From Styela clava (taxonomy: Eukaryota), in contig NC_135259.1 of assembly GCF_964204865.1 (NCBI RefSeq), positions 8,618,001 to 8,682,000 on the forward strand: a stretch of DNA of 64,000 nucleotides, in the 5' to 3' direction. The translations under genes and the position numbers were made by a program. The notes below the pieces were generated by a model, which was given only the letters and a program-made list of their open reading frames with translations, searched no databases and was not told the origin of the DNA. Each line of letters opens with the position of its first letter. Position 1 is the stretch's first letter. Below are positions 1 to 64,000 of the stretch, in pieces.

Positions 1-1197
1 TTGTTATGATTATTCTCGATTCGTCTTTGGCTGATCACTCCCCCCTTATGGTTGAATTTCGTCCACTTTCTTCACTGTCAGCTGCTTGACTTCCCGGCAT
101 ATAGGCAGGGTTACCATCTACCTACAGCCAAAAATAAGCACTGGTGTCAAAAGGGTATTTTTGGGTGTACTTAACAACAGAGTATAAAAATGGAAAATAA
201 ATCATACAAGAGTCTCTTCCACTCTCCCAATTTTTCATCCACTTAAGTTTTCTTTGGAAGTCGCTTCGAACAAGAAACCCATGGAAAGGCACGAAGTGAC
301 AGTCACACACAACCTCTAAAGCGGTGGTTCCCAACCAGGGCCACCATGCCAGGCGCAAAACGGATTTTACGTTCCATCTAGAAAAAAATAACCGTTTTTT
401 CTAGTTTAATTGCTTGATAAGGTTATTTCACAGAGTGTTTTCACTTTGTTAGCATGAATTGTTTGAACAAAATGGGATTAGGAATCTACTAATCAAAGTA
501 ACACTATTGAATGATAAACAAGGGGGTCATAAGTGCTAAACGCCTCTAGAACGGGGCCACACTGTTCTGTCTTCATACTTTGATTTCCCGCAAGGATTTT
601 TGCGAAATTATTATGTTTTGTGGTAGTATTGTGGGCACTAATTGCTGTTTATCCCATGACCTCTAGGTTGATATCGCTATCACAATAGCAGCAACTAATT
701 GACTTTGTGCACAGCTCGACTTTGTGCTCGTGCTTACTCATTGTCTAAATTATGGTTTATCCCTAAAAAGAGTATTCTTAAAAACTGACGCCAACTATTG
801 TCACTGGAAATACTGCAAACCCCACCGCTAACAGAAACAGTGAGCGAGTCCGAGGCATGAGGTTACGGTGGAACGTAGTTAATCGATATCTCACAGTAAC
901 GCAACAAAACGCGAATACGCGTATAATGATAAACGTCGTCCCTTGTTTTCACGGAAGCTTTGTACGCATACATGAACTTACCATCCATGTTTTCAAGACA
1001 AATTGAGTACGCAACTCGAAAATAAGCACTTTTCTTAGAAATAAGCACATCGTTACTTTATAAGACGCGGGCCGAAAAAGAAACACAAATCTTAGAAATA
1101 AGCACGATATAGTAAACCTGCATATAGGCTACTCACCTTCGTCGGACTAACTTCGTATCAAACAAACAAATACCTTCAACAGACAAATACCAAGCAA

Positions 1198-2252
1198 TAG
1201 GGCTGTCCAAGCGAACCAAATAATCGAATCGCAAATTATTCGAATCGTTTTTCAACTAATTTTCGAATCGCTTAAATTAGGTACCGGTACATAAAGCGGA
1301 AACCACCTTTACGGAATGTTTTTCATCGGGCAAGCGGCAGCGCTCCGAGCTTAGACCACTCTCGCTCCCGGCTTAATTGGTTTCCCGATATTTCTCTCGC
1401 CTTCATTTTGTGATAAACATGTCGTTACTAATGCCCGCCCGGTGGCACGTGATTAGCCATTTCATGCATGGTCATCATAACAAGGTATAATCGGTCATGA
1501 CGTTTTTGAGAGAGAACAAGGAGACAATTTAGAACCCGATAGTTCTATAAATAGAATCGATTTGAAGCTGTTGAGTTAGTTATCATAGGAACATGGTGCA
1601 GGCAACTCAAAGCTGAAACAGGTGTTTGGGATCCTCATGATGGCAATACCTTCTTTGAATGGAATTTGTAAGTTCTTATGATGGCATTACTGTATTATCC
1701 ATCTATAAACCAAGACAAATAATTGCACTCTTGCATTTTGATGGCTGTTGTACACTAACAATATTATAGTCGTCAAATAATATTGTCGTGAACTAGCTTT
1801 GAATTTTTAAATGCAATTTTGAACTTGAGTAACAGTTTATCTATATTGATGGTTGTTATTATTTTGCTGAAATTTACACAAAAAAACATGAGACTAGTGG
1901 ATAGGATTAGAATAGCATCTACAGGCTTTACATGTCCTATTAAAACTGAATCCATCAAAATTGAGATTGCAATTTTTGAATAGTGCAATTTTTACTCTCA
2001 ACACTCAACAGTTTTCAAGACCCAAATTTTGGAGTTCTCCAATTTTTTTGACCAGTTCATACAAGCGTGTGATCTCCTTTCAAAAATCTGAAAACATTGT
2101 ATTGCAAAATACCAGCAGTAAGTAAGATGTAACTGCACATACGTTACCACAACATCGAGATTCAGGCCTTTATTGTATAATAGAGACAGATTTAATATTG
2201 CGCAATAATGTTCGATTCGAATCAAAAAAAATTTCGATTTCGGACAGTCCCA
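1198..2252. mobile_element. Non-autonomous hAT-type element (MITE), ~1.05 kb
   Basis: Termini TAGGGCTGTCC (1198) and GGACAGTCCCA (2242-2252) are imperfect inverted repeats with subterminal TTCGAATCG repeats. Flanks CCAAGCAA (1190-1197) and CCAATCAA (2253-2260) form a 7/8 match to an 8-bp TSD. It interrupts an ACAGACAAATAC...CAACATACTTA motif whose reverse complement is in the HINE-like element at 45.6 kb. Confidence 0.75.
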
Positions 2253-4199
2253 CCAATCAACATACTTATCGATCTAACAATATTTCCAATTTGATCAAAA
2301 CACTGCCATAATATTCTTTGCCTGGAATTCTACCATTCAATGAACTTGCACATTATGCACTGATTTCAAAATCATCCGTGTGTACTTTTTTGTAAAACTG
2401 AGTTGCATTTTGTGAGTCGATTTCAAATGAGGTGTCCTTCACACAATTGAAATTTGCTGTTACATCTTACAAATTTAGAATCCTTAGCGGATATAAAGTA
2501 GATTTGAACTAGGAGACACCCCTGCATCGGCATTTTAAATAGTTCCCAAAATTACTACAGTCGTTAAAAGAATTGACTTTTTGAGATGTTACTAATTCTT
2601 TTGCTTCGCCAAAAACCTCTAAAATGCCCATGATAATTGCATTCAAAGTAATCAATCGACGCCGTCATCGCAATGAATAGATTTGATGAAAGTGGACTAA
2701 TATTGATTTAACATACATTACAATTATCATATTTCATCATGATCCAGAGAACAAGTTCGTGCCGGTCACTGATTTTCAAACTCTACAAAGCAAACGGAGT
2801 TAGCGGGTCGTGATATGTTAAAATTCTTATTGCTAGCGCTCCGTGGCGGTATTATCAGACATGCGCATCAGCCAGTCACGTTGAAAAATCTTGTATAGGT
2901 TTACACGGTGTTATAGAATCGGAGAAACGTTTCACTCGGCTCTGAGTAATTCAATGAAAACTCGACCCCGACCTTTTTCTGCGAGTTGATAAATTTTTTA
3001 CTTTGTTACCAGCCCTTAACTAAGAATATATGAAAATTAAATTACCAATTTTTCTGTTTGTGGGCTATTGGTATCGTGTCCAGAAGTGAAACCTGGAAAC
3101 CATCAATTTTTTTTTTGTTTCCGTCAAACATTTTGCATTTAAGTAGATTTATGCGATCAAATAAATATTTGCATTCGTAGAAAATACTTTGGGAAAGATT
3201 GGGTATTTTGTGGCCCAGCATATGGCGTAGCTAGCTGTGGCGCGTTCCCGAATGCCTGGCACATGAAATTTACATATCAATAAATATTTTTTGTTGCACG
3301 CTTTTGGTTTGATGAAATATCATAATTTTAGAGTATTAGACAAAATTATAAATATGGCTCTGATGCGTTCATTTCAAATTAGTGTTTTTTTTTCAAAAAG
3401 ACGCTATGGTATGGGATACCAGCAGAAAAAAGCAGTCTCAAACACAACGTAAACAAGCCCTTAATTCAGTTCGCCACCATAAAATAGTTGATAGCGTTAA
3501 TTTTTGATAACTCCGAATAAAATTTCGATGTCTTAATATCTCGTTTCAACCCAACCATAAATTTGATGCGTTTTGAAAATGAAAACAGTTGTCTTACTCT
3601 AACATATGCCTATATTTTCGATTCATTCTGAAATCGATTTTTAATTCTTAGATTCACCGTCCCCCTATTAAATTTTTGGTTACAGAAATGCTTCGAAAGA
3701 TATTTCAATCAAGATTACGGGCGTTGGAAAAATGAAACCAATTTTCATAGAGTTTAAAAAAACACATGACGTGATTACCTTGCGTGTCATCATGTTTATC
3801 GATATTGACAGCCCATAATAAAAATGAATCAGCAATGTTATTTACGTCATTGGATAATTTCGGTAACGCTGTCATTTTGAATAAAGTTTTTTTTTTACGA
3901 ATAACACGTTACGGGAGGCGTTACCCAAGCTTATTATTGTGAAAACTAAAAATAATTTTCTGCTTGAAAAAAGTTGAAATTTGTCTGGTAATTTCATATA
4001 TAAAATAATTATTACATCTTGACTCATGCACTTACAGATGCAAATATATCGACAGGGATGTAGGTGCATATGCAGTTATTTTTCACAAACATAAGTCCGT
4101 GCGTATATGTGGTGTTACAAAATTTATTCCATTTTCGTCAGTTGATACGTAAGTTAAGAGAAATCCCCACATCGCTGAATCAACGGATTTGCGAATGGC

Positions 4200-4959
4200 A
4201 CTAAGACGACAAAGAGTAAGTAATGTTCAGTAAGTTAACTGTAATGCATGGGTTATTGTGATAAGATATATGTTTAATATCTTCATGACTTGAGGCTCGG
4301 GAAATATTTTTCTGAAGAAGATTGGTTTATTGGAACTATATAACTGAAGTTAATTGTGATGCGTTTGTTACATTGACGATATGTGTTGGTTTACAAGTCA
4401 TTATATTAATAATATCCTGAGATAGCCCCAAGCTTCGATGTATCTGAGATTAGAAAATTGATATTGTAGTTTTATATAAACTGTTGCAATTTGATATGTG
4501 GTATATAAGGCAAATAAAAAGATTATATGTAATATTATGCTTGCAGTCAGGTATAAAACTTTGATAAAATGCGAGCCGGGGACGAGCGAAGACAACAATG
4601 AAAACCCTATGTTTTAGTGAAAATGAATATGTTTTATCAGTAGATAGGCTAGTTGATAGGTTAGTTTCAAAAGGCGGTGTGTGTATTACAGTCATACTGT
4701 GACTGAACTCGCTGCCAGGCATCTCACTGCGATGGCCTGGTTATTTATTAAGCTTCTTCAAGCTATTGCAGCGCAGTGGGTTCGAGTTCTTGTCAGTAAG
4801 GCGATGGTCTAGATTTAGAAGTTGAGCAAGGATTTGATATGGATAAGGAAGAATTCGTTGCCTAATATGTAAAATACTCAAATTCTGTCGTATAATATAA
4901 GAAAAAATTGAGAACAATAAGATCACAAAAACTTTGAAAAGAAAGCAATGCTGCATCAT
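4200..4959 (-). pseudogene. Decayed type II membrane protein, possibly carbohydrate sulfotransferase-like
   Basis: ORFs 4741..4959 and 4450..4722 are in the same frame, separated by one TAA. The product shows an N-terminal hydrophobic anchor (FLFKVFVILLFSIFSYII), an S/T-rich stem, then HRVFIVVFAR. The DNA that follows (CGTCCCCGGCTCGCATTT) is one substitution plus two compensating indels from CGT TCC GGC TCG TCA TTT (RSGSSF, the 5'-PSB motif). Family call is weak and the left boundary approximate. Confidence 0.3.
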
Positions 4960-7391
4960 TCAATAACGGTACTTTACAATTAATGTATCAATTGAATTTT
5001 AACAAATCGCCCCTACTTGTATCTCGTTCACATAAATTGAATTTTATCAATTGATTTATTAAAAGTACAAATTGCATACGAGATGATCTGAACTTTTGAA
5101 ATATCAAGTAGGTTCAATTCAGTTCGTAAATGCATTATCGTGCCCAGCGTAGAACACAGTCGTAAGGCGTGCAGATAATAAGTGATCAACAACAATACAA
5201 ATTACGCACTTTGACGCATTACCATTCAAAATATGATGTGTATGTACCAGAAAGGTCGAGTTGAAAATATCTATTGAAACTATAAATAGTAATGATAGTT
5301 TCAATTGACGAAAGACGTTTGTTTTTTCTAGAAAAGGGCATATTAATAATTTTATATAACGTATATTGATAAGCAGAATATATGGAGATGCGCGTAATGA
5401 AGTTAGAATACTGAGTAACCCATATATATCAAAATCGGCTCAGGGAATCAGACCTCAGGTTGTGTTATGATATGAGTTTGTTTAGTTATCTATTCAACAG
5501 CGTCTTGGTCATGCAGCTTAAATTATTTTTGCCACAGAGCGATTGGATCATGCACATCCTGAATAAACCTTTATATACAATCAAGGATGAATATTAAAAA
5601 TGGTATGACAAGGCCTTACGAGGATGAGATATTCATGACGAGTTAGGCTATGATATTCGCGTATATTCGTTGTTATTGGTTTAACCCTGCTAAAACGCTT
5701 AAAAACAGTGAAAAACCGTCAAAAAACACCAATAACCCTGCTAAAACGCTAGATTTTAATATAAGTTATTTTCATCGTCAACAAATACAGGTAGTAAAAT
5801 CACGTCAAAATCGCTTACTACGCACATTGAATCTTGTGCTAAATAAATATTATTCTACTTCAATATTTTAAAGATGGTCTAGCTAGTGGATAATTTGTTT
5901 TATTTTTCGCGTACATATCTTGTAGTTCATTTAAAAATTCATCTAAATAATCTGCTTATTTTTAATAGTGTAAATACCCAAAGGGCAAATCTATATTATT
6001 TCAATGCATCAATCTTCAACAATAAACAAAGAAGATATTTCGTGACCGTGTCTAACATGAAGTCGTCGCAAACCTGTCACAGCCCATTCGTTTATCGTCT
6101 GAATCTATACTGTGTTTACATAATCATCCTTGTATCCATCGTCATGATCGCTAACCAGGTATGTGAACCGAACGTGTTGTTTATGTCGTAAAAAATTTAA
6201 GCCGGATATTTGGCAACGGAGATTAATTTCTCATAGACGAATGTGAATTTTGTTCTCATACTAACTATGCCTAGTATGATATGTGACTTTGTCGTTGCCA
6301 ATTGACTGCCAAAGACAAAATTATGGATTTCTGACCAAGAGTAATTTACGTTGTGGTAAATAGTCCCACTTTTGACCAAGCATAAAATCATTAAATCAAT
6401 TATCAAAATCGACCTGAATCATTTTGTCGATTCAATCTTGATGTATACAATATAATACCCAGCGAGCAGTTATCTTAATTTTACAAATGTGAGCTAAGAT
6501 TTTGAATGACAATTTGTACATGAAATAAGTATTATAATACATCGGTTTACTTTATATTTAATAACTTTTCAATTTGATTTAACGTATACTATGAGAATCT
6601 TGTTTATGAACGTTTGATTTGAATCATTTGAAATTTTCAAGCTAAATCCTCAATCCCATGTCTAATATAAATTTTCAGAACAATATATCCTGTTGCGAGG
6701 ATATTTATTCATCTAGCTAGAATAAGCTGATCATATGTGTATCACGTTCTAGAGGGAGAAATTTTCGCCAGAATTTCATTTCATGTTTTTGAGTGAATGC
6801 TAAAAATATTCTATCTTGAACTTACATTTTGAAAAATGAGAAACGTTTTTAGGCCATTTTAGCAACACATTTAAAAATCGTGCTTCCTTTCCGCGGAAAT
6901 AAAATTGAGAATACATTTTAGTTTTGGTTCGACAGTAAATACCATCGATTGATCCTTTCTGACGTCTTCTTTCAGAAATTATCAAATTTTATGCAAATTT
7001 TCCACGCAAATAGTTTCATCAATAAATTCCTAAAAATAAAACTTTTATCAAAATTCTCAAAAAAGTGATTATTTTTTAGAATAATCGAAGTTGAATAGGA
7101 CATTTTTTATTATTGGCCAATTCTATTATATATTTTCGCAATTCCTATAAAGTCAAGTATACATTTCTTCCAAATATCACTTCTGTGCTTTGTGTAATAA
7201 TTCTTGAGTCATCGCTATAATCTATTTTGATAAGTTTAATGAAAATAATTTTCACGTTTCAATCAAAAAAGCATATTTGTGTTAAACGTTCGCAAACATA
7301 AGTCAGCAAAAGTACTGAATTCTTTTTTAGATAAGTATCTTATCATAGATTTGACGTCACCGTGGTTCTCATTCTAGTTGTTTTTTAACAG

Positions 7392-10381
7392 TGCAACCTC
7401 CTTTCTTCATTTACTTACAAACAAAGAAAAAACTCGTTCAGAAATATTTTGAATGTTCGATTTCACTCGGAGTCGAACTCGAAATTAGAAACAAAGGAAG
7501 ATGTGAATGTTCGAGTTGTAGAAGAGTTTCAAAATTTTAATGGCGATTATCAAGATATGGTTATCGTTGAAGTAGATGAAGCATCCGATGAAAACTCGAC
7601 AGGTTTTGAATATGTTACTGATCAACCACTTGTTACCACATTCGGAAACATTTCGTTTGAAGATTACCAAACTTGGCAGGAATATCTGAAAACAAAATCA
7701 GGTAATATTTATTGTGATAAACACAATAATTCATATTCGACTTATGGTTAATTTCGACTGAAGCAGAGCATGATATACAGTATATACGAGGGTAAAATCA
7801 ATATGTATAAAAATAGGGCTATATTTAACCTATGACACCCGTCTTCCTTCTAAACATTATATTATCACGTGCAGTTACGTACACAAGTAATGCTTTGATA
7901 TAATGCTATTTTTCTAATATACAGAATTTGAGTGGTTAGTCATTTTGAATTTATTTTATGTTTCGCACATAATCTCCGTTCATTCAAAACGAGTATCACA
8001 GTTCACACAATGTGTTTTAGCACGGGGCTCTCCAAACATGGGTTCTCGGCCCCCGGCGGGTCGCGAAAGGGCTCAATATGGGTATTGGTACCTATTAATG
8101 TCAGAACTAGCAATACATCTTCCGCCTTTTGCCCCCACTTGTGTGTAAAAATCATTTTCGAAGCTAACTCATGTCATCACCGAAATGAGGCCAAGTTTCG
8201 ATCTTTTGTGCGAGAATATGCGAGCACGTCTCATTTAAGTTCCAGAGGGTCGCGACGAAAAATGTTTAAAGAGAACTGTTTCAGTGTAATCCTCTTGGTT
8301 ACGATATTACGGGGTCATTTAAGTCCATCATTATACAAAGTTAACACATGCGCCCTAAAGCTACAGACTTAAAAGCCGCTGAATAGACTTTTCATACAGC
8401 TTACTATTTGTTTAGTGGACTAAAAATTAAATGTTGTGCTTTATTTCATTTCTCTAAAATATTTGATACTATTTTTATATTCAGAATATTCTGACGAAAG
8501 TTCGTCAAAGCTCGACAAATTTATGCCAACGATATTATTCTGGAATCCAAAACAATTTCCAGACAGTATGATACCGAAAGAACCTATTTGTGGGGGTGGA
8601 TGCAACATCGTGACAGATCGAGGGCTGTATAATGTTAGTGATGCGATTCTCTTTACGATGAAAGAATATAATCTGACTGATTTGCCGAATAAATCATGGA
8701 GGTAACTAAAAATGGTTTGCTTTTATGAATATTTAATATTTAAATTAAATTACCCGAAAACAGTCATACAGCAGTGAAAAATTGTCTCTTTTATTTTCAT
8801 TTCAAATGTGGAGATCCGTTAATTAATTAAGCAATTGCAGTCTGCTGGTAGTAATGTTGCGAATGAATTTTCATTCGAGTACTCTGATGACAAAATACTT
8901 GCGAAATCAACTCAATTTCAAGTTATTAACTTCCTTATGAGGTATGGATATAGCTGCAAAAATCGAGTACATCGGCCGTTTCCTTATGTAATGCATCTCT
9001 TTATGGGTCATACTTTATTAGCGGTTAAGTTGTGAGAGATAGAATTTAAATACTGAGCACGCCTTTTTTAAATAGGGTTAGCATACATGGTCTCGATCGT
9101 CACTTGAATGGCTACTCCGTGGGTGGATAATGAGTTATCAAAGTATGAGCTTAATCTTTTGAGCACCTTCACGAAATGTGTACTGCTGCCTTTGTTATAT
9201 GTTGAGAAATGTTTTTTAAATTAACACGATATTCGAAATATTCATAGACATCCCAATCAAGCGTACGTATGGTGGTCTGAAGAGAGTACATGGACTTCCA
9301 AGATCATGTATGAGAAGAGGTTGGATCAGATAGAGGAAAACTATTTCAATTGGACAATGACATTTAAACGAACATCAGACGTAAATGCAATGATGATTCC
9401 GTATAAAGCCCGTGACTTTGTACGCCAAAGGCTATATGAGTAAGTAATATGTAGCCATTTGAAAATAGTCCATTTTGAACCAATGAAAAACACAAAATAC
9501 CTTCAAACCTATGCTTTTCTAAATATATTTTCGATTTTAGATATAAAAAGCTCCATCCAACTTCAACAGACACGAAAGTTTTACCCGGAGACGAATTTAT
9601 CCCATCAGGACCCAAAACAGCTAGAGAAATTTCCTATTATAAATCCCAAGCATCAAAACTATTGCAACGGAAGATCAAAACGGCGGCATGGGTCGCTACA
9701 AATTGTGGCTACACAGCTGGAGCAGTGTTGCGGAGAGATCTTGTAACAAAATTGCAATTCCAAGGTCTTCAAGTAGATATCTACGGTGGATGTGGCAATG
9801 AAGACGTTCCCAAAACATTGGCAGACTTTTCTGAAATGCTATCAGAGTACAAATTTTATCTTGCATTCGAAAACGCGTTACATTGTCGGGATTACATCAC
9901 AGAAAAATTTTGGTATAACGCACTGTACGCTGGGGTAGTTCCAGTAATATGGGGTCCTTTGAAAATAGACGTAGAAGCAGTTGCACCTCCAGATTCCTAC
10001 ATTCACGCCGAAAATTTTGATTCGACGGAACACCTTGTTGATTATCTTATACAACTAAGTAAAGATGATGAATTATATATGCGATATTTTACATGGTGGT
10101 GGAAAACTCCTGGATATTTTCCTATTTTTGGAGTAACAGAAACGAAAGAAAGCATAGGTAATAAAGGTGCCATGTTTGACTTTGAAATGAACGGACTCTG
10201 TCATCTTTGTAGTCTTTTAAACAAAGGTGTTCATAAGAAATATAAAAAATCTATTCCCTCTCTGCATAAGTTTTGGTACACAAATGAAACAAAAACTTGT
10301 ATAAGTCGAACCCATAATGCAAAATTTGAAATTTTTGGAAGCAAAAAAGCCAAAACCCCTTACAAGATAACAGTTGTTTAG
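7392..10381 (+). CDS. Alpha-1,3-fucosyltransferase (GT10). Exons ~7392-7701, 8485-8701, 9248-9439, 9541-10381; start codon unresolved
   Basis: Canonical GT-AG introns with consistent phases (1,2,2) join a stem to ILFWNP...CNIVTDR...SDAILF, RHPNQAYVWWSEES, YFNWTMTFKRTSD, AAWVATNC, VDIYGGC and YKFYLAFENALHCRDYITEKFWYNAL, which are hallmark GT10 motifs. Confidence 0.93.
8021..8278. mobile_element. Degenerate hAT(Charlie)-like MITE in FucT intron 1
   Basis: Begins CACGGGGCTCTCCAAAC...GGGTCGCG and ends GGGTCGCG...GAGAACTG, resembling CAGGGG...CCAAAC / GTTTG-GAACCACTG termini. No clear TSD. Confidence 0.45.
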
Positions 10382-10399
10382 TTTTGGACTGGTCCCCAG

Positions 10400-10603
10400 G
10401 GTGACCGTACATTTGAACCCACGTACATTTGAACCCATGTGTATATCCACGGGTTCAATCTATATGCGGGTGCTAAAACCCATGGGTTAGGGTTAGTGTG
10501 GGTTCAACTATCCGAAAAACAAAAAAAAATTCCATAGGTGCAATAGCATACAGGTGCAATTGCCAAGGGTTCAAATGTACGTGGGTTCAAATGTAATGGA
10601 ACC
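10400..10603. mobile_element. Mutator-like (MULE) MITE, 204 bp, just 3' of the FucT stop
   Basis: ~35-bp TIRs (GGT..C.TACATTTGAACCCACGTACATTTGAACCC and its complement). Perfect 9-bp TSD GGTCCCCAG at 10391-10399 and 10604-10612. Confidence 0.88.
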
Positions 10604-11360
10604 GGTCCCCAGTCTGGTACTGAACTAAACACTTTCACTGCATTCATTTATTTATTTTAACAAGCTAATATTGTTGCTTTGATTACATGTGTTTGAAGAA
10701 CAGCAAGAACTAAATCATTTATTCTACTTTCTAATATTGTGCAGAATTGATTTGCAGTTTTTTTTATATTTTTTGCTTTTATTTTCTTACAAATGCTATT
10801 GCACTGTGTTGTGTTTTACTGTCATTGACATAATAATATTTATTGCTGAACATACAGAAATATTTGCTTCTTAAAATTATCGGACTAAAATGATATAAAT
10901 TTCCACAGACAAATATAAATAATCAGCCGGGACCCCCAGTTTGGAGATCCCTGATATAAACGGATCCATGATGTGATTTTAACATATGCCTGTTCGAAGT
11001 GCTGATTTTGTTTGGATAAAGTACTTACAAAAAAAAAAGGAATGGCATTGCCAGCAAGCAAAGTCACAGTTAACGTTGACGGATTTCCACTCCTGAAAAT
11101 ATGTTTTTTTGTTGCTGCCGGTAATCTTGCCATCAAGCAAAGCCACACATCCTTCCTCAAAATTGAGTTGCTTGTTGCTGTCGATAATAGAAATATAGGA
11201 TTTGGAGGTAACTTGAAACTGCCGACGGCGCGACAAAATGGAAGGAAAGAGAGGTTCCACAAGTCGCTAATATGTATTTAAACTACTGCAGCGCTTGCCA
11301 AATGCACCGCCCGTTAGAACTAGCATAAGGTACAAAATAAGTACACAGAATTTCATAATC

Positions 11361-11757
11361 GGACACGTTAGTGGACATAACGGTCGTTTTGGTAATTTGT
11401 TGTTGTTGTCTTTGACATAGTTAATAAAAAGTCTCTTTACTTTTTTATTACTGGACCAATTGCTTTGAAATTTTCAGTACTTAAAGATGGATTTATTTCT
11501 AGAAGGCTATCACTTTTATTTATTTCTAAATTTTCTATGAATCCTATGAGATCTGCAATTTCATTCAAAAATTCACTGTATTAACTTTTACGCATGGGAA
11601 CACTGATTTAGCACTTATCTCTAGCGTGACGGCTGATTCTGAAAATCCTTGCTACTGGAAACTCGGAAGTTTTTTTGAGGGTACCGGTAACGTCAAAGGT
11701 AAATGACTATTTCGCTATGGTCTACGCGTCCATATATTGAAGCATTGCTCTCTTGTT
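11361..11757 (+). mobile_element. HINE-like non-autonomous element, 'GGACACG' family copy 1
   Basis: 5' GGACACGTTAGTGGACAT; 3' CGCGTCCATATATT followed by (G)AGCATTGCTC hairpin and TCTTGTT. Body shared with copies at 12.4, 16.7 and 35.5-38.6 kb. Confidence 0.6.
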
Positions 11758-12426
11758 GCCTTTGACCTAATGGAAAATTACGCCGACGAGTTCTCACTAT
11801 ACTAGTTACTACGTCATCAATGGAACATACTAATTTGCGTTCGATTTCGGCAGGATTGTCTTTTAAAAATTCGAGTCTCGCAAACGAAGTCCACTTTATG
11901 CAAGCTGTAAACGCCAAAAATCATAAAAAATTATATATATAGAATGAAATTTGCCACAAAAATGTTTGCGTGATAAACCACCTTTAGATAAATAAGATGC
12001 GGTGTTTTAGCGCGTATGAGTGCCAAGTTCGTTAGAATTAGTAATCAATGAAATATCTCCACTTATATATTTGTCTACAAGAAATTAGATATGAGGCACC
12101 ACACTTTTCAAGGCCGGAATATTTTATCTTAAATTTTTTTGCGTACTCACAATATAGGATGTCGCAGACATCTATTAGAATCTCGCATAACGTTTAGTAG
12201 CGAGACGACTGATGTTCAAACAATAGAAGAGTATTGAAAAATGGATTGTGGCTGATTGATTGATGGCTTCTTTGAGCTCGATTTTGTTCAAGCCTTTGCT
12301 GACTCAAGCTATGCTTGCTTCGAGTCACATTCCACAGGCTCAAGTTGAATAAAATGCATAAAACGACGTGGTCGACTCAACTTGACAACGAGCTTGATCG
12401 ACTTCATTTAAGTGTTAAGAATAATT

Positions 12427-12702
12427 GGACACGTAATGGACCTATGTATCGTTTTGGTATTTTTGTTGTTGTGGTTGTTCTTTGACATAGTTATGAAAAA
12501 TTCGCTTTTCTCTTTGATGACTGGACCAATTGCTTTAAAATTTTCCGTGGTTAAAGATGGAATTTTTCTCTAGAAGGGTATTACTTTTACTTATTTCTGA
12601 ATTTCTGCAAGTTCTTGCTTCGCAAATATTTTGCTGTACTGCTACCGTTAAGACTACTGCTTCGCTTTGGTCTACGTATCCATATATTTAAGCATTGCTC
12701 TC
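12427..12702 (+). mobile_element. HINE-like 'GGACACG' family copy 2
   Basis: Same 5' end and body (ACTGGACCAATTGCTTT.AAATTTTC) and 3' CCATATATTTAAGCATTGCTCTC. Confidence 0.6.
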
Positions 12703-13028
12703 AGCGAGTAGCCGATTTTGTAAGTCGCAATGTTTTACATAAGTAGGAAATTTCTTTTGTTGAGACGAAACACAGTGATACCAATGACCCAAATGATTAG
12801 TACCTTAAAACATTCGAATATTAAATCAAAAGACATTCTAGTTGGCAACAGATAAGGGTATTGCATGTATTCGGTGTAGACTCATATAAGGTAATTGGAT
12901 CTCTCCCAATATCGGCCTTCCCATAGATTCAGCGGAGATATCTCATATTTTGTAATCATTTCAAAATACCACACATATTTTTTACCAATAAATAAATATA
13001 TTTAAAAGCACAAGGAAAGACGTAAATC

Positions 13029-15839
13029 TTACAAAACCATAGGGACAGTTATAAAGTAGTTATCACACTCTTCGTAAATTTCCTCGTCAAGTTTTTTGAG
13101 GAAAATCCTATATAGGGGTAACAATTCATGCAAACAATCAAGTTTTTCTTGGATATCCATAAGTTTCTCCTCAAGTCGACGTAAGTTATTAGATTCACCG
13201 GAACGACAGCAATTCGGAACCAGGAATTTTCTAATCTTACGAAGAAAATTCTTCTTTTTTGATTTTTTGTTCTTAATTTTCTTCAACAACAACTTTTTCT
13301 CTTGCTCCTTATCACGCAAAGCCTGAACGATAATAATTATCAAAATACACTAAAGAAAATTATCCAAGCAAATAATAGACTAGACAACATCTATACTGAT
13401 TATATCAAATCAACTATTTGTGATAAATTTATTAATTTTTACTATGTAGTATATAGAAAACACTGTAATGATAATAAATGTGTGTTAATACATAAATATG
13501 TGACTAAGTACGCAACCATCAATATACTTACTATAAAACCTACATTTTCAGTCTCTATTTCCATTTTAATAAAAAGATGTGTTCGATCCAAACGACTCAT
13601 TTGACAAATTTTATCATATGTTCCAAGTGTGGTGGTATTTTTTAACTGAAAGGGTGTAACCTCCACAAGCGAAGGACAAGAGATAGATTTGCTACATCCC
13701 TGCAGGTCAGAACTATCCACACAAGCAATATTCCAATTGTAATTGAAAACAGAACCATTCCCACAAAAATCCCGGTCTCGTAGTAAAGGACCAGAATTTC
13801 TTTCAATGTCATGTCGCGTTGAATACTAAAAAATTAAAACAATTTGAATGATCAAATTAAGTGATAAAGCATACACAATTGTAACCTTTAATATTCATAA
13901 CGAACTTTGGTACAAAGTATTATTCTCTTGCATAACTTACCCAATTCAAGCAGTTTTCGGATTTTGAACCCAGGACATTTTTCTGTAATTTTTGCGATTT
14001 TTCAATGCTATTTCTTCCTTTTGCAACGATGTTCATTGTTCCGAGTCCTGTTCCTAGAAGCAAACAAAAATGTGAAAAACATTCTAGCCAGGGGACAAAA
14101 ACATTTGAAATACACTATAGCTCCATGGAGCCATTTGAAAAAAGTTCGAAAACTATAATTATATGTTCATTTTATTCACATGATTTACAAGCTATATACG
14201 CATGTAACGGTTTCACCTTCCAAAGTATCCGTGAATTCCGACGAAATTGAACAAATTTCCTCCTGATCACACTTCACCGATATTCCGTCCCTAACGGACA
14301 AAACGTCCCCCGAACACGTGATAAACGCCGGCATTGGCGTTGACAAGATGCCATGCTTATTTATGTCGAATATCTAAAACAAAGTTTATACAGAATATAT
14401 TAGTTAGTAGCGTAAAAGGTAGAACAGTAAATTAAAATATTTACCCGGTCTTCTTCAAACAGGTCTCTCAACTCTGAAATTGATTCCTCGAGGAAAGAAT
14501 CAGTAGGTTCGAGCATTATTTTTGAAGTTAATGGTAATTTCACGGATGTGGTTATGCTTTCGACTTTTTTTGGATCTTTATCGCTGTCTTTTTCAACAGT
14601 AATGCGAGTCTTTTAACGAAAAAGGTTATGTTGTAAAATTTATGATAATATTTAAATATCCATCGAGTACACATGGTTAATTATTCGTTTGCTTATGATT
14701 GAATATAATTATTTTTTGCTACCTCATCTGATAATTCAAGTTTTATTGAAGAAGAGTTAGATTTTTCGTTTTCTTCTGCCTCGAATTTTTCTGCATCTCT
14801 ATCACATATTTCTAGCATCTCAGAACATTGACTCCCCGTGTTCGTTCCCATATCGAGTGCTTCGGAATGTATCTTAGGATTACGGATCGTTATTTTCTCG
14901 GTAATGCTCTCTTGTTCAATATCATTTCTATGAGATTCATTCATTTTTGCTTGCAGGCATAGGACCGCATCCACTTCTTCAGTTGATCCATTTACAGCAA
15001 ACGATACTATTCAAAAAAAATTGATGTAATTGCAATCTGATGTTTCTGATCGCTATTTATCAAGTACAGATCATTTTATTCACAATTTCTTGTTTTTCAT
15101 GTTAGCAAAAAAAAAAAAATTCAACGTTATCTATCTGAATTCGGGAAAATAACAATGAGTTATCCCAGTATTTGCATTTACTAACTTACACCCAACGTAC
15201 CCTTATCGTCTTTATCGACATTGCTACCTATTTTGAACGAAGTATTTTCTTCTCCACTTTTACTAACTGAAGTAATCTTGCAGATTTCAATATTTTCGAC
15301 AGTCCTTTTGAGTCGCGGATTTTCCAGAGTTTCTACTGGTGGATCACACAGATTTTTAAATGTTTCCTGTAGAAGTGGATATTTGAATGGATTTTATTAA
15401 CAATTAGCAAGTATAGTTTTCCAACCGCATTGCAATGAACAGTATTTTATATACGCCATATTTTGCCAAACATACTACAAATAAAATATTTTGCTTCTAC
15501 CCAAAGTGTTTTTGTGTTAATTAAGTTATCCCCTCAATACTTTGGCATCGATAAAAAATTCGATCTCACTCGTTTTGAAAAATGTTGTTGAAGTTTATTT
15601 TTCTGAAGGTAGCCAACTCTCGTTGGTCCTTTGCTATTGCCTGCTCCCTCTGATTCGGGAGCATTGAAGCGGTTGATAAGGGATTGAACTGTCCATATTG
15701 GATAATCTTTTGCACAAAATCCCACTTTCAATTTCTTCTTGGCAGGGGTTAACGATGTAAACTTTCGGGAATCGTTAGTCATGGTACAGGATGACGTCTT
15801 TGGGGTGACACAATTGTCACGTGGTGATTTATTGTTCAT
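13029..15839 (-). CDS. Uncharacterised ~580-aa protein. Exons 15839-15570, 15366-15201, 15006-14723, 14609-14445, 14373-14217, 14053-13941, 13825-13532, 13322-13029
   Basis: Eight open exons are joined by GT-AG introns of ~70-210 nt with mutually compatible phases (0,1,0,0,1,0,0), giving 1743 nt from ATG (MNNKSPRD) to TAA. Contains an NLS-like PAKKKLK, an acidic disordered middle, a basic KKIKNKKSKKK stretch and a coiled-coil-like C-terminus. More 5' exons (~15.92-16.3 kb) are possible. Confidence 0.8.
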
Positions 15840-16711
15840 CACGTATGTAGGATACTGGTAAAATAGTAGACTAGTTTTGTGCGGTAACACAAATAATAGC
15901 TACGAAACAAATAAAATTTTTACTTCTTCATGTAATGTATGGTTGGCATCAACAAGGTTTATTTTGAACCTGAGAACTAGACTACTTAACGACCGAGATG
16001 AATGAATTCCTGAACCTTTGAGAAATCAATCTTCAATACATATCTAACTTACGAGTATTCTCACAGCTCCCGAAATAAATTTAGGATATAGAAATGAATG
16101 AGTTTCACTTCACGTAGCAACGGTCGTTGTCAAGTAACGTCTTTGAATTTGTTTCGTCACAATATCGTAGTTGTCAAGTTTTGATTGGAGACATATTTGT
16201 AGTATCCGGCAGGAACTATCTTCGAAATTATCAGTGAATAATATAATTCACAGGTGGAGAGAGTCACAGAAAACCTCAAGGGGTGATCTAGCAGTGACAC
16301 CCTATGTCTACTACTGTTATTATATATTTGAATTATAAAAAAAAGTATACACAATGCTTACTTCGGGTAATCTTCGAAGACCTGAAATATTGGTTCCGGT
16401 AAAAAATCTAGATTTAACATTTGTTTCAGGACTTCTGAAGTCTATCATACACAGAAGTGATGGTTTACTCTTACAGTGTACAATACGGACCATTAAACTT
16501 CATCAGTTTGCATCATCGACAAAATATATTGTCAACGCGTGCGTGAGTTGAACGCAGCTAGTTGTAGGCTGTACATTCATTGTGTTTATTCCACAAAACA
16601 CACGGAAGGTATGCATGTTACTTTTTTTTATATTTACCAACACTTTTTAATTGTTAAAATTTTAATGATATTTACAGGCCAGAAAAGTACATTGAATAGT
16701 ATACGTTTAAC

Positions 16712-16981
16712 AACAAGAGATCTAAGCTCAAATATATGGACACGTCACAAGGTGTCGCAATTTTATATTCTGACACATAAAAAACGAATCTCTTGAAGTC
16801 CACAGAAATTTTTAAAATAGGTAGAAGTAATAGTCTTCTGGAGAAAAATTCCATCTTTAACTACTAAAAACTTTAAAGCAATTGGTTCAGTAATCGAAGA
16901 GAAAAGTGACTTTTTAAAAACGTGTCCAAGAACAACAAGTACATAATATTGAAACGATCGTTATGTCTACTTAACGTGTCC
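16712..16981 (-). mobile_element. HINE-like 'GGACACG' family copy 3 (inverted)
   Basis: AACAAGAGA...GCTCAAATATATGGACACG at the left and TTAACGTGTCC at the right; body is the reverse complement of copies 1 and 2. Confidence 0.6.
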
Positions 16982-19569
16982 AATAAAATGTGATATTATT
17001 AAGGTTTTTTTTAGTTTAAAACATAATTCAAACAAGCATACAGATTACACGATTGAATATAAATTTCCATGCTTTAATTTAAATGCTCGCGTTTTACTCT
17101 CTGTCTCAGGTTGTTGCACTTTATTGGTAAGGAGCTCCAGAAGATCGTGTTTTCATGGCTATGATCACTGTTTTAGACATTTATGAGTCGTAGCATGGCT
17201 TTCCGCGGCCGCTAATGTTGCAATTATTGCATTCGTTGGAATTATTATTGGCTGCATAGTAACTGTAAGACATTATTTTGTGAATGAGTGCCGGCGCAAC
17301 ATGAAGTAAATATACTGAAAAATTGTAAATATAGAAAATTCTGATTAACGTAATCGAAATTAGAATATGATATTTCAATAAAAACGGCAAACTAATCTGT
17401 CACAATATTTATCGTTAAAATGAATTTGGAATTGCGCTCAAATATCTGAACTCCTTCCTATTCGCTACCCCATGTAGCCGACATTGAACGAATACCAGTG
17501 TTCTTAAGATCTTCTATTCCTATATTTAGCGTAATAACATCGGCGAGTCAAAGAAAAGGTATCAATACACAACAAGTTTTTAGATACAATGGTCAAAAAC
17601 AAGATATCTCCGATAGGTAGGCTACATTCCCAAAATTTAACTTTGCATGATGCAAACACTCAAATTTTATATGCAAACCTAATATTTTTCGAAACAAAAA
17701 TAATATTATAAACTTCAAGTTTCCTCAAACTGAAACTTGATTAGCAATCTATTTTTAACTAAGTTGTAATCTTCCACAATATACAGATTCTTCCAATAGA
17801 AAATGCCATGAGATCTCCACATTTGAATGAGTATAAGTGCTGCAATCATGATTTCTTTTGGTGTTGTTGGATATCTCAAGTTTGGATCTATAATTTGTGG
17901 CAGCATCGCACTCAACTTTCCCGTTATGAACGTGTAAGCGACATATTAACTTAAATTTTTAAGAGCCTCAGTTTTGAATCAAAGAAAATTGTAGAAATTC
18001 AAATTAATGTAATATTTCATTTCTCATTATGTAGCTTCAGCAATATAAAAACTGTAATAACTCGAGCGAAAGTTTGAAAAATCCTTGAAACTCATAATAT
18101 TTATATCTCACCTGATAAAATGAAAAGAATTAAGTATATAGCAGTTGATCAGTATATATAATAAACATAACATAACAAAGATATAGCTGTTTCAAAATAT
18201 TCAATGTTTCTATCATCAACCGGCGTGAAAATGTCTGATCGATTTCCTGACCATCATCAGCTCAATTCCATATCTCTTTAGATTTTACCAAACCGTGGAA
18301 ACAACAGTCTTATATAGTTCTAATAATTGTAAAAATTTGGTGTGAGGGTATTGTTGGTTTTTCATTAACCTGTAGTCAGTGTAGCAAAACTAGAACATAA
18401 CTATACCATGTTAGGTGGCCGCGCAATTTTTAGTTAACCACATGTGGCCTTTGGCCAAAAAGGTTGGCCGATACTGCGAGTCTAGTCGGTCATTTTGTTC
18501 AGCTTATTCGGAGCTACATCTTAACAGTTACCGGTACCGATGTGCTTGCGGCATGTCATGTCCATCAGCCTCGATTGTCAAATTTAAGCAGACCATAAAA
18601 TGCTTATCGGCATATTGGATAATTTCATTCTAGTTAGATTCTTTGGCTTAGTTATTTGACTTCTGTGTTGATAGCATTGATCATTGAACTCTTGTTTTAA
18701 ATTCTACATTAAACAGCATAAAAACGTATTTAACTTTATAGAAATATGAGTCATTTCAACACGTACCACACTGAATTCCATCTGAAACTCAAATCTGGTA
18801 TTCCAGCCGAAATAAATATCAAGGCGATTCCAGTGATTATAATGACTGAAATCTCATTCGAACTCGAAGTACCAAAGCTCCAAATATCGTTGTTGTTCAA
18901 TTTGACTTATCTCATGCACTAATTGTAGTGTATCCATTTTACCAATAAGATAAATAAGAATATTCCTCTTTATATTTCAGAGGTCTGGGCAACATCTTTT
19001 GTTTTATATAAACGGGTCCCGCCATTGGCTGAGATATTCATGCAATCACCAGAATCCATGGCGATTCAAGTATTCTAATTTTGAAGCGCCTCGTCTGCAA
19101 AAAAGAAGGACGCAATAGGACGCTGGACAATATTGAAGGATATTCATAATTTTTGGATTGGCAAGTGTGGTATTTGATACGATGTCGTCAGTCAAAATTA
19201 TAGTCAACAGTATGACCTCACATCATACAGCGATATCAACTTGCAGGGGTGGAATTTCATCTTCTGTGGACAAGTTAATTTTACTTGGAAATCACACGGG
19301 AAAAGCGTGATAATATCAATTAGCAATTCCCAAATTCGTTATGAATCGATGGCACGAATGTGACTAAGCAGTTTTTGAAACTCACAGATGGGAAGAGATA
19401 GAAGTCTGATCTGACCTAAGTTTTTTTCATTCTCTGTTGTGTTCATAAGCCCCCTTCCATGTTCACTAGAAGTATACACGTTGTAGCGACTTCCTTTATC
19501 GATCAACTGAAACCAGCAAATGACCAGAAACTCCGACCAAGGGCAAAACGTGTTAAGCAAATCTCATGA

Positions 19570-20100
19570 GTAGTCCACTTACATTTGCAATTAGCCCGAG
19601 CAGACAATTTAGGGATACCAATGACAAATTCGGAAAAAATCTTTGATAGTAATCAACCATGCTATCAAACGATTTCATTTGACTGACGTTTTCAGGCCTA
19701 GGTGCGTTACGAATGCCTTTAATTTTGGCATCCGTTTTGTAAAGCCTATTGCAATTAACTCGGGTATCCACAAAATTCTACGCCCTTTTTTAAAAAATTC
19801 AGTTTTAATTTCATTTACTTTTAGATTTTATTGTTGCATAAGCATAAGAAGTTTTTCAATATTGTCTGAATGATCAATGTTATTATTATCCATTGTTAAA
19901 ATGTCATCAAGATCAAGAATACCTTTGCTTCTTAGAACCCCGCTTATTAGTTGTTCACTTGTTCTTTGCCAAACAGCCACGGTGGACGCTATGCCAAATG
20001 GGAGCTTGTAAAACCTATATACTGTAATCCTTTTATGAGTATGAATGAACTGTCGACAATTCCTTCGACTCTTGTTCAACCCCCATTTGAATGCTTGGAA
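19570..20100 (-). mobile_element. Decayed Ty3/gypsy LTR retrotransposon pol (RT) fragment
   Basis: Frameshifted peptides QMGVEQESKEL / HTHK..YRFYKLPFGIASTVAVWQR...LDDILT (RT YxDD region) and KTDAKIKGIRNAPRPENVSQMKSF..MVDYYQRFFPNLS (thumb/linker). Confidence 0.85.
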
Positions 20101-21642
20101 TCCCTTTACACCGTATCACTTACAAATCAATAAACAGTGTCTCACCAACGTCTGTGCAATCGCTGCAATCTTACGAATCCACATCTGTTGTCTGTTTGAC
20201 CAATAGCTTTTTTTCAATGGACATACCTACATGCGACTTCTGTTAACTCGCAACGTTTTCATGTTCAGAATGTTAATCACTGGTTTACAAATAGCAAATA
20301 ATAAAAGAGTAAGTCCAATACAAATATTGTGGGCATCGTTTTCGAAGAACTCTTGTTGATAACGCGAACCATCTAAACACCTCCCAATGGGTCAAATTTA
20401 CTTAGTGAAACATTTGGCAGCATAAAACAGTCTTACCGTGGATTAAAATATAAACAAATGTTGATGGAATGTCGCGTTCCACAGGACTTAGAGGTAACTT
20501 GAGTAAAAAAGAAAAAACTTTCTGGCGCCTTCCATCTTTAAACACTGAAATTTGAAATCCACTGCGGAGCAAGTCGATTTTTTTAACAACAAACAGTCGT
20601 CTCTTCGGCAAGTTTAACACCAATGATTCAGTCATATATATTGATATATATGTGTGTGTCTAATGTACCGAAAAAGTTTAGTTGTCTCAAAGTTTTGTAT
20701 ATATTCATAGATATTTACTCATATTTTATGATGCCTACTACCCGTTCGGCTTTTTGACATTATATATATGACCACATCGCAGCATTGCCAACAAGAACGC
20801 CGTGAAATATATACCGTCGTTTAGCCTAAATTCGGCCAAATAATAAAAATAAAAACAACACGATTTCTGGCCATCCAAGTGTCCAAAATTTAACTGCCTC
20901 AAAACACTTTCTGTTACATTTATCTCAATATGTATATTATAGCAAAACTAAAATCGTATTTTAATGAAAGCACTGTATGGGTGATTGCATCTGTTAATAT
21001 TGTACATTTCGTAAGCTATAAAAACACATGAATCAATAAGCATAACACGATATGCAACCTGGGAAAAATCATTAATTGGGTTTTCCGGCTTTTGTTGTTC
21101 TTAATCACTTCCTCGAGTATATTATGTTACAAACGTGGCATACGAATGGCCATTCTGAATATCTTTACGAAAAGAGTCGCAAACTCCGCAAGTAAAGTCG
21201 CAACCTCTGCCGTAAGCGTAGGTGAAAACTTAAAATATGCAGTATATGAAGTTTAAAAATGTTCATAGCGATGAAGATATATTTTAGTAAAACGTTAAAA
21301 GCATAGTTTCTACATACACTTCATATCAGTGTCTTGATCTCTTGTGATTGGATGAATTGATTGACCTACTTCACATCAAGTTGTGTATAAAGGGAATGAT
21401 TACTATGGGCAGGGGGATATTCACTTGGCTAATACAGACAGTTCCCGAACTCGTACTAGAACTAAAATAAGAAAAATTGGAATAAAATTATGGCTTAACC
21501 CTAACCTGGTACACACACTACGGGAGTACCGCTAAGTGTGGTACCGCTCTAAACTGTCCTTTTCTAAGTACCTCGTTATGTAGGTCACATTCTCGGACGT
21601 TTAATTATCTTACATGATTATCTTCTATTCAGTTCTATACAG

Positions 21643-21850
21643 CAGGGGTGGCCAACACGTCGATCGCGATCTACCGCCGATATACACATACAGTATTTGA
21701 GTCCGGGGAAGCTCGATAGAGCATATTATTACGTAACAAAAGCAAGTTTCACCGCTGCCAAGGTTCAGACATAAACTTCTGCAGTATGCAAATCCAGTAT
21801 CCAATTTTTTCTAATTCCAAGCGAGCGAATAAATGAACTTGAAGGAAATG
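21643..21850 (+). mobile_element. hAT-type MITE left-end fragment (CAGGGGTGGCCA family)
   Basis: Begins CAGGGGTGGCCAACACGTCGATCGCGATC; internal blocks match the reverse complement of 30700-31122. Confidence 0.6.
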
Positions 21851-22355
21851 GTAGATTATATACCGAAAGGTTGAGCAGTCATGTCACAATTATGGTTTTA
21901 AAATATATACCGGTATTTATTTTTCTCTGTTTCGATAATACATGGATGCTTTGCAAGATTTTTTGAGGAATTTTTAACACTTACGACCTAAAATTGGGCA
22001 GGCTTTGGATCAGAATCATATGATTTGAATATATCTTATATAATTGAAGAAACATTCACTCCCGGTTCAATTATATAATCAAATTACCAAATTAAATGGG
22101 ACATAAGAAATGCAAACTTTTGTGTAGTATCCAATTAGCCAGCCATACACGATTAAGGCAATTCATATGGAATAATATAACCCTCCCTACTCCAACTATG
22201 TTAGTGGCCAAAAGGCAGGTACAGATGTAGGTACAGAAAAACATTGCCTTGTTTGTTACAGATGTTTTACTCTTTACCATTTAACGCTTACCCTTTTTTC
22301 AATTTCAATTATGAGAAAAAAAATTAAATCATTTTCCATTGTCAGAGTTTGCAAC

Positions 22356-23896
22356 ATGATACAAAATAGAATGTCATTGTTTCTAGACTTATTTTATTGA
22401 CAATAATTTTTATTGGTTGGTCGACGTACGAATCACAAAAATTTGTGCCTCCACTTTCTTTTGAAGTAGTGTCAAGTCCAGTTGAGAATGAATTGCGTAC
22501 GAGACGACATAGCCGAAATTCATCTATTATGATTGCTGTTATAGTTGAGCAGGCGAGGGGGGTCGTAGAATTCACTTCCTCAGTTTTACGACGATATCAT
22601 GATATTCCATCACAAGATATTTATGTTTCTGCACCAACAGCATTCGATGAAAAGACTATGCAAAAATGGTACGGTTATGATATAACAGTTTTCAATTCAG
22701 GATTAATTTCTGCTCAACTATGGAAACTTATTGAATCCTTCTGGAAGTCACAATATAAGGCCATATTTATTATAAACAGTGAAACTATTTTTTCGAAAGA
22801 TTGGAAGAGTTTTATATTAAGAAACATACACAAAACGGACGGATTTCTATCTTTGTATCATTCCTCGAATATGCACAATTATACGCACGATTGTGAACAT
22901 TTAGATGGTACTTTATGTATTGGAGAATCGACGGCAAAATTTGGAGTTGTTTTAGAGAGAAAGATTATTTCAGATTTGATGAAAAGGAAAAGTGTCGAAT
23001 TAGCAGAAATGAACTGGACAAAATTATTCGGAAATAGGAACGTTCGTATTCGATATCCCCAAAAATCATTCACAATGCAAATCGGACAAAGAAATCAAAA
23101 TGTTGAAAATTACTGCGGTGAAAATGAAGTTGCTTATCGATTCTCTAGATGTGAATTTCCTGATTGGATACAAGATGGAATTGAATTTTATTTTGATCGC
23201 TGCACAAATCCTGAGGAATCTTACATTACAGACTATTCAATCGAAAAAATTAATGAAGAGAAACGATTTTGGGTACGCCCGGTTATATCCTACTCATTTT
23301 ATGGAGATAATTGGCGATACACAAAAACTGCTCAAGAAAACGTAGCGCGTGTTTTTAGCATATACTCAGATTGGAAAATATGGATATATACTGATTATTC
23401 AGTTCCTGATGAAATCATGGCAAAAATGTGCGAGTTTGATGTGAGATTCATTGATATGACAGGAACGAATATTATAAACAAAATGTCCTGGCGATTTTTG
23501 GTCGCATCAGAGCCCGTTAAAATGTTTGCAGTGAGAGATATTGACTCTTGGTTACTAATGAGAGGAAAAGCAGCTGTGGACGAGTGGATTGCATCAGGAA
23601 GAATGTTTCACACGATGAGAGATCACGAGAATCATGCCCGACAACCTATGAATGGCGGTATGTGGGGTGGACGGTATAACGCAGTTCCAAACATGAAGGA
23701 GTTATTGGACGCGCGATATTTAACTGGTGCATATATGCAAGATATGGACTTTCTAAATGAAATCATTTGGAAAATTGCTAATGAATCAGTGTGGTCTCAC
23801 GACTCTCACTCGCTCCATAAATTTGGTGAAGATCACCCATTCCCGACGGAATTGAAAAATCCACGTGATTTCGTTGGCCGTGTGGCAATATATTAA
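22356..23896 (+). CDS. Intronless type II membrane two-domain putative glycosyltransferase, copy 1 (apparent 1-nt frameshift at codon 6)
   Basis: Open frame from 22370 to 23896, paralogous to 27636..29171 along its whole length. TM anchor, degenerate GT2-like domain, then VISYSFYG...WRFL...RDIDS...AAVDEWIASGRMFHTMRDH..H...GGMWG...FVG. ATG at 22356 aligns with the paralog's ATG but lies 41 rather than 42 nt before the shared TTG codon at 22397. Confidence 0.82.
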
Positions 23897-24288
23897 AATT
23901 ACCGTTCCTAATTAACCATAATCTTGTCAGATTGGATTGTCAATTTTTTTTCATAACACAGTGTGCAGATAAAATTCGCTGTAAACTCATTGATAACTTG
24001 GTAATTATATAAATTCGTAGTACTGCAATTCGAATCCAAGTCTTGTTTTCTAAAGAATCACAGGAAATTCTGATTATTTCCGCTTACTCATCAATGCACG
24101 GAAAAGGTATCTTGTTGTTCCTTATTATTAATCGAATGTAAAGAAATCGACGTGTTGAATGCCTTATAAATTTTATGATACCTCGAACTGATGATAAGAC
24201 TTTGTTTTACGCTGATTCAACGGCAGTGTGCCATTCCATATTATATGCGATTCTTTATTGATTTTAAAGACAAATAGCGGTTTATAAT

Positions 24289-25764
24289 TAAGGATGTAAG
24301 TTTCGGAATTTCGAATCGAAGCGATTCGAATCAACAACAATTCGAATCGATTCGAAGCAATTTTAGGAAAAACGGATTCTTTACAAAAATAATGACGCAG
24401 ATAACGCGAGGCAATTACACGGCACAGCGTCGTTGTCTCAATGTCAACATAAAACGTTTCTTCCTTTATTTTATAGCTTTTCCCAATTTGTAACAACCCT
24501 GGGGTTGTTATATGTATTCCTTTAGAGGAGCCAATGTTTAAGCTCAATTTTGTACGACTCAATATGTTTTACAAATATGTCATTATATATATTAACGCTC
24601 TACTGATTTGCCTTATAGTATAATTGAACTATTCCATATTAAAAACACAGGTCTGCGACGTTCCTCTCACAATCATTGCTTCTATTAATCATGGCACTAA
24701 ACTAGGGTTGGGGATTTCAGGGAAAATGTCCTAACTGTTAACCGGGTAAAATTATCCGGTTAACCGAAGCGTGACGTTTGACGTAATAAATTATAATTTC
24801 AGCTTGTTACGCCACAATGGTTATAAAGCAATTTTGAGTGATCTCATCTCGGTATCGCTCAAAATTATTCACGAATCGAGATAGTACATGATTGCTCTGC
24901 TGCAAGAGATATGTAGCGGGGTTCGGATATGTGGAAGTCTTTCAGAAAACCTGATTCCGTTATCAAACTTCATTTATGTGACAAATTTTCAGTGTTCGAT
25001 GTACAAATTCTACTTCGAGATATCATAAAGAAAAACGGCACCATCTGCGCACTTGTTGGATGAAATTGAATATACGATTTTGCAATAAAATCGTGAACAA
25101 TATATTTCGACCGAAAACAGATTCTGAATTTATCATTGTCAATTTTCATAATCAGCAATCTCAATATATCAATTTTTTCCACATTTATTGGGTCCTTACC
25201 CACATATATAGTTAGTGAAATTCTTTTGAAATAAACGCCGCAGGAGATAAATTTGTGGTGACGTAATTATTTTTGAAGGAATTCTACAGTATAAAAATGA
25301 TTTGTACCTGACATGTCAGTTAAAATAAATCGTAACCGTTAACCATTCCAAAATCGGTTAACCGGTTAATCATTCCCAGCCTTACACTAAACACATTTAA
25401 CTAGCGTATATCATTTGGATAAATTTTGAAGGTCAATTTGGGAAGGAAATTATCATTATATGTATGTAATTAAAAACGAATAATTACGTGATAAAAAATG
25501 AATATGTGACAAAGCCTAGCTCCATGAAACAAAAATAAATTCTCACAGCCCTAATATGTTGGGTACCTGGTGCATCTATTGAATGTATTTGTTTCTACTA
25601 ACTCTTTTATTTAATAATATTATTTACTCCAAATTCTTCCTGTAGTTAATTCACCTTCAAAATTCATGGATAATATGACGTTATACTAAATATAATCAGA
25701 TTCCGAAATATTCGAATCGTGACATTCTGATTCGGAAATAATATATTCGAAACTTACATCCCTA
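24289..25764. mobile_element. hAT-type MITE (outer element of a nested pair)
   Basis: TIRs TAAGGATGTAAGTTTCG / CGAAACTTACATCCCTA; TSD TTTATAAT (24281-24288) vs GTTATAAT (25765-25772), 7/8. Confidence 0.8.
24703..25384. mobile_element. hAT-type MITE nested in the 24289-25764 element
   Basis: TIRs TAGGGTTGGG / CCCAGCCTTA with subterminal GGTTAACC repeats; perfect 8-bp TSD CACTAAAC (24695-24702, 25385-25392). Confidence 0.88.
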
Positions 25765-27635
25765 GTTATAATAGATTCGTTTTTGTTTTGTATATATAAT
25801 TATCATATTCGTTTTTCGATGCTACAAATCTGGCCTACCAGGAGTCTATATCCCCATTCAACGATAAAGATCTTACGCTTGATGTCGGCTTAAGCTAAGC
25901 CTGTTGGAGCGAGAACTAATATTTTTTGTAGCATGGACCACATGGCGAAGACGCCTAACTATATCGATGACCATTATATACTGCCCTAACGGGAGCTAAA
26001 TCCAATGGAATATTTGGGAAGGTATTTTTCAATTCATAAATTAACTCAACAAATACTTGTATGTTACAAACAAAAATCCGTTGCGGCGCCAAAGCTGCAA
26101 TATACGTCACGATGCGTGACGTTATAATACAGGTTACTTCCTAGTCGGTAAAGTAGCCATTGGGTAATTTGCAATTCTAAAACTGGAATATACTTTTACG
26201 TCTGAGATTGTGAATCTATCAATTCTTAGCTTGTTTTAAAATATTTCAAATTTATATCGAAATTTTGATTGAAACTACATTTAGCAATAAAGCTATGAAA
26301 GTATCATTTTCATTTAGTCTCAATCTGGCCTCGCTCTTTCTGTTTCCTTCTATCAATATGTATTACCGTATATATATTTTTTTTCTATTGCGTTGAAACT
26401 TCACATCGAGTTTAAAAATCTGAAAGTGCTCAATAAAAAGACAAATGACTATTCTATTCATTGGTTAAAAAGTTATTTTAAATTGTTGTGAAAAACTTGG
26501 CTATACCAAGAAACTAAATTGCAAATAAAAATAACATAATAGCAAATTAGTTTCCATAAATTTGATAAAGTCAGTATGTTTGGATATCGGTTTGTTCAAC
26601 ATCTAAATGACCATGAATTTCACATCATAAATTTCATATTTACTTTTCATAGGCTGATTTAGTAACAGTTTTGTTATGTTGATATTATATTAGTAATTTT
26701 AAAAGTAAGTTTTGAATTTCTAATTTCAAAAACCTAACAGTAGAAATCCATAGAAATAGAAGTACCAGTTTAATATATCGTTCTAATGTTCACTTTCTTT
26801 ACCGTCATTTCATTGGATACAGAAATACAATTAGTTGTAACCAGGAACATATCCTAGCCTAGAGATAGATGTGAGAAATGCAATCAATGCCTTCGGATAC
26901 CAACTATCACATTTTAGTCCCTATTATTTTACTTGAACAACTCTTACTATCCCCATAATATCTTTTGATTCATTTCCAATATTAAACATAAATTACAATG
27001 CTATGAGGCAATAGCAATTTAAAGCGTCAAGTTAGGTTTATATAAATAAAAGAAATCTAAATATTCAGTAACAGAAAAAATTATAAAAAGTAATTTTTAG
27101 ACGAAGCTACGAATAAATATGTTCCTGCAATGTTCAGGCTTGAATTTCGCGGCTTCAATCCCTCACTCTCTACCTGTCAGCTTACAAATTGTAGATAGAG
27201 GATATATCGGTGATGTCAATATTAAATAATATGAGAACCCAGACGTCTTACTGTGAGTATAAGAAAAATTTATTAAAATTTGTTTGATAATAAAATTACT
27301 AGAAATCAGCACCATGTGACCGGGTATGATGGTATAATGACCAATGGAAAATAGGTTAATAATGGACCAAAACCAATATATTATTGAGGCACTGCAAATA
27401 CGTAAATCTGTCAACATAGCACATGGAGAAACCAGTGGTTTATTAGACGCAATTTTAGGGTTTCAGTTCACTTGGCAATTCGAAGGACACCTTTAAGCTT
27501 CATTTCTCGTCGTCACAACGTTCACAGTTATGGCAGAATAAACCATGGTTGGTGGCTCAAACGCTATACTGTGCGTGCGAAGAAACGTTTCCTATCTCTT
27601 TTTATATAGGCTGGTAAAATGGACTGAACAATATT

Positions 27636-29171
27636 TCAGTATATTGCTACTCTACCAACAAAATCACGTGGATTTTCTAATTTCGTAGGGAAAGGATGGT
27701 CTTCACCAAATATATGGAGCGAGTGAGAATCGTGAGCCCATACAGATTCATTGGCAATTTTCCAAATTATTTCATTCAAAAACTTCATATCTTGCATATA
27801 TTTATTAGTCATAAACCTCGCGTCCAATAACTCCTTCATATTTGGAATTGCATTATACCGCGCACCCCACATACCGCCATTCATAGGTTGTCGGGCATGA
27901 TTCTTGTGATCTCTCATCGTGTGAAACATTCTTCCTGATGCAACCCATTCGTCCACGGCAGCTTTACCTCGCTTCAGTAACCAAGAGTCAATATCTCTCA
28001 CTGCAAACATTTTAACGGGCTCTGATGCGACTAAAAAACGCCAAGACATTTTAGTTATAATATTCGTTCCTGTCATATCAATGAATCTCACATCAAACTC
28101 GCACATTTTTGCCATGATTTCATCGGGAACTGAATAATCAGTATATATCCATATTTTCCAACCTGGGTATATGCTGAATGCACGTGCAGCGTTTTCTTGG
28201 GCAGTTTTAGTGTATCGCCAATGACTACCATAAAATGAGTAGGATATAACAGGACGAACCCAAAACCGCTTTTCCTTATTAATTTTTTTGATTGAGTAGT
28301 TTGGTATATAAGATTCCTCAGAATTTGTGCACCGGTCAAAATAAAATTCAATTCCATCTTTTATCCAATCAGGAAATTCACATCTAGAGAATCGATAAGC
28401 AACTTCATTTTCACCGCAGTGATTTTCAACATTTTGATTTCTTTGTCCGATTTGCATTGTCAAAGATTTTTTGGGATACAGAATGGGAATGTTTCTATTT
28501 TCAAATAATTTTGTCCATTTCATTTCTGGCAACTCTGCACTTCGTTTTTTCATCAAATCTGAAACAATACTTTTCAACAAGACAACTCCAAATTTTGATG
28601 TTGATTCTCCAATACATAGAGAACCATTTAGGTTTTCACAATCGTATGAATAATTGTGCATATTAGCAGAATGATACAAAGATAGAAATCCATTGGTTTG
28701 GTTAATGTTTCTTGATATAAAACTTATACAATTCTTTGAAAATATGGTTTCACCACTGATGATAAAAATAATTTTGTATGCTGACTTTAAGAAATATTCA
28801 AAAAGTTCGAGCGGTGACGTAGAATCACGATCCGAATTGAAAACTGTTATGTCTTTTCCGTACCAATCTTGCAGCGTGTTTTTATCTAATTTTGATGGCG
28901 AAGAAATATGAATATCATGCGATGGTATATTATGATATTGACGCACAACAGACGAAGTAAATTCCACAATTCCAGTCTTGTTTTGCACAATAATTCCAAT
29001 CATAATATCTGATTTTGGACCAATTTGTATAGCTTGCGATAAGATCGTTTTTTGGGAAATTTTTGTGATAGATGCTATGCTGTATCGTTGTGTTTCGTAC
29101 ACTGACCATCCAATATAACATATTGTCAATAAAATAATGCCCGATATAACTGCGACTCTAGTCCGAGTCAT
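27636..29171 (-). CDS. Intronless type II membrane two-domain putative glycosyltransferase, copy 2 (511 aa, intact)
   Basis: Complete ATG-to-TGA ORF with a short basic N-terminus, TM (VAVISGIILLTICYIGWSVY), stem, degenerate GT2-like domain, and a C-terminal domain with RDID (DxD), MRDH..H and GGMWG motifs. Confidence 0.88.
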   Translation of the reverse strand: MTRTRVAVISGIILLTICYIGWSVYETQRYSIASITKISQKTILSQAIQIGPKSDIMIGIIVQNKTGIVEFTSSVVRQYHNIPSHDIHISSPSKLDKNTLQDWYGKDITVFNSDRDSTSPLELFEYFLKSAYKIIFIISGETIFSKNCISFISRNINQTNGFLSLYHSANMHNYSYDCENLNGSLCIGESTSKFGVVLLKSIVSDLMKKRSAELPEMKWTKLFENRNIPILYPKKSLTMQIGQRNQNVENHCGENEVAYRFSRCEFPDWIKDGIEFYFDRCTNSEESYIPNYSIKKINKEKRFWVRPVISYSFYGSHWRYTKTAQENAARAFSIYPGWKIWIYTDYSVPDEIMAKMCEFDVRFIDMTGTNIITKMSWRFLVASEPVKMFAVRDIDSWLLKRGKAAVDEWVASGRMFHTMRDHKNHARQPMNGGMWGARYNAIPNMKELLDARFMTNKYMQDMKFLNEIIWKIANESVWAHDSHSLHIFGEDHPFPTKLENPRDFVGRVAIY

Positions 29172-30699
29172 ATTAACTTGAATGTTTCATGGAACTGTAA
29201 TAAACAAATTAACAAATTATATTAAATCGTTTAGAATCTCGCTAAGTAAATTTGTAATTGGAAATCAGCAAGAAAAAATTTCTGTTACGGGTTATGCAAT
29301 AAACCAGGGGCGTGCAACCTTTAATGCAGGAGGGCCAGATACAAATACCTGGGTAAAACAGCTGAATGCATTTTTATTTAACATAGGCTTTCTAGTAGTT
29401 GCAGGCACAAAACTTTTAACATACGTTGTTCGCTTTGCACAAACTAGCATTGTAACGTCATAGGCATAGATAATAAATTGGACTCAGGTATCGGCATTCA
29501 ACGCAAGTTACGCAGTCACTCACACGTACCAGAATAAACTGAATTGAAGACTGGTTTCGCGAGTCGTACAAGATCAATACTTAGCTACAAATGCGGTATC
29601 TAGTATGACATTTCACGGTTCTAAATCGCATAATATCTTTAAGCTTTAGAAAGTATGCAAGATATATAGTTGTAAATATATATTACAATCTGATCGAAAT
29701 CCTGAAATCAAGCCGCTTTTCATTTTCAGGTAAAATCTTTAAAATTATTAGATCAAAAGTTTGTTTTCGAACTGAGTAGCCTACTTTAAAACTATGGAAC
29801 TACATTTTGCAATAAAAATGTCTTTATGTCTATGCTAACTGACTGTATCCGGTTTCCTCCTTTCATCAAGAAATTGTTTTTGCTCTTTTTGAATTAATTC
29901 ATACCATAAAGATTTTTTATAGCAATAACTATGATATGCACAGATGTATGCCATCGTCAAAGCCAAATTTGTACATTATGTCACAGAAACTCATGCGTCT
30001 TTTTATTTTGATTCAGAAAAGAAACAATAACCGATGTAAATTATAACAATTAAATGATAAAAAACTGTCAAATTTAACTACAATTTTGGTAAAAAGAAAT
30101 ACGTAACCTGTACAATTATCATTAAGAAACATTTCCCACGTATACCTGATATTGCGTACTAAAATACAAATAGAGTAAACCGTTTCAAAACCCGATCCCT
30201 GATATTACACAATATCCTTCAACGAAAAATTAAAGTAATAGTCACCTACACTTCCTTCCTATACATAGGTCTGAATTGTTGTGATATGTCATAGAAATAG
30301 TCTATTGATAGGCATTGCTATATTTATGTGACAAAAGTAATATTTTGTCAGTGAGGCCTGCCTATGAATAAAAAATGTAAAACGTAAAAATGAATGAAAA
30401 TTTGAACGGTAAACAAAGATTTTTATTTCATTTCATTTTAAATTTGTAGTTTATTTTTTGTCACTTTGATTCGTCTTTCTCCTTCCAATATATTGATTAT
30501 TTTTATTACCAGACCGTTTAAACGCCGAATTGACGCAAAAAATACAACCGGAAAGACACTAAACTAGCGATAGCGAATTCCTTCAAAACACCTTGCCAAG
30601 TAGCTTACCTATATTATCCAAGCAGCAAATAATAAATATTCTCAAACCATAAATGTTACATGACTGCTCAAACTTCAGTATCTAATTTACAATTTTCTC

Positions 30700-31122
30700 C
30701 GGCTTCGATTCTTCGTTCGTTTGGAATTAGAAAAAAATGGGCATTGTGATGCCACTGCTACCGTTGCGAATACAATTCATTCACTACACTAACTTTCACA
30801 TACTGCAGTTTCTCAGGCTAGACACGATACTCGGCAAGTTCCTTTCTGAGCCTTTGCAGCGGCCAAACTTTCATTTGTTACGTGATAATATATCCGACGT
30901 GCACAGACTCAATTACTGTACTATACGTGTATATCGTATTTTGCGCAGATACAGTAGGCTACTGTATTCGTCGTCTTTGAAAACACGCAACAGGAGCTGC
31001 ATGAAACTGGTTCAAGGCAATTTTTGAGGTCTGTTTTTAAATTCAGTCAACATCAGACGGGATGGACTACTCAAGACGTGGCGATTGACCGGTCGATCGC
31101 GATCGAAATGTGGCCACCCCTG
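30700..31122 (-). mobile_element. hAT-type MITE left-end fragment (CAGGGGTGGCCA family), inverted
   Basis: Ends GATCGCGATCGAAATGTGGCCACCCCTG at 31122; internal sequence is homologous to 21643-21850. Confidence 0.6.
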
Positions 31123-31149
31123 TTATATCGTATTTCACTGCAAAGTAAT

Positions 31150-33670
31150 AGCTTATTAGCAATAATATTTCTATCATCTCTCCACTGAGGCCTAGAACAA
31201 TCTGTAGACTAACATTGACTAAAAAGTGAACCCATGCGTTGAAATTCAGAAGATTTTAAAACTGGCCATTTAAGATCGCATGGTCCGATGAACATCCACG
31301 TTATTTGTGTCATAAACTGAAATTTTTTGAATTATGTTATCCCGACGATGGACCTATTTTAAAACGACTGTTTTATTCCTGTAATCGTTTTTATCCCAAC
31401 GCCAAAATGGTCATTTTATGATCATGGTTTGCGCATGAGTTGTGCTCGCAAAGCTCATAATATTAGGTTTCACGATCGTGAAGTGGATACGTTTCTTATT
31501 GTTACTCAACTTATGACCACTGGGATAATACTAACGTGACAATATAATTTTTCTACATGAATGTTTTACCTAAATAATTGATATAACCAGTGAATGTAAT
31601 ACAGCGCAAGTTAGGTAATTTTTGTCTTATTATGTCAAAAAATCGATTCTAAATTACTTTGGTAATATGTATCAGATTTTAATGAGAATTATTAAATAAA
31701 ACACTGAGGTTCATCTTCTCACTTTACCACAATAAAAATCCTCTGCTTGCATTTAAACCTTTGTACTCGGCTAGTTGCGACCCTTGAATGGTCTACCATT
31801 GTGTATATTCATGTCCAAAACACATATATATATTTACGATATTATAGTTAATGTTTAATCCGCACTTCGAGTCGCGCACCAAGCCCATCTAATACATTTA
31901 TTGTTGCCAAACAATATATTTTAAAATGTACTGCAAAAAATGATCATTGCACGAAGGCTTGTCTTTAGGCAAAGCAAATCTGTCACAGAGCTTCTTATGC
32001 GATTCATTTTGTTTGTCGTATTATTATTATTTGTCAATATATTACTTATGTGGGTGCGCCAAATACAATCTATTTTAAACTAATAAAATTGCAGTATAAT
32101 GTTTCATTTTGTGTATAGGGGAAATGTTCGTGAGTGGTGCCATGACCCCACTACTAACGAACACAGACGGCAACTTCGAACACAGACTAAAAAACTGTTG
32201 TGAACAGCTCATTCCATAGATTACGCAAATCGGACCGTTTTATCTTCCAAATGACGATAATGCGACACATCATGTACAATTTTATGGCTTTTAAACGATT
32301 GACTGCCAATTATGCGTTCGAAAACTGCTTCTCTCTGCCTAGCATAGCCCATATGCCGACTATATAGGCGAGTGCAATTTACCCGCCCCGTAGTTGAACG
32401 TAATAGTTGATTACAATATTGAAGGAGGACTCTTTTCCGTGAGCCACGAGTATTTGTATTTCACTTGGTTTTCCAATGATGATGCAATAGATAGATGATT
32501 GTGTCGACTCGAGTGAATAAAGTACATGTTTTAGAGACGTTCGCCAAACAATATAGGCGCTATTAATGCTGCTGCTTGGTGTAGGAAATCTAGGGATTTG
32601 TTCAAAGACAATTGTTTTAAAACAATTGTTTTAAATCAAGTTTTTTTTGCCTGTTTTGTTTAAAATGGCTGTACTATTTGATTTTTTGTATTGAATAGGT
32701 TGAAGAAAAATGGATGTAAAAACTTGCCAAGCGCTTCTTATTTGCAATAAATCCCTCAAAACGCCACAAATATCGATAGAGGCTCACGCACACCTTCTCA
32801 AGCTGTAGTTCAGTGGTTGGCGCAGTAAAACGCAACCGCAACGCATTACGTGAACGACCCTGCTGCGACGAAACCACCTTGCGAAAATTGAAATGCGATC
32901 GAATAAATGAGTTTGTATAATCTTGAAAAACCTCTTCACTTCAACCTTTATAACAAAGTATGCTAAGCATAAATTAACCGAACAGTATTAACCGTAAAAA
33001 TGCCTTAATTTTATGAGAAAAATGTCAATACATGAACTCGAAATCCATAATATGGCGTCATAACAGATTATAGTTGTGGCGTCTTTGCATCACCTGACTC
33101 TTATAATTAGCAAACGCTAGACTAGGGTGTCTCATCGTTTATATCAGTAGATTGCCACCGATGTAAGCATATTCTTCATTATAGCAACCCATTCGTTTTG
33201 CAGAAGGCTGCCCTCGATCGAATTGCTTTTGTACTAGGCTCGTGAGCTGAGTTTCATGATTTTTCTTACTTGAAACATCTCTCTGATTACTCGGATAAAC
33301 AATCCGGTAAAATCTTATCACTTGGTAGGTACAAACTTGGCGATAAATGTACGCAATAGAAGTAAAGGTCAAAATAGGAATTTTTACTTCCATTTTTAAA
33401 TTATAATTACGGCTGCGTGTGCAGTTGCCAGAACGTTTCGGCGTAGTTTCACAGCGTTGCAAGGCGTATTTCATAAAAAAATACAGGAAAAAAATGATTT
33501 AAAACAAGCCATTTGTTTTAAAACACGATGTTTTTCTTTAAATTGATAAAAAACAAAACCCTAACTGGAAATCGACTTGCGTATATATATTATATGCTGG
33601 GCAAATGTATTTGGTATAATATTAATGTGATTTCCTGCGTAGCTTGCTTTATCGATAAACACATTCTGCA
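31150..33670 (+). repeat. Local non-coding duplication, copy A (homologous to 39200-40890)
   Basis: Collinear high-identity blocks, e.g. TTGACTAAAAAGTGAACCCATGCGTTGAA.TTCAGAAGATTTTAAAACTGGCCATTTAA, GTACTCGGCTAGTTGCGAC, CCGTGAGCCACGAGTATTTGTATT and CTGCGTAGCTTGCTTT.TCGATAAACACATT. Confidence 0.88.
32591..33564. mobile_element. TIR element inserted in duplication copy A only
   Basis: TAGGGATTTGTT ... AACAAAACCCTA inverted ends with TGTTTTAAAAC subterminal repeats. Absent at the homologous site in copy B (~40805). GGAAATC is repeated on both sides (32584-32590, 33567-33573). Confidence 0.7.
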
Positions 33671-34350
33671 CATTCGAATGGTAAACTAAGTTTTTATTTC
33701 ATTTCAATTTTGCAGTTTATTTTTTGTCACTTTGACTCATCTTTCTGGATCCGGCCCGCGTAGTAATATAATCCGGCCCGCGACGCTTCACTGAATTATA
33801 GTAATAAAAGAGCTGTTTTGACGATTATATTCTTCACGTAACAGAATTTATTGTGAGACACGTGTAGACTAAATCATATTATAATCTAACAAGTATAAAA
33901 TTCACCATTACTCGTTTAATGAGCCTATAATTTAAATATAATTAGACAAATGGCAACAAAACGCAGAAAAGTTGATGCTAAGTGCAAAGGGTTCAATGGC
34001 GCCGAAATTATTCAAATGTCAAAATATTCAAAATTTTTGGGGATGCAATGCAATGGGGAAATAAGTCTATATTTTTTCCGAGAGATGTATCACTGCTTGA
34101 TTTCCATTATAAAAAGTATCATTCGTTCGGTTTTTGACTTTGTGCAAAAATTTGTGCGGCCCGCCAATGACTTATTGCAACCCGTAATTTTGGCCCGCGA
34201 GCGACAAAAGGTTGCCGACCCCTGCCTTAGTTGATTGGGATGCAGTTTAGTGAAATTTGACCATTTCAATATGACTTTACACTTTCACTTCTATCATATA
34301 TCCACTCATACCTGAAGACTACAAACTGTTTGATTCAACAATTTAGCGAT

Positions 34351-35160
34351 TCGTCACGCTAATAACCGAATTGTGTTTATTTTTGGCGATTTTGAGTTTT
34401 TATAAAATAGGTATTTATGTAATGCTGCGCACCTGTCTGTTAACTCAGATTTTATTTTAAGAATTCCGAATCCCATAAAAATGAAGATTTAGTATGACAT
34501 GCACATTTGTGCAATTGTTTCGTCATAATGAATTATCATTGGTACCGCAGAACTATTGTGACGTCACAAGGGCAAAATAACCTCGGCGAAAGATTTTCGA
34601 GTTTTTGCATCTCGGATTCTAGCTTAGCGCGTATTAATTTGACTTTATACTACAGTATAGGAAGACGTACACTTGTGATATTCACTGTCCGAGTCCAATT
34701 CACCTTGGTTGGCTTTTATATTGGGTGCATTGCTGTTTTATTCTTTATATTTAATCTTAGTCTTATTTCGGTGGGTGTGCAAAACGTGTTATATTGATGA
34801 AATATATATTTTTAAACATAAAAAATAATGAAATTGAAACTGATTAGCTATTTTGGGAATTAGACATTGTAAATACTGAGAATTAAATTCGTTTTTGGAA
34901 TGTTTAGTTTTCAGGACTAGGGCATATAGTAAAGTTGCAAAATTGCGTATGTCCCCAAGTCATAGACACATTTCTGTCTAAGTCACAGTGCGCCATTATG
35001 ACGTCACTTAACTGCGTAATACAAATTAACTTAAATCCGACTACGATGAAAAAATTGAACCATGGCGATTATTGACTCTCAATGGCATAACAATATCATT
35101 AGGAAGTTTTTCTCAAAACTGCTAAAAATGACTTACGCAATTCGGTTATTAGCGTGACGG
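34351..35160. mobile_element. MITE with 22-bp perfect TIR core, ~810 bp
   Basis: CGTCACGCTAATAACCGAATTG at ~34352 and CAATTCGGTTATTAGCGTGACG ending ~35159; superfamily not assignable. Confidence 0.75.
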
Positions 35161-35535
35161 ATTACTCATCCGGACTATTCATTTATCTATAATAGGTGGA
35201 ATTCCTTGGTAAGAAGCCAGACGAAAAATGTGCTAGTCTTTGTCGTTTACCACTTATATAACGAGGTGTATTACAAATTACTTGTCCAGTACAAGTACTT
35301 CAATTCTGTTGGAAACATTTCATTGAATATTTTCGAAGTTAAGATTACCACATATGACCCTTTTGTACTACAAATTACAACCTCATCTATTTTTTTGTAT
35401 TTGTAGATTGTAATCACTGTATACCAATGATGTACTCTGTATTACCACTAGATCACAATTTGGTTGGAAGCTTTAATTACGCAAACAATAGCAGATACTC
35501 TTGCTACTGGATTTTCAATCTACAATTCCCCAAAG

Positions 35536-38500
35536 AACAAGAGAGCAATGCTCAAATATATGGACACGCAGAACAATTCCCCTAAAATCATATGCGGTGA
35601 CTTACCAGTACCTGTATAAACAAAGCACCACATCACAGCAATCAAACAGACAAAATCACGGTGGTCGCAAATTGGTTGACAAAGATATTATCGACGTATT
35701 GGAAATGCGCACCCCCCTATTCCCCCTCGTTTAAATGTAAAAACGCGAAACCTTCAAGTTTCATTACTTAATCTCTTATATTTGTATGGATTTTCAAGCT
35801 TTTGACAGCTACGAGTTAGTTCAGTGTCATCGCGCTGTGTTACGGTACCAGAACTTCTCTATCTTTAAAAATATGGGCTTCTAATTGCATTTCTGACCGT
35901 CATATAGTTTAAGAACACGGTTATTTCGAACATAACTCGTCAAATTATAAACAAATCACCACATCACAGCAATCAAACCGTAAATATATACGATCAAACA
36001 GACAAAAACACGGTGGTCGCAAATTGGTTGACAAAGATATTATCGACGTATTGGAAATGCGCACCCCCCTATTCCCCCTCCTACCTGTAAGCTGTAATGC
36101 CAGACGCTTTTTCTTTGCAAAACTAACTTATTCGATTTATCACGGTATTATAACAGCAGTTACCACAGTCCACAAATATATTCACACCAAGCGAAGCATT
36201 TCGACCATAGTCTACAAATATATTCACACCAAGCGAAGCAGTACAGTAGGCCAGTACGGGTAGGCCAGTACCGGTCCCGGTACGGTTTATCGTACCTTTA
36301 GACCAGGGGTTCTCAAACTTTTGGTCTTGCGGAGCCCGTGAAGAGGTTGACTAATATTCACGGAGCCCCAAAATGAATTTTAAAATTGTTACTTTCGGAT
36401 TAATATTCCTGAGTAAGTTAAAGGTACTTTACGAATCTAAAAGCTAAACATTTTTAATGGGGTTAATACAAGCCATAAATATATCTAAATTTCAAAGATA
36501 AATTATATATATAAAGGCTGTGAATTTGACACTTGACAAACGTATTAATAAATTAGGGGTCGAATCTTGTCCCTTTTGATATTTTTGAAAGACTTAAAAG
36601 GTCGCTAATAACGTGCGCGATTGCATTTTGTTACAATCGCCGATTGTTTTCGTCAGCGTGGCGTGTTTTTTAAAAACCTTAACATCTTTACGTCGGTGTT
36701 TATTCTCCCTGAATCAAAAATTTCCTACGGCATATACATGTATTGTTCTACAATGACGACGATAATTGCTCTTTTGTTCTCGTGGGGAATTATGAGTTCA
36801 ATGTGAAAGCATCGTCACCATATTATAGTCATTGCTTGATCGGCGACGAGAGGCTAAAATATTTAATAAAGAGGTAAATCCGCAACTCAAATTCTTCGAT
36901 TGAAAAGCGGCATTATGAATGATTAAAACTAAAACTTAAACGGAGGATAACATTAAGTTTTGTTTCAACCGACTCACGACAGATTAAAGCTTTTTGAGAC
37001 ATTGTGAATCCCAAAATTTGGTGTTATGTTAGATTTTCTTTGGTTATTCGTCGTAGTAACTGAAATCGAAACACAGTCAATTATGCGCGCGATGTACCAT
37101 TTATCCATTCTGAGACTACCGACGGAGCCGCATGCAATAACATAAATTTCAATCGTTCGTATTTTGCCCAGACCTTGTGATTTTTTAAACGGCGATATTT
37201 TGCAAAGAATCTGAGTGGCAGACCTGCGCGGTAGGAGTTAGTGTTGCCATAAGGGCTCAAATTTGTCGAATTCGGTAAATCTACCACACTGCCACTCAAT
37301 CAGCCATGATTACGATTATGAATTAATCGGAAAAGGCACAAATATCTTATCAAACCACTGGCACCGGTAGTAGGTATGTTCTTTTGTGGGCAACATGACT
37401 TTGTTTCTAATATATTATGATAACAGCGTTGTTCAGACGGTAGTCCACAAGAACTTCGTTCACTTAACTTTGTTTCTCATTTCATGTCCGCGGATTGCCC
37501 TGGTAATTTGAGAAGTAATGATTTATTACATTGAACACAATTAATTAAAGTCATTGAGTTTTAGCGTCAACCTAGGGCTTTTTGTAGCGCCGATATCTTG
37601 CTCAAAAATAATCTCGAGAGCGAAAGAACAAATCAAGTTTGACAAATCCCAAGATCGCAAAAATACGATTCTAGTTTATTTATTGTTGGCAGTTTATCAC
37701 GTATTTTATATTATTTTAGAATAGTAATCTTTTATTTTAGTAATCCTAATAGTAATCTCGAATCAAACGTGAGTAACGATAAGCACAATTAAATTATTAT
37801 GACAAGACATTTTAAATGTTGCTCGCAGTGGTCATGGATTGAATATTTTACGCAACAGAAATTTCGTTATCCACTGAAAAAAAAAATTTTCAATCGCGAA
37901 GAATGTTGCACGAAAATTTCCGATTCCAATTTTGATCCCCCTCCCTCTTAAGAATCCTGGCTGCGCTCCTTCTTATAAATAATGTCATTTCTGAATTCCG
38001 CCTCTTTGCCATATTTCGAGGTTATACTGTTGTCAAATTTTATTAAACCTGTTATTGCTTCTTTGAACAATTACAAAATTAGCAAAATCAGTATTTTGAA
38101 AAGTAATAGAATAGCACGCGGAGCCCCTAGGTTTCTCCCGCGGAGCCCTGGGGCTCCGTACGGAGCACTTTGAGAACCTATGCTTTAGACCACAGTCTAC
38201 AAATATATTCACACCAAGCGAAGCAGTACAGTACGGTCTACCGTACCTTTAGCATCACCGCCATTCACCGGTAACCTCGAAAAACTTGCGATTTGCAACG
38301 ACTTTCAGAATCCGCCGTCACGCCAACGTTCAATGTCACGTGATCAAAAAATGGAGTGCCTGCATATGCGTACGCAGAACGTTCAGTGACGTCATAGCAA
38401 ACAAAAACAAATCTCACAGAGCTAACAGAAATATTTGAAATAAATAAAAGTAATAGCCTTCTTGAGAAAAATTTCATCTTTAACCACTAAAAATTTCAAA

Positions 38501-38617
38501 GCAATTGGTCCAGTGATCAAAGAGAAAAGCGGTTTTTTAATATTTCCACTAGGTGTCCAAAAAGTGTCAAAGAACAACATAACAACAAAACGATCGTTAT
38601 GTCCACTAAACGTGTCC
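35536..38617 (-). mobile_element. Long HINE-like 'GGACACG' family copy with internal direct repeats and a nested hAT element
   Basis: AACAAGAGAGCAATGCTCAAATATATGGACACG at 35536 and ATGTCCACTAAACGTGTCC ending at 38617. Internal ~90-bp direct repeat (~35640-35730 / ~35993-36080). ACAAATATATTCACACCAAGCGAAGCA units at ~36172, ~36214 and ~38200. Confidence 0.6.
36304..38182 (+). mobile_element. Non-autonomous hAT (Charlie-like) element, 1.88 kb
   Basis: TIRs CAGGGGTTCTCAAA / TTTGAGAACCTATG with GGAGCCC subterminal repeats; perfect 8-bp TSD CTTTAGAC (36296-36303, 38183-38190). Confidence 0.9.
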
Positions 38618-39199
38618 AAAAAAACAACTGCATCTGCCAAATGAAGAATTGCCAAGTAACAAAAAAACAGGGTAACTTGACTTTCTCATTACGTTTTTTT
38701 GCGACCTTCTATATAGTCTGTTTCGCTAAATATTTATGGTTCAAAGAAATTGTATGAATCCTAAGTATCTGTCGTGGTTTAACATTCATGCTATCTTTAG
38801 GTGGATATAGTACGTTTCCAAGCTTGCAGGGGGGTGGGTTCTCCCTGTCTGGGTAAAACAACAATTTATTGCTATATTTTCAACTATGTGAATTCCAGAT
38901 TATTTAATCCCTTTTCTTCGACGATTAAGATAGTTTGATCAAAAACAGAACGTAGAATATTACATACCATACAAAAGTTATTTTTATTGCTACCTAATAC
39001 ATTTTAGTAACATAATATTCAACTCATGAAATACTTATTGGCTATACATGTATTATTGCAAATTCAAATTGCAAGTAGAATTCAATTTTCGACTCTTGCC
39101 TGCGAACTGTGTGATCTATGAACTTGAATTAAACTAAAGATATACGGCACTGCAACGTAATATCACTTCATTCAAATTATTAATTAATATTAATTCCGC

Positions 39200-40890
39200 T
39201 GACTTATTAGCAATAACTTTTCTATCATTCCACCACTGAGGCCTAAAACATTCTGTTGACTAACTTTGACTAAAAAGTGAACCCATGCGTTGAAGTTCAG
39301 AAGATTTTAAAACTGGCCATTTAATATCGCATGGTCCGATGAACATTCACGTTATTTGTGGCATCACCTGATAATATTAGGTTTTACGATCGTGAGGTGG
39401 ATACGTTTCTTATTGTTACCCATCTTATGACCACTGCATGGGATAATACTGAACGTGGTAATAAAATAATATATCCTGAATGCCATGATTTTTCTACAAG
39501 AATGTATTACATAAATATTTAATATAACCACTAGAGGAATAAAGCGCAAGTTAAGTAATTTGTGTTTTATTATGTCGAAAAATCAGTTCTGATATACCTT
39601 GGTAATATGTATTAAATTTTGCTGAGAGTTATAAAAAAAACAAAAAACACTGAGGTTCATTTTCTCACTTTGCCACAATAAAAATCCTTTGCACCTATTT
39701 AAACCTTCGTACTCGGCTAGTTGCGACTCTTGAATGGTCTACCATTGTGTATATTAATGTCCAAAACACATATTTACGATATAGTTAATGTTTAAACCCC
39801 ATTTTGAGTCGCGCACCAAGCTCATCGTACTATTTTTTATCGTGAACCAAATGATATATTTTGAAATGTAGTGTAAAAATTGATCATTGAACGAAGGCTT
39901 GTCATTAGGCAAAGCAAATCTGTCACAAAACTTCTTGGTTTATACATTTTGTTTGCCGTATTATTATTATTTGTCATTATATTACTTATGTGGGTGGGCT
40001 AAATACAATATATTTTAAATTATTAAAATTGCAGTATCAGGTTTTATTTTGTATATGGGTGAAATGTTCGTTAGATGGTGCCATGACTCTACTACTAACC
40101 AACACAGGAGACAACTTCGAACACAAACTAAAGAACTGTTGTGAACAGACCATTCCTTATATTACGCAAATGGACCGTTTCATCTTCCAAGGCGACAAAT
40201 CCTGTACAAATCTATGTCTATTAAACGACTGACTGCCAATTATGCGCCAGAAAACTGCTTCTGCTTAGCTTAGACCAGGGGTGGGCAACCTCTTTCGGTT
40301 CGCGTGCCAAAGTCAGCTTAATTGACAAAATTCTTCCGCGTGCCGACCAAAATTGTCAATAGCTCACTCAGTTGTTACGTCATATTATATTTCTTTGTAA
40401 CCATGAATGGACAGAATGAGATTAAATAAATAATGGATTGTTAACAAACAATAATGAATAAACAATGTGTTTCATCAGATAATTCTGAAGTTTAAAACTT
40501 TTTATCCGAAGGAAAATGATCTCGTTTTCGAGGCCTCGCTCAGTTGCCGGCCGAATAAATGGGCCTAATTTGGCAAACGGGCCTTATGCAGACTATACAC
40601 GCGAGTGCAACTTACGTATCCGTAGTTGGACGTAATAGTTGATTCCGATATCGAGGTAGTATCATTATCCGTGAGCCACGAGTATTTGTATTCGAATTGG
40701 TTTTCCAATGATGCTGCAATAGATGTGTGTCGACTTGAGAGAATAAAGTAGATGTTTTATTGACGTTCGCCAAACAAAAATGCTGTTACTTCGTGTAAGA
40801 AATCGGCTTGCGTATAATATTCTCAGCAAAATTGTATTTGGTATGATATCAATGTTATTTACTGCGTAGCTTGCTTTGTCGATAAACACA
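39200..40890 (+). repeat. Local non-coding duplication, copy B
   Basis: Collinear with 31150-33670; carries its own private insertion starting CAGGGGTGGGCAACC at ~40276-40580. Confidence 0.88.
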
Positions 40891-41778
40891 TTTGATAATC
40901 CAATAATAGGAAATTGTCCTGGTAATTTTGAATTTCTTAGAGGCGGATATATACTTACACTGGCGTTAAACTTGAAGAGTTGAAGTAGCCTTTTCCGATC
41001 GTAGGAGGTCCTGGTCCAGTCACCATACTCGATACAAATAACGCTACGCACAATAAGCTAAGGCTTGTAGGTTGTAGCTGTCTCGATAAATCATAATCAG
41101 CGAAAAACCTAAAATGACCTATTTCATTGAATTCAACATACTATTAATATGGAACGGGTATAGATACCGTTAAAATCCATAGTTACAATCCACAATCGCC
41201 ACCGAGACATCAGAACATATTACACAGTTTGTGCACTATATATCCCGGAGTTTGGTCTACGTTGCGGCTGGTGATATTCTTATGCATGAATTTTAATTTT
41301 GATTTCAATAGTAAGTTTAAAATATTGCTTTTATGTCTTTTGAGTCATAACTAAAACTCGGTTACTTGAAAATACAGTGATTCGCTCCTTATCAAAACAG
41401 AACGAATATTGAATAGAAGTTGGATATCGGATTATCTGATTGCTCTATTGTCAAAACCACGTCAGTTTGAACAAAAAGAAATTCTATTTCTGAAAGTCTG
41501 TAAATACAATCATATACCGATTTCGCCATCTATGATTTTTTAACTTGACTTCGGTTGGTTCTTATAAAATATTAAATCAGTTTACAGGATAAGGCTGCGT
41601 CTATTTATTTAGATAATGTATTTGCCGCCATTGAATGAATTGTTTCGATCGAAATGAAGTAGAATTAAGCATATGTTTTTATTAAATGAATATAAGCGTG
41701 CTAATCTGTTGCATTTTATGTTTTTACTATTCAGAAAAGCATCAGTGAGTTCTTGCATGTTTCTACAATAAATCTAAA

Positions 41779-44700
41779 ATGAATTATCACAGGCTGTTGC
41801 TAATTTCAGTTTTCTACTTCGGATATTTTTCTCCTTCTATTTCGGAAATTACAAAGAGTAAGTGCTGTATTTCTAAATGCTTATCCGTTGATCATATTAA
41901 GTGGTCGGTTTACCAGCAACGCTAAGGTGTTGGCTTTTCTTTACTCGCATATTTTATTCAAGCAATTGTAAAAATCTGGGTACACTTGAATTAAAAAATT
42001 TTTCCGAACTTTAACTTTATATTTCGCCCATTTAGTGAGATTTTGGTGTGTTCAAGGGGATTAACATTCAATTTTCAGATTACTGGCTTTAATGTGCTTT
42101 TGAGACGCCGACTGTAAAGATTCTGAATTCGATTTCAGTAAGAATTTGAAGGAATACAATGCAATCTGTACAGTAAAATATATTTGAAGCATGTCCTATA
42201 TTTAAATGAGATCACAGTTTGCACAGGAAGCAGTTAGGTATTGTATGAAGAAATTGGACAAATGTACCTCGATTAAAATTGACCAGAAAAAATTTACAAA
42301 TAAACTATTATTACAAAACTAAAATAAATAAAATATTATATTGCAGCAATACTCATAAACGGAGGAGGATGTGGAGTGGCAACAAAAGTACCTGGTGGAA
42401 TTGTTGTGTCTCATGATCCGATAGCGCTCGATATTCCTATATCAAATACTTTTAACTGCTTATTTACTATTCAATCGTATCGACCAAGGCAGACCGTGCG
42501 ACTAGTATTTGAGTAAGTAGGGGTAACTAGTAGTAAATAATACGTGTTATCTTTATCACTGTTAATATTCGACTTATCAGAGGTTTGTAGCTTTGCTATT
42601 TGAGGTGATAAAATTATTTTTTTTAAACTCGTTTCATGTTTTACCCGATTATTCGCACTTAAAGAGTTATGACGTCAATAAGACTCCGGAATTTGTTCCA
42701 GATAGAAGTCACCAATGGTTTCTGAAAATAGAAACTCATGCTGTAATCTATATTACCTTCAAACTATAAATCATATTATACATTGAGCTCAATTTAAGCA
42801 GAATAACCCTGCTGGTGTTTTTGGGCAAGATATTTATTCAGTATTTAAAAAACTGTTCATCCTCAAAAAAGAATAGTCCGGCATAACAATCTATTTTGTT
42901 TGCAGATTCTGGATCTCAATTTAAATTACAGAAGAGTTAAGCCATATACTAACATTATTCACTGAGATTGTGTTAAAAGAATAAAATTAAAATATGATAT
43001 TATTATTATATTCAGCCATCTCAGCCTTTCACCGAATGACTGCGCGCAAGCCAACATCGAGATATATAATGATAAATTTGCAAATGATTCATCCAAACTT
43101 CTGAGTCCGACTTTATGTCCAGGTGAGATTTTTAAAAACGTTAAAGGTCTAATTCATTTTATAAATGAATTTATATAAGTAGAAAAAGGGATCAAACAAC
43201 AAAGTTAAAATGTTGCTTGTTTACACAAAAAGTACAAAATAAGTTATGACTGATCACAGCGTCCTGACAATCACAGCGTCCTGTGTACTTATTTTATACC
43301 TTGAGCTAGTTTTATTGCGGGTTGCATTTAGTGGAACACTCTACTTGTGAATGCGTGATGAAAGCAAGTTCTTGAATAAGTTTTAGTAGCCTTCTACGTC
43401 ACCAAAAGCCATTTCCGAACTGCGGTTAATTTTTGTTAGTGCGTCTTTTAATAATTCATAAGTAGAAAACTAAGTCGACTTTATGTAAATAGTAAACGTC
43501 AAAAATTCCGAAGAAATATAAAGAATCAAATTCATCAAAAAAATTTTCCGTAATAACCCACCTTTAATATCTTGTATTTGCGCGATCATTGCTTTTATCT
43601 AAAAATGAAGTTATATAATTTACTTTCGATTGTTGGATTCGGATTCAAGTCGTATCATTTTGTTTTCACTATCTGGCGTCTTACGTTATGTACCTTTGCC
43701 TCCATAAAGTTTGGTAATAACATACCTAGTTCAAAATCCAAGATTATATCTAAAAAAACAACGTAGCTCAATGTACAATTATCTATATCACAAATCCTTT
43801 AAATAAAAACGAGTTCGGATACTCTAGTGAAGTTAAAACGATTCATCGCTTTTATTATAAAAATATTGGTTGCTCCTGAAGTTTGCGCACCAAGATGTCG
43901 CATAACCTGAACCATAACCTGGTACACAATGTGAGTTCAGGTTGTGCGCCATCTTGGTCAATATTGTCGCCCGTAGGCTATATATACTCTTGCAATGTAT
44001 TCAAGTTTGCGATTTGCGCAGTCATGAAACGTGCTCAAACAGGATTTCTGCTTCGGAATATAAACTCCTATACAACTGTAAGCATACTTGTTTATTGACA
44101 ACAGCGACACAACTTGGTAATACAACTCAAAATATGGGCAATAAACAAACGCCTGCAAGGTAACGAGACCGTACAACAGTGGTCCTCAACCTGTGGTTCG
44201 CGTACCACTAGTGGTACGCGGAAGATAATCAAGTGGTGCGCGAGCAGCTTTAACATATTGCAACAAATAACATTTGAGTTGGCAAAAATATGCCGACAAC
44301 GCTTTAACTTTCATACTGTATGTATTCGCTGAACGACCTTAATGTTTCTCCGGGCATCAATTTCCTTGTTTACTTCCGTAAACAGCATCACTGTGAAAAA
44401 TTTTGTAATTTTACAGCCAATTCTTTGTAAAAAATACGACCGTTTGGCAGTATTTCGAACGAGCAACTATTTATAGGTATTTTTACATCATAGTGTTGTA
44501 ATTTCACCGCTTGTACGATGTAAAATTGCATATACTGTTGCATAATCATAAAACAAACATACGGTTGTTAAATATACAATGAATTATACGTAACATACAA
44601 AAACGTCTTTACTGAAAACAACTATCTCGCGGTTATGTTAAAATAAGTCCACTTGGTAGTAATCAAAAGCATAGAGTTCAGAAGACAGTCTTCCACATAT

Positions 44701-47700
44701 TATCAGCAAATTGCATGCCAATGAAAAATACATTGGTGCTACGAATTTGGTCCCAAACTGATACGAATTAGGCTTGGCGTCATAAGGAGCAAGTCATACA
44801 ATGATACGTAAACCTGCGGTTTCGTATGTCATCGCGACAAAGAATTTATAGCTTACGATAAAAAAATCTTAATATTGCACTCAATATTATATCGAGTATA
44901 AGGATATTTTATTTTAGACATCATGTAAATTGGTGATTAAACTGACAGCACTCATTCTCAAACGGACAGGTCTACTTGCAGTCACGACTCCAACTACTGG
45001 TGAATCTAGTAGTTCTACGCTGTGCCGCTATATCTTCTATCGGACCAAAGATTATGCAAATGTTTCGGTTAATATAATTTTGAATTGAGTGGCATATTTT
45101 TTTAATTTAACTATTTGCTCAATGCTCCTAATAAGTTCTAGAAATATCTTAGGTCGCAACGAATTCGAATTTTGAATTTTCTGACTCCGCCAAAGCCTGA
45201 CGTACTTTCCCGCCAAAATGGCTGTTTAGTGCGGATTCCAGTTTCGCTAGAAAGCAGCTTGGCTTGGTTTGATTCTCAAATCAATTGAAGTAGCCTAGTT
45301 TGAAAGTGTGAACTTGTATATTTTACACTATGGTGCCTGAACAGAAAGTTTGGAGAAAGAAATACTGTTACCTAGGTTGTAAACTCTGAACTACGGGTGC
45401 TGTAGACTACCGGTAGATCTTCAGGTTTTGCAAGGTGAGTTAATTTATGCCACATCTGTCATTAATAATCAATTTTGCATTAATTGGATTGGCCTGTTAA
45501 CTACAGCATTGCCGTACTAGATATCCCATCTCTGCATTTAAACAATGAGCTATTGTAGGCCTACCGTAGACTACCATATTCTGTTACTACTTATCGATTT
45601 TAATCAGTAAGTATGTTGATAGGTATTTGTCTGTGTGTATGTCTGTTAGATGCACGCGATATCTCACGAAAGCGAAATTGAATCTGCTCCAGATTTTGCA
45701 TGTGCATTCATCTTATCTCGGACCAAAAGCCTATTCATTTTAAGAGAATTATGTCGTATAATTATCGAGTTATTAATTAATTGGTGATGGGACACAAGGC
45801 GTCACTATGGAGTAAGAGCGCTGTTTTGGTGATCCCCTAACTTTCGATCGATAAGTCTTCGGTCTCTGACCGATATTCTTGTTTTACTTTTAGTTGCTTA
45901 TGTTCAATCTTTGTTACCGCTATTCTATTTATTGGAGTTTTGAGCCGAGGTAGTCTACTACACCAATGCTGAAAGGTCTCTGATTTTTCGTATTTTCCAA
46001 AAGTAAAATTTCAGACAATTCCGATAATGTTAGCATAATCCTTAAAAAGCAAAAAAGATTTACAATAGCCTACTAGCAGACTGGTAAAATTGTAATTTCA
46101 GTTACCCTGCGATTTGAAATGACTGATTCAAGATTTGGACTAATCTAAAATAAAATGCATCTGGAAAGACATCTCTAGTGAAACTGCAAGATTAGCTACT
46201 GCAGTAGACAGTCATGAACTTTTTATGCCTATATCATTTTCATACATCTTCAATCAGCTGATTCTTTTTAGTTCGGAAGTGGAAAAACATATTCTGCCAT
46301 TTTACCCCTGGGGCATTCTCATTTGGCCCTTATCAAGTCTGTCATTGTATCAACACTACAAACGAATTTCTGGAAAGGTGAGGAACTGGTAGCCTATTGG
46401 TGTTTATTTTTTCGATGGCAATGGTAGGGATTTGAATGTTTAATAAATCAAAGCCTTGCTTATAAATATGAGCATCATATTACTCTATGGACCTTTCCCC
46501 GAGCATCGACTTCCTTGTTTACTTCTTTACATTGGCCAATCAGCAAAATGCAAAAAGTGAGGTAACAATGCCCTCTTTTCGCATCCGCTCAGACACTTTT
46601 CTCACTCAGACAGATTTTCAAGCGTGATTGTAAACATTACCTCGTTTTCGAGTTTTTGAACTCTATTGGTTAGTTTTTAGTTGTATTTCGGAAACTTGAA
46701 TATAAATCAGATATTTCAATGATCACTTTGTCTTTCTAGGAGTTCTAATTTAACTGCAGTGTTAAAAAATAAGTGTGGAAATAGCTGTGAAAATTCTTTA
46801 CCGGTACTTTTAAAAAACAGATTGTTGTATGCGATGAATCATGATGATGGTTTGGAACACATTCCCCATTTTACAGGCGCCGATTCGCAAAAGCACTCTT
46901 AAAATAGCCCCGAAAATTTTGCAATGGTAAAGTATAGGTAGAATTTTTCGGGGGTCAAAGGTCGGGGAAAGGTCCATATAGTGGGCCTCCTTGCACTAAG
47001 TTGATTTTTGTGCAATAAATAGGTAAATAAGTTCAAACATAGCTTTTTGTCTTTTTATATAACAATTTTCATTGCTTGGAGAGATAATGTTATAATTGCG
47101 AGCTTCAGAAAGGATCTATAATAAATTTAACTTCTTCTGAGCATTGAATATAATATGAATCTACCACTTTGCTAATGGAATCATTTTACCCCAGCAGATC
47201 AAGTTATAACATATGTAAATATGTTGACTTCTCACTCAACTACTTGTTTGCATTTTATACCGGCTATACCATTTTTTTCAGCCATATTGCCAAGATAAAT
47301 AGCCAGTGAAATCAAAAAGTGCAAGAAAAAGTGACAGCAATGTTGAATATATTGGATGGTTTTCACCTATATGAAGAGATGAAATGAACTATTTTCCTGG
47401 CGGAAACAATCACTTCTCGAGTGTATTTGATACTATTGCGTTGCTGATATTTGACCACATATTTTATTAAAAGTGATTTCTTTTCAATTGTATTTCATTT
47501 CTTCAGGTGGTGGCATCAGGGTTGATCGAGTTACTTTGCGGATGTTGTTTAGTTTTACAACTTCTTCTTGTAGTTAAGATTAGCATCGCTATGGCTGTAA
47601 AAATCGGAGACATCCAACCCACTGCTTTTGCCTAGTTACCTAGTACATACATTTGGTTGTAAAATTACAACCGCTTGCAACGATCCAATACGTATATGGT

Positions 47701-50700
47701 GTTTACAAGTGCATGAAATCGCTGCTGCCGCGCGTTTGGTTGTAAAGCGCCCTTGGTCGCTACACGAGTAAGAACTTAAGTAAATGACGTTACGAGCATG
47801 CGGGGGAAAGTGTTTTTCGTGTGCGGAACGTAAACGTGCTACGTGCCAACGTAATTGCTTAACGTCGCTGCGTAACGGCGTAAATGTGTTAGGTAGTTAT
47901 TTACGTCGCCTCGATCTCGCGACAAACGAAATCACGAATAAAAATGCATCCAAAATTTGAATGGTGCAACATAATTTCAATCTAATGGTATCACTGGAAA
48001 GCTATCTTCAACTTCTACAAATGTTGTCGATAATGTAGTAGGTTAAATCGAAAACAAATTGAAGTTTTTTCAATTAGATTTAGAAGTTTTTTTTTCCACT
48101 TCAATTTTGCCAATTTTCATAAGATGATCACGATATTTTATCTCAATTTTAAAGTTATACTTAGTCCTGTAGATTATCTTTCACACGATGTAAAACTTGT
48201 CTAAATATAATATATGGTTCGCGAGATATGAGGGTTTCAAAGTTGCATACCTCATACGGGATGCCAAAGCCACTAAAACGGCTCTCAGCGTCAGAAGACT
48301 TTCTCGGGAAAGCCGCTATAGCGGCTTTCAGGGTTCAAAGAGTTAATGTTTTTTACAGTGCCCAACAAACAGTAAATATTGCTTAGTTTTCGTAGTTTTG
48401 CGTGTTATTTGTCAGTTTTCAGTTGCGTTTCAAAAAAAATTTGTGAATTAAATATCTTAATTGTCATTATGTCTTCAAAGCAGCATTAATTCAATTGCTA
48501 TAATCAAAAATGAGTCTCGCAAATGCTGCGATAGACTAAGCTAAACTAAGCTATCAGTGCTTGTACGCGGCACATGGTTGATTAATTTTAATAAAAATGA
48601 GGGTTTTCAAACACGTAAACCAGCTTATAAGCGCCAACAAATCAAAACAATCTCGAAATAAGTATAAATTGTTTTGCAATAGTAAAGTATAGGAAGAATT
48701 TCTCTGAGGTCAAGGGTCGGAGAAACGTCTTTCCGGCCAGTCCAGTCTTTAGAGATCGCCCTCGCCTGCTATTGTCCACGAAGGAATCGAGATGGTCATG
48801 TTTTCGTCCGCCTTGCGAATTAGGTCACTAAGGATGTAGTGCCACATTATAAAATACTCCCATAGCGCGTGTCTTGGGCCATTGTTCCCCGCGCCAAAAA
48901 GGGGGGCTTGTGAGCCAGACGAATAGAAGATGAGCCGCAACAATTGAGAGTGGTCAGGCTGCTTACGAATTCAGTAATCACTATACGTCACCTCCTTCCG
49001 TCAAACTCACAATACGTCACATCCTTCCGTCAAACAAGGCAAATAACCGTCTTCGTCAGGTTTTCGAAATGTGCGTGAACTTTGGTTATATGTAGGATAG
49101 CTAGTAACATATTGAAAATCATAATCTTTAACAAATTTTCAAAATTCCTCGCTATCATATTGAGGAACGTTGTCAGAAATAAATTTTTCTGGTAACTTGG
49201 AGTAAGAATTCAACGTCACCAAGTACTTTCTGCAGGCTATTCAAACAATATGGGCGCAATAATTTCCGATTGTCGAGAAGGAATCTCATAGATGATTATC
49301 TATTTATTTTGTAGATTGGGTTGAAATACTTGACACGTGGTACATGTCGAGACATAATCCTGTGTAGGCATTTTTGGTCAAAACAAAAATAAATTTCTTG
49401 TTCTACGAATACATTCCTGTATTCCAATGTGACTTGCCTGTATGCGCTGCATATCATATTTTTTGGCAGATTCTGGTGCCACAATTCGACATCTTTTTGT
49501 AGATTGGGTTGAAATACTTGACACGTGGTACATGTCGAGACATAATCCTGTGTAGGCATTTTTGGTCAAAACAAAAATAAATTTCTTGTTCTACGAATAC
49601 ATTCCTGTATTCCAATGTGACTTGCCTGTATGCGCTGCATATCATAATTTTTTGCAGATTCTGGTGCCACAATTCGACATCTTTTTGAATAGATGGGTCT
49701 TTTTAAAAAGTAATATATTCTTGCACGGACTGTGGAAGGTGTTTCTTAGTAGCCTAATTAAGGCTCCGAGAGTTTGCAACGTGAAATCTTTCTTTGTAGA
49801 TATTTGTAAAAAATCATGCATTATTTTGCCAACACTGCAATCTTCCAACATGTCAATTTTCGGATTTGTCCCATCCTTACTACCTGCTACCTGACTGATT
49901 TTTACAAAAACTATAAATTTAATAGAAAACTCCTGCTATTTTTGTTTTACAAAAGTCAAACCAATTTATTTATGTGTTTTGAAGAAGATTCATACTTTTT
50001 ATTGATATAATGCTTCTAAAAATGCTACAACATTGTGCTCTCAAAATCATGCATTATAATCTAAGTATCCATGTACAATATTCAGGAACCAGTATTTCGT
50101 CGTTAGAATACTTGAGCACCGGAAACTGGATGACATTGAAGATTCAAGCAAATGTTGTGGGGACTGGAATACCAAAAGTCAATTTTTCCGCCAGTTATTC
50201 GGCCTTTACAGCAAGTGGGTTTCTGAAGTCTAAGATATTTTCTAGAACAGAATGTCATCACAAATCTAAAGAATTAATATCGAATAAAATGTCAACTAAT
50301 ATCAATATCGAATGAAATTTGTCTCAAAATTCATACCAAATCAATCAAACACTCAAAAACGTGTAATTTTGGTAGCGAAAGTGTTTCATAAACAAAAATC
50401 GAAATGTTCTTGATAATCCACTAGGTGACAAATCTTTCAAGGTATTCGCTGACTCATTACGATATTGAGCGATGAAATGACAGCAACGTTTAAGTTAGGG
50501 TCATTATATATATATTCCTTTGATATGCCATAGTATCTTAACTTTAGCAAAGAGTATCGATGCTTCCCACTGGCCAAGTTCTCAGTGCGGTGCGTGTGAT
50601 TGAATTTCTTATTTATTTTCATACATGTGCCATGTAGAACCTTGTAAGTTTTCTGCTCAAGAAACAAACTGTAGTACATTAAATCGGTGTATCTATAATG

Positions 50701-52265
50701 AATTGCTGTGTGACGGAGTCGATGGATGTGGAGATAACACGGACGAAAGTACAGACCCACCAGCAAATTGCAATGCAACTACAACTGTGTCAACGCCCAA
50801 TACAGGTTCAAATTTTATACACAAATACGTTGAACTCTGCAACGTTTGTTGTTGAAGGATGATGTTTTTACCCTGCTCTTATTCAGAATCCTCTACATGT
50901 GTATGCCATCACAATACCAATTGGCGGTTGATTATTTGGAGTTAGGAATTATTTGAGTGTAAAGATATTAACACCTGTTTTATTTATGTCGTTTTGAAAT
51001 AGACCTTTTATTGATTCAGATATAAAACGATGGAACAATTTGGAATCTTATCCTCACATTTTAACATTACATAGTAACAGGTTGATATATATCTAATGCA
51101 CAATGGTAGTACCACAAGGCTAATAATCATCAATGCTAATAATTTGTCCCAATTTTTAAGAAAACCAATATGCTATGGTGTATTGAGTTTGCCGAAAATT
51201 TCAAAAGCCAAAGTTGTAAACTATTGATGAGATTTTTGAAATTTGAATCTATTTCAATGGAAATATTATAATTTATACAGGTGCTACGAATCCTGCTCCT
51301 GGACCAGTAGATAGTGCAACTGAAACAACAGCTACAATCAGTACAGTGACGTCATCAACAACGTCACCAGATACCGTTTTTCCAGATCTTACCCCACTGG
51401 TTGCAATTTTGGTAATCGCAGGAGTATGTTTGTCTGTATACGTGTTCTACATATTAATGTCGTTCTCCTGGTTCAATAGTCTCATATATGCTTGTCTCAG
51501 ATCATGTCTTCAATACGCCTTGCGTCGGCACAGAGATTACAAACGAAAGAAAAAGGTTAGTAAAGTATAATAATTATCAAAATAATAAGTATACACTCAC
51601 TTGTTGTTTAAATTTTAATATTCAGAGTATTTGAAAGGTATTAGCTCAAAGTAACGGCGGGATGAATCATGTCACATAACCATGGACCAAAGTGATTTAA
51701 AAGCATTGTAATAAAGCGTTTATCCCCTTATTCTCCTTTCATACTCCGGCTAAAAAACAATATACCACAAACTGGTTATTGTTGATTGAGAAGTTATTAT
51801 AAATTAATGAATTGCTCTTGCAAAAAAATTTTGAAGAAAAAACGAATATTGTCATTTAACGTAAAATTAATAAAAACGCGAACTTATGTTCTAATCAATA
51901 GGTAAATTTCGGGCGCTCCAGAAGTACGAGTATGTGCACCAATATGGAGGTAACTAATTTTGTTCGCCTATTTTACATCGAGTTGTGTAAAGAGTTTGAA
52001 ACCTGTGGGCAGGGAAAATTTACTTGGCTAACACAGCCAGACCCCGAACTCGTAACAGAACTAAAATAGGGAAAATCGGAATCAAATTATGGCCTAACCC
52101 CAACTTGGTACACATACTTCGGGAGTGCCAAATTTTGTATTCAGTTTTTCAGCATTATTTCAGAGCTTAATTTTCAACATCATTAATAAATATTTTAATT
52201 TTCAGTTACCAAAAGCTGGAAATTTATCAAAAATATATCCAGAGTCAGTTGCAGAAACAAAGTGA
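41779..52265 (+). CDS. CUB + LDLa single-pass membrane protein, LDLRAD2-like paralog A (~327 aa). Exons 41779-41857, 42347-42512, 43016-43122, 50086-50214, 50638-50805, 51281-51555, 52206-52265
   Basis: Signal peptide MNYHRLLLISVFYFGYFSPSIS; CUB (CG..GGIVVSH..NCLFTIQ..VRLVFD..C..IEIYND..LC..STGNWMTLK..FSASYSAF); LDLa (RCIYNELLCDGVDGCGDNTDE); S/T stalk; TM; short basic tail. All splice phases are compatible (984 nt in total). Confidence 0.85.
45588..45885 (+). mobile_element. HINE/DINE-1-like Helentron-derived non-autonomous element
   Basis: Subterminal inverted repeat ACTTATCGAT (~45589) / ATCGATAAGT (45847-45856), nearby partial IR TAAGTA, GTCTGT microsatellite near the 5' end, 3' stem-loop TCGGTC-TCT-GACCGA (45859-45873), T-rich flanks. 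Confidence 0.75.
46482..46982. mobile_element. MITE with ~21-bp TIRs, ~500 bp
   Basis: ACTCTATGGACCTTTCCCCGA / TCGGGGAAAGGTCCATATAGT; a degenerate copy of the right end recurs at ~48670-48730. Confidence 0.75.
49300..49900 (-). mobile_element. Decayed Ty3/gypsy integrase zinc-finger (H2C2) fragment containing a 188-bp tandem duplication
   Basis: Peptides CRIVAPESAKKYDMQRIQASHIGIQECIRRTRNLF..PKMPTQDYVSTCTTCQVFQPNLQK; unit repeated with period 188 (GTAGATTGGG at 49311 and 49499). Confidence 0.8.
51911..52129. mobile_element. Short MITE in paralog A intron 6
   Basis: GGCGCTCCAGAAGTA..GTATGTG / CACATACTTCGGGAGTGCC inverted ends; a homologous partial copy lies at ~21360-21530. Confidence 0.6.
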
Positions 52266-54295
52266 AGACATCATATACCATGGAAACAATTTCGAATATT
52301 TCTTTCAATAGTGTTTATGGTTGAAATGTGATTACCATAAGCGATTTTAATTTTTGTGCCAAAATTAAATGGAATTTGTTTATCTATGTTTGTATTTCAG
52401 TTATAGTTTGTCATCTTGCGCATGAAAGAATCATTGTAATCCTAGAATTTTTTTTAAATTAAACCTGTATTGTTTATTGCTAGCGTTTGCTTTCTGTTCT
52501 TTCAAAAGTTTTTCTTTTTCAAGCTGTAAGATGTTGAAATAAACTGCTTTGTGTTGCAAAAATTGTTTGTGGATAGCTCATCAAAACTTTGTATTGCATA
52601 CTAGATCAGTGCTTTATTAAAATTCTTCCAATGCTTTTAATCACATTTTTACAAATCGTGTTTCTGATTTGCCCACCAATGGCTCAAAAAGCCACGGAGA
52701 AGAGTAAAAGGGATTTAAACAGTAACCTGAATTTGAAAAGTCAAAAAATTAATTTTAATTTTGATATGCCTCTATCTAAAGCAAGCGTAACCAATGGGCA
52801 AATTATTAGCACGGCGGCCATTAATGGGTGTTGATCAGAAACTAGTGGATTTTTTTAAAAAAATGCCCCTTTCCCCCAATTTTTAACATTTTTTAAATGC
52901 AAGTTTGCAGCATTTGCGGTAAGACATAATTTCATACGCCTTTTCTAAAACCCCATTCTCTATATTTATGAACGATGCACTGAAGCCCGGACGTTTTCTG
53001 ACTTGCTATCAATAAATCCTTTCACCAAATGAACCAAACGAGACAGGTGAAAATGCGCGCTTATATGCCCTGGATAACTTCAACAGAGAAGTACTTCTGT
53101 ACAGCGATTCTTCAATTAGGATATTGTTAGATACCAGTGGCTACTTTTTCTGAGGGCCGTGTTACGTCATTGTAAAAAAAAAATTGCCTCCCCCCCCCTC
53201 TCCCAATTTTGGGCTGGCCACGCTCTCGTTCAGGCGTAGTTTATGACGTGCTATTTACTATACCGCCAATGTAAATCAATCGTAATCTTATTCAATGAAG
53301 TGACGTGTTAAACCAACTTCTAAATCATCTACAAAATATCGTTACCATACACAAAACATTTGTTTTGTTTTTTCGAAGTTATAAAAAGACACTCGTTCAA
53401 CTGCTTACGCACGTGAAATGATATTCTTTTGATAGTATTTAAAGTGTTATTATAAAAATATGTGATAAATCGTTTCCGAAATCTTTGTACTAAGTCAAAA
53501 TCTTGAATTCAACACACGCTTGTCATCGTTTGAAAATTGTTAAAATGAGTTTTAACCGAACCAGATTTTGAATTACCAAATAAGAGACGCACATTGTATC
53601 TGTGATTTCTGAATGACCGTGCTTGATCGAGTGTACTTCTAGATAATCTGTTATGAGTTTAGCATCGGGATACGGTAACAACACAGACAATTTTATGCTT
53701 TTGTTTGGCGACGATTAAATCGACAAGTTTTTGGATGTTTTTATAGCGCTACATAGCAACTTTTATTTGAGCTATTGATTGCCACAATTCTATCTATCGC
53801 GGTCAATAATTGAAATTTATTGCAAAAATCGCGAACATTAAATATGCGAATCTGGAATGTTGTAACAAAAACCGTTTGCAAGTGGGCTGGATAATGTCAC
53901 AACTTCAGAAATAGATGTTTTTGCCAGTTACAAGTTACTCGTAGGATCAGTAAGGCAACTAAATAATTAGGTGAAGGTTATGAAGTAAAACTGTCGTACA
54001 GCAATCCGAATTCAAATATTGTTGTATAGGCCTATATATTCGATACCGATATTCGATTGATTGTTAAAACAATCAAAATAATTATAAAGCTAAATTTACC
54101 AGGCGAAGATGTAAACGAAAATGTACAGATTCCTATTTTTTCTAACAACAGTATAAATGTTTTGTAGGTAGAAATTAACCAACAGTTGTACTTAAAAAGA
54201 AAGGTTTTTATTAATGTCTCTGGCATAAAAACTCAGAGATTTGTTTGTCTTATATTCGAAAACAATTTTGTTCATAATACCAGTGAAAAGGCAAC

Positions 54296-57200
54296 ATGGC
54301 GAGTTCTTCGTGGAATGCAGGAACTACAATTGCTATTATCTTCTTCATTTTGCATCGAAATTTCGTCCTAGCAATTCCAACAGGTATGTTTAAACTTTGA
54401 TTACAATGCCGAAGTATGCAAAAATAAAACGGATAGATCTTTTATTCTTTAGATAAATTTTGACACCGTCCATTTCTGGCTTGTATTTCTGAAAACTTAT
54501 CTTCACATTACTTATCCCCATCAAGATGAACTAAACCAAACGTAACTGACTGTAATATGACATGGTCCCATTTGAACTTTTTACCATCTAACTTTAATAC
54601 ATATATCACCTTATTTATTCTTTTAATAACTCTTAATTAGGAAAAGAGGACAATTTTATGGAAGAATGCTGTCATTCGTAAATCATAAATTGTGGCAATC
54701 TATAGAGCTGTAGAAAGATAATCTATAGAGAGATTAAGACATTTCAATCTTATTTCAGTCACTTTACTTCCAAGTGGATGCGGTAGCTTGGGTGCAAATC
54801 CAGGACAAATTATTCTATCAGGAGGCGGTCTTAACTACACGGATCCTGTGAATTGTTCGCTCACAATGACAGCTACATCTTCTGCTCACCGAATTAGATT
54901 TGCTTTTAACACTGGTATGTGTAATTTGTATTTCAACTATATTCTAAGTGCTATAAGACACAAACAATAGAAAAAAGACGAGTTTGCATCCAAAAATCTA
55001 CAATAATCTTAGGATTAATTTCATTTTTGTAGTTATGCTATATCTGTGTTATCTCGTCCTAATTATTTCTCCTTTATATCATATTATCTTTTATTTAATA
55101 TTATCTTATGTTCATTATAAGGCACCGGCGATGTGGGGATTGTAAACAACCCAAACCCAGGAAGTGGAAGTTGCCCTCAAGCTTCGGTTCAAATATTTGA
55201 TGGTCCTAGTGTAACTCAGAGTCCAAGAAGAACGTTTTGTGGCAATTTGCCTTCAACAGAAACGCTGTCAACCGGCGACACCTTAACCCTGCTGGTTTTG
55301 AGTAATGGAGGAAGCGGAACGAATATTAATTTTACAGCTCATTACACATCATTTACGGAAAGTAAGACTTTGCAAACAGAATTCTGCTTTATAGATAGCT
55401 GAACAACGAAGCGAGTTCATAATTTGATCGCAACTTTTTTTTAACATTTAGGTATTGATGATAATTATTTCACTAATTCTATTACAAAATATACGTTATT
55501 TCCATATTTTACAAAGATTGATCCTGCTGCAATAGAAAACCGTCCCAATGTGACGGTCAAAGTCTGTCAATACCTGGTTATACAGTATATTCAGCGAATT
55601 CAGGTTGGTTTGATTTTGTATCTTCAATCAGGCGCAGACTGTGGCGCTGATTTTCCCTGCAACAACGGTCGATGTATTTCTCCAACAATGAAATGTGACA
55701 CAACTTTGATCAACAATTGTGGTGATTTCTCTGACAATTCGGAAGATCCGCCAGCAAATTGCACTGGTATGATTTGCATATTTTGAAATATTATGATTAT
55801 GTATGAAAGGGAAATATTTTATTATTACGCCGCTGTTTATGTAACTGATTTATAAGTACATTCAAACTCCTAAAAATGTTGATCCTTTAGTATGAGAGAT
55901 TAGATTTAGAAGCGACAAGGATTCCTATACGTCACTGAAAATACATTGGTGATGTTTTTTTTTTATATAACTGCTAATGTGAACGTATAAATATAATACA
56001 TAGATGGTTTTCTGATAAAAGTGGTTCTTTTGTGCAAGCGACAACTATTCTGTCTGATATTCAGTGCATCTGTTTGTTTAAATGAGACTTAAGTGATTTA
56101 TTTGATATTGAGTTTCTTATTTCTGTTCTCCAATAAAAGTTAGAAATTATGTTGTGGCTCAATAACGTAAATTTGAACCAAGATAAATAAAATTTTACTA
56201 CCGAAACAATAGGAACTTAAACAACACTCCACAGGCACAGTTCGTGCCCAGTATTGGGTCTTGAGGGAGTGTGCATTATTTGGAATACTTCGTTGATTAA
56301 TATGTAGGTCACTTTCGCAGTTGATGCTTTTACAACATCACCAATGGACACAACAGCCGAGCAAACGACCAGCACACCACCCAGTGAGAGTGACACAAGT
56401 GCAGTAATATATGCAGCTGCAGCCATCGCCGGAATTTTCGGGCTTTACTTTCTTCACTGGTTACTTTTTAGGCCTGGATGGCTGGTGTGGAGGATGGGAT
56501 GTTTTAGACACCTTAGATGTTGCAGGTACAAAATATTTGATTTATAAAAAAAATATCAAAATCTTGAAAGACATGCAAATGTCCGATAATAAAGTATAAT
56601 ATTTCATATCTGGGCTTGAAATAAATATCTATATAATTTCAAATAAATATGTTTGGTTTTTTTTTTTTTTTTTATAAAAAAAAAACTATCTTTCTGAATT
56701 CGTCGGAGCACCAGCGTTCTATTTGTTATCTCAATTGGCTGAAATGCCAATGAAAAATAAAACAAGAAGAAGAATTTAAAATTTCCATAAAAAGCTGCAT
56801 TTTAAGGTACGGCCACTCGTTCAAATCGTTTTCTCAGCAGTATCAAAACGGACTTTTAAATCAACGATATATAGCTGCATGTTGAACAGTAATAAACGTG
56901 TCGTCATATAACGCATGATATATATAGATGATAGATCATGGATTCTCAAAGTGCTCCATACGGAGCCCCAGCGATTGTGAGAGAAATCTGAGAGCTCCGC
57001 GAGTAATTCGTTTACTAATTAAAAATACTGAATATTTTTTTAACAAAAAGCAGCGGATACATTCGAGTCATTAAATAAAATAATTTTAGTTTACTCAGGA
57101 ACATTAATCGGCAAGTAACAATGCCTTTTTAGTTTTATAAATTCATTGTGAGGCTCCGTAAATAATAGTCAACCTCTTTACGGGCTCCATAACACCAAAA

Positions 57201-57472
57201 GTTTGAGAAACCCTGATATAGAATACAAGTTTATGACTTCGTTATTTTTTACGAAGAAGCTGCAGGGGCTCAGGATCATCAAAGAACAGCGTTGATGCAG
57301 CAAAACCCCTGACATCAAGCATGAATAACATAAACTCAAAAAAATCTGATGGAATGTACTCAGACTCTCCCACGTCCAATCGCTCAGGTATGCTCATTCT
57401 TACATACATTCTTAGAAATCTCAGTGGTTTTGCTCATTATTTCCAGGAGAATATGATAATGGATACACTTAA
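54296..57472 (+). CDS. CUB + LDLa single-pass membrane protein, LDLRAD2-like paralog B (~326 aa). Exons 54296-54383, 54759-54914, 55122-55361, 55632-55766, 56321-56525, 57257-57387, 57447-57472
   Basis: Signal peptide, CUB, and LDLa CGADFPCNNGRCISPTMKCDTTLINNCGDFSD..PPANC. The TM is followed by RPGWLVWR and a Cys cluster, which I recall as typical of vertebrate LDLRAD2 (orthology not tested). All phases are compatible. Confidence 0.88.
56937..57215 (-). mobile_element. Short deletion derivative of the 36304-38182 hAT family, in paralog B intron 5
   Basis: CATGGATTCTCAAAGTGCTCCATACGGAGCCC ... CCAAAAGTTTGAGAAACCCTG is the reverse complement of both ends of the larger element. Confidence 0.8.
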
Positions 57473-59872
57473 ATAGTGATTGCTCAAAAATAATGAGTCA
57501 GATTACTTGAAATGCTTAAAATACTTTAATATGGTGGTAACTTCCATTAGGATCAAAACTTTCATGTCATTTCAGTGCCTATCGAAAGCTCAGTTCAAAC
57601 ATCTGAGATCAACCACTCGTACTCTCCTTTTGTGGAAGGAATTAAAAGAGAACAACACGTCTTCACACTTCCAGCTTGAGACAGAATCACTTATTATTTT
57701 ATTTATTTATTTTTTATTATAAAGACAAACGTGATTGAACTAAATGACGTTATCTGAATAGTTTAAATCACTCACGTGTATTACATTAAATTGATTGTTA
57801 AAGTGTTCATACCTTGCTCTGCCACATCACTGGTAAGACTAGCAGTTAGCCCGATAAATAATTGAGAAGATGAATATTAAAGTTAACGCATTGAGTGTCC
57901 ACTGAACACTAAATAAAATAAAACATTGTATATATAAAAATAACTGACATATTTTATAAAATAATATGATAAGATATTTCATTACCACGCCGGGGGAAAA
58001 GTTCGACGTCCAAGGCCATACGATTTTTTTGTGACAACATTTGTGCAAACTACTTCTACTTGTGGAAGAATTAATGATTTTTCATGAGTGATATAATTGA
58101 CTGATTGTACCAATGCACAATTTAAACGTTATTTAATAATGGATTTACTATTGGAAGCGAATATTCTTTTATTATTATTATTAGTAAATAATTATATTCA
58201 AAAAATTTCCTCAATCAAATAGTTTCCTCCATGTTCTTGAGTGCTTTGCTTGCTTGCTTCCCAGTCTCGCTAATTATTACTATTTATTTATTTAACCCTG
58301 ATCTTTTCACTGAACACCCAGGTTTCCCGTTTTTTAATCACTTCATCTGTACTTTGCTGACTTTTATTGATGGCTTGTGGCTGTTCTGCATGCTGCTGGG
58401 CCTCTCTATTTTCTATTCCAGTATACCCACGCCATCTTTATTTTCATTGGCTGCTCGCCGCTGCTTCTCTTGCTTGCTCTCCTGCCCGCCGGCCCCTTAG
58501 CTTCTCTGAACACCGGACTTGCCTGATTGCCCTTCCCAACAACGCGGTTAAACCCCCCCCCCCCCCCCCCCTCATACCAGGTCTGATGCTTAACTTATGT
58601 CTATACGCTTACCTGCGCCACCGCTACTGACAAGAATCGGACGCATAAAAATTTTGCTTGATTAACAATGTCAAGTCTGGCAGCCCACCACGAGCCTATA
58701 TGACGCGAAAAATTTACATTATACTGTATAGCAAATGTAGAATATAACTATGGATTTCATTGTTATTTATTTTAACCTCTTTGTATTAAAGAATGTTGAA
58801 TTCAATAAAAATATGGGCCTTTCAGCGATTTCCCTGATGCTGATTTATCGTAGCAAGGTTGCTCTTTATGCTTCTTTGGATCGACCAATCTGTGACGCGT
58901 CACCGCCTGCAATCGAGTTTTGAGAATCTAGTTTTTTTGCATTATTACTAATTTGGATATCAAGCGTACAACTGGTATTAAAAGGCTCAAGTGTATATTT
59001 CTATGTATTCAATTCGAACATTGACATTACAATATATTGTGTGCTTATGGTCCTTTTCAAAGTTGAGAATGGCGTTTAACTATGCTAACCTATAATAATA
59101 ATACGGGATAAGGACACGCAGATAGGGACACACCCATTTCCCCTATAATACATACTGTGTTGTTTCGAAGTACGTGCGTCCATGACTCGTGCATCTGGCA
59201 CTATCGTGTGCGCTGCTTTAACTCTTGAATGTGGGGATTTTCGGGAAAAGAATGTGAATGTGATATCCCGTTTTCAATCGTTGTTCATTTTAGTTTACTT
59301 TATTTAAGAAAATGCGTGATTATGCAATTATCGGCAAACATGTGCGTAAGATAATTTAAGCAGAGAATGGGCAAACCAAATTTCAGACTGTCAGTAGAGG
59401 AATACTAAGACTGGAAAACGGTTCATCAATTCGATCCTCTCTATCTTTTTTGCTGGCGGACCTTCTTATCTCTGGTTTACTGTTTCCAAATTATTAAAGC
59501 ATCTCACTAAAAAATATTGAAATTGGCGCGACGTTATGCCTTTACAGATTGATACGATATCATACAATTGAAAATAAAACGAAAAACATCATAAATCCAG
59601 TCGTAAGAGCCACGTGACTGGAAAAACATGCTACCTTAGAACAGGCCCTAAAGATGAAACTCGGTAAATCGAGGGTGCGATGTACCTTTCTATTAATTCT
59701 GGCACTAAATATTCATTAGGAATTGTGAACTATAATAATTAGCAACATAAATTTCAACTGCGTTTCAAAATTCAACGTTTTACTAATATAAAAATAACAC
59801 GCGATATATGGAAACATTGAGAACAATATTTCAGGAAAAGAGCAAAATCTTGAACTATCCTCGCATTATTTG

Positions 59873-60736
59873 TTATACGTTCTTCGTGAAGCAAATCACA
59901 AAAAACGACAACTTTATTGTTACTTTGACGTCACAATCCAGACTATTTTCTAATTTCCATAATTTTTTCATTTTTTTTATACATTCTTCCAAAGGATCAT
60001 GATTTTCGTTTTCCTCCACCCATTCCTGAAACATGTAATATTCCGGAATTGCATTAAAATGTGTTCTTAAGTCTTCCAGTGAGAGAGAGATTGCACCGAC
60101 CAAGTCATCATTTCTGTACTTCCTTACTCCTGATATTCTGTTGTAAACATTTTCGTATCGCAAAGTAAGCTCGTATTGCAGAGGAGCGTGGGTTTTAAAC
60201 CACTCCGCCGATTATCTGAGGTATTGCTCCAAGATGTTCATTCCAGACTGTAGTTGTGAACCCTCATTTTCATGCAGCATAATGTCCACGAAATCATGTC
60301 CACAAATTATGGTGCCGCCTGTAGATTTCAAAACTCTTTCACATTCTCTTATATAGGTTTCAACGTTCATGTAATGAAATGCAAAGCAACACCACACTAG
60401 ATCTACCGTATTGTCCAAGGCTGGCATATTACTCTCATCTCCAATAACATATTGAATGTTATCGCTTGAATTTTCCTTAATCGCCATTTTTATTTGTTCT
60501 TCGCTTTTGTCAATACCTATTACTTTACTAAAATGTTCCGCAAATATCTTTGTTTGAAGACCGTTTGCACATCCCATATCTAACATTAGATCAAACTGAA
60601 GTTGATCTGATTTGCGATCAGGGTCAAGCCGCAGTAAGAAATCAATAATGAACTTTTTCAATATATCCGGATAAGTAATCTTATCCTTTACGAATAACTC
60701 AGCAACATGGTGATTTTGATATAATCGGGCCTCCAT
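59873..60736 (-). pseudogene. Intronless class I SAM-dependent methyltransferase (Methyltransf_11-like) with one in-frame TAA at 60212-60214
   Basis: Motif I MLDMGCANG, VIGIDKSEEQI, VDLVWCCFAFHYM, RVLKSTGG. The frame stays open past the TAA (SAEWFKTHAPLQYELTLRYENVYN...) to the stop at 59873, giving ~287 codons. Confidence 0.8.
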
Positions 60737-62453
60737 TCAACAATACTTTGGAAAGCTATATTAATCACCTGGAGCGTAAATAGAGTTATGACTTCAAATA
60801 TATACCAACAATTATTAACACTAGGTTGGACACAACAGATAAAACTTAATGAACTGTTGGAATCACTGAAGAGCCAGATGTATCATAAAATTGAATAGGT
60901 ACATTAACATGTATGAAAAATCATTTTTCATTAAACATAATTAGAGAATATCATCGTTTTATTACCTCAAACTCGAATTTTGTTTGAATTTATAACCAAT
61001 AAATAGAACATTCTGCAGCTATCTGTTTTAACAAAATAATGCTTCCTTGTAAAACAACGAGTCCGCCTGAGTATCATATGTATTGTATTATAACATCTTG
61101 TCTAACTGAGAAATTGGTATTTGCTCATATCATTCTTCCGATTACCTGGTATTTTTTTTGTCTAACGTATGTCTATGTTCATACCAATATGTAAGATATA
61201 TAAGTATATTATCTGCCATTTCAAATATTATAAAACGGATTACAACCAAATAATATTATCTGCCATTTCAAATATTGTAAAACGGATTACAACCAAATTA
61301 TTTTTGGACTCAATATGTTATTGAACAATCAATATTTAGGATTCCGATCTTTTTTAGATTTTTTGTTAACTAAACCCGAATAATTACACACGTATAAATA
61401 TTAGCATTGCCTTTCATATTTTGTGTAGACATTTCAATATGGAATGAAAGAAAAGCGTTTTGCAAACTTTATCGACGGTAGTTCTATAAGGTAAAAATTA
61501 CAAGCAAAACAATAGGAGTTTCATCCAATTAGAAATTGACCAAAGACGAAGGTTTCTGTAATAAGCTATCTCAATATTTTGTTATTGTTTATAACTCATC
61601 TAATTCCGAATTGATTACTATTTTCAATTGTAGCGTTTTCCGGTATCGCGTACGTTCTAACATGTATGATTGTAAAATTGTCTGAATGAGTAAACTGACA
61701 AAATATTTTCAGCCTAAATTGAAGTTCGAATGAATGCATAACCCGGTAGTTAAAAGTGCTTTATAAATTTCCAGAATCGACATCCAAATCCATCATCTAC
61801 AAATTAAACAATTCTGTTATAGGGTTACACGTTACTTTCGTTTAGACCTGTTTATATTTATGCTAGGCACTTAACGCAGTCAGAAAGTAATTTGTCATTT
61901 CAATGAGTCTAAACTCTGAATATATTTATCAGCAATTTGCAATACTACATGTTCTGCTTCATTCAAGTTTCTGGCCTTTCGTCTTTGGAATGTCTGAATA
62001 TTAGTCTGATTAGGACGAATATCTGCAGGGGTGAGAGGAGAAGACGATTTCACCTTTCTGTGTAGTGTGCTACCTAGTATCGGAATATTAGAATGTCTAA
62101 ACTCTAATTCCTTCATTCTGTTTTCGGTAATACTGGTAATCGATCACAGGCATATTTTTTCACAAATGCTACAACCACATCAAACTTGAACGTCGTCCAG
62201 CATAGTCATTTTGTGTTTCTATTTTAAATACGTCATTGTATGAAATAAGTATATGTTCCCATCTATCATGGCGTATTTCGTGATTTGGTCCAAGGCCAAT
62301 AATGACAATGACCGGATCAATGACATGAGTCACTATATTTTTGGATATCATGATCGCTCTATCTAGCCTTATGATATATTTCGTGATTTGATTTAAGGCC
62401 GATAATGACAATGACCGGATCAAGACCGGTTTTCAAGATCGTTCTGTCTAGTC

Positions 62454-63790
62454 CAGGTTGCGAACCCCCAGGGGTTCACTGGAAGATTTCCAGGGGTACT
62501 AGGATGGCAGTTGAGTTTTCATGTGTTGCTATTTTTTAATATCCCTCACTATACCAGAGAAAATTATGTGCCAATTAAAACTAAGGGTAGATTTTTCTTG
62601 ATCTGGCGTTGTCGAGATGCAGCAATGTGGAATCTACGACTTTGCAGCCAAACTGTAAAATTCCAAAAGACAATGTGCTGCGAGCTTTGCAGAAAGTTAT
62701 ATGCTAATTGGGCAATAACACCAACACAAAAATTTAGTTCAGTTACAGCAGTTATGGTGGAAATAACTAAATATCCTAAATAACAAAACATAACTACTAA
62801 TTTTTAATTTGGGTCATGTCCTCATCAGCGACAAAGGAAAGTATGATGAATCCTACATCCAGTATGGATTCGCTGCTTTTGACAAAAATGGGCATGGTTT
62901 TCCACAGTGTGCAAGATTATATGCTGCAAGGTTTTATCCGTGGAGTACATGAAGCCTACTTTTCTCAAACGCCATTGAGACAGTTGTCACCCAAATCTCA
63001 AAACTTTCTTCAAGCAAAGAGAAGTTAAATTGAAACGAGCTCGCCCTGATCGTTCGGGATATTTCAGTCAACGGAATGAAGCCGAGCTTCGTGCATCCTA
63101 CATGGTATCACTGAGAATTGCAAAAGAAAAAAAACCTCACAAGTCACAACATTGCAGAGAAATAGATCGTCCCTTGCTGTAAAGTTATAATTCGCGATGT
63201 TGTTAGTTGCGATGCTGAAAAGAAGGCTGCATCAATACCCCTTTTAAACGATACAGTTCATCGACGAATAGTAGATATGTCAGATGATGTCAACAACAAG
63301 TGATTGCTGAATTAAACAAGGCACCTTCAGGAAAATTTACAATCCAACTAGATGAGTCAACTGATGTGGCTGCCTGTACTCAACTCCTGGTGTTTGTGCG
63401 ATTCGTCGGCGATAAAAATTTCAAGGGAAATTTATAGTTCGGTCATACCTTAGATTCGACAACAAAAGGCGAAAACATTTTTAAAAAGATCTCAACTTTT
63501 TTGCGAAAGAAGGACTATCCTGGAAGGATGTATGTACAATGTACATACATAACTGACAAATAACTGACATACATCAAATATTGGCCGTCGAAAGTGTTTT
63601 CGAGAAAAAGTGGCGGGGAAAATTCTAAACAAGGTATCGAGCTAGGTTAGTACTTGATGATATTGTGCATATGACAAATACCATCAAATCAAGTTTCCTA
63701 AATACACGGTTATTTTCCTCACTGTGTCAAGGATTAGGAAGTGAAAAAGTATTACTCTATCACACTGAAGCCCGCTGATTGTCACAGTGA
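62454..63790 (+). mobile_element. Decayed hAT (Buster/Charlie, ZBED8/SCAND3-like) transposon with transposase relic
   Basis: Frameshifted RKYDESYIQYGF, ASYMVSLRIAKEKKPH..IAE, IPLLNDTVHRRIVDMSDDV, FTIQLDESTDVAACTQLLVFVRF, TTKGENIF and LLYHTEAR. A Charlie-like subterminal CGAACCCCCAGGGGTTCAC lies upstream. Confidence 0.9.
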
Positions 63791-63961
63791 TAGTCATTGT
63801 TATAATGAATGAACTACCGTTTGGCCAACAGGTAGCTAATACAGTTACAATCTGTAATTAAACGATGAGCATACTAGAATAGTAATATATCAAAAAATAT
63901 TTCTCAAGAATATCATAGTATGAAAAGTTACAACTAAATAATTTCAATGTTCGCATTAGGT

Positions 63962-64000
63962 TCATTCTGAGAAACAAATCACGAAAAACGACAACTTCAG
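63962..64000 (-). CDS. 3' end of a second methyltransferase paralog running in from beyond the window
   Basis: Reads LKLSFFVICFSE*, matching IKLSFFVICFTKNV* at the end of 59873..60736. Confidence 0.65.
   Translation of the reverse strand: MKLSFFVICFSE

Follow-up and report, generated by a model that had tools for sequence, protein, structure and literature searches.

Golgi enzymes with two GT-A domains in tandem behind a membrane anchor include LARGE1, EXT1/EXT2, and CHSY/CHPF, and in some of them one domain is inactive. The standard example of animals acquiring a body polysaccharide through gene transfer is the tunicates, and to our knowledge no polymerase has been assigned to the sulfated L-galactans of the tunic. 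The galactans themselves have been described (e.g., PMC10609765). Among the acquired carbohydrate genes named in a Ciona survey are CesA, GH6-1, UDP-galactopyranose mutase, and GH16, some of them single-exon (PMC13390645).

The two genes analyzed here lie in the window, a 64,000-nucleotide stretch of Styela clava DNA, and belong to a host family whose products carry an N-domain and a C-domain. The most probable reading, at roughly 0.55, is a domesticated Golgi family of two-domain GT-A enzymes that goes back to a single capture from a marine mirusvirus-like large DNA virus, since the closest resemblance of the protein's front half is to marine large DNA virus genes. This virus-to-host capture would have been followed by domestication and expansion to 16 single-exon genes.

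The inverted gene pair

Judged from their sequences, the two window genes are recent inverted duplicates, and the convergent arrangement claimed by the sequence-only reading holds. The proteins show an anchor, optional cysteine repeats, the N-domain, and the C-domain, as read from the features below.

22356..23896, + strand: copy 1 coding region, frameshifted near 22371 in the assembly; other runs carry an open-frame allele
27636..29171, - strand: copy 2, an unbroken 511-aa single-exon ORF
22725..28807: inverted duplication, arms 22725-23899 and 27633-28807, 86% complementary, spacer 3733 nt
22373..22429, + strand: predicted signal anchor of copy 1, hydropathy 1.84 (19-residue)
29100..29156, - strand: predicted signal anchor of copy 2, residues 6-24, hydropathy 2.19 (19-residue)
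22523..23257, + strand: copy 1 N-domain, degenerate GT13/GT2-like GT-A fold (predicted), N-S-E at the DxD place (22775-22783)
28275..29009, - strand: copy 2 N-domain, degenerate GT13/GT2-like GT-A fold (modelled on paralogue L013), S-G-E at the DxD place (28749-28757)
23276..23887, + strand: copy 1 C-domain, predicted unclassified GT-A, motifs intact in the sequence
23534-23548 RDIDS, 23615-23635 MRDHENH, 23654-23668 GGMWG, 23738-23755 QDMDFL, + strand: copy 1 C-domain motifs
27645..28256, - strand: copy 2 C-domain, predicted unclassified GT-A (model pLDDT 96), motifs intact
27984-27998 RDIDS, 27897-27917 MRDHKNH, 27864-27878 GGMWG, 27777-27794 QDMKFL, - strand: copy 2 C-domain motifs
22344..22345, + strand: splice-acceptor-like AG after a pyrimidine tract, 10 nt 5' of the copy 1 ATG
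29195..29196, - strand: splice-acceptor-like AG, 23 nt 5' of the copy 2 ATG

The sequence-only reading had described two intronless CDSs of ~510 aa beside multi-exon genes, each with a Golgi-type signal anchor. The hydrophobic N-terminal stretch is present in both copies, and the neighbors include a spliced GT10 fucosyltransferase gene (8424-10381) and CUB/LDLa exons (50604-55783). The ~510-aa frame is intact in copy 2 but not in copy 1 of the assembly. The absence of introns applies to the coding sequences only, as a pyrimidine tract and an AG lie just 5' of both ATGs. The AG upstream of copy 1 may belong to a 5'UTR intron or a trans-splice site. Sequencing runs, which are only presumed to be RNA and were used as assembled contigs, give weak hints in this direction: presumed-RNA contigs start at 22349-22356 while a genome-sized run extends further upstream, and a contig of run X1 stops at 29194, immediately past the copy 2 AG. 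Copy 1 is uncovered in run X1, a blank that proves nothing about expression.

Reading from the copy 1 ATG at 22356 runs into a stop after 14 codons, and the long frame opens no earlier than 22370, which places the frameshift near 22371. It appears to be a polymorphism: an open-frame allele is present in contigs of runs X2 and X3 and fits the loose end of X5, and run X12 matches the window allele without gaps. A pure assembly error is therefore unlikely. Runs X10 and X11 share their sample with X12, and in each of them a contig over the copy 1 region has a single gap somewhere.

A host gene family under selection

The family comprises at least 16 single-exon host genes. Of the 23 own-genome matches, 16 fall in open frames of 508-632 aa spread over four contigs, and none of these 16 has a coding intron. 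The cysteine repeat CC-x6-C-xx-C occurs in 10 of the 16 paralogues. The window copies sit among spliced genes on a 22.5-Mb contig.

The family is under purifying selection and has host-like base use. Between copies 1 and 2, dN/dS is 0.29 for the N-domain and 0.12 for the C-domain; across paralogues, it is 0.18-0.67 for the N-domain in all pairs tested and 0.11-0.20 for the C-domain where computable. GC3 of the copies is 0.30-0.31, compared with 0.29 and 0.35 in two adjacent host coding stretches. Location on a host chromosome, spliced neighbors, host-like composition, and purifying selection are among the marks expected of a horizontally acquired host gene, and the earlier proposal of horizontal acquisition is likely correct.

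Contamination or a provirus was considered and rejected, given the spliced neighbors and the flanks. When 75 ORFs from five virus-side loci were searched against the window, 24 host loci, and their 100-kb flanks, no other viral genes were found, and only three copies of the glycosyltransferase gene among those queries matched host DNA.

Two predicted GT-A domains

The C-domain is predicted to be a GT-A glycosyltransferase outside any catalogued family. Every motif listed by the sequence-only reading was found, with RDID at 23534-23545 as given, and its view of the family as uncharacterised agrees with Pfam, NCBIfam, PHROGs, and PDB sequence searches with the proteins and the C-domain profile, which assigned neither domain to a family. 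As that reading had proposed, the models of both domains have GT-A folds by Foldseek and VIA comparison. For the C-domain model (copy 2, pLDDT 96; VIA Z up to 13.9), the top Foldseek matches are glycogenin, a GT8 enzyme, whereas VIA places heparosan synthase first, followed by WrtF, KfiA, SpsA, and glycogenin (Z 13.9-12.2). VIA thus ranks GT45-type enzymes first and GT2 ~1 Z lower, with rows 1-3 within <1 Z. The named ESM Atlas clusters closest to the C-domain are GT8 and Nucleotid_trans. A retaining mechanism, as in GT8 and GT45, is by analogy somewhat favored, with retaining and inverting families lying within about 1-2 Z and identity to solved enzymes at 8-14%.

All 97 of 97 C-domain rows have the R, D, and D of R-D-x-D, a motif that comes after strand E88-92 in the model. 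In the His cluster, H, D, and H are conserved in 95-96 of the 97, as is the later Asp. The His-rich motif H-x-x-R-D-H-x-x-H is specific to this family.

The N-domain model (paralogue L013, pLDDT 87) is also a GT-A fold, nearest to POMGNT1 (Z 16.2) and MGAT1 (Z 15.7), with an rmsd of 3.0-3.1 over 190-194 aligned residues at 16-18% identity. GT13 fills the top two VIA rows and the top seven Foldseek rows. Pfam PF03071 (GNT-I) matches neither the window copies nor the six paralogues scanned, and a genome search with it places the host's own GNT-I-family genes, which are multi-exon, at other loci. Pfam PF00535 (GT2) matches 10 of the 12 marine N-domain relatives scanned and none of the host copies.

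Marine relatives and a mirusvirus-like locus

The evidence on origin is carried by the N-domain. Among 1.84 billion protein representatives, 5346 match the two-domain profile at E<=0.001, and the best 150 were inspected. These include 14 N-domain-only proteins; the sequence-nearest are marine modular proteins at 32-38% identity. The signal anchor is present in 12 of the 14, so the earlier idea that the animal fitted the anchor is probably wrong. The cysteine repeat occurs in 8 of the 14 and in 0 of 156 C-domain-only proteins. No virus-side protein joining the two domains was found in the best 150 of the 5346 representatives. A word-indexed search for longer N-domain proteins was empty, but a full HMMER search did recover such proteins, so that blank is uninformative.

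The gene for one relative, P0074, aligns in one piece with host paralogue L006 over the repeat and N-domain (E 3e-55). It lies in a gene-dense block (L111) with trypsin-PDZ, Ras, SNF2-RING, and dUTPase genes, and ten consecutive genes of the block are 42-86% identical to, and syntenic with, IMG/VR record G001. G001 carries RNA polymerase beta, heliorhodopsin, and Snf7; RNA polymerase, heliorhodopsin, and Snf7 are listed among mirusvirus core functions (PMC10132985, PMC12768974). Across L111 and G001, the Mirusviricota accessory functions Snf7, heliorhodopsin, trypsin-like, Ras, SNF2, RING, and RNA polymerase are represented. In these accessory functions the block appears mirusvirus-like. Searches of G001 found no TBP and no match to the glycosyltransferase family, and those for NCLDV capsid and A32, run without a positive viral control, were empty. 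The viral context is tied to 1 of the 14 N-domain relatives. The shared anchor, repeat, and N-domain suggest that large DNA viruses infecting protists were a source of genes for an animal genome.

The C-domain is more widespread. Relatives occur in phages, bacteria, and scattered invertebrates, as the sequence-only reading had stated, but the bacterial affinity it proposed is not supported. In a tree of 47 of about 220 available C-domains, the two-domain clade (100/98) nests among marine and eukaryote rows, apart from bacteria and phages, and the best bacterial identity is 40%. A bacterial origin was rejected on these grounds. The link to polysaccharide loci fares unevenly: a cyanophage C-domain copy sits in a glycosyltransferase cluster, but the three bacterial plasmid-collection loci read are not polysaccharide loci. 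An alignment scan of IMG/VR for the C-domain gave 111 relatives, of which the 80 kept are 33-43% identical, while the host C-domain used directly as the query gave no match. N-domain scans of IMG/VR gave none or one weak match at 25%, the scan with P0058 no match, and that with P0028 two distant matches. One N-domain carrier and one C-domain carrier have a third module in common at 73% identity, so a single pool of modules contains both domains.

A possible but clearly less probable donor of the same enzyme is a marine protist or alga that was eaten or lived as a symbiont; viruses would have drawn modules from the same protist pool, and the viral likeness would be cousinship. The C-domain clade does contain EukProt proteins P0025 and P0059 and long protist-like proteins, and the anchor and lumenal cysteines are eukaryotic secretory features. 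Alga-derived genes are also numerous in Ciona, as cited in PMC7540406. This donor fits less well with the sole N-domain relative of readable context, which lies in a virus-type block, with the ESM Atlas clusters closest to the N-domain, which are mostly viral (taxa based on few members), and with 16 of 16 long host frames free of coding introns. The trees leave the direction of transfer open: the N-domain tree is unrooted, with marine rows forming one side, and bivalve relatives of the C-domain would allow a protist or vertical route.

Proposed division of labor between the domains

Under the virus-capture reading, the protein would be a type II membrane protein of the Golgi. Its C-domain would bind Mn2+ and a nucleotide sugar through R-D-x-D and add a sugar onto a secreted or surface glycan, with the His cluster and the Asp of Q-D-M-x-F-L shaping the acceptor site. 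In the window pair, the N-domain would be a folded accessory, acceptor-binding or scaffolding; its activity may be kept, or may formerly have been kept, in some paralogues. As aligned, most donor- and metal-binding residues of the N-domain are lost in the window pair. Five motif columns are invariant in 14 of 14 marine relatives; the window copies have lost four (the Arg, the first Asp of the FDD loop, the first DxD Asp, and the metal His) and show D->E at the fifth, reading S-G-E or N-S-E where all 14 have D-x-D. They may retain a Glu at the putative catalytic-base column, where the alignment is ambiguous.

These losses make it unlikely that the protein is a bifunctional co-polymerase, with activity in both domains and a repeating disaccharide built by turns of an inverting GT13/GT2-like step and a second step, as in LARGE1 or heparosan synthase. 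Such an enzyme would fit two GT-A domains within one lumenal chain, N-domain dN/dS below 0.7 in every tested pair, and heparosan synthase as the top VIA row for the C-domain. It would also fit the third DxD position, where every one of the 16 paralogues has D or E, and the EDD, NDD, HDD, or DDD of four C10 paralogues.

Bivalve proteins and gene turnover

The nearest C-domain relative beyond the two-domain group is a bivalve protein at 52% identity, Mercenaria proteins being the best matches, and they fall in the same node, where the sister of the two-domain clade is unsettled among bivalve, protist-like, and marine rows. An old animal gene, its C-domain vertically inherited and shared with bivalves, lost in most animals, and surviving as a single-exon retrocopy that gained or kept the N-domain, is quite improbable. 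The bivalve C-domain proteins have a different upstream module, common to marine polyproteins, for which one query found no match in the host genome; own-genome searches found no multi-exon parent of either domain; and the N-domain and cysteine repeat point toward marine modular proteins.

Least probable is that the protein is not an enzyme in this animal and both domains are glycan-binding modules of an expanded recognition or defense protein: birth-and-death expansion with broken copies, the segregating copy 1 frameshift, and paralogue L018, which has lost the His cluster and GGMWG, would fit, but catalytic-type C-domain motifs are kept in most paralogues under low C-domain dN/dS.

Significance

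As a foreign glycosyltransferase family that has expanded and is under selection, it is a concrete candidate for a role in tunic glycan synthesis. The likeliest setting for its product, by our guess, is a tunic or mucus polysaccharide. More tentatively, a mirusvirus may have given the chordate lineage a ready-made, anchored, two-domain enzyme, whose copies, now at least 16, divide work between domains to make a tunicate-specific glycan, e.g., the sulfated tunic galactans. If true, an animal would have a functional gene family derived from a mirusvirus, and CesA would be joined by a second foreign glycan synthase; no report of such a family was found in the literature searched. No paper on this glycosyltransferase family was found by title or abstract opening in the openly available literature. 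Since the C-domain family is large and has neither a Pfam model nor a solved member, a single assay would assign an activity to thousands of proteins from phages, bacteria, protists, and bivalves.

Comparison with known systems

GT13 enzymes (POMGNT1, MGAT1) are the best structural matches of the N-domain model and share the Golgi type II topology, and L013 has an EDD-like motif. They differ in their low identity, in the missing Pfam GNT-I match, and in that the host's GNT-I-family genes are multi-exon and elsewhere. GT8 (glycogenin, LgtC, GAT1) and GT45 (KfiA, the heparosan synthase GlcNAc-T domain) resemble the C-domain in GT-A fold and DxD. However, there is no HMM match, GT2 enzymes are nearly tied, and the His-rich motif is the C-domain family's own. 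LARGE1, EXT1/EXT2, and CHSY/CHPF show no sequence match to the family, which has a single coding exon, a patchy distribution, and virus-like relatives.

The genes of the Ciona survey are alike in being foreign-looking carbohydrate-active genes on host chromosomes (PMC13390645). The present family is absent from the eight groups in Table 1 of that survey, its donor looks viral or protist, and it has expanded to at least 16 copies. A further comparison is with the modular glycosyltransferase polyproteins of marine large DNA viruses (mirusvirus-like L111/G001). Their N-domain motifs are intact, their downstream modules vary (LicD, GT29, GT31, GT10, GT8, and FkbM), and an N-domain joined to a C-domain was seen in none of them. 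Among marine polyproteins the C-domain too occurs as a module, a third module is shared with an N-domain carrier, and anchor, cysteine repeat, and N-domain follow in the same order as in the host proteins.

Organization of the Gene Pair

The two convergent glycosyltransferase-like genes of the window, each encoding an N-domain and a C-domain, form the inverted pair described in the sequence-only reading, and all the motifs named there are found in both copies. The following features lie in or just past the window:

8424–10381, plus strand, multi-exon GT10 fucosyltransferase gene, about 12 kb upstream of the pair
22725–23899 and 27633–28807, arms of the pair, 86% complementary
27636–29171, minus strand, copy 2, a single 511-aa ORF
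31152–33665 and 39203–40892, duplication with a spacing of about 7.2–8.2 kb and many blocks 83–93% alike, without a Pfam match in the frames scanned
50604–55783, plus strand, exons that match LDLa and CUB weakly, predicted to form a multi-exon receptor-like gene
60212–60736, minus strand, class I methyltransferase frame, possibly in a tandem family with a frame similar by eye just past the window (L150:220–804, minus strand)
G000:C13:8688700–8691700 (L150, L016, L021, L022), about 7–10 kb past the window end, a third copy disrupted by stops and frame breaks, its best pieces 79–90% like copy 2

Of the two intact coding sequences of ~510 aa proposed earlier, copy 2 is confirmed. However, in the window assembly the frame that starts at the copy 1 ATG (22356) closes after 14 codons, and the long frame is open only from 22370. 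An open-frame allele of copy 1 occurs in contigs of sequencing runs X2 and X3, and a loose end of X5 is compatible with it. Run X12 carries the window allele; X10 and X11, from the same sample, each have a contig across the copy 1 region with one gap. We read the frameshift as a segregating allele.

In both copies, a pyrimidine tract and an AG precede the ATG. An X1 contig stops at 29194, directly next to the copy 2 AG, and contigs of three presumed-RNA runs from two studies start at 22349–22356; X12 extends upstream. These contig ends hint weakly at a spliced leader, X1 and the other runs being only presumed RNA. Short repeats of very high copy number lie on either side of the two genes and between them (bins 21334–21667, 24674–25341, and 29016–29683), and the repeat of the first bin is also abundant in presumed-RNA runs.

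Paralogs in the Host Genome

The feature is real, and its family proves to be expanded beyond the pair first noticed. A C-domain search of the 377-Mb S. clava genome, which also holds a GH6 match above cut-off, a sign of a tunicate (PMC7464555 and PMC10334666), gives 23 matches from 24 candidates. Sixteen fall in open frames of 508–632 aa, spread over contigs C10, C13, C17, and C18; the others are broken pieces. A marine N-domain relative as query retrieves these 16 loci plus three broken ones. Between anchor and N-domain, a CC-x6-C-xx-C repeat occurs one to three times in ten of the 16 paralogs and in partial form in four; the window pair has none. Paralog L018 (G000:C10:10629655 region) has D-D-D as its N-domain motif, and its C-domain lacks the His cluster, GGMWG, and QDMxFL. 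It seems to mirror the window pair, a hint of a division of labor between domains. Four full-length relatives (42–53% identity) come from other sequencing runs.

Comparison of the two copies gives a dN/dS of 0.29 over the N-domain, 0.12 over the C-domain, and 0.90 over the anchor and stem. GC3 (0.30–0.31) is akin to that of host coding stretches, and the neighboring genes are spliced. When 75 virus-side ORFs were searched against the window, host loci, and 100-kb flanks, nothing matched but the glycosyltransferase itself. Spliced neighbors, purifying dN/dS, host-like GC3, and the lack of other viral ORF matches nearby identify the pair and its paralogs as domesticated host genes and rule out contamination or a provirus.

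Predicted Folds

Searches of Pfam, NCBIfam, and PDB sequences yield a family for neither domain. Foldseek matches the copy 2 C-domain model (pLDDT 96) best to glycogenin (GT8). VIA ranks heparosan synthase first (Z 13.9, rmsd 3.6, 176 aligned), followed by WrtF and KfiA (13.4), SpsA (12.9), and glycogenin (12.2). Because these structural matches are GT-A at 8–12% identity and the sequence libraries return no family, the C-domain is predicted to be a GT-A domain without an assigned family in those libraries. All 97 aligned C-domain rows have R-D-x-D without exception, and 89–96 of them retain the His cluster and the QDMxFL Asp. The N-domain, modeled on paralog L013 (pLDDT 87), is also predicted to be GT-A. 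POMGNT1 (Z 16.2) and MGAT1 (Z 15.7) are nearest in structure, yet identity is 16–18%, and the host's GNT-I-family genes are separate and multi-exon. The GT-A fold first proposed from sequence is therefore predicted by Foldseek and VIA for both domains.

Relatives of the N-Domain

A two-domain profile finds 5346 matches among 1.84 billion representatives. The best 150 comprise one protein with both domains in full, one with both in part, 14 with the N-domain only, and 134 with the C-domain only; among these 150, no N + C fusion was found outside the two-domain group. The 14 N-domain proteins are 32–38% identical to copy 2. Twelve have a signal anchor and eight the cysteine repeat, which is absent from C-domain-only proteins (0/156). 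Their extra modules vary (GT29, GT31, GT10, GT8, LicD, and FkbM), and Pfam matches GT2 on the N-domain in ten of 12 marine relatives scanned.

One of the 14, P0074, was traced to metagenome contigs of about 69–75 kb. Its gene-dense 21.6-kb neighborhood (17 ORFs, 84% coverage) encodes a kinase, SNF2-RING, dUTPase, trypsin-PDZ, Ras, SET, and DHFR. A run of ten successive genes there shares synteny and 42–86% identity with G001, an IMG/VR record of 179 kb that has direct terminal repeats. G001 encodes RNA polymerase beta, heliorhodopsin, and Snf7. The available portion of one study gives heliorhodopsin in 64% of mirusviruses versus 5% of nucleocytoviruses, and trypsin-like proteins in 73% versus 9% (PMC10132985); the available text of another reports Snf7 as not identified in nucleocytoviruses (PMC12768974). 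Since G001 itself has no match to the two-domain family and TBP was not found in it, the label is kept at "mirusvirus-like", which appears fair for this block and rests on one traced gene of 14. Two adjacent conserved ORFs near P0074 (L111:18294–19181 and 19246–20082) have no Pfam or PDB match; they are putative counterparts of mirusvirus triplex capsid proteins.

Relatives of the C-Domain

The C-domain tree has 47 rows, including nine two-domain, seven bacterial, and seven phage or IMG/VR rows. The two-domain rows form one group (100/98) within a clade (100/94) whose 33 rows are eukaryote and marine modular proteins, and the bacterial and phage or IMG/VR rows fall outside it. Best identity to copy 2 reaches 52% in Mercenaria, 44–52% in marine modular proteins, 42% in viral contigs, and 40% in bacteria. 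The bacterial affinity suggested earlier is not supported. Three Mercenaria proteins, marine rows, or protist-like rows may each be sister to the two-domain group.

A third module is 73% identical between P0076, an N-domain carrier (residues 469–721), and P0058, a C-domain carrier, and ties the two pools together. It has no Pfam match, looks GT-like by eye, and often directly precedes the C-domain. The module is present in 23 of 156 C-domain proteins, one bivalve protein included; examples are P0022, P0182, and P0042 (Mercenaria). Because the bivalve order is that of the marine polyproteins, bivalves may represent a separate capture from the same module pool.

In Acinetobacter and Azospirillum (L025:5530–6840 and L026:9188–10633), the C-domain sits inside tetratricopeptide-repeat proteins, not in polysaccharide loci, which suggests a protein acceptor there; the Acinetobacter gene adjoins recN. 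Cyanophage S-SRM01 has a stand-alone C-domain (L027:6016–6696), in opposite orientation, among clustered glycosyltransferase and nucleotide-sugar genes.

Origin

The family is probably a foreign two-domain glycosyltransferase with a virus-like pedigree, expanded and under selection. One capture of an anchor-repeat-N-C cassette from a module-shuffling pool is the simplest account. We infer its direction, into the animal, from intronless coding sequence, patchy animal distribution, and catalytic-residue loss on the animal side, rather than from trees. The donor may have been a protist rather than a virus, as protist-like rows are among the possible sisters of the two-domain group. The C-domain may also have been inherited vertically, Mercenaria proteins being both possible sisters and the closest in identity. 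It is rather unlikely that a mirusvirus donor and a tunic role are both true.

Predicted Mechanism

The protein would be a type II Golgi enzyme. Its C-domain would use Mn2+ and a nucleotide-sugar donor for sugar transfer, and retention is the likelier outcome; both GT8 and GT45 are retaining families. In the N-domain, all 14 marine proteins share five invariant columns, namely the Arg of xNRxG, the leading Asp of FDD, the two Asp of DxD, and the His of HxG. The window copies have lost four and carry Glu at the fifth, and the alignment is ambiguous at their putative catalytic-base column. Given these losses, the N-domain of the pair would be an accessory fold. A co-polymerase working in two steps, as LARGE1 or heparosan synthase does, is at odds with the lost columns but may hold for the C10 paralogs, which keep more of them. 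Sulfated galactans occur in tunic, according to the accessible part of one report (PMC10609765); nothing here ties them to the family.

Comparison With Known Systems

A 2026 survey of Ciona, in the portion available, sorts transferred genes into eight groups, this family not among them (PMC13390645). Cold-shock genes are the transfer case in the available text of PMC7540406, and a mirusvirus host-range study, as far as its accessible text goes, left animals out (PMC10827195). No literature combining mirusvirus with ascidian was found, nor any on the two-domain family by title or abstract start, CAZy being outside this scope. The family is a variant of tunicate gene transfer and of tandem GT-A Golgi enzymes. 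With LARGE1 and heparosan synthase it shares two GT-A domains in one chain, which here are predicted.
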